DNA of 64,000 nt. It comes from Raillietiella orientalis. Its lineage: Eukaryota. The translations under genes and the position numbers were made by a program. Of the stretch, positions 1 through 64,000 are shown piece after piece. The DNA is taken from assembly GCA_036172245.1 (NCBI GenBank), contig JAYWIR010000036.1:1116001-1180000 (forward strand), read 5' to 3'. The notes under the pieces were generated by a model that worked only from the letters and a program-made list of their open reading frames with translations, was not told where the DNA came from and did no database searches. Positions within the stretch are counted from its first letter, which is position 1. Each line of letters opens with the position of its first letter.

Positions 1-3000
1 GACGATCCGAGCACTCGGCTCGCCGCCGCGTCGTCAGCGCGGGATCGCGCCGCGCAGTCACCCGATAGGGGCGCCCGCCGCCTCCTTCCCGGCGTTCGCC
101 GGAAGTGGTCATCGTGCGCTCTCCTGAGTGGCACTCCCGGGATCGCTCTTACTCAACGCCCGACGGCGCCCCCAAGCGAAGGTAACGGCCGGCTCCTTCC
201 TGCTGACCTCTGCCGCCGCGCGTGACTGACCTCGCCGGGTCAGCCGGAGCTGCCCGGGGTCGTCCGACCGCGCACGAGGACACGGGACAAGGTGGTGTGT
301 GGAGGTCAAGCAGACGACGTCCTGGGGAGTTGATGCACGCGACTAGCTGCCGCCGACGCGCCTCGGCCTCGCTCCCGAGGGCTGTGCCTTTGTCCTCCGA
401 CTTTGCTTGGCCGCCTGCGCTTCTCCACCTCCGTCTGACCGGCCCGCGAGCTGCTCGTCAGCTGCCGGCGGGTCGCTGCATCGTCGTCCGGCAGCCGAGG
501 AGGCGCGGCAGTTGTCAGCCGGTTGTCGGCGGGGTCGGAAGGCGGTGGCGGGTGGGGGAGGGGAAAATGGGGATTCCTCCTTTCGTTGGGCGGGAACGGA
601 TGCGTGTGTCCGTTGGCTCGCAGATCAGCGTACCGCGCGCGCCCGAGGTCCCTATCCGGCGGGTGAGCGGCCACCGCGCCGTTCGCCTCCACGGTCGGCG
701 CGTCGCGCAGTGGTCGCGGCGTGGGGCAGGCGCTCCCTCACCCGCGATCTCTGCGTTTGGGGAGGCGGGCGCCGCGACGGGGCGCTTCTCTCGGGCCGCG
801 GGCGAGCGGGATGGACGGGAACCGCGTCGGAACATCCTCCGTCAGAGCGGACCCGCTTCGAGGGCGCTGACCAAGCTCGGCGGCGCGCCCGCGGGCTCTC
901 CCGCGGTCTAGTCGCCGCCGCGACGTCCGGCGTCCGTTCGCCAGCGCGGGCGGGGATGCCCGGCTGGGCGGCGGCTGGCAGCGACGCTTTCGTCTTCCTC
1001 CGTACGCGGACGGCCGCAGCTCGTTCCCCGGGGGAGTCTTCTTGCCGGACGTCGGCCGACCGGGAGGAGGGGGTCGCTCCTCGGGGGGCCGCAGCGGCTG
1101 GCGGCTAACGGCTGGAGGCACGGAGGGCGGGCGGACGCGCGCTCGCCGTCGCTGGGACCTGCGCGGCTTCCGATGTGGCGGCACTCCTCTTTCGCTCGCC
1201 CCGAGCGTTGCGCTCGGTGGCCATGCGGCCTGCAGGGCGTTCGCCGTCCCTTGCGCGCTCTCTCTGCCTTAGCCGCCGCAAGTATCCAAGGGTGCAGGCG
1301 GGTGTGTTCGCGGGAGGATCCGCCTTCTGTTGCTGCTCCGGGTGAGCGGAGCACGTTCTTCGGGGAGGCTGGCGGGGCGCGCGCGTTTCTGGTGGGCCGG
1401 CGCGGTTCGCGGCTCCGCACCTGACGGGCAGGTCGGCATCGATGCTGCGCCCGTGTCTTTTGGCGACGGCGCTAGTGGCGCCGTGTGCCGGTCGGCCGAG
1501 CCTTCCTGCGTGCTCTGCGGGTCGTTCGTGCGGTGGAGGCTGAGGATCGACCGCTGCAAGAGGGGTGTTTCCTTCGATTTCGGGGTGTGCAGGGATGGTC
1601 GCGGCGCGTTCAAGTGGCGGTGGCGTCGCGGCTCCGCGCGGAGGGCGCCTCTGCGGCGGATGCGGCGTGTGGGCTCCCGATGTTCGGCGCCGCCGCGCCG
1701 ATGGGCGCGTGGAGTCTTTTGGCGCGCGTCGTCGCTCCGCCGGGTGGACGTCCGTCCACCCGGCGGCATCCCGGGGCCGCCGCTGCCCTGTTTTTCTGGC
1801 CGCGACACGGGAGAACGGATGGCAAAGATGGCGCCTCACGTGGTGGAAGAAGAAAGGTCTTTGCGTACGGTGGGGATCACCGGCGCAGCTGTATGGATGC
1901 TTCCGCCTTCCGGAGGTGGATGGGTTCCGCGGTCGCACGGGTGCCGTGCGTGTGGCCAGAGCGGTGGTTAGCATCGTTGCGTTCGTGAAGCGGATGATCA
2001 TGCAGCACCTGTCTTCGGCGTTGGGGGCTGTAGCTGGCGGTTGCGCAGTTTGGCTTGGTGGTAGGCGCTGCTCGTGCACGCATTGCCATTCTCGGCTGCC
2101 GTGGAACGCGGCTTCGTGTGATCTTGCTGTACAGCGGAAGGGCACAGTGGGAAGGGCTTCTGCATCTCCATTGGTAATTCGATTTCGTGTCGGCTCCCGA
2201 CAGGAGCGATCATTTTGTTCTTGTTTATGGGACGAGGGGGGAAGGGATGATGTGTATTTGTTAGTGTTCGAGATCATCTGAAGATCTTTTTGTTTTCCTA
2301 AGAATGTGCTGAAGTTGTCCTCAGTCCAATTTCGTCTCTGCGTTGTTTTTCTTTTTTTGCTAACGGAGTTTGTGTGCAAGTCCGCTTCTCTTGTTTGCTT
2401 TGTTGGGGTTGCACTTTTCCGGGTTCGAGGGGTGGAAATAGAATGCTATTTGATGTGGAGAGTGTTTGCTTGTGGGTGCGTGTTGGTTTTCTTGTTTTTG
2501 GCTGTGGAAGCAGCCTTTCCTTTGTTGGTTACATTGTATGTTGGTATTCAGCTAATACAGATTTCTTCTGTAACACCACTGTGATGATGTTAGTGGTCGA
2601 AGATCTCAAGATGGTGCACGTCTTGTGTCCTATTTGGTGCATCCATTTGTGGTGAGGTTTAAACAAATGGATGAGGGGGGGAGGGGGGTTAACACAGGGA
2701 ACAATACCAGATGGTATTGTCCCCTTTCTTTGGACGCTTGCCTCCCTTTTCAGCTCTTGGGTCATCATTTTAATTTTTTGGATAATGGATGCGCGTGGGC
2801 TTTGGTCTGGTCACTGAATTTCTCTTGCTCCTTTGCTTCTGATGCTGTCTTTGGCTCGCATGTTCTCCGGATCGCGCTCCTCCGAAGAGATCAGCTGAAT
2901 GCTGAAAGTTTCCTGGCAACTCCCTGATTCTCATGTCCTCTTCCTGGAGCTGCACTTTCCTGTATCTTCAAGCACCCGGATTCCATTGATGTCTACCATC

Positions 3001-4950
3001 TCGCAGTGTCAGGCCTCCTTTGCTGTTGAGGTCACGCCTGAAGCGCGATCCACCTGGACGTTCCGGATGGGGATTCGGCGCGGCAGGAAGGGAGGGGGGG
3101 GGGCATTGCTTGAAGGTGGCTCGAGAAAAAACATTTGTTGTTTGAAAGAGAAGCCGCCTTGGAACGGGATCTGAGCTGTGAAAATGACTGGGTCAAATGG
3201 GATCCACAGTCCACGAGCAGGTAAACGAGGGTTCCCTTTTCCCTGCACCGGGCGCAGTTTGGATTGGCACACACCCCGAGGGCGTTGCAAGGGCGACCCC
3301 AGAAGCGCGAACTCCTGTCGCTTTAAGAGGAAGGTGGATCTGTCCGCAAGTATCGCTGGCAGCTGGCTCGCAAAGTGCTTCCAGCAGCTTTGCCCGGCGA
3401 CGCAGTTACCTGGGTGTAGGCGCTGGAGGGTGGCAGTGTCTTCCAGCACTCGAGTACTTCACCCAGCGAGGGATCTTGCTCTTCCCTCGATGCTGCAGGT
3501 GACGTCCAGCCTTGACGGCGGGCCACTGACCATGGCTTGCCCTGGAGTAGGGAGCACTGAGGCAGGGGGGTCTCCTCGGAGCCTTTGAGGTCCCGTCTCT
3601 ACACTCCAGGTTCCCCTCTGGCGCGCAGCGAGCGCAATTCGGAGCGGCGCAGACTCCCCGCTTGCTGCGCTCTCGCGGTATACGCCCTTCCGCGCGTGGC
3701 AGTTTCTTCCTGGGTGCGCTACGGTGCGTGGGGAAGAAGATCCGGGTACTCTCCTCCACCAAGGCAACCGTCTCCCAAAGCTGAAGTCCACGTTGGGACG
3801 GGATTCGGTGGCTGAAGGTGAGGAGCGAGGTCAGTCCCTAACTGGGTCCGGCCGCTCTCGGCGAGGAGGAGTAAGGGGGCGCACCGATGTTCCGTCCAGT
3901 TCTTCGCCGTAGGGCAAGTCTTCCGGATTGGATCCGACCCCCATTCTTTACAGGACGTCAGCAACGCCGTTCCCAGCTCGGGGAATGCAAGTCCTTCAGG
4001 AGGGTCCGAAGACCTCCGTGCCCCTCCCCTCACAGGGAGATATCGAGGGGGCCCTTTGTCCGCTTCCCAGCACAGCACGTCGGACCGGGTGAGGGCGTTT
4101 GTCCCTTCTGCAAGCGCCCTTCACGGCCACTCTGGAGGCGAAGCTTCGCCACATTCGCGGCACCGTGGTGAGACGCCTGAATCGGCAAACAAGACGAGAA
4201 GACGGTGGGGGAGGGGGGCCTTTCCTGTCCACAGCTGTGATGATGCAACGTTCCAAAAGTGATCGACAGCGGGAGGACCGAAGGATCCTTCCAAAAGCTC
4301 AGAAGCGGCAGGATTGGGTCGCACACATTTCGGTGACCACTTATTCCTCTCAATCCATCGTACTTATGGTGTTTACTGCCCCTCCCTTTTTGTGCATCCA
4401 GCCTGTTCCTAGCGCAGCGATTTTTGGACGGATATCCTCGCCCGTATTTGTCCTCTTGAATCTACATGGCTCCTTCTCTCTCTCTCTCTTTGCAGAACGT
4501 CCCGGCACAAGTGGGCTGGACCAACGCGCGATCGATCGAAAACGAGGTGCTCCACCTTCCGACGGGCGCCGTGCGAGCGGGTGCGGAATTTCCTGCAGAC
4601 TGAGGCCGGCGAATCAGCTGGATCCCTGGGAGTCTGCCGACCGGCCTGAACGTGGGCGCTGCGCGCGAAGCCCGGGTCCAAGGCAAGGCGTGAGGGAGCG
4701 CCCTGGGGCGCTCGCGTGGACTCACCGGCTTAGCTCCCGTCACGCTACGTGAGACTGGACCGGGCTCGCGGTTCGCCAGCGCCCGGAAGCAGTGCAGGGA
4801 TGGTGCCCCGTGGTCCGCCGCCAAACGGAGGGTCGTCGTAGCGGCGGTGCGAACGCCGACGGCAGGCTTCTGAATTAGCGAGGGAGAGTGAGGTCCTGGA
4901 GCCGCCTGTCTGCCCGCTGCCCTCTCTCGACGCCTCCCAGTGCTTCTGGC
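1..4950 (-). mobile_element. Heavily decayed non-LTR retrotransposon, probably L1/Tx1-like (ORF1 and ORF2 remnants), running off the window start
   Basis: Minus-strand fragments in the expected order: zinc-knuckle-like pieces (SPRCRECGE ~4150, CAAPNCARC ~3640, CANPNCARCREKG ~3260), an endonuclease-start-like VDINGIR (~2990), an A-rich sense stretch at 2200-2850, then RT-like YADLRANGHTHPF...PLPHPPPPSDP...LPDDD (~480-640). Many frameshifts; boundaries approximate. Confidence 0.4.
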
Positions 4951-5039
4951 GTTCTTCTTTTCCTTTTCCTTTTTTTTCTTAAAAAGCCACTAGCGACCTC
5001 ACGGAAAGGTTGTTTCTATTGTCCATGGATATTTCTCAC

Positions 5040-6200
5040 CCAGTTATGCCGGGTCATTTATCATTTTTTTACGTAATAAAAATACATTTTGCGGTAGAAC
5101 CGTCTACCACGCACAAAAGAACCTTCCGAGGACCGGTACGCAGACCGGCGAGGTCCGCTTCGGCAGCGTAGGGGAAGGGAAAACGGAAACGAAAAAAGAA
5201 TAAACAAGCACACAAACCAGGAGAGGGGAAATTATACACGGGAAGGGGAGGGAGGAGGGGACCGAAGAAAGGATCACGTACGCTGCCAGGCGTCCTCTGC
5301 ATCCTGTTCAGGATGCTAGCAAGTTCCGTCCCGAAAGTGTCCAGGTGCAGGAATCCCGAGGCGGTTCTCAGGGAGATCCGCGCCCAGTGGATGGTGGGGG
5401 TGCCTGCCATTTCGGCCCCTTCTTCCCGCGTTCCAGGATGCCACGATTCCGCGTACGCAGCAGAGAACTGCGAGGGACGAGGCTGGCGACAGAGCGGCAC
5501 GCGCGAAGAGGCGTTCCCAAACGTCCCTGGGGCCGCCCACCAGAGTTCCTAGGATGGGCGCGAGACGATTCCGAAAAGTTCGGAGGGCAGCACAGTCCAA
5601 CCAACAGCAGGTGCGGGAGGGTCTCTCCTTCTCCCCGCACCTGTCGCACTTTGAGCGTCTTCGCTCCCCCGTATCCAGTTGTGAAGGCGCGCTTGGCATG
5701 GGGTTCCCCCGTGCCCCACCAGCAGCGGCAAATTGCGCCACTTGAACCGGAGGGCACCACTGTTCCAGCGTGCTGGGGGCTACTTCACTTCCTCCCGAGG
5801 AACGCCGAGCAGGTCTCCTCGGCGTACAAGTCGTTGGGGTGGGACGCTCGGAGTCGCAATGTCCGTCACCTCCTGAGTTGTCCACTTGCCCAGAAGTTCC
5901 TGCTCCTCTTGCCACCTTGCCGGGATTACGCTGTCCCTTGCGCCCCTTATGGAGGGCAGCGCTGGAGCAAGCGGGTGACGAGGCCCACCGTATATCTTCT
6001 GCGGGTTGCACACGACCCCCTCCAGTGACTTGTGGTCGTGGATGCCTCGCTGCAGGCAGGCGTGCACCGCCTCGCTCGCGCCGTGCATCGATCCCCATGC
6101 GAAGCCTCGCTCCTGGAGCCACGCAGTGCAGTTGACGGGGAGGCAGGGGATCCTGATCTCCACCATGATAACCATCTGAGATGTTAGGAATCCTTTTGGG
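5040..6200 (-). mobile_element. 3' part of an L1/Tx1-like LINE (C-terminal CCHC zinc finger and 3' UTR)
   Basis: Frameshifted translation gives KCDRCGEK-ETLPHLL-LDCAALRTFRNRL, the CxxC..ET..HLL..C motif of L1-clade ORF2, followed by a pyrimidine-rich UTR and an A-rich end. Homologous to 10013-10552 and 61680-62150. Confidence 0.7.
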
Positions 6201-6232
6201 TTTTTCTGTATTCGCTGCTTTCCTTTCGACCG

Positions 6233-7038
6233 TTTTTTTTTTTTCTTTTCTCTCTCCTCTTTTTGGTTCGCCAAGTGCTGAAGAACCGTTTGCTTCCTGA
6301 CGTAGGGCTCGCTAAGGTCTCCAACGCTGCCCACTCCACCCGAGAGTGGTCGTGCAACTCTTGGAGTTACAGGGGGTGATCCTGAAGAGACCACCCTATG
6401 GATCTAGGAAGTTTCCGGAACAAGGAGCCCATTCCTCTTACGCTTGGTAGGCGAACTCCGAAAGTAACCGTCTCCCTGGAGGATGGTCACCGAAGGGAAC
6501 CATTTCTTCCAGAGGGACCTCCCGGTTTCCATTGGTTCTTCTACGAAGGGAAACCGCAAGGGAGCCACTCTTGGAACGTCTTCCCCGGAGCAGCGCACTT
6601 CTGTCTTCGCTGTTTTTTCCTTCTAGCTTTTTTTCTTTTTTTTCAGCAGCGCGCTTTTTGACACTCTGGAGAGGTACCCCCCTCGGAGGGATTATCAACC
6701 AGCTCCATGATACGCGACGGAGGTCCTTCCTCGAAAGGGAGTCTGGCTCTATTTTCACGACCGGAGGGAATCCCGAAGTACTCCTTGATTCCTGGAAGGA
6801 CCCCGGGAGAATGAGCTTCCAATCCTGGTTAGCTGACGGGGACACCCACAGTTTCCGACTTCCACCAGTGCTGCATCTGAAGTCCGTGGACTGAGCAGGG
6901 TCGTCCACCGGGGGGACTCGAAATCCACGGCGCACCACCTGTTCTCGGAGTCGATCGATCCTTCCCCGGGAGGGATTCGAACCCGCGACGCCCGGTGCTA
7001 CGAGCAGAGACCACAGCCACACGGCCACCGACGCGGGC
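6233..7038 (-). mobile_element. tRNA-derived SINE, full-length copy 1
   Basis: Reverse strand has A-box TGGCCGTGTGG, B-box GGTTCGAATCC, a body shared with five other copies, the tail AACGGTTCTTCAGCACT and an A-rich end. Confidence 0.8.
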
Positions 7039-7099
7039 AGAAGATCTGCGGGCGTTTGGAAGAACAGAGGGAGACCCTCGGCTTGTGATGGAGCAGCCC

Positions 7100-8600
7100 G
7101 CTTCTCAGAAGAGGGAGCGCGCAGCGCTCTCGGCGGGTTTGCTCTTCGGCCGAGTCCGAAAAGGGAACAAAGTGCACCCCAAAGATGCAGCGCCTCGGAG
7201 TCGAAACTCCTGGCGGCTTCAGAGCGAGAGCAGCTGGAATTCCTTGCATTTCTGTCTCCAGATCGTGAACCAGTGTGTGGAAGTGAATGGCACTTGGGGA
7301 TCTCGCAGAGGGGCTTGGGGCTCTCAGTTGGAAGCTCTGCAAGTCGGAGACCTCAGAGGTAGGAACAATGATCTGCAGTTACATGCGATCTGCAATATAT
7401 CATGCCCGGTAAATAGGAAACAAAATGGCCGCCTTTCTTGTGATCAGGAGCGCTTCCTGCTGCACGGTCTTACCCGTATGCATGCTTTTTTTTTTTTTTT
7501 GGAACAAAGGAGCACACCTAGCAGTTACTATGGATTTCGCCTCTCCCTCAGAATGCTGGGCGGCGGCCATGGACATAGGGAAAGGCAAGCGTTTGGCTCT
7601 CCTAGGAGGACAGGGCTTTAGGGCTTTTTTTTTTCCAAAGGGAATTCGCTGAGGTCGTAACCGTGGCTGAACTTCCCAGCGATTCAGCAGCCATTATTTA
7701 GGGGTCACCGCACGACTTGAGTATATGGCTCTGCTCGGTAAAGAGGGGTGATGTTTCACGCGTGAGAACGGAAGGAAGGCTCTTGAGACCAGCTCTTTCA
7801 TCCCGGACTCGCGAAGGTCACGGTTCGTGCTTCCGAATGCAGCAGGTTCCAGCACAGACCGCGGTCCTGGACATGTCCTCCGTGGAGGAAGACCAGTGTC
7901 GAAAGGGAACTTCCTAGCTTTCCGCGAGGGCGCGGAGTTTGACGGGTGCTGCCGACTCGGTGCTCTGCGGCCGTCGCTAAACGTCTCAGGAAGGAAGAAG
8001 ACCATTCCTCTACCACCACGCCGATCTTCCTTCAGAAAACCTTCAGCAAGGAAGCGCATCTCTTAAGACCAGATGTTCCACTTGGACGATTTGCACCCTT
8101 CGAAGTGTTCCTCTGACGACACGAAATCGTCAGTTGGAGCACGATGCAGGTGGCTGATCCTCCAAGAGCGTCCGTTTCATCCCGATCTAATCGCCATTGT
8201 TCGTGTTACCATGGCATCAGCCAGCATCCTGGAGACCAGTTACGGACTTCGTTGCAAGTGACTTGGACAACTGGCTGCCTGCTCGAAAAGATCGTACATT
8301 CTGGGCGGACTGCGCACACAGTGAAGGAATGCACGTGCTGGAGGGAGAGTGTACATTCTCTAGGAAGGATTATTTAACCAAGAAAGGGCTAACCTTCTTC
8401 TCCGGAGATACGAGAGCGATTGGGGAAAGGATCTCGAGGAGAATGGATAGGAGAACACTGGGTGCGTGGATTCTGAACGGGCAGCTCTGGACATCCTTCA
8501 GGGCGAGTGTTGAGCAACGTTCTCACGGCTGCTTCTCCGAAACCGCCGAGGAGACTTGCGCTCCTTTAGGAGTCGAGTGAACCTCCTCACCAGAAGGGAG
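7100..8600 (+). mobile_element. Decayed LINE ORF2 (AP endonuclease and start of RT), I/Jockey-group-like
   Basis: LEALQV...ICNI (~7330-7400), MDFASPSECW resembling GDFNAHS..W (~7530-7560), QPASWRPVT resembling SYRPISL (~8220-8245), LLEKIVH resembling KLLEKII (~8280). Confidence 0.55.
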
Positions 8601-9360
8601 CAACGCTACTGCTGAGCCTTCCCTCTCCAGCAGTCATCAGTGGACTTTGCCTGCAGATCAGTAGCCACTAGCTTGAGGCTTATCGACAGTTAGGCCGCCC
8701 TGGGTGACGTCTTTTAAGGAAGGAACGCATCCCCACCATCCACGCTGGACCGGATCGTTTTGACTGCTCAGCATCAGGCATATCTCTGGTGTGTGCAACC
8801 AAGTTGATCTCTCCTCTGGAATTTTCCATATCTCTTGTGCTGCAGGCTGGGATATGTCTTTTCCTGCCGAGACACAGAGGTCTTTCGTCAGTATTTCAAT
8901 TTCAGCTTCCGCATCGAGCAGTTGGACAGATCTGGAAACCTGAATTCGAATCATCCGGGAACTGATGCCAGTTTCCTGTAGCTCAGAAGAACACGTAGAA
9001 GTCCCGCCGTCAAGGAGAAAGGTGACTCGCTCCGAACTGACTTGTTCTCTCGAGTCAGTGGGGAAAGAAGCAAGTGGGACCAGCACACCAGAACCAAGTT
9101 ACTCATTGATGCTGGGAAATCCTCGATCCCTTCTTTCCTGATCGTCCCTGAGGGCATTCACTCCGAAGACTCTTCCTTGAAAGAAAGCCACGCATCACAG
9201 GCATCACTTCCGGAGCGCCCCAGATGATGGCTTCTGGCTCCAGGTTTGATCGAATGGTTTGACCCAGTTGAGGCTTATTGGAGGGAGCGCGTGGTGCCCT
9301 GAGTGTGCACAGCAGAGCAGGGATGCCACAAGATGTCGGTAGCATGTCGGTGGCGCTCAA

Positions 9361-9950
9361 GCTTGCGTTGGTGGCAGTGTGGCTGCGGACTCCGCGCATG
9401 GTGCCAAACATTGCGGGTTCGAATCCCTCCGGGGGAAGGATAGGCACAGAGAATGGAAGGTGCGTCGTGGGTTTCGTCTCCCTCCCTCCTCAGAGAGCGG
9501 CTGATTGTTCTGAAGGTTTCGGGTGAGGCATTAGTGAAAACCAATGCCCCCGCTGACTGGCCGGGATTGGGAGTTCCTTCCGGGGTATTTCCAGAAATCA
9601 AAGAGCCGGTTTCTCCCGGGGTACCCCTCCGGTTGTGCCAATAGATCCTCCTTCCCCCTCGGAGGGGGGACCTCCATCTGATACCATGGAGCTGGTCGAT
9701 TGATAACTCTCCAGAATGTGGAGAAGCGCTCTGTTCCCTCAGGAGCGACCCTTCAGACAAAACTCGGAAGCGTCCCTTCGGGGTTATCTCCTGAGAAGAA
9801 AACAAGGAACGGTTCCCTTGTGAGTTTCTTCCGGAGACGAAATTCCGGAAGAGAATCCTTTACAGGTTCCCTCAACAGAAGACATAAGGAATGTCCCCAC
9901 AAACCAGGGGGTCCCTCCGGTGAAAATAAGGAAAGGTTCCCTTCGGAGAC
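9361..9950 (+). mobile_element. tRNA-derived SINE copy 2 (3' tail missing)
   Basis: GCTTGCGTTGGTGGCAGTGTGG head, B-box GGTTCGAATCC near 9416, shared core ACCTCCATCT..TACCATGGAGCTGGTCGATTGATA, internal ~40-bp subrepeats. Confidence 0.8.
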
Positions 9951-10012
9951 CACCGGGTATCAAGCGTTGCGGGTTCGAATCCCACCCGGGGAAGGATCGA
10001 TCAACGCCGAGC

Positions 10013-10552
10013 ACTTTTCGGAATCGTCTCGCGCCCATCCTAGGAACTCTGGTGGGCGGCCCCAGGGACGTTTGGGAACGCCTCTTCGCGCGTGCCGCTC
10101 TGTCGCCAGCCTCGTCCCTCGCAGTTCTCTGCTGCGTACGCGGAATCGTGGCATCCTGGAACGCGGGAAGAAGGGGCCGAAATGGCAGGCACCCCCACCA
10201 TCCACTGGGCGCGGATCTCCCTGAGAACCGCCTCGGGATTCCTGCACCTGGACACTTTCGGGACGGAACTTGCTAGCATCCTGAACAGGATGCAGAGGAC
10301 GCCTGGCAGCGTACGTGATCCTTTCCTCGGTCCCTTCCTCCCTCCCCTTCCCGTGTATAATTTCCCCTCTCCTGGTTTGTGTGCTTGTTTATTCTTTTTT
10401 CGTTTCCGTTTTCCCTTCCCCTACGCTGCCGAAGCGGACCTCGCCGGTCTGCGTACCGGTCCTCGGAAGGTTCTTTTGTGCGTGGTAGACGGTTCTACCG
10501 CAAAATGTATTTTTATTACGTAAAAAAATGATAAATGACTCGGCATAACTGG
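10013..10552 (+). repeat. 540-bp inverted duplicate of 5040-5579 (L1/Tx1-like 3' end)
   Basis: Reverse complement of 5040-5579 with about 3 mismatches seen by eye. ORFs 5069..5500(-) and 10092..10523(+) are near-identical. Confidence 0.95.
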
Positions 10553-11099
10553 CGCCAAAAGTGTCGTTCCTTGCTCTTTCAACCTCAGCAAAGGTCATTT
10601 CTTTACTACGGCGGCGCGCGCACGTGACGGGAAGTTCCACGACCAGGGAGGCCTCCAAACCGTGTAATCTGGTTTGAGGAGGGTTCTACTTGAACGGCTA
10701 CAGGCTCAGCCTGCCACATCGACAAGAGCTCCAGAAGGTTCATTGAAGAGGCAGAGCTGAGGAAGGGTGATCACATCGTCGGGGCGAGATCTGGCACTGA
10801 AACCCAGCGGTGGTTGGTATCCATATGCGCGCGGAGGCATGAACTCCTGGTGGTGAACGCAGAAACTGAAACTCACCACACGAATGTTGAGCTGACCATC
10901 TCTCCGGTAACCGCTTCGATTTGTCTTCTCCGCAGATGACCCTGAGCTAAAAGCGAGGGAGGCAACGTCGTTGCTGGGCTAGGAGCTTGTCGACGATCAC
11001 CACCACAATCAACGCGACGATCGAACGGATAGATACAAGAACGCAGATGACTTAGACCACTGCCAAGCACCACTCGGACGAGAAGACGTCCTCGAAGCT

Positions 11100-11750
11100 C
11101 CGAGAGAATGCGGTAGCAGCTGTCACGCTGTCGCTGATATCTGAATGTGGACTGAAACTGGAAGACTGAGAGCTCCCATCCGAAGATGCAGAAGACAGAA
11201 ACTGAGCTGGGAGCTGCCGTGGGAAAGAAGACTCATCCTGGTCATCGGGTTCGAAGGAGGAGGTTTCATCAAGTCTCTCTCGCCTAGCGCTGCGCTTGTA
11301 ATACCAAGACGTGTGCCACCACCAACCACTCGCATGCGTTTCGTTTTCTTTCGGGAATTGCTGCTACCTGGGAATTCCTCCTGCTTATTTGGTGGCCAGT
11401 CAAAGACGCATCGGCAGTCCGCACGAAGGACAATGGCGGAAAAGGATCTCAGAGAAGCCTCAGACCTTCTCTCAAAAGACTCAGCAAATAAAAATCAGAA
11501 ACAAAGTGGTCCATTCTTCTAGACCTGCTGGGTGGGTACAACTATGACTCAGTATGAGGACGCCGATTGCCAAGAGGACAGCATAAGGCTTTTGAATGTG
11601 GATGGGAAAATGACATCTGTTAGGGTGGATGGGTGCCAGTGGGCTGAATGGGGGAGTGGAAAAGATCTTGATCACCAGCTCGATGGTATCGGGAGAGGTA
11701 GCCACCGCCTTCCACCGAACAAGTCAAAGAGCACCCGCGCGGCGACGAAC
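11100..11750 (+). mobile_element. Possible decayed LINE RT fragment
   Basis: LPWERRLILVI (P..W...I.PI-like) and IRLLNVDGKMTSVRVDG (resembles the segment before the RT QG motif). Weak. Confidence 0.3.
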
Positions 11751-14700
11751 CGTCTCTTGAGTGCAGAATTCGAGAACAGTGGGAGTAAACTCATGGTCTT
11801 CGGCGAAGTGAAGACCCATCCTGGACTTCGGTGCTCTGCAGGTCGTCTCCGCCAATGTACTCCGTGGTCAGCTGTGGTTGACTGAGCCTGCCCGAGGTCT
11901 CTTTAGGGAGAGACCTCAGCAAGCTGCTTTCGTCACGAGCTACGAAACTCAGCTGCTCTTCATAGCAAGAGGGCGACCTACTGGGAAAGGCAGTGGAGAG
12001 AGGACGATGTCCCTTGTGCCGGAAAGGGAGTCACCAGGCCGCCATGCACGTTCGTCGCGAAGCAAAGCGGCAAAATCGGGACTTGTTTGCGGCTCTGCGA
12101 GGTCACGGATCGGGTCGCTCGGGCGCTCGGCCCCCTCTTGCCAGGCGCATCAGCGCTTCAGTGAGCGACAGTGGCGGATCGCTTGGAAATTCGGGAACGG
12201 AAGATCCTAAACAGATTGCGACCCTCCGATGTGCATGGCATGTTTCCCTGTGCACAGATGCACGCTACGTACGTGCTTTCAATTTCTTTCGAAGCGTGGC
12301 GCTGAAGTTTCCGTGCTGGAGGTCTCCAGTGGACTAGAAGTCTCCCAGTCATCCCAAACCTGGCTGAACGTCCTCTGCCATGCTTCCGGGTGACCACCCT
12401 CCGCGAATGGCTGTAGCAATCTCGAGGCTTTTCAGTAAGAAAAGGAAACCTGTGATCTGTGGTCCCTGAATTGGCATTCATCATCGGCATGCCTAAACAG
12501 AGGAGGAGCGGAAGAGGAGGAAATGGGAAGGAAGGGAGGAGGAAATGGGGAAAAAGGAAGAGGAGGGAGCGAGAAGGAAAGGAGTATGAGGGAGAATCTG
12601 AAAACTGAGAATGCCTTTCTAGGAAAGAAAAAGAAGAGGGAAGAAGCGCATCCTCTCTTCCTCCGCCGTTTATTTGACTTTTCGCACCAGGGTACGACGA
12701 GGGCATTGGTTCCTCTTGGTTGCCTTGGCTGCCTGTCACGGATTGAGCGTGACTGCTTTCACGCTCCATCTGGATGCGCGCTTCTTCAAGAGGGGGATGG
12801 AACCCCAGATGGCGACTCTAACGGACACCACTATCGGGCTGCGAGCGAACATGCGACGCATTAGCTCGAGTGCTGGAGGGCCATCACCAGATTAGGAGAC
12901 CGTGTATTCCCGGAGACCACTGCAGTCTGATGACAGACGCGGGATCGATTCAGTCCCATCACTCCAGGAACATCCCGGAGAACTTCGTCGTCCTTTAGCC
13001 AGTGGCTGAGGCAGGGGTTGCAAGGAAAGTGACTTGTCCTGGTCCATTCGCTAGCCATTGCCCATGTGCACGCATGAGTGGAGCTGTGCGCCGCTCAGCC
13101 TTCCGTTCTGAAGGAAGGGGGAGGCACGTGGACACCCTCTCCGAAGTGGTCGTTCCGACTTGAGAACGCCCGGACTCTTCAATCACTCCAGGGAGCTTTG
13201 TCGAATTGTCACGTGACCGCGGTCCTGCTCCACATTCTCGTCGCGGACCCCCCACGGATGGGTGGGAGATGCCCTTGCGGTTTACTTTGCATTCACGAAG
13301 AGGGGAAGATCAAGCGGGCAGAGGTCAGGTGGATAAGGAGCACATGGAATCTCTGGACCGCTTTCTCGGACCGGAGACCCTGGCATCCGAAGGGGGAGTC
13401 GCCAGGTTACCGGACACCTTCAGGCAGTCTCAGGCGGTTCTTCTCGAGTGCAGCCCTCGGTATCATCGGACCGTCGTCCGATGAGGCCGAGGGGACGGTC
13501 TGATACAGGGGACGGTATGGACGACCCTCCTGACCACGTTCTCTGCAGCTTCTCTTCCTATGGGAGACACCCCCAGGCAATACAATGCAAACCGGAACCT
13601 CTGGATCAACATCACGAGATTCTGCCTACGCACGCCCACGACACGCTCAGGGAACGTGTCGACCCCGCGGTGGATGTCCATTCGGTCCCGCGCCGCAGCT
13701 TATTCCTTGCCTGAAGCGCCCTCTTTCTGCCTCGTGGCCGCTTCCGCGAGACAGAAAGAGGTGTCTGTGAGGCGGCCGCTTTTGTGAGACGTCTTCGGTG
13801 CTGCACCCGAGAGCGCACCCCAGATAAGAAGTGAGGAAAGGAGGCAACGCCCCTCTTCCGAGAGGTCCCTCTTCTCAATCCCTAAGCACCCGTTAGAGGT
13901 AGGCGCTGCGCCACTGCCGTGACCGCACGTCCGGTCGGAGAGCATCCGGCGCTCCGGGCAACCTTTCCAGGCGCCCTCCGTGCGTCCTTTGCAAGCGAGG
14001 GATCGTCCGTCCGTCGTGCTCGTGGTGGGGGGTCCGGACAGCCACCTACCCCTTCGGCGTCATCATGACCCTCTCCATAGCCGTTCGTCATCCCCTCCGC
14101 AAGGTGGTCACTTCATAGACGACTCGTCGCCTGCAACATCCTCATATCATTGCAGGGGGTGGCGGAATCATCTCTGTGAATGGCAGTCCATCTTCCTCCT
14201 CCATTTCGTCTTCTCTTCCTCTTCTTGAATTTGTCCACGGTTTCCTCCGCCATTCACCCCTCTGCCTTCGACTCTCTCCTCCGTTTGAATAGGGCGAGGC
14301 GCCATTAGTGGCTGAAGGGAATTTCTACCTTCTCTCCTGTTGACCTTCCCAAAGTTGTCGGAGTTCGCCCCTGCATTCGTCGCCGCTTACGTCCGCACGC
14401 CGGACATGGCCCTGCCTCTTCTCAGCACCTTCAGCGCAGGGAGCGCCAAAACAGGGGGAGGAGGAAGAGGGAGGGCGGGATTTTTCCTCGCGATCTCGCT
14501 CGCGAGAGGGCGCGTTTCCGGTCGCCGGGATGATCCGTGGCACCAAAGTCCGACCCGCGCCGACTGGACGAGCAAAGGACGGCGAGCATCGCGCTCAGGT
14601 ACGACGGGATGCCGGGTCATCTGCCTCCACCGGTGACCCTCGAGAGTGGGAAGACCTTGTCTCACCGGCGGCCTCGAGCGGCGGCAGCAGGCAGTGGCAG

Positions 14701-15899
14701 CCGCCATGGTACTCGCGCGGTCCCACCGCGGCCATCAATGCTGCCGTGGCAAGCGGTGCGCTCAACGCGCGAGCCGGTGTCTCCGCCGATAGGACGAACG
14801 GGAGGGTGGACGGGAGCCTCAGGTCTTCCTGCCGTCCGGGGTGTCCGTCACCGTCGCTGTTCCTTCCTCCCGGATTGAGGAGGAGAGGGTTGGAGAGGAG
14901 CGGACACATCCTCTGAGGCAATTTTGCGCGGATTCGCCGACGTGCTAGCGCCAGCTTACGGATCCAATTTACACCTGGATACGTGTGGCTAGCAAAAGGT
15001 TGGAAGGTGAGGGAGGGGGGGGGGGAGCCTGCGCACGAGGGTGACGTCACGGACCCGAGCAGGGATCTGGGGTTCCCGCGGGCAGCTCCTTCAGGCATGC
15101 TGACGGGACGCTTCGGAGAGGGTTTTGGTCAGTCTCGGGCTGGTCCCTGACCAGCCCGAGACTCTTCCAGGACGAAGGTGCCCGAGGTAGGGAGAAAGGG
15201 AGCAGAGGCGGCGATGCCGGAAGGTCATGGGACCGAGTCCCGGACGGTGTGCCGGGCTCCACGGGAACGGGTCGCCCGCACAGCGCGTCCCGGAAAGACA
15301 CGGGGTGGCGGAGGAGAACTCCCTACCACCGGAATCCCCTCCTTCAGGCTAGGCGCGCCCCCGCCGAACATCTCATGGGAGCTCCCTCCCATGAGATGGC
15401 GGACTCGTTGCCGTCGCGGTCGGAAGCGCCGCTGCCGCGCGGCGAAAGGGAGGGAACGCTGGCAGCACCTTCACCCCATTTTCCCCCTCCCGGCGCCCGT
15501 TCGAGGGTCGCTAGGGAAGGTTTGGTGCTCCATCCGCGGGGCGGGTCGCGCGGCCCCTGCGGGAGGAGCTCCTACAAGGGCTCGGGGGAGGAAGCGAGGA
15601 GGAAAGCAAGAGCGAAGAGCGCGAGAGCCCCTCCCTCTGTCCCTCGCCTAACTCGAAGTTCCGCAGGCTGAAGGGAGCGCCGAGTCCTCATGCCCCGACC
15701 TGGCACCGCGAGTCAGCGTGCCTCCCGCGGCATCGCCCCTGGAGGGGCGGAGGGCGGTCCCGTCCGAGGGCGGCGGTGAGAGATCCACTCGTTTTCCCTC
15801 CTCCTCCCCACTCCTTTTGCGCCCTCCCCTCCTGCGGAGTCGGCGCCGCAGAGGCGGCGGCCGTCTGGAACTTGGCGCCCTCCCGCTGCTTCCTCCGAG

Positions 15900-16459
15900 G
15901 GAGGGAGGAAGAGGGCGTGCACGTCACCTCGAAACCTTCTAGAAAGCGCCTCCGGAGGTGGTGGGGAATGCGGATGAGGGGGCAGGGGCATGCCCTCTGG
16001 GCGTTCGCCTTGATGCGCCTTTCCCACGAAAATGAAGCCGTGAGAAGTCCTCCCCTTACCCCCCCTACTTATGCGGAGAGTGGGCTCACTCTCCTTCCTT
16101 CCCCTTGGGGGTTCTTGGCAAGCCCCATCCCTTTCCGGGTTCCTTCCTTTTCCCACCCACCTCCTCCTTTACTCTCCCCATTCCCCGGCTCCCCCTCCCG
16201 TCGCTTCTCCCCCCCCCCCCCCGCCGCCGCTGACGGCTGCGCGGCGCGACTGTCGACTGCGGCCACCAGACGTGCGCAGTCCTCTCTCCGGTGCGGTGGC
16301 TGCGGCGGTTGCTGTGCTCCTCCCCCTCCCCCGCGGCGGAGAGAGCGCGCGCTCCAGAGAGAGAGAGGGGTCTCCCCCCCCTGCCTTCCCTGTGCGTCCC
16401 CTCCCCTCTCCTCACCCCCACCCCGGCACCTCCGCCGTCTCCAGGACAGCGACCGCGTC
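15900..16459 (+). promoter_or_regulatory. Putative promoter and 5' UTR region of the tolloid-like gene
   Basis: GC/CpG-rich, with polypyrimidine and poly-C runs and a (GA)n tract near 16357-16368 just upstream of the ATG at 16460. TSS not determinable. Confidence 0.4.
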
Positions 16460-16682
16460 ATGGAAGCGGCGGCGGAAGGTCGACGGCAACGGTTGGCGCT
16501 GGCGACGAGCCCCACCCACCCATTCCCTCTGCTGCCGCTGGCGGCGGTGGCTCCGGTGCTGCTGCTGCTTCTGCTGCTGCCGCCGCCGCTCTGCGCGCCC
16601 GCCTTCACCCCGCAGGAGCTGCTGGCCCTCGACGCTCCCAGGAAGACGTCGACTGACCTCGGCATGGACCCTTGCAAACACG
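16460..16682 (+). CDS. tld: Tolloid-like exon 1: signal peptide and prodomain start
   Basis: ATG, hydrophobic [17 protein letters not shown], the conserved MDPCK prodomain motif and a strong donor G|GTAAGC (phase 1). Confidence 0.85.
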
Positions 16683-19600
16683 GTAAGCGGTGGGCCAGAG
16701 GTGGGTGATTGCTCCTGGTCCCGGGAGGGCTTCCTGTTACGAAATCAGCGGACCGGAGGCTCTGTGCCTCATCCTGACATCCTAACCCCGCGGACCGACG
16801 GGAACGCGTCTCCCGGCAACGGAATGATTCCCTACACACGAGGGTTCAGAGGAAGAAAGCGGGATAGCGTAGGGTCGTCGCTCAGGGACGCCCGATCATC
16901 TACCCTTTTTCTCTCCTCCGGGTCCCCTTCGCGGCTCTGCGGGGTGTTCGCCCACATTCCCACCTCACCCACGTCTACCGCCGGAGGGAGCTCCGCGCGC
17001 GCCCACCTCTCAGCGCCCCCTCGGTGGTCTTCTGGGGTGGGGGTGGGCCTCCCCTCGCTCGCAGCCGACGAAACCTCCTCCGGTTGTGGAGTTCGCCCTG
17101 AACAGCGCCACCCTCCTTCTCTCCCCTATACCTCTCCTCCGTCGACGATGCGCGGCTGGAGCCACCGGGAAGAGGGTCAGGAAGGATGGTGGGTGATCCC
17201 CAGGATGGCTGGGCGCTTCCACTTGCGCCGCGGTGTCCCTCGGGGCTTTCGACCCTCCCGGACGCGACCTTGCCGCGAGGGAGGCGTTTGGTGCAGGACG
17301 ATTGCCTGCTCCCGGTCCGAGGATCTCGGGATGCCTTGCCGCTTCGCGCCCACCCACAGCGGTCGCAGCCCGAAAGGGTGGGGCCGTACCCGAACCTCAC
17401 TGCCAGGTTCTCGCGTCTCCCTGGTGATTCGGTGAAAAGAAAAGAGGGGGTCTCTGCGCAGGAGCAGCCCCGGAGATGACCAGTGGTCCACGCGCTTGGT
17501 TCAATCGGAAGGACTGCAGCGAGTGGACGGCGGGTCTTAGGGAGAGGAAGCGCCCGGCAGTGTGCTGCGGTTAAGGATCCCACGGAGAGAGGGGTCAGAC
17601 AGGTGGGAGTTACCTTCGGGGGCCCCGGGAGTCTCTTTTCTCTCTCGGAAGGGACTCCTTGGAGGCGGACGATCGGCGTAAGAGGGTGCGCAAAGCAACG
17701 GTGCGCATCAACCTCAGGCCAGGGTCCAGCAGGGAGGAGTGACGCACGCTCCTGCGTCTGCACCGGCTGCTGAGGACGGGCCCCGTGAGTGCCGCGTGCG
17801 CCGAAGGTTCTCCCGGGGGAAAAGGGACCCTTAGGCAAGGACGAAGTCGCGCCAAGGTTGCAGGCGGCGGCCTTCATCGAGAGGGAGATGCGCCTCCAGG
17901 AGCGACGGTTTTGGCGTTCGGCCTCCCGGCAACGCCCGAGCAGCCTAAGGGGAAGCTGACGAGCGGCCTCTTTCAGGGCGGAACGAGACGAGGGGGTCAT
18001 CAGGTGGGGGCGAAGAAGTCGATTGGTTCGGTGGGTGGGTCAGAAGGGTTTGGCCCAATTAGACTAATAGCCGTCCGGCAGGTTAACTGACGCTCATGCA
18101 TCCGGCCTCCGGGTGGAGCGCAAAACTCACGGGTGCTGCGTGGAGACTGTGAACCGGAAAGCGCGGCAAATGGGAGGAGCATTGACTTCTCCGATTCGCA
18201 GAGTTGACTCTTGTCTGTTGCTCCATCTCGTCCACAGCGGAGGCACGCCTCCCTTCTGAGAGCCATCAGAGTGTTGCTGATGGACGTTGGCATGCTGACG
18301 GTGGCTTTGGAGCTCGTCGCCCTCTGGTCGACGAAGCGGTCCACCCGCGACATCCGACTTTCACGACAGGGAGGATTTCATGTGGACAATGATCTCCAAG
18401 GTGTGTTCTGCAGAGAGTAGTGGACGGCGGTCTCCTCCCAGAGAGCGCTAGCCGATGGTCATTTGATCGAGTGCTAGCCGGTTGTCATTTATTTTCTAGC
18501 GAGTAGGCGGTCCATTGTCTAGCTAGTCTAGAAGATGGTTCTGTGCTCAGCAGTGCTGGCAGCTCCCAATGTTGAGTCATGAGACGGCTCCGTCTTTCTG
18601 TCCATGTCGAAAGGCGGGTGGATAGGAGGTAGCCGTGCTATCCGTTTCTGTTGAGGCGGGGTGCACTTCGTCGAACCCGCTGGAAGCGCTGGTCCCCGCA
18701 GGCGCTGATGAGATTGACACACGGCTCGTGCCGTTATCTGGAGCTTCAGCACCGGTCCTGGCGTCTCTGCTGCGATGCTTTAATTTGATCGGCTCACGGG
18801 TGTCGAACTGGTTGAGCTTTCCCGAAGATGGTCTCTGACCTCCTGTCCTTTTTGACCACCTTCTGTCTGCGGTCACCTGGCTCAAGTGTGACTCGTTCTC
18901 CCCTTCGTTTTTCGTCTGAGTGTCTTCCGCGGATGGGACAGCGATCTTCCTGACTCCTGCTTTTCGAGTCGAGTTTCCTCTCGGAACTCGAGTTGCCCTT
19001 GGGAACACTCGCATGATTCCAGCAGCGGTTTGTGATCCGTGAAACAGGATCGAGGGAGCGACCGTGACTTCCTCGGGTCGGGTCGACCTGGTCTCTTTGC
19101 GGCTTTCCGCTGCCACCAAGGTTGCGCGGACCTCGCCGCGTTCTCGTCGCGGTGATTCGCGGTGGTCCTGCTCACCCACGTAAGGAACAGTCTGTTCCGT
19201 GCGTCTTAGGACGGGACTTCTTCCTCCTGAGAGTTTTGTGTAGGAGTTTTTTCTCTGTTGACTCCTTGCTGCTCCGACTCGGTCAACGCTCTTGTCCAAT
19301 CGCCGGGACACCGGCGGCTCTCTGTCTATCCTGGGGCTTCCCCTCTGTGACCTGCGGACGCTCCGAAAGAGTTCGACTGACGCGGTTCCCGGGCGATCAA
19401 TCGACCTCCCCGAGCCAGTCGGAGGTCAACTTTCCCGGAGTCGCTTTCACTTGCAGTCCTCTCCAGTCCGTGACCCCGGGATCGTCGGGAAGGTCAGCAC
19501 GCGACTGCATTCGTCGTCGGCGCAGCTCAGGTGTTGAGACCGAAGTCCTCCGGGGTCACATGCCAGTCGACGCTGCGGCGCGGGCGCACGTAGCTCAACC

Positions 19601-22600
19601 AAGGGAGCGGGAGTGGAGGGAGGTCGAGTGACCCGGACAATTAGCGCAGCGACCTACAGCAGCAGCGACCGCGCGAAAAAAAAAAAAACGGTGCGGGTTT
19701 CGCGTGCAGGGAGCAGGGAAGATGAAAAGGCCTGAATCCTCGGGAGTGATTAGATAACGACGGGTGCTTTGCGGATGGGCGCACTGCGGCGACCTCCAAA
19801 GAGCTCCGCTTCGCCGGGCGAAACCTAAAGCCTCGGGGCGGCCGCTTCTCTTCGCAGTCATGGCCTCCGCGGCAGCACAGTGGCGACTCGCCTTGGTTCG
19901 CCTCTGGTTCTCCCTGGGCGTTCCGGGGCTCACTCTATCGGGGATGGGCCCACTTCCTCGACCAGAGGGCGGGGCCATCAGCGCTTGCCCGCGTCTGAAA
20001 GGCGAAAGGTCTCTCCAGAAAGACCTTTGGCGCCTGTGGGAGGGGAGGAGTCTCGGAGATGCCTTGGTTGGACAGTAGGGGTCCCCAGAGCCTAGGTGCG
20101 CGCTCACACAGAGTGTGCCGGTCTTCCCGCTGGTGTTGGGGCAGCGCGTCCCACCCCACCGGCATGCGTCGTCAACTCCTCCGGATTGCCTTTCCTGCCC
20201 GAAGGTTCGTCCCGGGCCGTTCCGTCCGAGCGTTCCCGGAGGAATGCCTCGCCAGTTTTTTTTTTTTTTTATCTTATCTGGCTCATCTGTATGCGGCGTC
20301 TTCTACTCGCAGCGCGCGTGCTTTCTGATAAGGGGAGGAGGGTAACCTGGAGGTTTCTCTCCCGAAGGAGGAGCGCGCGCTGTCTCGGACGGGACTCCCG
20401 CACGGAGCTGCGGTCTCAGACCTGCGCGCGACCGTCCCTGCTTTTCGTTCCTAAGAGCCGTGTGGGCGGGCTCGGGACTAAGAGAAGGGACGGCTGCCAC
20501 GCGGGCGCCCTTCAGTGACGCGGGCTGGTTTGTTCCTGCCCCACGCTGCCGGATCTCCCTTCTCCCAGGAGACTCCCCGTCAGCCGACCGAAAGCGTCGG
20601 GTCGGTAGACTCCCCATGGAGCCGCCGAGCAAGGCGCTGGCGCAAGAAAGCGACCCTTGGTGCAGGAAAGTGGCGCGCCGGAAGGAGCTCCGTACTCAAG
20701 AGCGACCTTCTCTTTCCTTCGGAGGCGGGGATGAGGGGTCCGTCTGGTTCGCCTAGCCCGGGCGTCTGCGCCGCCGGGGGGCGGTCCTCGTTTTCCTCTG
20801 CCCTGGGTCGCCCGCAGAGCACCGTCTCGCATCACCTCTCTCGGCCAGGACCGGGTTGCATCTTCCTCCCACCGCCAGAGCCGGCGCGTGCGCGCACGTT
20901 CGCTCCCGCTCTTTCCCCTCTTCCGCGGGAATCCGCCCGCCTCGACGAAAGCCCTGGGGGGACAGGGAGCGCCGCTTCCCGTCTTCCTCAGCCCCTGATC
21001 GGCCTCTTTTGCCAGTCCTCAACGAGACGGACATAGCGATCTCGAAGGAAGACCTCGAGGAGCGCCACCGCCGCCATCCGGCGGGCAAGGACGCGCCGCA
21101 GCCCGACAGCCGGCATCAGCGCAGGCACCAGCACAAGAAGATCAGGTCCAGGTAGGAGAGATCCAAGTACCCTTCCTCGCTTCGGGATGCCTCGAGGGGG
21201 CCAACAACTCGGCGAAGAGCGGGAGGAGAGTGAAAAGGGGACAGATGGGGCCTCCAGGAGTCCTCTGCTCCTCGCGCTGGCTCCTGGAAGCTTCCTCCCC
21301 GCTCGTGAAGCAGCCGCGTGTGCGCATGGGGTGCCTAGGTAACTGCCTCGGGAGACGGCTGTGCCCCCTCAAGAAAGGGGCAGCTTGTAGCTAGGGGACC
21401 TTTTGCCTGAGAGACTTGCTTGCACGCACGAGGGAGGTTCCCGCGAAAGGCTTCCCGTTGACAGAGTTTCGATGGCTGCCACGCAAAGAAGCTGCGCGCG
21501 CTCCACTGCTTCCAGGTCGGTCGGCGGGAGACACGATTGCAAGTTACTGTCCACCAGACGGCTCCTGTTTTTCCTCCCTATTCCCGGAAATCCGGTCCGG
21601 ATGCTGAGGTTCCTCGGCGTCCGTCTGCTTAGCCTCTTTTCGTCTTTCGTGCCATCCGCATCTAACCGCTGGAGGATTCCCGTGGGCTGGTTGATGATCT
21701 CTCTCACACCGACGCCTTTCGGCAGAGGGGGCGAGCCGCGCTGTGGCCCTGCGCGAAAGGCTGGCTGACCGCGGCGCGACGTGAAACTGCTGGCAGCACG
21801 ATCCACTCCTCGTTTCTTCGAGCGCGCCGAGTTGCTCGGAAACCCTTCCCCCCCTTTTCCCTTCTTGGTCCCCAGGACGCGTGTTCGGGAGGTCGGAGAC
21901 GAATGGCCACCGGTGGTGCGTCTTGCCATCGATGCCTCATGGCGACCCCGAGACCGCGGCCGGCGTCTTTCGTTTTGGCGCTTCTGACCTGCCTGCCTAG
22001 GAGGCGAAGGAAACGCTGACCGAGCGACGCGCACGCGCCTTGGAGCCCTAGGGCGCTGCAGCCCCTCTCGGGAGCGAATGGCATTTGGAGGAAACTAACC
22101 CCGACGCGGGATGCGCGCGTCGACCGCCCCTCGACAGTCAGCGCCTCCGCAATGCGCGCGACTGTTGGAAGCGGAAGCCGGCCGGCCTCGGATGCGAGCT
22201 GGCTTTCATGCTCTTCCACCAGTTGCTTCCTCCGTGACCTGGTGCCGAGGAAGAGGTTGTTAGAACGGAAAAACACTTTTTCCTGCAATCAGGATTTGGT
22301 TCTCTTTATCCGGTCAACCCTCCACTGTTGCAGCTCGCGTCCTGCGCCGTTTCGATTTTCGTCGGTTGTCGCTGACCTTCGTTCTCCCTGATTCGGAGCT
22401 CGGCTGCCCGGAGAGACACCTCGGCCGACTCAGGTGTGCTGTCGGCGGCACGGATTTTCACCGGGACTCATCTGGGCACTCCCACGTAGATCCGTGCTCT
22501 GCAGAGGCGCCCTCCTCGCTACCATGCGTGCTCCCGACTTGGACGTGCCTTCGGTCCACTCTCGCGGCCGCGTCTCGAGCGTGGATCTTCGTGAGCGCGC

Positions 22601-25600
22601 CGTGCGGGCAAGGCTTGGAGCGGCGTGTTTCGTCACGTGACTCGCTTGCGAACGCCCCTACGCTTTAGGGCGGCTTGCATGGCATGCGGCCTGTGGCACT
22701 GTATTTATCGAAGAAATCGAAGTTCCTTCCATTGCTGCTGCCACGGAGATTCTTTCTTATTTTTCGAACGAGTTCGCACTCATTCGAAGTGTTTCTTGGA
22801 TCACAAGATGCCGACATCATTTTTTCACTATTTGTTACCAAACCGAGCAAAAAAAATCTCTGAGACCTCGGAAAATGTCACAGGAGAAGAGCAGTATCCC
22901 GGCGTCCACCGCAGCTTTGCCTTTTTGCTACCCCGTACTTGCCTCTGGGTATGCTTTGTAATGCGTTCCGCGCCATCTCGAGCAAGTGATAGCCAGTTGT
23001 GATCCATTTTCTAGCGAGTCTACGGTCCACTTTCTAGCGGGTCGATGATTTGTTCACCAGCAAGTCAACGGTCCATCTCTAGCAAGTAGATGGTCCATTG
23101 TCTAGCGAGTAGGCAGTCCATTTTCCAGCGAGTTGCCGTCTGGCAGATGGTTCTGTGTTCATCAGTGCTGGCGGCTCCCCATGTTGAGTTATGAGACGGC
23201 TCCATCTGTCAGTCCATATCGAAAGGCGGTTGGATGGGCGGGAGCCATGCTGTCCGTGCACAAAGGCACACTTGATACAGATTGGCTTTCCAACATTCCG
23301 AGCCTCATTTGCGAGTCTCCACAGTCCATAAGAACGCTCCTGTATCGTCAAAGACTTCCATACAGGGACAGTGGTGCGTACGATGCGGGCGCGACCCTTC
23401 CTTTGGGAAGAATCCCGTTTTGCGTTTCTTCCGCTTCCCCGCTGATCTGATCGTAGGGGTTCGAGCTATTCCGTGTTTGGGAAACACCACCCGACGTTCT
23501 GAAATGGCACCCTACCGGGCCGTACCTCTTCCAGAGGGAAGGGGGCGGGAGAAACGACGGTTGTGCAACAAAGGAACAAGTCCATAAAGCGGTAGCTCTA
23601 GGGATGAGAGCGGAAGTCTCAGGTTTTCGCCTTTCCGGCCGCCTTCGTTTCCTTGCACGTGTAAGGATTAGTGGACAGGAGTCCCAGCTGCTTTGGCATC
23701 TGCTCCGCGCTCCGTGATTTTGTGGGGCGCGAACGCTGGCGGACGGCTTGTGCTGAGTGTCGGTCGCCGAGTTCCGTGCTGCTGCAAGGTCGCGTCACCA
23801 ATGAGGAACCCGCATGAGTTGGTGCTTGCAGTGACGTCACGACAAACAAGTATGAAAAACGAGGATGTTTCTCGCTCCTTGCCGCGGAGGGGGAAAAATC
23901 GCCCGGATGCCATGAACCCTGCGGAGTGTTCCCGACGAGGTGGAAGCTTCGCTAAGAGCACTTGCTGACTTCCAGGAACGACACCGTTTGATCCCCTAGC
24001 TCCTCGGGGCAAAATTTCAAGCACAAGTGCTGTAGGCCTTTCGTCCTCAGCCCCCCCCCCCCCCGCACCTTTAGGGTACTCAGCAAAGATTTTCGTGCAT
24101 TTTGACCTCAAGAGCTTCCTGAGGTTCTTTTGTCGGTCTTCTTCAGCAGAAGAGTTTCGATCGGCATCTTCAAGGACTGGAATCTTTCGTAGCACTCGTC
24201 TGCACGGCAGCTCCGCCTGCAACCCTACTCCTTTCCTGCATCCGAATGGGATCTTGTCCTTGGATGGTTTGGTTTCCTACCCACCTGTAGGGGTGTCTCC
24301 ACGGGCGCAGAACCTGAAACCAGAGTAAGGAACGTGTGAAGAGCCGACTCACCTCGCCGTTCCCGGAAGCTCAAGGCAGTAGGGCTCAAGGCGGGAAACC
24401 AGTCTGAGAGACTCTGGACCGAAAAGTCTGCGGCAAGAAACCTGTCAATGGACGCACGGCAGCTCCGACGAAGCAGGCGGAGTCGACTGGAACAGAGATA
24501 AGGTTCGACGTGGTTACGAGGGCGCGGACGATGATATAATAATTCTGCGGAGGCTGCTGCAGCTGCAGGCTATGCTTCCCAAAGACCATGTCGTTCAAGA
24601 AGCAGTTCAATCAGTAGCTTCACTCGAGTGTATCGCAGGAAGCACATGGCGTTTATGGCGTCTTGGATGGGGAGGAAACTGGAAATGAAGCCCACGAAAA
24701 GCCTGAATCCGAATTCTGGAAAATTCTCGATGATAGCCTCTCCTCCCTCTTGCTTGATCTTGGTTCAGGAGCTTCACAGCCTCTCTCCCGCTAAGGTAGC
24801 GTGTTCAGAAAGAGGCTACCACCCCGTCTTTCGACGCCGAGGGGAAACGGACGATCGTGGACACCCTGCAAAAGCACTCGCCGATGTCCCAGAGTCCACC
24901 TGTGCACCGCGAAATCGACCTCGATCTCCACTGCCGCCAGCGTGTCTCTCCTCGGTGCCAGAAAGCGTGCCGCTCTCCGAAATTCGGGGGAACCCTTCAG
25001 ACCCCAGCACGAAGGATACGAGCAGGTCCACCGCGCTGGGAGTGTTCTCTGCGAGTATCCGTCGATCCACTCATGTAGTGAGCCGCTTGCGAGATGTCTC
25101 CGCAGTTATCAGGGTGTATCGCCTTTTGCAGCGGTGTCCATCCGATTTCGGGACCCTGTGCTTCTCAGCGTACGGTGTAAGGGGAAGCTTCTTTCAACTG
25201 CCATTTCCCTCATTTCGTCCGTATTTAGGAGATTCACTTCGTGGCCATGACTTAAACAGTGACTTCCCTGACAGTCTCTGACAGTTTGCCTGCATTCGAG
25301 AGCACCACCTCTCATGGAGGGCATTCTGTGAAAAGAAGCAAGGGGTTGCCCACCCGCGACCGGCAGCAGGTGGTGAGCGCGGAAGGAGTTCTTATGCTGC
25401 CCACCCACGAATCGCACCTCGCACGATGCATCATGCCTCAGAGGATCTCCTGACTTCTCTGCCATCTCCGCCTTATAAACGCTGGGAGACAAAGGCCTTG
25501 CGACCACTCCCTGAGCTCGCAGCGGTGGGGTCACGCCCTCGAACGGCCGAGCCAGCGAGTGCGGATGTCCAGTCGGAACGTATCGGTTTCCCGGGACCCC

Positions 25601-28600
25601 CTGCTGGACCGGAAGGCACGTGCGGCTCGTCCGACGACGAAGGGCGCGCGCCCGCATCAGGGGCCGCTCCCACTTCCCACTAGCTGCTTGCCGGAGGGCT
25701 GGCAACGTCGCTATGTGGAACCGGACGCGCCTTAGGAGGCGCAGGTCACCGGCAGCCTCAGCCCCGTAGGCAACGAGAGGGAGCAGCTGCTTTGAGAGGC
25801 TGTTCGCGCCGGAAACGCCGCGGCCACCTAAGCGAAAGGGCAAAGGATGGCAAAGAGACGCCGCGGATGGACTTGCGGAGGGCACCGGCATCATAAGGGA
25901 GGCTGGTGGGGACCGCAGGTGGAGAGAGGGTGATCGAGAGTTACCAAGGGATGGCCCTGGACGCCCACCTGGGGAACCTGCAGGAAGAACATGGAAAGAA
26001 GAAGCCTCCACGAGTTAAGGGCAGCCGCACGATTCAAACTCCAAGGAGTTCCACCACAAGGGAGCCAAGGACACTTGGCTTCCTTGTGGTGGAAGTTGGA
26101 AGACGTGTGTCCACCGCCAGCATCAAAGCAGGGATGGTAGGTTCTTCATGATGCCTCGTCAGCACGGCAACTTCATCTGCAACCCCCTTGCCTGCATCCG
26201 AAAGGGAAAGCCTCTGTTTCCCGACCTTTGATGGGTTGCTTTTCTAGTTCCCCTGTAGATGTCCACCGTAGACCCAAAAACCCTCGGCCTGAGGTCGGAG
26301 CGCGCGCGCTACAGGTCTGGGAGATCGTCTGTCTCTCCTGGGGGGCAAAGTGATTCGCGGAAGAGTGACCCAGAGAGAAATAGAAGGCACTCTTGCGATT
26401 CCACAATTTTCTGGAACGAAGCTGCGGGCTTGGGTTGAGGCTGCCACCGCAGAAGGCTGAGAGGCGGTCCTGGGAGCTGAAAGATGCGCGGCATCTGTTT
26501 GAGGAGCAGCTCGCATCTCTTTGGGTCCTACCGCAGAGGCGTCTCCGAGAGAGCTGCGGAAGCACCACGTGCTAACCGCAATCCGAAAGATCATCGTGTC
26601 GATCCCCGCTCTCCAAGCAACAGCTTCCTCCCCTCTCCTGCGTCGCAGACGGCCTTGAGTGGATTTGCGTTCGGCGCTCTTGCTGTTGCAGCCGCCCGGC
26701 ACTTGGGAGTTCGGTTCACTTTAGCTGTAACCTGTTTTGGAAGGGGATTCTGATGCGGAGCCCAGGGTGGGGACCGATTGTTGCTGACTTACGGCTGTTG
26801 ACTTTCAGCGGAGGGCCACTCGAACAATCACTCTTGGTTTTCCTCTTTTGAATGTTTGCGGCGGAGGGACGTCGTTCCCTGCTGCGATCGGGGAAAGCGA
26901 GAATGTAGGGTGAAGGGAAGCTGGCATTCAGAGCTGCCACGGGAACGCGACGGAACAAAGAGATTTCGAGGGTAAAAGGGAGAGGGGGTGGTCTCTCTGT
27001 GCGTCGTCGGCGCCTCGCCGCACTCGTATTTGTGATGGTGGCTCGCCGTGGCTTCTTTGTCGTTCCTCACCCGCGGTCCCTCGAGGGATGCCGCTTTCGT
27101 GCGGCCGAAGCGCGAATCAGATGTGCGCTTCCGTGTGCGCTGGTCTCTTCTCTCGTCTTCCTGCGGCGACCCGTGTGATTTGCCCGCTTGGAGAACGGCG
27201 CCGTTACTCTGATTCGGCGGTTTGCTGCTTGGCGTCTCACTGTCGGGACTGCCCCACATTCCGCGCCCTTCGCAGGCGTCGTGGATTCGATCTATCTGCG
27301 CCAAGGCAGGCAAGCAGGAAGACTGCTGCTTCGCCATCGGAAACCTGGTTACTGCGACCGTTGCTGCCGGCAGATTTCCAGCCGGTCCCGCAGATGAAAT
27401 TCTGTGCCCCACTCCTCTGTGAGGTCGTAGCACCCATGGACATCCACGCGTCATTGCCGACGCTCTTCCATGTCTCTTTTTTTGGGAGGGGGTTCGTGCC
27501 AGCTAGGAGTGGCAGTTGGACTTGGCGAGCCGCTGACCAAATCGAAAGGTCGATCGTTCCTCGGGGCCTCCGTTTGGCGTCCGGTCACCACAACCGACCT
27601 CCCGCGTGGATCTTGCGCGCGCCGATCCAAGAACCAACTCAAGAGTCGATCGTCGGATCTGTTCCGTCAGAACTTTGCGCGGGGATTGAGAACTAGCTGG
27701 GACCGTGGCGTGAGCTTCAGGTTGTCCCGCGCAACTTCGGCGAATTTGCCGAAGAGATCCTCTTCGAGCCGGGAGACTCCAGGAATCGGGACAGCGGCGT
27801 GCTCGGAACATTCCTTTCCGAAACGGGCTGAGCGATTCGAGGTCCCGGCAGCGCTCCTGGAGCACGTGGTGGTCTTCCTGGAGGATGGCTGCCCGAGATG
27901 CTCGTTGCTGTGGCGCGGCGGCAACGCCGCGCACGCTCGTCAGCTGTTTTGGAATTTCGCTCCAGATGGCGGCGGTTCCTCGCAACAAGCCTTGCTCACG
28001 GGCAGTATCGTAGGCGAGGAAGGCGACTGAGCCTCGATTATTGCGAGTTGAAAACTTTTCCTCGCAACAGGTGCGTGCGCTCATGACCTTGCCCGCCCTA
28101 TCAAAGACCGCAGCGGCGGGAACCCAGTCGAGAGTGTCCGGCGAAAGGGTTCTCTGAGCGAGCGAAGAGGCTTCCGCTTGCAAGCGCTTCAGCGTCCAGG
28201 GTGCTGCGGGAGGCCGGGGTGGGCGCGGCTGCCTCCGGATGCCGGCGCTCGACGGTGCCAGCAAGTTCGCGGCGGGAAGGCGGATTTTGGTCCGGGGCAC
28301 CCGGTGGTGAAAGGACATGATTCCCGACGATCCCGCTTCTCCACGATTCTAGTCGCCAATTCTCCGGCGGTGTCAGGCTGCGGACGCGAGCACTCCTCCG
28401 CGGCCAGCGAAGGGGCATTACGTAGCGACTCCCAACGATATCTTCCGACTCGCCTTTAGGGCGTTGCGAGCACGCCAGCTGCGCCGAAGGGGGCACTGCC
28501 GACTCGCTCGGCTCGGCCTTCGTGTCTCCTCCACACCGAGGAAGAAGCGGCTATGAGATCAGTGCTCGCGACTCCCTCCGTCTGCCTTGCGCACGCCTCC

Positions 28601-31600
28601 GTCTCCTCTAGGAGACGGCGTCTTCAGGAGGCGAGGGGAGCCCTTATCCGAACGCGCCCCCATTGCGATGCGGGAGAAGGATAGGCCACTCTGGGTGCGG
28701 TCGATCAGAGTGTGTCTTAGCTTCCCCGAGCCGCACACTGCCTCGAGCCCGCGGGGAATTTAGCCCTTTTCGGCCTGCCCCTAATTTCGAGATGCTGACC
28801 CGGGTGTGATGTCTCTGATGTCCGGTGCCGCATCCAGGTCGGCTAGGCGGGAGAGGGCTGCTGCTGACCGCTCGAAGGAACCCTCTGATGCAAGCGGCGA
28901 CGGCGGCACTCGAAGGAGGTTCCGATCCCTCCCCCCGGTCGGGGCGCGAAGATGGCGGCGCCTGAGGCCGCACTCGGAGACGGAGAGCGAGGCCCTAGGG
29001 GGAGAAGTCCTATGGGTGGTCCCCTCCTGACAGGTAACATGGAAGGGTCTTCAGCAGCAAGCGTGCCGGGTAGCCTTCGAAAGCGGCGCGCGTTCTTTCA
29101 GGTGACCCGGGGCGGCGTCGAGTCCGGTGCCAGTCGCGAGAAGGATAAAGGCGAAGAGGGACGGCAGTTCCTTCCCTACAAATTTCCCTCCATCTCCTCC
29201 CTCCCGATCACCTGGGAGCCTTTGCCGCAGCGCCACGTGGCGGGGGGTTCAGGGAGAGGGAGCGAAGGGTGGAGGAGACCGCCTTCGCCCTGCACGTGCG
29301 CAGCGAAACCCGAGTCGCCGACGGGCTGGAGCTGTCCTTTTTCGGGGGAGGCCGTTCCCTCCCGCGCTCTGCATCTCGCCCGGAGGTGGCAGGGTGGAGG
29401 AGCTCGGCACGACCCTTCTGCGCGCGCGCCTACGGGGCTGCTGTCTCGGAGTTTCGAGCGCAGCGTCCTTGAAAGCGAACAGACGTGCCTCCCCTTTCCC
29501 CTGCAACTGCTGTGTTCTCGCCTTGTAACTTCAGGGAACTCCTGCTTTGTTCCTTTTTCCCTCGTATCCTCCCTTTTTCATCCTGATGCAGATCACAGGC
29601 AGCTCTGGCCGGCGGAAGCGCACCCATCGAGCAGCGGTGAGCGTGAACACGAAGCATCAACCAGTGCCATCTCTCCTCAGTGCTGAGAAGCGCAACTTTT
29701 TCTGATACAGTTTTTCTCTTTTGTTTCCTCCTAGCGCTCAAACGAATGTAGATCCTTTCAAGAACGAAAAGTGAACCTGCGGGCGAGTGTCACGGAAAAT
29801 CACGTGCACGAAAAGGCGACACACTTCGCGGCTGGTTCGAGAGCAGCGCGCGTGCGGAGTGCTCGCTCCGCCATCTCCCGTGAAGTGATGGAGCTCGCAC
29901 CTCTCTTTCTCAGGGCCCGGAAGAACGAGCCCAAGACGGTTCGCAAAACCCGCGCTGCCACAGCCCGCCTGGAACGCGTCTGGGATCACGGAGTCATCCC
30001 TTACGAGATCGACGCCAACTTCAGCGGATCCCACAAAGCCCTTTTCAAGCAGGCCATGAAGCACTGGGAGAACTTCACCTGCGTCAAGTTCGTCCGGAGG
30101 ACTTCGGAGCACCCCAGCTGGATTGTCTTCACAGAAAGATCTTGCGGGTAAAGAGGCAGGACGGGCGCGACTCAAGCGCCACTCCTGCAAGAGCAAGGAG
30201 GTGGCCAAGTCTTCCTTCTGACCTCTGACCCCCTTTCTCCCCTCTCCTCTTCCCTGGAGGAAGGGGGCCGTAAATTGCCTTGCCCCAGGAACCCACGGGG
30301 ACCCCTCACGGCCTCTCGGATTCTTCCCAGGCGCCTTCCTTCCTCCTCCTCCTCGTCTTTCTTTTCCACCTCCCTAGGGGCGGGTTCCTTTCCCGGCCCT
30401 CCACCCACGCGCTGACTGACGGATGTTCCACACTTCAGCTGCTGCTCGTTCGTGGGGAAGAGAGGGGACGGGCCACAGGCCATCTCCATCGGGAAGAACT
30501 GCGACAAGTTCGGCATCGTAGTCCACGAGCTGGGCCACGTGGTCGGGTTTTGGCACGAGCACACGCGTCCTGACAGAGACGACCACGTGCAGATACTCCG
30601 GGAAAGCATCATGCCAGGTGAGAACCTCCGGGGTTAAGTCTCCACCGATGGCTTCCGGCAGTGGGGGTAGCGGCGTAGATACAGCCCTCTCCATCTACCT
30701 GCCTGCCGGCGTTCCAAACGAAGGAAGGGGAGGGGGCTGGAAAGGGGTAGCAGCGGCGACGGGCAATGGGACCATTTTTCAGGTCAGGAGTACAATTTCA
30801 ACAAGCTGGACTCCACGGAGGTCAACTCCCTCGGCCAGCGGTACGACTACGACTCCATCATGCACTACGCCAGGAACACGTTCTCCAAGGTGCGTCCTCG
30901 AAGATTCTCCGCGCCCGCGCTCACCCCTGCGCCCTCCAGAGGACCAATCTGGACACCATCCTCCCGGTTGTGACCGAGTCACCCGGCAACAAGAGGCCCG
31001 AGATAGGTCAGAGGGTGCGCCTCAGCCAAGGGGACATTGCCCAGACGAACCTGCTCTACGGATGCCCGAGTGAGTGTGCGGGGAAGACCGGGGGAGGTGG
31101 GAGGAGGGCGCAAGTCGCTGCGAGAGGCGGTGGTGAGGTGGGGGGCACCTGCTTATGCCTTCCCGTGGTTGCCTAGTCGTGACCTCGCAGCGGGCCGTAG
31201 CTGGCGCACAGCGTGCCTCATCGTCTGAGGGTTGTGGGAGCTTTGCAATCGGACCTCCAGCAGGCGCTGGCATGCAGGTGTCGCCGTCGTCGTCGTCGTC
31301 GGTGCTCTTTCCTCTCCCGGGCAGACAGAGAAAACGGGATTTGTCTGCGTTGGCAGCCGTGTGACTGCGGTCTCCGCACGTGATGCCAAGCATCGCGGGT
31401 TCGAATTCCCACTTGGAGGATGGACGCCGAGAAACGGGATCTGCGCCATGGGTTCGAGTTCTCTACGCAAGATGAAGCTGGCTGGCCCATATTCCGGTGC
31501 GGCACTGATTGACACCTGGTCACGCCGGGGCGCTTATTTCTAAACCTGCATGTCTGTATCAGGACGTTTGATCCTGCTACGTTACTTATGAATACGAAAA

Positions 31601-34600
31601 GGAACCTGCCGGAGTCTGTCACGCAGGCCAGCAGGGTGCGCCTCGGCACTGGTGGAAGCCGGAAACCCCCGTTGACTGGCCAGGATTGGAATTTGACCCT
31701 CCGGGATCCTTCTAGGTCAAGGAACACTTCGGTGTTGTTCTTCTCCGGTTGTGAAGATGGAGCCGTTCCTCAGAGGAGGCAACCTCCATCTCGTACCACG
31801 GAGCTGGTCGATTGATACCTCTCCAAAGTGTGAAGAAGAGCGCTGCTTCCTTCGGGAGCGACCCTTCAGAGAAAATCTGGAAGCATCCCTTCGGGGAGTG
31901 CCATTCGGAGGAATAACAGGGAGCAGTTCTCTTTCGGTTTCCCTCCGGAGACAACCAGGGCGAGGGTTCTCTTCGGGATCCCCCTAACGAGCGTGAGAGG
32001 AACGAACTCTTTTCTCCGGAGCCCTTCCTGAATCCACGGGGTGATCTTCTCATGGGGCACCCCCTACCACTCCCTCGGGTGAACGGTGCTCAAGAGCTTC
32101 GTGAGTCCCCAAGCGAACGGTTCTTCAAAACTCAGCGTGCTCCCCCCAAAATGGAGAGGGCAGCGAGCCAGCGCTTGTCAAAAAGAGTCGTCTCTGGCAG
32201 CGGCGGCGGTCGGGAAGCGCCCTCCATCTCTGCCACATCCGCGGTGGGGTGGGGGTGGGGGTGGGTGGGCGGGGAGAAGGAATCAGAATTCTCGCAGCGC
32301 GCTCTCTGTTTCGTCCTCGACGAGCAGCGCCTCCTCCGCGGCTGATAAAGAGGTGACCAGGATGTGCTGCCGCAGCCGTACCGGGATCGACCCCCGTTGC
32401 GTCCCTCGCTGCGTTGCCTTTCGACCTCCGATAGGCATTTCCATGACGCGGACCTTTGCTGCCGCGGCTTTGGTGGGTCGAACCGCCGAGGTCTCCCCCA
32501 CCCCCGCACACCTATTCCAGTCAGTCGGCCGATCGACGTGTCAAACTCGTGAGCGGCTACGTAGGTGGGAAGCCGCCGCTCGGCGCGGACCGAAATGACA
32601 AGAATCGCATTAATGCAAGCAGCAGCAGCAGCAATGATGTCGATAAAGATGGCAGCAGCATCGACAGTGATGGCAACCATGTCAACGGAACCATAGCAAA
32701 CAAGGGGGTGACCGTGGCAGCAAACAGTAATAACGTTAGTAACGACAGTAATAATACCGGTGATGAATACTCCATCAATTGATAGTAAAAGCAGCTCCTC
32801 CACGACACCAGCAGAGTTATGTCCAATCCGACGCGCGCTCCCCCAGGCTTTACCTACTGAGAAGGGAAGTATCACGTGGGTGCTGAGCACATGCCCGCGG
32901 CTGTCCTCGCGTGCCGCACGGCCACTTCCTGAAGTGAGCCACGGACTCTAATACCCCCCGTAAAGAGCGCGTCGAGAGTTGCGTGCGTTCGCCGCGAGAT
33001 GACTCTACGGATGGCTCGCGGCTTCGGGTGCGCATGGGTTGGACGCTCTAGCGTCCGCGACCAGATGTTCCCGAGGACTTGCTGGGGATCCGCTTCATGT
33101 CTTACAAAGTGCGGATGCCGCACTTCACGAGCATCCGGGGTGAGCGCGAAGCGAGGAAGACTCTCTCCGGTGCCCCCTTCGAGCTTGGGCAACGACCCAG
33201 GAACGCTCGGAAATGGCGTAGAAGAGCCGCTCGAAGATCAGTGGGAAGGCACGCTTGTCCACTTTACTCCTGCTCGGCATTCTTCCCAGTGTTCTCCGAA
33301 GAATACGCATGCAGTCTGAACGCGCTCTTCCTTGATGCGCAACCAGAGGTGATCGGCGAAGCAGAGGTGTGCGGACCAGAGATGCTGCGGTCCTCATCAC
33401 TTCCTTGACGTTAACGCAGTGGAAACATCTTCGAGGCTGCTGCCATGGTCGAACAAAGTGAAACGCCCCTGCCCTAGTCAAAAGAGCTCAGTCTCGACTT
33501 CCGCTCCCCGTAAAGTTTTCACAGAGGATGGCGCAAAGCACCTCTGGAGCACCATTTGCTCCTCGGCCTTTTGGCTAAAATAAAAACGTAGTCGGGGTGC
33601 GCGAGTGAAGGGCACCTGCCCACAGTACATTCGTCGCCGTTTGCCTTCGTCCCTTCCAGATAGCTCCCGTCTCCTAATGAATCCTCTCATAATCTTGTCT
33701 TGGTGCTTTTTTGTGTGTTGCCAGAGTGCGGGAGGACGTACCAGGACACCTCAGCCACGTTCACCTCCCCTTTCTTCGCCGATCTCTCCTCGCCGAAAGC
33801 GGAGTTCAGCTGCGAGTGGCGCATAAGCGCCACCCACGGAGAAAGGATTGTGCTGAACATCACGGAGCTGGACATAACAGCAAGCGAAGACTGCAGCCTT
33901 TCGTACTTGGAAGTGCAGGATGGTTACTGGCACCGGTCTCAGGTCTTGGGTGCGTATGTGTCCGCCCGCCGCCTTCGGGGGCGCTTGGCGGTTGGCCGTT
34001 CCCGGAAGCTCCGAAGCGGTCCCAACACTGGACCTCGCCCTAGCCGCAGCCGCGAGGTTCGCGACCCGCGCTCTTATCGAACTCTTTGTCATGCGGGGAC
34101 GCTGTGCTCTTCCGCTGTCTTTTCGTCGGCCACGGCATCCAGGAAGCAACCTCAAAGGTGTCCTGAAAGCTTCGCTTTCGGGCTCTGTTCTGGTCTTCAG
34201 CCCGCCTGGCTTTGTCTGCTCCAGGTCTCCGGGTGGTATGAAAGGTGGCGCCAATTTTCGCGTGCTCGTCCTCCGCACCTCAGCGCTTATGATGCGGTCT
34301 TGGTAACACGTCAGACGTACTTTCTTCACTCATCTTTTCTGATCTCTCCCTCGAGGTACAGCCATTTGTTCCTCCTGGAGCTCTGTGGTCCCCGGTGCTA
34401 TGGTTTCTGAATCTCGGGCTCTCCAGCCATTAATCTGCCTTTCTTCATCTCCCCGGGAATACTCTTTTATCAGATGCTCCCCAAGTTCCAATACCAGGGT
34501 CTCAGTGCTCCAAGAAAAAGGACTTCATCTCGCGCTATCGATTTTGCGCGGGCCAAACATCTCTCATTCCGTCTTTCGCATCATGGCTCTCGGGTCCCCG

Positions 34601-37600
34601 CGTCTCGTTCCGACCCTATGAGCATAGGTGAAGAAGAAGAGGTGAAGAGGCAGAAAGTTCCCTTCGACGTGCAGTGCCGTGGAACATCTGCCAGCTCCTG
34701 CCCCTGAAGTTCTGAAAGCTTCGCGTCTCGGCGTGCCTTTCGAAAACGACAAATTGGAGTTCCGGGGCTTCCCGCCAGAAGAAGAAGATTTCAGCATCCA
34801 CGGTGATTGGAGTTCCAGTGACTCCTACACTCGATGGCATCACTCTCACGAAGACGTAGCTTTAGACGTCTTCTTTCGAGAGCTCCATTTTGGCCTGCTC
34901 GTGGTGGATCACGCTCCTCTGGTGCGATTCGCCTACCTGATGGTCTTGCTGCCCGATCCCTCCTCATGCCGCCTGTCATCCTGCCTGGAGGCTTACGCAG
35001 TACACGTGAGCAAGCTGGCAGCTCTCCCCAAGGATGAGGAAGGTTGCTTGGGAGAGAGAGAGGGTAGAAAAGGCAAAAGGATCTCCTCTGATCGTGAAAG
35101 ACACACTTCTTTCGGGAACAGGTGACTTTCTTCTTTGCTATTCCTTCAGCGAGGCACGAGGTTTCCCGACCGGGGATCGCTGAGTGGTCACGTGGGTTTT
35201 CGAGATGAACCACTCGTCCGCGCATCCTGTGCAAGAATGACCCCTTTTTCCTCTGTCCGGGCGAGCTCTTCCCAGTGACAGAGCCGCCCTTGGCGCACTC
35301 CCGTGATCTTGGCTTTCCAGACGGAGAGACCTTCCATGTGGCGTACCGAGAACCTCCCAGCTTCGATAGCGTCAAGTCCTCCTAGGGAAATGCTCGGTTA
35401 CAGATTTTGCTTACCCTTTGGGGAATGCAGCATGCGCTCAGGGATGCCGATTTCTCCTCAGATCTTTCTCGTTTCATAAGCACGGCTCGACCGGAATGGT
35501 TGACTCCTGCCTTCTCCTCAACTCTGGTCTCGTGGACAGCCAGGCTTGGGCACGCTGGAGTTACGGTCCACCAGCTTCTTTCTCATGGGCGTTCCTGTAG
35601 CATGTTTTTCCTTCCAGGAATTGCATTCCTCTGATCCTAGATTCAGGCTGAAATGCCACTCTTGTTGCGGGACGGGAACCTTTACTGTCCGCTTCCGTGC
35701 CGCAGGGGCATCTCATCAGTCCACATGCTAAAAGCTCTTTTTCGTGTACACCGCTACCTGGACTGCTAGAAGGCGCGTTTAGGGACCCTAGTGCAAAGGG
35801 AGTGCGTGCGCCGCCATTCATGTCACGTGGAGGCCCCACATCGGCTGGTTGTCTCATTTCTTTTTCCTCAGGCGGATGGCCACCCCCACTCCTCCGTCCG
35901 CCTCGGGGGATGCCTCGAAATCGGGAGTTCTTCCAAGGGAGACGTTTCTCGAGAGCGTATATCGCAAGCTGCCGTTTCTCTCCACGGAATGCGCGCCCCA
36001 CCTTGCGGTTCCAGACCAGGATGTCGACTCCCAGACTGATCGTGGAGTGCAGCCCCACACTCCACGATCCGTGACCTGTGTCTCGACCCATGGCAGGCAG
36101 ATTCTGTCCAATCGCTCCCCCAGTGACAGATGCTGCTTCTCGCTGTTGCCTCGGGGGCTCCTTTAGTGTTTCTACTGTCCCCTTGCCTCGAATTTCCGTC
36201 CAGCGTTTCCTCTGGCCTCGAAGCGCGATTGCTGCTGTCCACTTGGCAGGTGCAGCGGCCCCAAATCGCTCTCTTACTCTTTCACACCTCCGAGGTACCG
36301 AATGAGATGAGAGCAGTTCGGGTTCTTCCCCAGGTGTGGGTGGATTAGCGACTCGAAGAGCGCCGCTTTTCCATTCCCCACGCCGTAGATTAGAACGGTC
36401 CGAGCAGCAGTCCCGTTGGCTCTCGGATGGGGTTCGCGAAGTTCGCGGAGCCACACTCCCTTCTCTTTCGTGCTGTCCCTACTCTTTTCAACAGTTGGGG
36501 AGCCGCAGGGCACGAGACGAGGCGTCCCCTTGGGGGAGTCCAAAAAACCGTCGCATCCGGTTTGGGCCAGGTCGCCTGCTGCCCCTGGGACGATTCTTGG
36601 GTCGAATTTACATTTCACAGAGTGGCTTTGCTCTTCTCTTCCTCCTCCTTCTCTCCTCTTCCCTTCTTGAAGGGGAGAGGCTGTCTTTTGTTTTCTTGCC
36701 AATGGTCACTCCTTCGACACTCCGGGATCCTTATTCCTTTCTGGGGACAAAACCAATGTCACAACTGGGGGCGGCGTGCATCCTGGGGTGTCAGGAAAGC
36801 ATTTGCGCGTAGGCTGCATCTTCCCCGCACTTCTAAAATGGCAAAGAAGGAAGGCCGGAAAAGGGAGGAACGAAGCGAAATGGCGCCGGGGGCCTCGTGC
36901 CGAGGGTCATCTTCCGGCGGCCTTCTCCGGAAGGGGGGCTTCCACTCCACGCGCCTATTTGCAATGCGCGAAGGCGAGCGGCACCAACGAAAGCCTCCGT
37001 GCGCATCCCAGCAACTGGCTCGGCAACAGTCCGGTCGCCTGATGAGAGTCTTTTCCCCCCTCCCCCAGGAAGGTTCTGCGGCAAGAGTCAGGTCAACTCC
37101 CTGCTAATCTCCACCGGCAACCGGTTACGAGTGCTTTATGTAGCAGACGCTAGTCATTCCCACAAAGGCTTCTCCGCATCTTACGAAGGTAAGGGACTGC
37201 CGCCGCTTGGTTGGGTTGAGGGCGGGGAGGGAGGACAGTTTGCTGGCACCGCCCCATGAACGCTTCCGAAAATACGAGTGCCTGAAAGACAGATAGTAGA
37301 CAAAAATGGCTACGCCCACTTCACTCCACCATTTTTTTTTCTTTTTTTGAGGAGGGGAAGGGAGGGGAGCACTTCGAACGAAGTTCCCACTGCTTCCCCG
37401 CCGAATTCCTTAGTCTTCGGAAAGCCTGCTTTAAGGACATCCGCTACGACGCATCGTCAAGGCATGCCTTTCTTTGAAGAGAGCAGCTGCAAAAAGTCTC
37501 ACGGCGGCGGAGGCGGTGGTAGCCGCAAGCTGCGCAGTTCGATTTCAACGCTCTCTTCCGCGCTATGAGGGCTGCAAGAGGGCGCGTCCGAGGACCACGA

Positions 37601-40600
37601 TCCAGATAGAGGGCATGAGACTGCCCCCGCAAGCTGCAGCCGGCGCTGACATCGGGTGGTGGTGGGGACTTCCCCTCATCGGCTCGAAGGCCTCCACTCT
37701 CGACCTCACGGTCCCACTTCTTCCTGCCCGTCCTTTGCGATGCTCGAAAAGCATCTTCAAGTCCGCTCAAATCGTCTGCCCCTTCCCTCGTACCCAGACC
37801 CCACCGGTCCGCGAAGGGGAGTGGGGTGGGGTGGGGTGAAAGGCAGCTTGTATCGGTAGAGAAGGACCGACTGCATGCTGGCTGGCTCAGAGCTGCGCTG
37901 GGGCGCTTCACTTCCAAGAGAGAAGCGCTCCTGACCTGAGACGTCCCGTCACGCCGCGCGACGCTCGAGGTCACGCGCTTGTCGCTCAGGAGGCCTCTTC
38001 CGCCCCCGAAGCCTCGCGGCAAGGGACCGAGCGGCACGCACGCCTCTGGACGCAGTACGACGTGTTCCGTGGCGCGCGCTGAGTTGCAGCAACGATGATG
38101 AGGGAAAGGTGGTGCCAACTTCTTCGGGTACGGTCCGTCAGAAGGAACGAGGGACTTTGGACCCTTGCCAGCGTCGGGCCGTGCTCGATGCCCGGATGCC
38201 GCGCTGCATGAACCATCAGGGGCTCCTGGCACGGCTAAAGAGCTTTCCGGCAACCCCGTCTGATTCCACCGACACTCTGGAGAGCTTTCTGGAATTCTCC
38301 AGGCGGTCACGCTGCGCCCGTCTGATTCCACTCTCGGCGCGGGCCCGCCCAGGGTCGTTACTGCGCGGTGCGAGTGGGGGAAAGCACCGTGGAGCCAGCA
38401 AAGCGAAAAAAGAGCGGTTTCGGACGGCAGCGAGCTAGCCACGCGGAGTCCTCGTGTGCTGCGCGGAGAGCCTGGGACTCGCTCCTGGACACGCGTGTTG
38501 GCGTCGACTGGCAACCCGCGCGAAGGACGGGTCTCTCATGCTTTGTTGTTTGCCAGCAATCTGCGGTGGTGAGCTGGAAATGGACCAGGGTCAACTGGAA
38601 TCTCCGAGTTACCCGGACGACTATCGACCAAACAAAGAGTGCATCTGGAAGATCACTGTTGCCGAGGGGTTCTTCGTGGCTCTGAAGTTCCAAGCGTTCG
38701 AGGTACGTCCAGCGGAAGCGAAAGCCCTGAAATGTCGAGCCAGGCGGAGTCTCGCATCCTCGCCTTCCGTCTTTCCTCCGGGAGAAGAAGGGGAGGGGGT
38801 TTCCTTAGTCTGCGGGAAAGCTGCCTCCGCGTGCTTTTCTGCTGCCTTTTCTGCTGCAGCTCGGTGTCTGCTCCACCAAGGCTACGGCGCAGCGGACTCC
38901 TTTGCAGCTTCGCTTGTCTTCAGAGCCCAGCGGGGGCCTCTTGGAAACTTCTTCGGCAAGCAAGAAGATTTCTCTGACTACCCTGGGTGCCTGGGTGCTG
39001 CCACCGGAGCTTATCCCCGTCTATTTGTAGCCCGGAGACCCCGTTCTCCATAGAATGCTGTGAGCTGTTTTCGAAAGATCCCGAGGAATCTCTGGATGCT
39101 GCAGAAAACGAATCCGCGCGGTCCGTTCCTCAAGCGAAAGGACGAGAAAGTTTCCATGGTATCTCCGAGGAACACGGATGGGAAGCCTTCGAAGAGACGC
39201 AAGGGAAGGAGAAATCTTCCAGAAGGTCTTCCTTGCTCTCGAGGAAATCCGGAAGACTTCTCCTTCCAGAGCACGAGGGAGCTCCAGGCAGGGTTCCTCT
39301 TCACCACCGTCGAAGGCATCATGAAATCAGGTCCGATTCTCCAATCTTTGGCGTTTCAACTCTTTCTTGTGTGTGACCTGACCTCATCCTGCCTTTCGAC
39401 TGGGATCAGCTTCCACTCATGCTTCGTCTTCCCCTCAAGTTCCTATCTTTCGCTTTTGCTTCCACGTTACACGGGCGTTTTCATTTTCGGTCCTCCCCGG
39501 AGTTGTGCAGCCTTGAAGAAGCAATGCTGCTTGGGACGGAAGTGTCGCCGACTGTGGGTGGGTGGTCCATCCTTTCCCCGAGGTCCCTTTCCGTCCTTTG
39601 CTCCTCCGGCTGGCTGCCCACTGATCCGAGCGAGATCTTCCTACTTCCAGGATGGCACTCTCAGACAGCCGTCTATCCCAGCATGCCTTCCTGTTTTCCA
39701 GATCGAGCTGCAAGACGACTGCATCTACGACTACCTGGAAATCAGGGACGGCCTGGACGACAGCAGCCCGCTTCTGGGGAAATACTGCGGCTACCAGAGC
39801 CCGCCTGACATCAAAGGCAGCCGTAACGTGATGTACGTGAAGTTCGTGTCGGATCAGTCAGTGCAGAAATCGGGATTTTCCGCCGAGTTCATCAAAGGTA
39901 GCGAACGTTTCGTCGGCACATCGCGACGGACCGAGGGAGGGGAAGGGAGACGGCTGCTGTTTTCCGGATTCCTGCCGACCTAGAGGCAGGGAACAGTGGC
40001 GGGACCGCTGCTTTATTTCTCGTGCGCGTTGGCCGTCGGCAGGGTCCTTGCGCGTTCTCGCCGAAAACTCCCTCGTGCGTTTCGAGGGGTTCCCGCGAAG
40101 GGGCGGGAGTCGAGGAGAAACGGGAGGTCGGGTCGGGAGACCCCATGCGTGTTCGTGAGCAGGAATGAAGGTCTCCTCAGTCCTCCTTCCAGTGACTCCG
40201 GGGGGACCACCGTCCTCAAGCTGAGATGGGGAAGTTCGTTTTCCCGTTTGCGGATTGCGCGCGCTAGTGACGTCATCGCTCGTAGATCTCCAGCTCGAGA
40301 GCTGTGTTCGTCACCAGTCTGGAAGTGATGTACTGTCGTCCACATGGAGGTTCCACAGGTGACCTCTGCAATCTGCATCATCCCGTTCTTTTTGTCCATT
40401 CAAAATTTACGCGCGCGTCGGAGAGTCCAGATGGAGGCTCGACATCGCCTTGTCCACATGGATGCAGACAACTCCCCCGGAGGTACTTGCACTTGGAAAA
40501 GAGCAAGACGTCGAGCAAAACGCACGGGAAAAATGATGGATGAAGCGCCGAAATGTGCTATGTCGATTTGACGCATGTGTGAGCCACGGTAGAACGCTCT

Positions 40601-43600
40601 CCCGCCGTGGACGCTCTCTCTTCCCGTGTCCGTGGAGTGAGAACGGAACATCCAGACCGGAAGAAAATCGGGATCGCTAACGGACGCGCGCGCGCTCGTG
40701 TATGCAGGAGCATTTCCTTGCATCCTCGAAAGCAGCCGCGCGCGTGCATCTTCCCAATTTCTCAGATCGCGTTGGAGCGGCGCTGAAAGATCGAGATGCT
40801 GGAAAGTGCGATCTCCAAGAACCGTCTCGGGTTTCCTGGACTTCGAGAGTGGGTGGCTGCGGAGTGGTCTCGGCACGGCAGGAAGTGATGACACTACTCG
40901 CGCGCCAGCCGTTCTGCAGGCTGTCATGCTGCAGGCGGTCATGCCAGGCGCACCCTGCCGCACGTGGCGAGCTTTTCCAATCGAAGATTCTGGCGCTGCC
41001 CTGTGAAAAGGAACCTTCCTTTCGTTCCTGCACTCTCGCGGCGGGCGGCAGGACCCTCTGCTTGCGAAGAAGAGGAAAAAACTGGTAAAAAGTTGGACAC
41101 CCAACCATCAACTCGAGTGCTCCCCTCCGGTCTGCTCCACCTCGGATCTTCCCTTAACGTGTGACAAGCGCGAGACAAAGCAATTTCTAGACGTCAGCGA
41201 AGATGCATCAGCCGTCGACACCCAGCTTTCGCATGCATCTGTTATCGATCAGCTGCGTTCGGCTCCGTGAGCCTTTTTTGTCAGCCAGCGCAAGATGCCA
41301 TGGTACATGCTCATTGCTCGTTCCGTTCCTCGGGAGGTTCCGAGATTTCCACCCGTGAAATCGGGAATGGCTTCCGGGACTTGGCTTTCGAGTGTCATCT
41401 TTGACAGAGCGCCCGAGGATGAAGATTTCATGCCAGTTCGTGGTCCAATTTGCATATCTCTCAAGAATCGGCTGTAATAGCAATCGATTCCGATTCCGTT
41501 CGAGGGGGAAGGGGGAAGCGAACGGGAGTTTCCCCTGTCTCATTAGTCAGACATGGCCGTCATGGGCGGATGAGGTGATTCGCGTGACGCCAAGCCTCAG
41601 ACAGGAGGGTGCGATCGGCAGAAGCCACCCCCTTCCGAGAGCAGGATGGCGCGTCGTGGAGATTCAACTCTTCCTTTCGTGTTCAGGGAACTCAGCTTCC
41701 CCTTCTTGCACCTCGATCGCTGTCGTGGTCTTTGAACCGGACGTTCTGGCACGGGCCAGAGATCGACCTGGTCCAGCTTTCATGGAGACAGGAAGAAAAG
41801 GAAGCCGCATTTCTTTCCTTTTTGTCCTTCGCCAACGCATCTGGACTGACTGGTCTTCCCTGACTCCTCTTCGCTGTCGGGGATGTGGCAGCAGCATCCC
41901 TTCTGATCCCCAAACGAAACCTCCGTCTCTCTGTTCTCGCATTCCAGAATTCGACGAGTGCGACACACCTGATCACGGATGCGAGCAGAAGTGCATCAAC
42001 ACCCTGGGAGGATACGAGTGCGAATGCAACATCGGCTACGAGCTCGAAAGCAACGGGAAGAACTGCACGGGTGAGCGGAGGTCTCCTCCAGGTCCCCCGG
42101 GTTCGGGTCCGTTTCCGTGTCATCCTGAGTGATTCTTCGCAGCTCCCCCTGGGGAAGGCTGCGGGAACCTCATTCCCAGTCTGGGGCTCTGGTTCTCTCC
42201 GAACCGATAGGTGACTCTTGTTAGATGCTTGCGGAGGAATCATCTCGGCCTCCAATGGTACCATCATCAGCCCCAACTTCCCCGAGTTGTACCCGACCAA
42301 CAAGAGGTGCATCTGGCTGATCGTTGCGCCTCCCCAATACACCATCACCCTCAACTTCACCCACTTTGACTTGGAGGGAAACAACGTGAGTTTCGCGGCG
42401 GGGAAAAACGACATTACGGGGAGGAGGGGCAAGGGAGGGGGGGAAGAAGTTTTTTTTTTTTTTTCTCTGCTGGAACCCCCGCTTCCATCTTGCGGTGATT
42501 TACAAGCACCCTCCCTCGTTTCCTCCCGGTACAACTTACGGTCTGTTTCCCTCTTCTTCGGGACTCCAGCCCGGCAGCAAGCGCTCCGCCTCCGGTAATT
42601 CTCTTGTCCAGCCTTCGGCAGATCTCTCTTTTCGGGATGTCCCGAGTCGCTGCTTCCTTGATTTATGGTTGGCTGCCAGAAGTGGGGATGTTTGCAGACA
42701 CACAGATGGGCTTTGGCAATCGCCGCAGCAAAGCGGGATGCGAGCCGTGCTGTTAGGTATGCTGGTGGCGATTCAGAAAAACCGAAGAGGAGGTCCGCGG
42801 CCCTCGGGCGGATGCAGGGTCCGCGTGGATGTCTTTAGTGATTATTGACGGCAGCGCGAGATCGTTGCACGAGACAAATGTCCCCCATTAATGAATTTCA
42901 GGATATGCGGAGCGCAAGTGGACCCTAATTCTTGACGGAGGACCGCGGGAAATGTATCATCTTACGAGCGCGGAATTCCCGACACGCGAGAGGCGCGTCG
43001 GGATGAGGAGAGTGGTAGCTATTCCGTCCAAAGAGCAGGAGGCCCGTACGCTCGCGACGCGACGCAGGATGACTCCCGGATCGGCGCGCGATACGCGGGA
43101 GTCGGCACCTTTCACCGGCAGGGAAATCGCGGCGGGGGGGGGGGAATACCTGGAGAGAAGATTCACCAGTTGAGTGGATTGCGCGGAATCCTTTCTTCTC
43201 GACTGTGGTGTGTCTGACTGGAATACCAGGTAGACTTCGTTAGACGAGGAGACCACCGGAGGAGGGATCTTGGCTCCGCAGGAAGTGTCCGAGGAACCGC
43301 CGTAGACCGATTTTTCCGGCTGGTCGAGAGAAAACCGATCACCACCTCCCGGGGGCTTCCCGTGCGCGGGACGGCGTAGCGCGCGGATGCGTGGAGCGGG
43401 GGAACCTGCCAGGAAAGAAAGGCAGAAGCCTGAACATCCTCTTCCGGATCCGCAGCGCGACCCCCATCCCCCTTCCTTCCTTCCTTCCTCCCTCCCTCAA
43501 GCCTTGGCGAATCGCCCCTGCGGAAAGTCGGAATTCCGCTTCGAACAACCTGCTTTGTTTGCAAAAGAACCAGCTTGCATTGGAGTGCCTTTTTGTTGCT

Positions 43601-46600
43601 GTTGCTGTTGTTGCCTGAGTTTGTTCTCTGTGTAGGTGGAATGCGATTACGACAAAGTCAATGTTACGAGTATTGTTGATGACGGTAGAGTTGTCAAGCA
43701 TGGTACTTTTTGCGGTTCCAGAATTCCCAATGCAATAACGTCCGAAGGGAACAGTCTCTCGATAGAATTCATCACCGACAACTCTGTACAGCACATCGGG
43801 TTCGCCGCCATATTTTTCGCAGGTCAGTTCGCCACGGTTCGATCCCCCCTTTCGTCACCTGGAAGAGCGTGGCCTGCAGATCAGGACGAGTGTGCCGTGG
43901 ACAACGGGGGCTGCCAGCACGTTTGCCGCAACGTCGTGGGCTCGTACCAGTGCCTCTGCAACAGCGGCTTCACCCTGCACGAGAACGGCCACCTTTGCAA
44001 GGAAGGAGGATGCAAGTTCGAAGTCACCTCCCCCTCCGGAGAAATCAAAACTCCCAACTTTCCGAATCCGTACCCGTCACGCAAGGACTGCACGTGGTCG
44101 CTGAAGACCGTCAAGGGACACCGGATCAAAATCGTAAGTTGGGGGAGGGGGGCGCACCCCAGGAGCCTCGAGGGGTTCGTCTGCGGCATACCGACGGATG
44201 AACTTGCACTCTGCGCCCACAGACGTTCCTGGAATTCCACGTGGAGCTCCACCAGGAGTGCAGCTATGACTTCGTCTCGGTCTACGACGGTTCATCGAGC
44301 AAGTCGACCCTGGGCACTTTCTGCGGAGCCAAGATACCTCCTCCGGTGGTCTCCTCTTCCAACGAACTCTACCTGGTTTTCCAGTCGGACACCACGGTTG
44401 AGAAGAAAGGATTCCGGGCCATCCACTCAACTGGTGAATCTTCTCTCCAGATATTCCCCGCCGCGGTACCCTGCTTGTGAGAGTTGCTTACCCCTGCGTA
44501 TCGCGCGCCGATCCGGAGGTCATCCCGCACCGCGTCGCGCGCATCCCCCGGCTCTTTGGACGGAAGAAAAGAACCGCTGGTCCACTGAGTCAGAGTGGGA
44601 GGAGCTCCTGGTTTAAGTGGCTCGCTTCCACTCCCAGAGTGCCCCGGCGTGTTTTGAGTGTACTCAGCTCGAGCACGACCCTAGAACGCTCGGCGTTTCC
44701 AGGGTGCAGATCCCGTAGAGGAATCCCCCGCGAGCGTCGTCATGACGGTCGGTTGCGTGGGCTTCTCTCGTCCGTTTCTCGGATGCCTGGAACCGCTCGC
44801 ATGACAATGCTGGCCTAGGGATGCCAGCGATACCAGGTCTGCATGCGGGGGAACGGGGATCAGTTCGCGCGCGCGCGCGGCTTCCTGTTGTCGCTGGTGC
44901 TGACAGATGAGTCGTGCCTATCCCACGCGAGCTGGGCGGTGTGCTTGGAGGAACGGCGACTTCCACCGGCGAAAGGGAAACGGTTCTGACCTCGAGGAAG
45001 GTCGGATGGGGCGCACCGGACTTTGGAGCAGCGGAGCTTCAGAATGGAACGTGGGGCAGACGCAGACTCCCCTGTCACTCCGGGAGTTCCTCAGCGCCTC
45101 GGCTCGCGAACCACATGGACGCGGGTGCGCCGCCGCCGCTCGCCTTCGAGCCCTTCCTTCTTGTCTTTGACTTGTTCTATTCGCTTGCCCTGCTCCCGTC
45201 AGAACCACGGAGGTCGGCGTTGCAGCGTTCCTCAGCTGGAGGGATGCGGCAGCAGGGTGGCAGCAGCATACCTGCCAGGTCCTGGTCGAATCCTGGGCTT
45301 GCAGCTGGAGTTCCGCTCGGTCATCGGGGATCCCGGCTCGTCCTCCGTCTGGCATTTTCACTGCTGCCGCCCCTGCTGCCCATGGAGAAGCTCGACGGCG
45401 TGTAAACTTCAGGTATGGGGAAGAATCTTTCGGTTCCTGTCAAGGTACGCGGTCCTTGCGAAGCGCTTTGTCTTGCGGAACGCTCTGGGATCACAGCGGG
45501 GGCAGCCTTGAAGAAATCAAGCGCTGATTTTCTTCAAGCTTTTCCTAAAAGGAGTACCAAGGATGGAAAGGTATGGGGCGCTGCGTGCCGGCGTGGGGCA
45601 TTCTTCAAGGGACCATCGGTTTCCCATATCGGTCGTTGGCGACGAAGGACACCATCAGCGAGAGGGCTCCCGAGAGAGAGGGTGCTATCGGCACTGTTGA
45701 CCGCTCGTTCGGACTCGCACGAAGTTTGCGGCGCATGCGCTGGAGGCGAGTGATACGCCCGAGATCTCTCCTTCGCCTTCTCCCGATTATCTGCCTTCTT
45801 CTGGGTCAGGGAGCACCCTTCCTGATTGATCCTCTCTTCATGCTTCCTTGTAGCTCCCGACAGCTCCCGGAGCTGGGAAGGAGTTGAGCTGAGGTGGAAA
45901 ACACACGCGGGAGGGGTTCGCGACTCAACCTCTCCTGAGCGGACGGGGTAATCGGCTCGGAAAGGACTGACATCTCCAGAAGGGGTCGTCATTCTTTCCA
46001 TCCCCCCCTCCCACCTGCGTGGGAGCAAGAGTCTCGCAGTGTCACCGGACCGGACCTGCGTCCTCAGTTCCCTCCGCTTCGCCGGACCTCCTAAGAGAGC
46101 AGCGGTCTTTCGCGCATGCTCGTCCGAATGTCCTTCTGGCGTTTTCCCTGGGCCTTCAAGACGTGATGGACTCCGCGGTGCATGCGTGCGTGCGTGCGTG
46201 CGTGCATGCGTGCTTTGCAGTCCTCGTGTCGAAGAACCACCTTAATCTCTTTCTCTCTTTCTTTTTTTTTTGTCTCGGGAGTTCAGTGTGCGGCGGACGC
46301 TTACAGGCCGTGTCTGAACTTCAGAAACTGTACTCCCACGTCAAGTTCGGGGACCATGACTACGACAAGGGTGAAGACTGCGAGTGGATCATCGAGTCCG
46401 CGGAACAGAAAGGCATCTTCTTCAAGTTCTTGACGTTCGAGCTGGAGGAGGAGGTGGAGTGCAACTACGACTCTGTCGAGATTTTCGTCAACTACCCGGA
46501 CAGCGCGGTGTCGCTGGGCAAGTTCTGCGGCCACGAGGTGAGAGAGCCCCGGGAGAAGGGGAAACAGAAGGGGCGAGTGGGCGCTATCCGCTCCGCGCTT

Positions 46601-49600
46601 CCCGCTCTGCTTCGTCCCTCCCGTCCTCAGGATATCCTCCGCTCGTCTTTGACCTCTTCCTTCCTGGTCCGAGTGCTTCATAGACTGAGGGTTCCCTTCG
46701 CCCCATTCGTTCCCGCTCGCGCACTTGTGAGGGCTCCCGGTTTCAGCAGCCGAGGGGCCCTCAGGTGGCGTTCTTCCACCTTCTCGTCGTCCGCCCCTGG
46801 GGCAGAAGCAGAAAATAACGCCGCGCAGGGTTGCCCACCGTCCTCTCCTTGCGCTCTAATGCTCGCTTTGTAGCCGCTTCTTCGACGGTCCAGCTCTTCC
46901 TGTCGGCGATCAGCGAAAATAGAGAGCAGTTCGCGGCCGATTGCTGCACCTAGAGGGGGGGGGGGCGATGCGAGCTGCAGAGACACGGGAGAGGTCAGCT
47001 ATCTCCTCCCAGTCATAAGGTTCCTTTATTTTGAAGTCGACGCTCCGGGCCCTTCCAGGAATCAAGGAGCGCTGGTTCCCTTTGGGGGTGCCCCCCGGTT
47101 GTGAAAATGGGGCCATCCTCCCCTCGTGGGCTACTCTCCATCACGTACGGAAGGTACGAACCACGGAACTGGTTGGTACTTTCTTCTGGAGATTGCTTCT
47201 CCGGAGTGTAAGAAGCGCTCTTCTCCCTACGGGGTTCTCTTCAGAGGAGGGATCAAGGAGAGGATTTCTTGCGGGAGATTCCCTTGGAGAGAATAAGGAA
47301 GAGCTTCTGTTCGGGGTTCCCTTTAAAGACAACCAGGGTGGAGGGTTTCCTTCAGTGTTCTTTGCCAAGAGTGAAAGAGGAACGGACCCCTTCCTCCGGA
47401 GCCTTCCTGGATTCATGGGGTGGTCCCTTCCCCGTGAACACACTAACATGAAGTATAGCACGCATCCTCGAGTAGCGTGGACGGTTCTTAAAGGGCTTCG
47501 TGAGCCCCTAGTCGAACGGTTCTTGAGTACTTAGAGAGCCAAAAAAAAAGAAAAATCTCGGAAGAAAATAGCGAAACAGAAGAACCCAAAGGGATTTTCC
47601 ATCATCCTTCTCGATGGACCAGTGCTCTCTTGTAGTCCATCTGCTATGCTTGCCGATCCTGAAACACTTCTTGGTCTGCAACGCTGAACGAAAATGGTTC
47701 CGAGGACTTCCTCGTACAAACCGTCCAATGGAGGTGGTCGTCAAAGAGCACCAGGTCATTCTCCGGAGTCAAGCTGCTTCTCGCGTTTTTGAAGCAGGAT
47801 GGAACTTCTTCATACCGATGCCAGATAACCAATTGTGTGCATCTGTGACTCCCATGGTCCTGGACCCAGAATGGGAAATGCCATTAGGACCAGTAGGAGA
47901 GATCCGTTCCTTCTTGAGGCTGTCTCTTCGCCTTCAAAATCTCGAAGAACACCCTCCGTCAGAGCATTCGGGTTGGCGCACGGCACGCCCTGCCCCGTGC
48001 CGGAGGGCGAGTGGGCACGGACAAACGGATAGGAGAAGCTTGCCGTTTGCTTCAAAAAAAAAAAAGAGAAAGGTGCAGCGAACACTGGCAATTACAGGAA
48101 TCATCGAGTCCAAGCCATGGCCAGCTGCAACTCGGCATGTTCATCTCCTCCATTCCGATCACGGGAGCACTTGAGAGCCAGGGACTCCCAGGAACCTCCC
48201 AGGACAGGCTGCCGCGGGTCGGATTGTAACTCTTGCGCCGCCTGAAGATTGAGGAGAAGCTTCAGATGAGCACCACTTACCAGGAATGCTCACCAAGGAC
48301 ACGTCGGACACATGCGTCGGATTCCGTCGGAGGACAGGGGTACCGTGATGCTTTTTGCGTGCTCTGCGTGTATGCGTCAGGGAGACGGAATGTCCTGCTC
48401 GGGATCATTTTGAACATTTCCTGGATAATCCGTTCAGCCGATCAGCTTCGCCGAGGATGCGTTCCTGAGTCTGAACGCTCGCGCTCTCCTCTGAGATTGA
48501 TCCAGATGCTGCCGCAGGCAGAATGTGAAGCTCCGGGAAGGAGTATTTCTCTTCCTAACAGCTGCTACTCACGAGGGAGCGCCCAGGAGACAACCCATTG
48601 CTTTTCCTGTCACCCGCAATCGAATTCCTAGCGCTTTAGTCCCTGTTTTTATGCTTGCGCTGGTGGCAATGTGGCTGCGGTCTCTCCACGCCTGGCACCG
48701 GGTATCGCGGGTTCGAATCCTCACGTGAAGGATCGGCGCCAGAGAAATGGGTGTGTCGTAGGTTAGAGCCCCTCCCGCAAGATGACGCTGATTGGCCCAT
48801 AGAATTTGGGTGCGGCACTGGAGGAAACCAGAAATTCCCGAATGTCTGCCCCCGATGAGTGACCGGAATGGGAAGTTGACCTCCGATTGTGAATATGGAG
48901 ATGTCTCCCCCTCGAAGGGGGGGGGATCCTCTCCATCTCGTACCACGGAGCTGGTCGACTGATACCTCTCCAGAGTTTGAAGAAACGCGCTGCTCCCTTC
49001 GGGAGGAACCCTTTAGAGGAACAACAGGGAGCGGTTCCTTTGCGAGTTACCTCCGGAGAAGAAACAATGGAACGGGCTCCTCCAGGGGATCCCTCCAGAG
49101 AGAATAAGGAAGAGGTGGTTCCCTTAGAAGACTACCAGGGCGAGGGTTGCCTTCGAGGTTCTCCTACCAAGCGTGAGAAGAACGGACTCCTCGCTCCGGA
49201 TCCCTGTCCGGGTTCATGGAGTGGTCCCCTCTCAGTGTTACCCCCTAACTGGAAAAGTTGCTACACACACGCCTCCTCCGCTGGCGTGGACGTGCTTCAA
49301 GAGCTTCGTGAGCCCCTAGACGAACGGTTTTTGAGTACTCAAGACTGGTCCCTGTCTTAAGAGAGACGGGAAGTCAGCTTTGGTAACTCGCTTCTGCCTC
49401 GTTTCGTGCCTCTGGGTCACTGGGGCGGTGGAGGATGTGCAGTGCTCCTTGAAGTCTTCAAGGATGGCCATCCATCGCGCTTCTCCCTGCGTACACGCCC
49501 CGTTTTCTTCTTCCACCTGTTCCGTGGTGTCGTTCTTTGCCCATCCGAGTCCCCAGAGAAAGGAGTGTCTGCTCGTGGAGAAACCCCTTCCGGAACAGAC

Positions 49601-50153
49601 GCACGAATGTCCACTCGGCCATCATCCGGGACCACTGCACGGGAGGAGTGGCCAAAGACCTCCTTTGGCTGAAGAACCGAGCGAATGCAGAGTCACTGGG
49701 GGAAGCTCCATTTCGAAAGTCTCCCTTTCCTCTTCCTTGTTCCGTTCGTGTACCGCAGCTGCAGTGCGAGTCAGGAATCGAGGGCGTTTGGGGCAGACAT
49801 CTTGGAGGGGACGGATGGACGGACGCCTATCGAAAGGCAACTTGATGCTCCCGCTGTTTCCGGAAGTGCTTCCGAAAAAAAAAAAGTGTTCGGGACGGTC
49901 GGTTCTAATCTGATCTTTTTTTTCTTTTCCTTTCCCTGTTTCCCAGTTACCTAAGGAAGTGATCACCAGGGAGAGCTCTCTGGTCGTGCGCTTCAGATCG
50001 GACGAAGACATAAGCCAAAAGGGGTTCTCAGCCGTGTACTGCCAAATCGACGATTCGGAAAACGAGGCGGGTGAGCTGGGACCGGAGTCCGGCCTACCCG
50101 AGAACACCTTCCTTTACTGGGATTACGACCTGAGCTCCAAGGAGTCCACTTGA
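16460..50153 (+). CDS. tld: Tolloid/BMP1-like astacin metalloprotease, spliced; join(16460-16682,21016-21151,[29592-29636],[29735-29770],29914-30147,30439-30617,30783-30889,30940-31069,33725-33949,37069-37188,38557-38702,39702-39897,41948-42070,42225-42385,43636-43822,43880-44133,44223-44433,46287-46537,49947-50153)
   Basis: Complete Tolloid domain order, all junctions GT-AG with matching phases, total 3171 nt with a terminal stop. The protease start [35 protein letters not shown] resembles arthropod Tolloid/Tolkin. tld versus tok orthology cannot be resolved by eye. Confidence 0.95.
18410..18650 (-). repeat. Short copy of the LINE 3' end and 23-bp minisatellite tail also found at 22975-23260
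   Basis: Shares AGATGGTTCTGTG.TCA.CAGTGCTGGC.GCTCCC..TGTTGAGT.ATGAGACGGCTCC and CTAGCGAGTAGGC repeats with 23090-23258. Confidence 0.8.
21016..21151 (+). CDS. tld: Tolloid-like exon 2 (prodomain, DIAISKEDL)
   Basis: Acceptor CTCTTTTGCCAG, phase 1 to 2. [19 protein letters not shown] parallels BMP1 DPCK...DIALDEEDL. Donor AG|GTAGGA. Confidence 0.85.
22975..25500 (-). mobile_element. Decayed LINE (RT, C-terminal CCHC, tandem-repeat 3' tail) in intron 2
   Basis: Minus strand: DI-ASAF-RV (~24880), [14 protein letters not shown] (~24690), a PQ motif remnant (~24550), CPC...VLMDC (~23320-23370), then about six 23-bp repeats at 23001-23137. Confidence 0.55.
29592..29636 (+). CDS. Candidate 45-nt prodomain micro-exon ([14 protein letters not shown])
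   Basis: Long pyrimidine tract, TGCAG acceptor, CG|GTGAGC donor, symmetric phase 2-2, no stop. Confidence 0.6.
29735..29770 (+). CDS. Candidate 36-nt prodomain micro-exon ([11 protein letters not shown])
   Basis: Strong acceptor TTTTTCTCTTTTGTTTCCTCCTAG, weaker donor AA|GTGAAC, symmetric phase 2-2, no stop. Confidence 0.5.
29914..30147 (+). CDS. tld: Tolloid-like exon: furin site and astacin N-terminal part
   Basis: [21 protein letters not shown]...WENFTCVKF...FTERSCG; acceptor TTTCTCAG, donor GG|GTAAAG. Confidence 0.95.
30439..30617 (+). CDS. tld: Tolloid-like exon: astacin active site
   Basis: [47 protein letters not shown], with intact HExxHxxGxxH. Confidence 0.98.
30783..30889 (+). CDS. 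tld: Tolloid-like exon: astacin Met-turn
   Basis: [36 protein letters not shown], translated by hand. Confidence 0.95.
30940..31069 (+). CDS. tld: Tolloid-like exon: astacin C-terminus
   Basis: RTNLDTILP...[23 protein letters not shown]; follows a 50-nt intron. Confidence 0.95.
31343..32135 (+). mobile_element. tRNA-derived SINE copy 3, interrupted by a 136-bp insert
   Basis: B-box GGTTCGAATTCC near 31397, a second B-box-like GGTTCGAGTT at 31451, shared core and tail GAGCTTCGTGAG...GAACGGTTCTT. Confidence 0.8.
32615..32770. repeat. Degenerate trinucleotide low-complexity tract (GCA/AAC/AAT/GAT)
   Basis: GCAGCAGCAGCAGCAATGATG...AGTAATAACGTTAGTAACGACAGTAATAAT. Confidence 0.7.
33725..33949 (+). 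CDS. tld: Tolloid-like exon: CUB1 first part
   Basis: [15 protein letters not shown]...[22 protein letters not shown]...[16 protein letters not shown]. Confidence 0.95.
34150..35400 (-). mobile_element. Decayed RTE-like LINE fragment
   Basis: Minus strand LGSI...GRLMA (YLGS..EI..RI..A-like, ~34430-34490), then [19 protein letters not shown], resembling the RTE C-terminal W.DRI.N.EV motif. The higher-coordinate boundary is uncertain. Confidence 0.5.
37069..37188 (+). CDS. tld: Tolloid-like exon: CUB1 second part
   Basis: [23 protein letters not shown]...GFSASYE; donor G|GTAAGG. Confidence 0.95.
38557..38702 (+). CDS. tld: Tolloid-like exon: CUB2 first part
   Basis: [49 protein letters not shown]. 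Confidence 0.97.
39702..39897 (+). CDS. tld: Tolloid-like exon: CUB2 second part
   Basis: [17 protein letters not shown]...LGKYCGY...[18 protein letters not shown]. Confidence 0.97.
41948..42070 (+). CDS. tld: Tolloid-like exon: calcium-binding EGF1
   Basis: [41 protein letters not shown]. Confidence 0.97.
42225..42385 (+). CDS. tld: Tolloid-like exon: CUB3 first part
   Basis: [31 protein letters not shown]...THFDLEGNN. Confidence 0.97.
43022..43310 (-). pseudogene. Inverted, degenerate copy of 44277-44565 (3' part of the CUB4 exon plus downstream intron)
   Basis: Reverse complement encodes [23 protein letters not shown] and continues through the donor site into intron sequence. Carries a 15-nt deletion and a 2-nt insertion. 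Confidence 0.92.
43636..43822 (+). CDS. tld: Tolloid-like exon: CUB3 second part
   Basis: [10 protein letters not shown]...[41 protein letters not shown]. Confidence 0.96.
43880..44133 (+). CDS. tld: Tolloid-like exon: EGF2 and CUB4 first part
   Basis: [27 protein letters not shown]...[10 protein letters not shown]...[15 protein letters not shown]...GHRIKI. Confidence 0.97.
44223..44433 (+). CDS. tld: Tolloid-like exon: CUB4 second part
   Basis: [23 protein letters not shown]...[13 protein letters not shown]...[18 protein letters not shown]. Confidence 0.97.
46180..46213. repeat. (TGCG)n microsatellite
   Basis: GCATGCGTGCGTGCGTGCGTGCGTGCATGCGTGC. Confidence 0.85.
46287..46537 (+). CDS. tld: Tolloid-like exon: CUB5 first part
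   Basis: VCGGRLQAV...[12 protein letters not shown]...CEWII...[17 protein letters not shown]...GKFCGHE. Confidence 0.97.
47033..47555 (+). mobile_element. tRNA-derived SINE copy 4 (5'-truncated, A-rich tail)
   Basis: CCTTCCAGGAATCAAGGAG core; tail CTTCGTGAGCCCCTAGTCGAACGGTTCTTGAGTACT followed by an A run. Confidence 0.8.
47560..48600 (-). mobile_element. Possible decayed L2/CR1/Jockey-group LINE RT fragment
   Basis: Minus strand [10 protein letters not shown]...QEVF resembles the P..FK.A.V.P ... KVFE region at the start of RT. Confidence 0.35.
48653..49345 (+). mobile_element. tRNA-derived SINE copy 5 (near full length)
   Basis: A-box TGGCAATGTGG, B-box GGTTCGAATCC at 48710, shared core, tail GAGCTTCGTGAGCCCCTAGACGAACGG. 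Confidence 0.85.
49947..50153 (+). CDS. tld: Tolloid-like terminal exon: CUB5 end and acidic tail
   Basis: Strong pyrimidine tract and CCCAG acceptor; [31 protein letters not shown]..., with TGA ending at 50153. Confidence 0.95.
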   Translation, partial: LPKEVITRESSLVVRFRSDEDISQKGFSAVYCQIDDSENEAGELGPESGLPENTFLYWDYDLSSKEST

Positions 50154-50616
50154 CTTTCTCTCAGTGCTCTCCAGAAAGAGATGGACGAAAAAACACAAAA
50201 AACAAAAAAACAGGGAGCAGCCAAATAGGATTACCCCGTCTTGTCTTCTGATGATCCGAAATGACGAACACTACCAGTCATCGTAGTGAAAAACGACCAC
50301 AGGGCAGTGAGGTTCGCGCCCATGACCGACGAAAGTTTTTCTAGAAGTGCGCTCAGAGATCGAAGGAGTTCCCACGCGGATGCTGTGTTTCATTCTCAGT
50401 CGGCTGCGTTGATATGAAAGGTCCTTTGCTGGAAGCTGCTGGCAAATCCATCAGCTGCGTCTCAGGAAATGCCCAAAGGTTTACTTTCTAAGGTGTACAT
50501 GCTAAGGTGTTTTGCCGAGGACGCGCGCACCCTAAGCCACCACACAGTTTGCGCGGTCCTGTCCTGCATTCTTTGACCTCTCCTGCCCCGTTCATTATAG
50601 CCACAGATTGCAACGG

Positions 50617-50622
50617 AATAAA
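50617..50622 (+). promoter_or_regulatory. Candidate polyadenylation signal AATAAA
   Basis: First AATAAA noticed after the stop codon, about 460 nt downstream, followed by T-rich sequence. Confidence 0.35.
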
Positions 50623-50699
50623 TGCTGTTTCCTCCAAGAGACTTGTGACAGTTTTTCGAAGTTTTAGGGGCTCGGTTATCTTAGCTCTCAGTTGAGGTC

Positions 50700-52300
50700 A
50701 TCCTGCGGCTTTCTGTTTCCAGCGTGTTCGTCTCTGAAGCTGATCAATACGAGTAGGTCCAGCTGACGGAGGAGAAACCCTACTCCCGGTCTTTGCTGAG
50801 ATTTCCAGTGCTGAAGAGCATCACGAGAACATTTTCATGACTCCTGGCTCGGGGTAAGGAATTGCAAGGGTGACCTTTCGATCTCCTCGGGTCTTCTCGA
50901 AAACGCCACTAGCTGTTTGTAGGGCATGTGTCGGTCACTTGCTGACCTGCTGTGGAACGAGCTTGTCTGCACTCCTTCTTCCATGCGGCGTCCACGAAAA
51001 GTTTTCCCTGCCGAAGCTCTTTGCCTTTGCTTCTCGCACCTTCGGCTTCCGTGATCCACGTATTTTCTTCGCACTATCTCTTCTTGTCGCCGCAGGCCAT
51101 CAACTTGGTTGACTGATCTCACAGAAGCGAATCCTCTCAAGCTCGCGCCCTGATATCCCTGCAGTCTTAACTGGCTCGCGTCTCTAGGGACGCCGGTAGT
51201 GACTCACGCTCTCGATGGCAGTTTTCTTGCACGGCCTAATGTAGTTTTACCAAACCGAAGAACAGAGGGATAGCAAAGTCCTCTCCTGCTCCATACTGAG
51301 GTCTGTTTCATGTCGATTACCGAGAATAATGTTTCGTGGAAGCAGGCCAACGGAATCAGTGAAAACGGGAGTGATTTGGATGTCAGCTCTGAGGTTGGGC
51401 CTTCGGCGTTCAAGTCATCAGGATCTTGTATCAGCCCTGATGACACGCCAGACAGTCACCCTTTCCCGGGTTCTTTCCTTGCAGCGCATTCTTTGCCTCT
51501 TTCCAACGTGACCGCACCTCAGTTCCAGGAATTTCAACTCGAAAGTGACTCAGCGCGCGAGTTCGCTTTCCAGCTTCTTGGAACGGACTGCAGACTCCCC
51601 GGTGTTCCTCAATCTTAAGGAAAGGAGTTACCAGTTGCCGAAAATGAAGGATGCTTTTCTCCATTTTCAACACAGCGTCCTTCGAGTTAGACCTTATGGT
51701 TCGGTCACTGGACCGGCAGTCGGATTAAACCATCGATCCAGGATCGAGATTACTGCCTTCCCGAGAGACAAGGATGATAAACACCGGTGCTCCCAGCTTC
51801 TGACGCTTTTCGAATGCGCGTATAACGTCCGATCCGGTCGGCAAAGAGTCCTGGGGCGTCTTCGGAGAGTTCGCGCATCAATCCAGCGGATCTCAACTTG
51901 ATTTTTTGCTGCTCTTCCTCTCGCGAGAGGGAGATGCGCTGCTGGCGCTGCGTCTGCCGTTGTCTCGTGCAAAGCGCGACGTGCGCTGATGCGATTCTGA
52001 AGGCTGCACGCCGGCTTCCTGAAAGGATCTCGAGGCCATTCGAAGAACGACCTTGCTCCTCTCATCACATGGCAGGAAGAAACAAAAGCTCTAACGATGA
52101 GCCAACGGGAAGGATGGGAATCTAGATTTCAGCAACATCAGCGTGGGATTCAACCAACTGCCACCGTGAAAACTGCGCCTTGTGCATCACTGCGCTTTTG
52201 GGATTCCTCGATAGCTGCTTCACATTGTGAAAAATCCCAGCTGGTGCCCTGCATTACGCTGGTTTTTGTTTTGATCTCATTTTACGATGCATGTCGGGGA
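50700..52300 (-). mobile_element. Decayed Penelope-like retroelement RT remnant
   Basis: Minus strand GKAVISILDR (DKG..V.LDR-like, ~51730-51765), PLFFGLVKLH (P.FYGLPK.HK-like, ~51240-51270) and SSFHS (SFDV-like, ~50955), in the expected order. Confidence 0.45.
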
Positions 52301-55300
52301 GGAGGAATGTCCGCCTCGGCTTCTCATCTCAGAGACTTGTTGGTTCGTCCCGGACTTCAACCGAGGATGCGTCCGGGCTCGGTGAACGTCCCGGCTCCGT
52401 GGAATGTTGGAATGTTGGCGCAGACCATCCTCTTCCTCGTGCTTTTGGAGGAGGAGAGTCGGGTTCTCCGGCACTTCGTGCTTCTGGTCCCCTGCCAGCG
52501 ACGCACAGGAGAAGCGGTTCCCTCCACTTGGGTCTGCTTTCGTCGCCAGTGCCGCCTCGCCGTCGCCGCCGACTTTTCGCCCGTCTGGACATCGGGTAGG
52601 ACGACACGCCGTTCCGGGGGTGCGGTCGGATTTCGAGGCCGTCTCCGAGGGTGTGCTTGCGCGAGGGGACGGCAGTTCTCAGCGTCCACGCCTGGTGAGG
52701 TCGGCCGGATGATCACGTTTCTTAACGAGGGAATTGGAATCTCGGGCGCGGCTACGTCGGATGTCGGCAGGTCGATAGCCCGAAGCACTGTGAGTCGAGG
52801 CCGTTTCTTGCGAACGGCGTTCGCACGGGCAGGGAGTTGCACGAGACGGCAATCGGAGGGTCGTGGGTGACGGCCGGCGTGCTAGGGGTGGCTGGACGCA
52901 CGGTGCCGTCCAGCACTGGCCGCCGCGGCCTTTCTCCTGACCTAGGTGTCATGGCTTTCTCAGCATGCTCCTCAGCCATCGTTCTCGTACGGTTCTTCTC
53001 TGGAGCCTTCGAAACGAAGAATGCGCCTTCGCTGACAAGCAGGTTCCCTGAAAAGTGATTGCACTGAATCTTGGATCGATGTTTCGAGTTTCAGGCCCGA
53101 TGCGTGTCTGGGTGTCGTTTGAGATCTTCCGAAGCAGAAGAATCGACGATTGCACTCGCATTTTTCGGCGATAGAAGAGCTGCTCAGGAGTGAGAAGATT
53201 GTAAGGTAATAAAAGAAGTTTAACGTTTAAAAGAGATGCATCTTCGGACTGCAAGATGCCGGGTATGCAGCTTTCAATCAGAAGGGAATACCGCGAGGAT
53301 TTTCTGGACGCATTTAAAGAAGTTTCGGCAGGAGGATGGAAGCTGGAGCTCTTGGACGAACCAGGAGCTGCTACGACCCATCCGTACTTCTTTTTTGCTG
53401 GAGGATTCCTTGGATACGCGCGCGAGGAGTGCATGCCTTTTTTCATGCTTTTCAGTGAAGCGTGGACAAGAGGACATCCCGTGTCTGGACTTTCTTTGAT
53501 CAAGGGGCGCATGGGACAATTCTGGATTCTTTTTCTATGCAGGGAAACCAGGAAAATTTCATTTGACACATTTATGGGCTGCGATTACGGAGAATGGCTC
53601 TGCACAATTCACTGCTCTTTTGCCCAACAGCTGAATTGACAAATGCATCGATTTCAGAACAGAACGGAATGATGAGAGCGACGTTTTTTTTTTTTGTTTT
53701 TTCCAAAGAAAGATGGATGATAGATCACTTAGACAGATGTCTTTGAAAAATCTGCTTCCTGGGGGATCAACTTTGCAGCAATACCCACATATGTGACTAA
53801 ATTTTCGTTGGTTCGAACGCGTCTCTCGTGTCGCTTCAATCAGATCTGGGATCTGGAACGCGATTGAATTCTAAAAGACGTAAAAAGCTACAGTCACGCC
53901 AATCGGAACAAGGAACTCTCATCATGCCACTCATAGAAAGAATATTTTCCCGGAGGAAGAGATAGTTTGTCTGGTACTTCGCTTTGAAATATGGCTGCCT
54001 GTTAGTCACTGCAGGAATCGTACTTTTCGTGACGTCATACCAATAACCGGAAGCTGTGCATGAAGAAGAAATATCTGTAACGATCAATGATGAGCTCGAA
54101 AAGCGGCGCGCGCGTTACAGACGGTTTCCGTGATACAGTGCGAGGCTTCCTCTTGGCACATGACCGGGCCGCTTACATAGAACACGGAGCTGGTCCTTTG
54201 GCGCGATGTAGATCGAAGATGCAAAGGCCACATATTGTTTCACAGGAGGACTTTGCATTCAAATTCGAAATTCGAGCAACCTCGTATTCTGCAAAAAGAG
54301 TCTTTATCACTGTTTCTCTCAAAGTGTGTCAAGGCGAGAGATTAGAGGTGCGCAAGAGGCAACCTTTGATGTTTGCTTTGAGAACACTCTCGGTCTCAGC
54401 TAGTAGGGACGAACCCAAAAATGGTTAGATATGTGCCATGGACAACCAAGATCCAAGAAAGCGAAGAGGAACACCATCCACTTCTGCAATGCAACGCACC
54501 TGAACACGAACCAGTTTCACTCCAGAGATGCATTTCATGGTACCGAACTTCCTGGTATGAGTAGCACAGGGAGTCGGATTCGTAATTCGAAGCACATTTT
54601 CTATTACTCATAATGACCATCAACTGCTGATAAGCCTCAGCACACTGAAGATTCATCGCTAAGGCGTTCTGATTAAAGTTGTCAGCACATTTCGTGTCTC
54701 TCCATTATGCAGTATTCTCAAGAAGAGGAGTACAGACAAAAAAAAAAAAGCGGGGCTGCTAAAATAAATCAGAAACTCCTCCATAAAGAAGGAGCACTTG
54801 CAGATCATTTGCATCCCTCTCTTACTTGAGATGATCCGGATGCCGAGCTGAAGTCAGTTCACTCCTTTCAGAGCCAAATTGAAATTTTCTCGAAAGTGAA
54901 CTCTTAACTGCTCATGGAAAGCGCTCAAACTGATCGAAGCCCATCTCCTTAACGTGGAGCCGGTCAGAATTTAATTTTCAGAAAGCTGAAGACGTGCCCA
55001 CGGAAAGCCTTATGATTATGACAGAGATGGAAATTGGCTGAATGAAACACGGGACAATCCAGTTGCCTATGAAAGCAGCCGGAAAAAATCCGAAGGAACG
55101 GTAGATTAAATAAGATTTAAAAAGGCACTCTCACAAGTGAGGCGTTAATTGCGAATGTTCCAGATCGGATCAGAATCTGCGATCTTTGATCATTAAAACA
55201 GCATGCATTCTTGTCAGAAAGAGAACGGAACTCGTGGACTTTTGCTACATTCTTTACTCTTGCGGTGGGGATTTTTTTTGCTAGGCTATGCGCCCAAGAT

Positions 55301-57899
55301 GGCTAGGGCTTCAAAATGGCAGCGCAGCTTCATCGAATGATCATTATGGTATTCTGCTACGACTTCTAATGGAAACACTCTGCAATCGGATTTTCATCAA
55401 TCTTTACAATTTTTAAGCGTCAGTAATTACACACAACAACTTGAAAGCACAAGCATCTGCAACGAAGGAATGTTCCAGCTCATGATGGTGTTTCCCACGC
55501 AGCAACATATCGGGAATTTCGATCATATTCACATGTGAGACATCCTAAAATTTGCAATTGCTTTGCGATCTTCAAAGATACCTCTATTTCTTAGCAACGG
55601 TGCGAACCTAATTTGTGTTTGTTCATGTTTCAATGGAAACGCGTTTCTATTGCTGTCATCCTCCGTGGAGAAGAATATTCAGCTTCTTAACGATTTGTGT
55701 TGAGAGGACTCCTATGGTTTCGGAAGCGCCATTCATCGCACTTACGGGAGCTGCAAAGCACCCGCATCGAGCGTTAGTCATTGAGTTGACTTAGTAACGG
55801 TTTTTTGATGTCTCCACGCTACTTTTTTCAAACGTTGGATCGTCTCGTGGAGAGAGAAAGAGAGAAAGCAAAAGGCACACGAAGAGCACGTGTTTTACAA
55901 AAAAGGTTATATAAAGTGTTCCTAAAGGGGGTGTCTGCGCTTTCTCCAGGCCCCTGCACGAAACTTTGAGCGGCATCCCACGAGCCTGGAGCACCATATA
56001 AGGCTGCCAAGTGTTGAGTGAGCCCGGAAGTCGGACCTTGCGTCCCCGTGGCAACGCTTTCCCGATCCGTTCATCTCACGGCGCTACTCTCAATCCTGCC
56101 TCCGCAAGCAGTCGTGCAACGGAAACTCTTGCCATGAATTCCAGCATCATCCATCCAAGCTGAGGGATTCGACCGAGTACAAGCAGTTGTTCCTCTATCC
56201 GAGCGCGATTTTCAGGGATTTTCTTCATCCCGGAGTGATGGAATCGTTCGGTGAAGCCGGGAATTCTTTCTCCGCGCGCGATCCTCTCCCGATTCGATTA
56301 TCAACAACCATGGCAATTCAAGAGCGCATGGAATCGAAACTCCTCGCATTGATTCATCGCACCGTGAGGTGCATTTTCACCGACGCGGGTCGCCAGATCT
56401 TTCTCTAGAGTTTGCCGGAGGAGGAAGCGCGCCAGATCCTCTGGACGACCGACCGACACCAAGTGCTTGCTTCCTCTCAGAGAACAAGCAGTTGGTGGCG
56501 CCTCCTTGTGGCGTCCCCTCTTTTTATTGTTGTTCAACGCCTGAACCCTCGAAGATCATTGTGGAGCTTAGGTGGCAGACTCTACAGGAGCACTGCTGAC
56601 AAATCAAATCTCAGATCCCTACGAAGAAGAAATCTCAATCTTCAGTTGTTCACACGCCGTTTCGATTTCTTTCATGTGTGAATCCAGACACTTCGAAGTG
56701 CCAAGCATCTTTGGATCATGCGTGCAAGCAGTTGACGTCGGTCAATACGGATTCGGATGAGTAACAAGGAAGGCTCCGCATCTTTCATCTCCAGATGGTT
56801 CAGGGCCACCCGAATGTATTCCTTGACTGTGACCTTCCAGCTCAGTCGGAGCATCTCCAGGTATTCGTTGCTCCTCCTCGCGTCGTAGACATGGGCGTGG
56901 TGAAGGATGGCTCCTTGAAAACCTCTGCTGAGCCGACCTCGCGCGACTTGCTGTACCGCAGGTCCTTGGGTAGAGGGCACTACAAAAGTAGGCGATCACG
57001 TTGACCGTGGGCCATCCGATGACGAAGGGGACGTCTCCCTCGGTCTTCGCATGTCCACCACGCGATCTACCAGCTCACAGCTTCGAGGTGTGGGTCTTCT
57101 TAGCTTCAGTAAGCCACCTATTTGTGTCTTCGCCACAGACTGCTGGTCTCTTAAAGAGACACAGGTGTCGGTCCTGGATGCGCAGGCCCTGTTACGAAGT
57201 ACCTGGGGCAAGATGTGGGAAACGACGGCGACGGTGGGCCGCCGGACAGACAACCCACTTCTTTGGCAGACGATGGTGCGGAGGGACGGCCTTTGCCTCA
57301 TCTGCAGGACTGAGAGGCAGTTTGAGGTGGACTAGTGCTGGCTAAGCACGGTGGCACCAAAACTCCGCCGCCAGTACGCGCTTACCCTCACCTTTTCAAA
57401 GGGTCATCGGCGTCCCTGACGCCAGCAGCATCAGATCTTCCTCGAGACGCATGGCGTCGAGCGAACGCTTGCAAAGTCTTACCTCTTTGCAAAGCTCGCT
57501 GACCACCCGCACCTGATCTGGGAGGCTGTCTGTTTCCTCCAAAACACCGAAATCCGTACTTCATGCTGTTCTTCGGCAGCTCTGAAACCCTCGCGACCAG
57601 ACCGTGGCGCAAGAAGGTCGTCCTGGAGATGTGGTTCTCCCTACGGCGGGACCACGACGGAATGGGGAGAGGGGGAAGCGAATCTGCCCAGGCAGCTTCC
57701 ACTTCAAATCTCGGCTTCGCTGCAAAGTCATTTTCCGTTCCACCAGGCACACCGAAGTCTCGCCTCCAGCTTGGAGCTTCTTCCTGGAACACCCGCTTGG
57801 CCGTCTTCCGCCTGACCCGGTTTGTACCCGATTGCTCTGGGACATTTATTTAGAAATAAGTGAACTACAAATCAGGGAACGGTGTCTCCCTGAGTACAG

Positions 57900-60800
57900 G
57901 TTGAGAATAACACAAAAAAGTTCATTGAGGATGACCACCGGCACGCAGACCGGCTTTCCAAAAAGTAGGGAATGGAGAGAGAGGACAATAAATAGAGTAA
58001 ACAAAAGGGAGAGGGTAGGGATAACAGTTCTGAGCATAGCACGTCCCTTGCTTCCTGAAAGCGGCGGTGCGTGGTGGCGATCTTACGGATGACTTGTCGT
58101 CCTCATCGAGGCGGCTGCCGAGTGGGTGGCGCCTCCCTTCTCTGCGAGCGAGACTCCATCACAGAGTGTGCCGTCGCGCTGGCGCGGATGCAGCAGCACC
58201 TCGTTGCCATAACGGTGTCTGCTGCCAGTCCGCCCCGCGTGAAGATGTGCCGCAGCGAATCCCCGCCACTGTCCTCGAGAGCACCGCAGTGTCCAACAGG
58301 AGACGCGGGAACGATCACATCGCCCGCGCCTGAAACATTTCAAAGGAGCAACTCCCCCGCGGGAAAACAGGCACCTCATTCTGTTGTCATGGGATTCCCA
58401 CTGCAGAAACAGCAAGCAGAACGTCCCGTTTCCACCGGAGCGGGAACACGGAAGTGTCTGCACGCAGGGAAGGGACGCAAGTTCTTGGGGGAGGAGCACA
58501 CCGAGCAGGTCCGTCCACCGAAGGAGTCCCTGCGCCTGGGAACGAGGAGTCGCGGCACCCCCCGACTCTCTTGTTCTGCAGCTGTCCAGGAGTTTCTCTA
58601 CTCTTGCAATCCAGCATAACTCCCTCCCCTCTTGTCGGCTGTTGAACACTGTTTGCCCTGGGAGCAGACAGTGATACGGCAAAGGGCGAGACGGCTGTCC
58701 GGGACCACTGCGTCCAGTCCTGCAGGAGATCTTCCATCGGGTTGCAGAGCAGTTGCTCCGGACTCACTTCCAGAGTGGCAAACCGGGACTCCAGCGTCTC
58801 TTGCTGTCAAGCATCCCAGTTCTGAGAGCGGCAGGAGATCCACGGGTGAGCAGCTTCCAGCAGTGAGGACGGATGCCTCACGCGCCTAATCTGCGGGACT
58901 GGCGAGCAGTTTGCGCTTACTCGTGCCTCCTGCTCCTCCTGGAAAAGGTGGCTGCGACCGTCTCGCCCCGGATTGCCCGGTCATCCGTCTGAAATGAATC
59001 AAATCGCGTCGGGTGCGGTCCAGCATGCGTGAGATGAGGAGCTGTGAAACAGAATGGATTTGCACGCTCCGAAGGAAAAGGCACGACCGAAGCGGCAGTA
59101 CGTAGATGGCGGAGGGATGGGATGAACCCCAACGAGATGGGAACGCTTTGTCGTTGCCACGAGCTCGGTAGAAACAACGGCAAAAAAGCACGCGCATGCG
59201 CATTCAAGGCTCTGCTGCCGACTAGGAATCTGGTGCGCTTTCCGACTCTCTCGTCTCTGCGGTAGGTTTCCTGGAAAAAACGGAGGGGTTTCCACGGATC
59301 CATCGGATGCTGGTTCACGGAAGAGGCTGCGAGCTAACACCTCTACTGTGGTTTCTCCCCCCCACAACATCATTTCTGGAAATGTGGGTCGCATTGTCTG
59401 ATTTAATGATTCTCCGGCTATCGATTTGCCATCAGGCACGTTTCGACTTGATGAAACCCGATGCTTGCGTGGGTGTCGATCCCAGCCGGGAGAACGAACC
59501 CCCCTGCAGAAGACCGCATTGCGGAACTCGCGTGCAGGATGACCGGTCACCTAATGGTTTACTGCACTTTTCTGTTTTTTCACAGAAAACCTTTTTTACG
59601 GCACGCGAAGTCTTTTTTGATCCTCTCCCCCCCCTTTTTTTCGTCACCTGCTTCCCTTGTTTTCAGGTGATGACGCCATTCTTGGAGCAGGGTTGTAGAA
59701 GAAGCAGGCGGAGGAAACGGCCGAATGCGCTGGGAGGCGCTCACCAGGCTACGACGGGGTTGGTGCCGATGGCTATGGTTGTTGTAGAAGACATCCACCG
59801 GCTCGTGGAGCACTCGTTAGCACGCAGGCCATTCGCCGCCGCACCTGTCCTGATCTCCACTCTCGTCGGACTTCCAGCGTTTTTTTTTTCGTTTTGCTTT
59901 GCCTCGCGTCTGATCCTTCAGACTTTTATCGATTCGTTTCAAGGAGCAGCAGGGGACCCGGTGATGTCCAGCAGAAGGTGGTTATGTGGTACGGACCGAA
60001 ACTGCTGGTGATGTCTTCTTCTTTGCCATGGGGAGGTGGCGGCGGCGGCGAGGAGGTGGGCCAGGGCGTGTGGCGTGTTGGCAATTCGGGGTGGGGTCCA
60101 TCTGCAAAGGTGCTGAAGAGAGCATCCTTGGGGTTGCGATGGAGAGAGAGGGCGAGGCCACTCCTCCCCCTTCCGGGCCTTCCGCGGAAGCGCCCCCTGG
60201 GACGCGGTACGCAGCCAATGACTACGGTGTGGCTGTCTCGCCGGGTAGCTGGCTCCCGTGGACCCAATAGCTGCGTTGCGTGGAGTAATAGCGGTTGTCG
60301 GGGCGAAGGTGGCCAGCTCTCGTCTCCTGGCCACTTGAGATGCAATGGCGCTGCCGTCCTCGTGATGGGGTGACGGCCGCGCTGCTTAGGAGACGATCGC
60401 CAGTCACTACCCGTGCCATACGGGAAGACGACGTGCTCGCCTGCAACGACGTTGCTGAGTATTGAAGAACCGTTCACCTTAAGGGGGGCTCACAAAGCTG
60501 TTTGACACTGATCCGAGGGTGCGTGTGACTATTCAAGTAAGCGGGTACCCTGGGAGCGGATCACCCTATGAATCCATGAAGGCACCGGCGGGAAGAGCCC
60601 TCTTGCGCTCGGTAGGGAACCTCGAAAAGAACCTCTTCCTCATTCTCACTTAAAGGACCCCTCCAAAAGGGCTCACTCCTCTCTGGAGGGAACCCGCATG
60701 GGAACCGCTCCCTGTTTCCTCCTCTAAAGAGAACCCCGAAGGAATGCTTCCAAATTTCGTTGAAGGCCACTTCCTGAAGGGCGCAGCGTTCCCCTGACAC

Positions 60801-62200
60801 TCTGAAGAGGCAACACCCCAAGTGGGATATCAACCAGCTCCGTGGTATCGCTCCATATACACAATTGGAGGGGAACCACGGAGGGTCGACTTGCAATCCC
60901 AGACACTCATCGGAAGGATCAGCTTCCACCAGTAACGCACCTGAAGCTCATGGGTCAACCAGGGTCGTCCTCAAGGGGAGGGAGGCGACTGGAAACTCAC
61001 AACGCTCCCTCTATTCACGGTGTGGATGCTTCGTCCCGGATGGAATTCTAACCCGCGACACTCGGTGCCGTGTGGCCTCCAACGCGGGCTTTCGCACGTC
61101 TCAACAGTACATCTGAAGGAGAAGGAAGCGGACAGATGAAGGGATGGTTGGTCTTCCTCCCCCTTTTTCTGGAAGAGGGCGAGAGGAAGAGAGAAAGGGG
61201 TGCTGCGCAAATGGCCATCGTCCCGTGGCGAGGTTGGCATTCGTGGCGCAGACAGCTACGGCAGCGACGACCGTGCAGTGACCAATGAGCCGGAGCCTCG
61301 GCTGCGACTCCATCCTGCGGGGACGCGATGGCGCTCCATCAGGTCTGCGCTGAAGAACGCGCAGCACCCCTCCGAGCGCAGAACGTCCAGTCTGCGATTC
61401 CACCGGATGAAGGGGGAAGGAACAGGGCCACAGAGGAAGGTACGGAGGTCGTAGGCCACTCGCTCCTTTGGGGGCCAGCAGTAGCGTGTGCTCAGTTTTT
61501 TGGGGATCCGTTGGATGTGCCGGCCCGTCAGTGGCGAGAGTTCACCGCGAACCTCCCTCGTTCAACCCGACTTTGGCCAGCAAGATGGCTCCGAGTCATC
61601 GAGGGATCCACTGGAAATTTTCCGTCATCCAGGATGCCACTCGAAACGGGCCCGACTATGAATCCTAAGGGAGAGCGCAGACCGTCGCAAATGCGGGGAA
61701 CGGGAGTCTCTCCCGCACCTGATCGTGGAAACGTTTCGGAACGACTCTCCGGATCCAAGTTGGCACTCCCAGGGACGTTTTACGTCTTTTCTTTGAGCGG
61801 GACGCCTTGCAGCCAACCGCAGCCCCGGCAGTGCTGTGCTGCGTCTACGGAATAGCAGCGGCCTGGAGTGAAGCCGATGTAGGGAGAGACTGGAGGGACT
61901 CTATCCAGTTCGCATCTCGCTTTCTGCGGATGGCGGCGAGACGTCCCCACCTGGGACCTATTCGGAAGGACCTAGCCGGCACTCTGGAAAGGATGCAGAC
62001 TCCCTCCAGCGGACAGTGATTTTCACCCCGACCCTCCCAAGATTTTTATTTCCTTTTATGTGCTCTTTTATTTTTCATTTTTCCTTTTGTTTTCTCCCCG
62101 TCCCCTCCGCCACCGAGGTGACCCCCACCGGTCTGCGCACCGGCGACTCGACAGCTCCGTGAGCAAACGGGACGCCGCAGTTCCACGTGTCCTACCACAA
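57900..62200 (+). mobile_element. Decayed, internally deleted L1/Tx1-like LINE with a SINE inserted
   Basis: HLMVYCTF (SDH-like endonuclease end, ~59550), FLWKR...PSSRGEVGI (FLW...P...GGLG-like, ~61165-61240), RKCGERESLPHLIVE zinc finger (~61686-61730). The C-terminus and 3' UTR are homologous to 10200-10470. The 5' boundary is uncertain. Confidence 0.6.
60541..61089 (-). mobile_element. tRNA-derived SINE copy 6 (diverged)
   Basis: Reverse strand GCCCGCGTTGGAGGCC head, GGGTTAGAATTCC B-box, core TACCACGGAGCTGGTTGAT. Confidence 0.75.
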
Positions 62201-64000
62201 TTTACGAGGCTGTTTTACATTTTCAAGAACGCTGCGGCGTGTCCGGGTGGAAATCGAACTAGGTCCGATGGCCCCACTGGAATCTGGATTCTAGCCTCCA
62301 GGACAAACAGGTTCACAAGTCCATATCCAATAATTTGAACACGCAAGAAATGTACAATGGGTCATTGAAAATGGAGGAGCAGCAGTGAGGAAGAAAAGAG
62401 AAGATGGCTCTGAAGATGACGATGCTGCCAACGCACCTGCAGCACATAATGTGTGCCGTGCAAGGCAACGGAGAAGAGTGCGCTAACACAAATAAATTCA
62501 GTTTTTTTCTCTCAACAAATCCATAAAAATGCGATTGTACATTTGTACTGTCGATTGCCCCAATTTGAAGAACGTGCAATTCCGTAGAATTATGTAAATG
62601 CAGTCTTTATGTATCCGTGGGTTTTTTGTAGTTTCCTGCATGAATACTGAGGCTGATCCACTTGCCCGTAATGAGACCATCATTGATTTCGAGCTCTTTC
62701 AATGTGGGTTGTCAGGAAAGCCAGGCTGAGAGCTCCAGTAAAAAAACAAGGGCCCCTGCAGTTTGCTTTGTACACGTGGCTATACACTTGTAAACTTTCT
62801 GAAAGATGAGGGCAAATGGCGGGACGTTCCAGAGCAGTCAGCGCGCTTTACATGCCGCGGCTGGCAAGTCGTAAAAGAAAGTTGCAGCAGCACGCTTTTG
62901 TTTAGGCATCATTCCTTAGATAGCATGTTTGCACGAGAAGCACCAGGAAGAAAGCTGTCAGGTAAAGGGGGGAAGGATCTTGCAGAACTTTTCGAAGGAA
63001 CGGAAATCACATCATCGTCCCGGCGTTTGATCGAATTCTTCCCTGTTAAACGGGAACTGCCATTAATTTCCAGAAGGCAACTGGAGAAGGTAGAAAGAAT
63101 TCCACCTCTTGCCACTGGTGCCGATCTCCCTGCGATGTTCGCAAAGGGTTGACCGGACGAACTTTATCAGAGCCCTCAGGGGAATTTAAAAAAATACCCT
63201 CACGTTTGGGCCCTGAGCTTGGAATTTTCCTCATTCCCTGTGCTCCAGCCTTCATCCTTCGCTTTTCTCAAGGAGGTAACCCAGACAAGTACACCCCTCT
63301 CCCGACCACTCCTTCGCCAGCATTCTGCAAGCGGTTGGCCCGTGCATCGATGCCGACCAGCCCCGAGGAGGGAGGAGGAACAAGATGCGGGGTTCTTCCT
63401 TGCCTCCCGTTGCCGCAGAGACGGAAGTTTCTCGTCGGGATTGCCCCCCCGGCGGCGAGCCCAGGAAGCTCGGCCGCGCGCTGCTGAAGGCGGGCAGGGA
63501 CACCTCCCTGCCTCCAAGGAGACGTTGAAAGTGATGGGGATGCCTGCATACGCGAACGGGCGGGAGGAAGAGAGGGCGAAGGAGAGGTCCGTCTATTCTG
63601 GCCTCATGCACGGATGCTCGTGCGGGAAAGAGGAACCCGACTGCCCTCCTTTCCGTTGCCTTGGTGCGCTGGGTCTGGCTGGATAGCATCGGAGACGAGG
63701 TCCGCATCTATCCGTTGTTCCTCCGACGTCCGAATGCTCGCGAGAAAGATAAAGCGGTCCGTTCCCGACCTTCTCCTTCCAGCTTCTCGAGTTAATTCTC
63801 GTTCCATCGAGGGACGAACGTCTCCCGTAGGAAACCAAAGACCCCGCGCCACGGTCCCTATTCGAGACTGGCGGCGCTCCTCGCCAGCCGATCGGGCCAG
63901 TTTGACGCGTGGAGCTGCGATGAGCACTGCACTGCCCTTCGCGCCAGAGGCGAATCTCCCGAGATGCGCCCAGCATCCGTGCGCACTGCTCCGGGGACCC

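Follow-up and report, generated by a model that had tools for sequence, protein, structure and literature searches.

An inverted intronic copy of the CUB4 exon and its splice donor in a tolloid-like gene of Raillietiella orientalis: probably a tolerated and decaying duplication

In Dscam, one docking site competes for many selector sequences located upstream of mutually exclusive exons. Long-range intramolecular pairing in pre-mRNA, able to affect splice site choice, is also known from the PCCRs, which are defined by conservation or covariation in the account given of them (PMC8052449). Intronic inverted-repeat pairs, in the examples described, consist of complementary segments about 1 kb apart, with exons between them and a stable stem as the predicted fold; the arms are transposon copies located in introns on both sides (PMC13019027; PMC4201285). 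Pairing between exon and intron of the same transcript is found in the editing site complementary sequences (ECS) of ADAR substrates, such as the GluR-B Q/R and R/G sites (PMC1920255) and the distant intronic element of Gabra-3 (PMC3479170), where double-stranded RNA surrounds coding positions and the splice site. The known elements of this kind are short, imperfect and conserved, and usually lie in the adjacent intron. Drosophila hpRNA loci are inverted gene duplicates that yield long hairpins with homology to a protein-coding gene; as outlined in the source, they are transcription units of their own, have two non-coding arms and act in trans by siRNAs (PMC10317233). In the BMP-1/mammalian tolloid variants, loss of C-terminal non-catalytic domains alters activity, and the mammalian short form described ends after CUB3 by means of a dedicated alternative exon (PMC3878766).

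The pair of sequences reported here lies within one gene in a window of 64,000 nucleotides, the whole stretch of DNA that was analysed. The gene is tolloid/tolkin-like. Searches by tblastn with two tolloid homologues, P0003 and P0010 (the latter with five CUB stretches, an astacin domain and EGFs), placed an astacin domain (29.8-31.1 kb), five CUBs and two EGFs on the plus strand in tolloid order, which is the Tolloid/BMP-1 architecture (astacin-CUB1-CUB2-EGF-CUB3-EGF-CUB4-CUB5). Pfam CUB was detected in four of the six exon translations scanned, in addition to exon B with EGF and CUB. For the exon B translation (P0002), 45 of 48 candidates were tolloid-type homologues at E<=0.001; the named full-length matches among these 45 were tolloid, tolkin, BMP-1 or unnamed metalloendopeptidase-type proteins, and one weak partial match was a matrilin. 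The copied exon, exon C, matched residues 811-880 of P0003 and 919-988 of P0010, the latter following EGF2 (Pfam stretch 837-872), in agreement with its assignment to CUB4 in a preliminary description of this DNA. When the ORF covering exon C was used to search for proteins of similar length, one candidate came back and nothing was significant; the 23 loci found in metagenome contigs, the best of which show 43-70% identity over 23-40 residues (at the top, 70% over 23 or 54% over 37 residues), include no close relative. The features of the region are the following.

42225-42385, plus strand: upstream exon, N-terminal half of CUB3, ending in phase 0 (Pfam CUB, E 1.2e-14; tblastn)
42386-43635, plus strand: host intron of the inverted copy, 1250 nt (junction letters)
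43022-43310, minus strand: left arm, the decayed copy in intron 42386-43635 (repeat search, blastn, alignment)
43636-43822, plus strand: exon A, C-terminal half of CUB3, 187 nt, in the predicted loop (Pfam CUB, E 3.3e-11; tblastn; junctions)
43880-44133, plus strand: exon B, EGF2 and N-terminal half of CUB4, 254 nt, in the predicted loop (Pfam FXa_inhibition/EGF_CA; CUB positions 1-41)
44223-44433, plus strand: exon C, C-terminal half of CUB4, 211 nt, ending in phase 1 (Pfam CUB, E 1.1e-18, profile positions 42-108)
44277-44565, plus strand: right arm, the source segment, comprising the last 157 nt of exon C (44277-44433) and the first 132 nt of the intron behind it (44434-44565)
44421-44450, plus strand: 30-nt perfect complementarity across the exon C donor, every base from -13 to +17 being paired to 43150-43179 in the minimum-free-energy fold
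46287-46537, plus strand: exon D, N-terminal half of CUB5, needing a phase-1 donor upstream (Pfam CUB, E 1e-15; tblastn)

Exons A, B and C are joined by introns of 57 and 89 nt, and the exon C donor reads CTG/GTGAAT at 44433/44434, with GT at 44434-44435 (tblastn and junction reading). The preliminary description had presented 43022-43310 as an inverted copy of 44277-44565, covering 157 nt of exon and about 130 nt of intron, with the arms about 970 nt apart in one pre-mRNA. All of this was borne out. In the repeat search over the window, five collinear inverted segments (21 nt at 90%, 81 nt at 90%, 74 nt at 92%, 74 nt at 81% and 21 nt at 90% identity) tile the two intervals; blastn of each arm against the window hit its partner alone, with 269 columns and 82.5% identity, gaps included (E 1.5e-74). 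Global alignment of the arms yielded 304 columns, with 241 identical positions, 33 mismatches and 30 gap columns, divided into an exon part (129, 13 and 17, respectively) and an intron part (112, 20 and 13). The arms are separated by 966 nt and both belong to the sense strand of one transcription unit, the copy starting 637 nt past the donor at 42385/42386 and ending 325 nt before the acceptor at 43635/43636. The loop, described earlier as containing two exons, does enclose two whole exons, and also takes in the first 54 nt of exon C. A third copy of either arm was not found in the 64-kb window by blastn of each arm or by self-blast of the window, and homology past either arm boundary was absent at word size 7 and E<=1, both ends being sharp. 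Neither arm matches any Rfam family; the sole Rfam match in the window is a U4 snRNA located elsewhere.

Read on the minus strand, the left arm begins with part of a CUB4 pseudo-exon (about 43167-43310), behind which come the copied donor and 132 nt of intron (43022-43166). The inclusion of intron sequence, running 132 nt past the donor, identifies the copy as a DNA-level duplication and not a retrocopy, as had been proposed, and a poly(A) tail is absent from the end of the copy. Decay is evident from a 15-nt in-frame deletion, a frame-breaking insertion of 2 nt (AC) by slippage and poly-C expansions; at least five indel events separate the arms. Divergence of the intron part amounts to 0.152 (JC 0.169), and the third positions of the exon part give a JC distance of 0.257. 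In the exon part 14 of 46 codons differ, ten by synonymous changes, all at third positions, and four by non-synonymous ones. At these four, as judged by eye against three homologues, the residue that is conserved, or one similar to it, stands in the functional exon (D and G kept; F against F/Y; L against L/M), and it is therefore simplest to place the four changes on the copy. The left arm is the sole minus-strand HSP among the 38 tblastn HSPs of P0003. Three other accounts of the arm were considered and rejected. An antisense CUB gene on the minus strand does not agree with what the ORF over the arm on that strand contains, a CUB remnant scoring below threshold (E 0.0057; 17.4 bits, the cut-off being 21.4). 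Transposon capture was discarded since the left arm is not framed by terminal or direct repeats and the sequence on either side of it occurs once in the window, and a longer original duplication was discarded for want of homology beyond the arm boundaries.

Folding of 43000-44600, suggested in the preliminary description, yields a very stable predicted duplex that buries the donor, with 250 inter-arm pairs in the minimum-free-energy structure. Cofolding of the arms gave -474 kcal/mol against -225±8 for 20 shuffles; folded alone, the arms gave -107.5 and -91.6 kcal/mol. Lying about 1 kb apart in one pre-mRNA, the arms are thus able to form an imperfect duplex of about 250 bp, and this is probably present as dsRNA in some transcripts. 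A duplex this long is expected to undergo promiscuous, not site-selective, ADAR editing. The longest perfect run between the arms is 30 nt, ends at 44450 and spans the donor. The reported perfect match at 44421-44450 is therefore real and straddles the donor, but its length is not significant: P=0.34 with indels taken as single events, and 0.04 only when each gap column is counted as a separate mismatch.

Comparison with the described systems brings out how the arrangement differs. It resembles the intronic inverted-repeat pairs in spacing, in bracketing exons and in its predicted stem. However, here the arms stem from self-duplication of the gene and one of them is an exon with its donor, so that the structure would occlude a splice site and not merely approximate sites. 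The pairing of intronic sequence with an exon of the same transcript to give dsRNA, as in an ADAR ECS, is present as a prediction (250 pairs), but it extends over about 250 bp, comes from two exons upstream and is derived from a duplication. Like the hpRNA loci it is an inverted duplicate with a long hairpin, whereas it does not form a separate non-coding unit holding both arms; the host gene uses one of the arms as a functional exon, and the hairpin would be confined to the unspliced nuclear precursor. Where PCCRs are recognized by conservation or covariation, this is a single pair known from one sequence. An analogy with Dscam drawn earlier does not hold, as only two copies occur in the window, a docking/selector series and mutually exclusive exons are absent, and the exons in the loop encode different domains (C-terminal half of CUB3; EGF2 with the N-terminal half of CUB4) instead of alternative duplicates. 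In contrast to the mammalian short form, failure of the CUB4 donor would here give CUB4 with a 14-residue intron-encoded tail, or a frameshift. A literature search, not exhaustive, found no paper on an inverted exon-donor self-duplication in a tolloid gene, and nothing that combines an editing site complementary sequence with an inverted intronic duplication.

These observations are best accounted for, with moderate confidence, by an old inverted intragenic segmental duplication that is tolerated and decaying and is not a maintained switch. A 289-bp piece of DNA, comprising the 3' part of exon C, the donor and the start of the next intron, would have been copied backwards two exons upstream and would since then have decayed as a non-coding pseudo-exon fragment. 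The predicted duplex would enclose exons A and B and bury the exon C donor; forming in a fraction of transcripts, it may yield by-products, namely A-to-I editing of a promiscuous kind, a degree of delayed or aberrant splicing, or circular RNA, the element being tolerated without a selected function. The duplication with its origin in DNA, its decay and its position are shown by the sequence, as is the thermodynamic preference for the duplex; that this forms in vivo, and that it lacks a selected function, we infer. Against a relic speaks the skew of the exon-part differences towards synonymous sites, taken up below. It may also be held that the inverted repeat has escaped deletion while each lineage gathered about 0.085 substitutions per site, and that a repeat which buries the donor of an essential developmental gene persists; this is compatible with maintenance.

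Maintenance is the core of the alternative put forward in the preliminary description, a cis-antisense element that could mask the donor, drive editing of CUB4 codons or generate endo-siRNAs. As a selected switch, the arm would be kept for controlling the 44433 donor or ADAR editing of CUB4 codons, and would thereby tune the amount of full-length tolloid (CUB4 and CUB5). Its premise that the C-terminal CUBs of Tolloid matter is sound, the host gene being a tolloid: these domains are important for Sog binding in Drosophila, CUB4 and CUB5 being the ones needed according to the source (PMC4337604). As loss of C-terminal domains alters the activity of tolloid-family proteins, an element at the CUB4 donor could matter. 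In the predicted duplex, which is very stable, a perfect helix of 30 bp encloses the donor; this donor lacks the +5 G present in 8 of the 11 donors read in the gene, for which reason it should be sensitive to occlusion. Failure of this donor would have marked effects, intron read-through meeting a stop at 44478-44480 and skipping of exon C (211 nt) shifting the frame, and the repeat has survived roughly 15% divergence. However, the perfect run is within chance, several indels create bulges, and wobble-preserving changes are not enriched, the 19 transitions between the arms being divided into 9 that are G:U-compatible and 10 that give A:C mismatches. Skipping products are moreover out of frame, whether exon C alone (211 nt) or A, B and C together (652 nt) are lost, and look like damage instead of a designed isoform. 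A selected switch is thus regarded as unlikely. A more specific form of it, in which the gene has made its own antisense guide from the inverted copy and use of the weak GUGAAU donor hinges on duplex unwinding or ADAR, is considered very unlikely. A-to-I editing at +5 (44438, paired to 43162) would then make the donor read as the consensus-like GUGAGU, and dsRNA-handling enzymes would determine how much of the product is full-length tolloid, whose CUB4 and CUB5 allow binding of a Sog/Chordin-type substrate, and how much is truncated or NMD-targeted. In the data at hand the element does not stand out from a relic that is merely tolerated, and selection for a switch, although possible, finds no support in them.

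Other origins and effects of the pair were weighed against the tolerated duplication as well. The fragment could derive from a paralogous or formerly coding tolloid copy that was under protein constraint before truncation, for instance an inverted duplicate of which part was deleted, or a piece inserted ectopically from a second tolloid/tolkin gene. The excess of synonymous third-position differences (10 of 14) has a P of about 0.04 under a copy that was always neutral, which suggests that the copy may have been constrained during part of its history; the 15-nt deletion is in frame and the sole frame break is a dinucleotide slippage. The statistic is weak, however: measured against the intron, 4 changes at first and second positions are observed where 7.8 would be expected (P=0.11). 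Furthermore, similarity in the intron part matches that of the third positions, as expected from a copy of this very locus, and tblastn detected no further minus-strand tolloid remnant in the window. Such a source is judged improbable. Loop-out or back-splicing, in which the arms bring the acceptor at 43635/43636 to the donor at 44433/44434 and produce a 652-nt A-B-C circular RNA or skipping, also seems improbable as the main consequence of the pair. The arms do bracket three exons joined by introns of 57 and 89 nt (exons A, 43636-43822, and B, 43880-44133, lie between them together with the initial 54 nt of exon C), intronic inverted repeats of 30-40 nt suffice for circularization in the system studied (PMC4201285), and inverted Alu pairs promote exon skipping in the reported cases (PMC13019027). 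In those systems, however, both arms are intronic and the splice sites are free, whereas the right arm here includes 157 nt of exon and a donor that is fully paired in the fold, and it should hinder U1 binding and not aid back-splicing. An assembly artefact from a chimeric or fold-back read is extremely improbable. Fold-back chimeras are known to leave inverted duplications spaced about 1 kb, but fold-backs are near-identical, while the arms differ at 33 positions and by their indels; the window contains no N, and both junctions lie in continuous unique sequence.

The inverted copy as first described is accurate, and a function as a switch is a possible candidate only. If the duplex forms and acts, the locus would be a clean natural case in which a single event, the inverted duplication of an exon-donor junction, gives birth to a control helix for editing or splicing; the C-terminal CUBs of the gene concerned decide substrate binding. 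If it is inert, it would serve as a calibration case, in which a self-complementary stretch of about 250 bp that buries a constitutive donor has been tolerated through about 15% neutral divergence. Since the gene is essential to development, such inertness would speak for a neutralization of these structures by helicases or by co-transcriptional splicing.

The host of the inverted pair is a tolloid/tolkin-like gene on the forward strand. Of 48 candidate proteins retrieved with the translation of its EGF2 and CUB4 N-half exon (43882-44136; P0002), 45 reached E<=0.001. Astacin, CUB and EGF domains are present in the full-length matches, which, where named in the source, are tolloid-like, tolkin or BMP-1-like proteins of crustaceans, insects, molluscs and annelids. 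The best full-length matches, summed over exons, are insect proteins of about 60% identity, so that the gene most likely belongs to a pancrustacean arthropod. Exon order was mapped by tblastn of two tolloid homologues, P0003 and P0010, against the window. Pfam confirmed CUB domains on the exon translations and found five CUB and two EGF domains in P0010.

Coding segments of the tolloid gene, from tblastn with P0003 and P0010
29.8-31.1 kb, + strand, astacin
33.7 and 37.1 kb, + strand, CUB1
38.6 and 39.7 kb, + strand, CUB2
41.9 kb, + strand, EGF1
42225-42385 and 43636-43822, + strand, CUB3 (the latter exon A)
43880-44133, + strand, EGF2 and CUB4 N-half (exon B)
44223-44433, + strand, CUB4 C-half (exon C)
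46287-46537 and about 49.9 kb, + strand, CUB5

The first coding exon is a probable feature near 16.6 kb, in the GC-rich stretch at about 14000-18000; an ORF at 15515-16708 carries a terminal '...MDPCK...' motif resembling the N-terminal region of homologues. GC content is 0.65-0.67 in this stretch and 0.72 at 1-2000, against a window background of about 0.57; such a GC content is uncommonly high for an arthropod-like genome. At 27988-28119 (+), Rfam matches a U4 spliceosomal snRNA over its full length (RF00015, 52.2 bits vs a gathering score of 46, E 8.3e-09), in sense orientation just 5' of the first astacin exon and in what is probably a large 5' intron of the gene. Upstream of the tolloid gene, 5040-5579 and 10013-10552 form a 540-nt inverted repeat of 99.4% identity with 4.4 kb between its arms, possibly a foldback-type element of young age, or else an inverted duplication that arose recently. 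None of nine ORFs inside it (145-330 aa) matched a Pfam family, and copies of a dispersed repeat, in inverted orientation and more divergent, occur in its interior. A dispersed repeat family of ~67-77% identity has copies at 6354-7042, 9361-9840, 31346-32046, 47198-47531, 48649-49339 and 60677-61068, several of them in tolloid introns and mostly in direct mutual orientation.

Within the tolloid gene an exon-donor junction has been duplicated in inverted orientation, and this pair is real, not due to chance, and unique within the window. An inverted repeat search of 42000-45600 returned five collinear segments with 81-92% complementarity, which jointly tile 43022-43310 against 44277-44565. When each arm was compared by blastn with the whole 64 kb window, its partner was the sole match (269 columns, 82.5% identity including gaps, E 1.5e-74), and self-blast of the window revealed no third copy. 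Between 29.8 kb and 50 kb, from the first to the last mapped coding exon, the same self-blast gave no other inverted pair at E<=1e-5 whose arms both fall in that interval. In a global alignment of the arms, 241 of 304 columns are identical; 33 are mismatched and 30 contain gaps. The coordinates in the preliminary description proved accurate wherever they could be checked, and its spacing of about 970 nt corresponds to 966 nt. The window contains no N, and a simple fold-back assembly chimera is ruled out by the degree of divergence between the arms.

The duplicated stretch begins 54 nt into exon C, which tblastn and Pfam assign to CUB4, as had been proposed, and more precisely to its second half; it ends 132 nt into the following intron. 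Because intron sequence is included, the source was DNA and not mRNA, in line with the earlier view that this is no retrocopy. The copy sits inverted in the 1250-nt intron separating the two CUB3 exons, beginning 637 nt past the donor and ending 325 nt short of the acceptor. Homology stops sharply at both ends, with none found beyond either boundary by a sensitive search. Nothing points to a transposon carrier, since the repeat search of 42000-45600 detected no terminal or direct repeats around the copy and its flanks are unique within the window by self-blast. The exon-derived part differs at 13 of 142 aligned positions and the intron-derived part at 20 of 132 (JC 0.169). The copy is thus decayed, with a 15-nt in-frame deletion, a frame-breaking 2-nt AC slippage, a poly-C expansion and further indels; in the minus-strand ORF across it, what is left of the CUB signal stays below threshold (E 0.0057, 17.4 bits vs a cut-off of 21.4).

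Both arms belong to the sense strand of a single transcription unit, and the minimum-free-energy fold of 43000-44600 as RNA, suggested in the preliminary description, predicts a stable duplex of 250 inter-arm pairs running from 43022:44565 to 43310:44277. The arms cofold at -474 kcal/mol, compared to -225±8 over 20 shuffles; folded singly, the arms reach -107.5 and -91.6. Every base of 44421-44450 is paired in this fold, so that the exon C donor (CTG/GTGAAT at 44433/44434) lies in a perfect 30-bp helix. Enclosed in the predicted loop are the two exons expected there, A (187 nt) and B (254 nt), along with introns of only 57 and 89 nt and the 54 nt with which exon C begins. The right arm is complete 642-930 nt beyond the acceptor of the copy-bearing intron. 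Transcription of this distance takes tens of seconds while splicing half-times in insects are in the order of minutes, which makes it plausible that some of the transcripts form the duplex.

It had been speculated that pairing of the arm with the exon and donor could act as an RNA-duplex switch. A selected switch is a less likely possibility, and none of the available evidence supports it; the perfect 30-nt match over the donor is indeed present. Its length is unremarkable with indels counted as single events (P 0.34), and P falls to 0.04 only when each gap column is taken as an independent mismatch. Maintained pairing should make G:U-keeping transitions exceed those giving A:C, but among the 33 mismatches 9 transitions are wobble-compatible (U:G 5, G:U 4) and 10 disruptive (A:C 5, C:A 5), hence no enrichment between the arms. 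In 46 comparable codons (44277-44432 vs 43167-43310), 10 of 14 differences are synonymous third-position changes and 4 non-synonymous, a weak signal (P 0.04-0.11) accompanied by the in-frame deletion. Simulating a copy that is neutral throughout and an exon that tolerates synonymous changes only gives a P of about 0.04 for at least 10 third-position differences; when the intron serves as neutral reference, 4 first- and second-position changes stand against an expected 7.8 (P=0.11). Where the amino acids differ, at four sites, the residue in the functional exon is the conserved one, or a similar one, seen in the homologues P0003, P0010 and P0013 (compared by eye; three of the four retrieved). 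Only coding constraint, and not selection on pairing, would produce the third-position skew, which either weakly hints that the fragment belonged to a coding copy for some of its past or is due to chance. No close relatives for comparison were found: the CUB or EGF loci among metagenome contigs are all distant, and searching for proteins of similar length yielded nothing.

Among known systems, the architecture resembles that of inverted-repeat pairs described as looping out exons or promoting circular RNAs, but splice sites remain free in those described, while the tolloid pair buries a donor (PMC13019027; PMC4201285). It also resembles the ADAR editing-site complementary sequences described so far, although the tolloid arm is far longer, more distant and visibly born by duplication (PMC1920255; PMC3479170). 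The suggested likeness to Dscam does not hold, since only one pair exists and a cluster of alternative exons is lacking; an hpRNA locus is rejected because one arm is a working exon.

Were the exon C donor blocked, read-through past 44433 would add 14 codons up to a stop at 44478-44480, and the product would be without CUB5. Skipping of exon C (211 nt) or of A, B and C (652 nt) would shift the frame; skipping of B and C (465 nt), at the cost of EGF2 and CUB4, is the only skip that would keep it. The donor GTGAAT is without the +5 G found in 8 of 11 donors readable in the tolloid gene, and A-to-I conversion at this position, 44438, would make it read as a consensus-like donor, which is the boldest and a rather improbable reading of the element. 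Sog binding in Drosophila is described as requiring both CUB4 and CUB5 (PMC4337604), and mammalian BMP-1 is described as a splice variant without three non-catalytic domains and with the highest catalytic activity (PMC3878766). On balance, and with moderate confidence, the best explanation of the inverted copy in R. orientalis is a relic of some age that has been tolerated, and dsRNA is probably made in some precursors of this tolloid gene.
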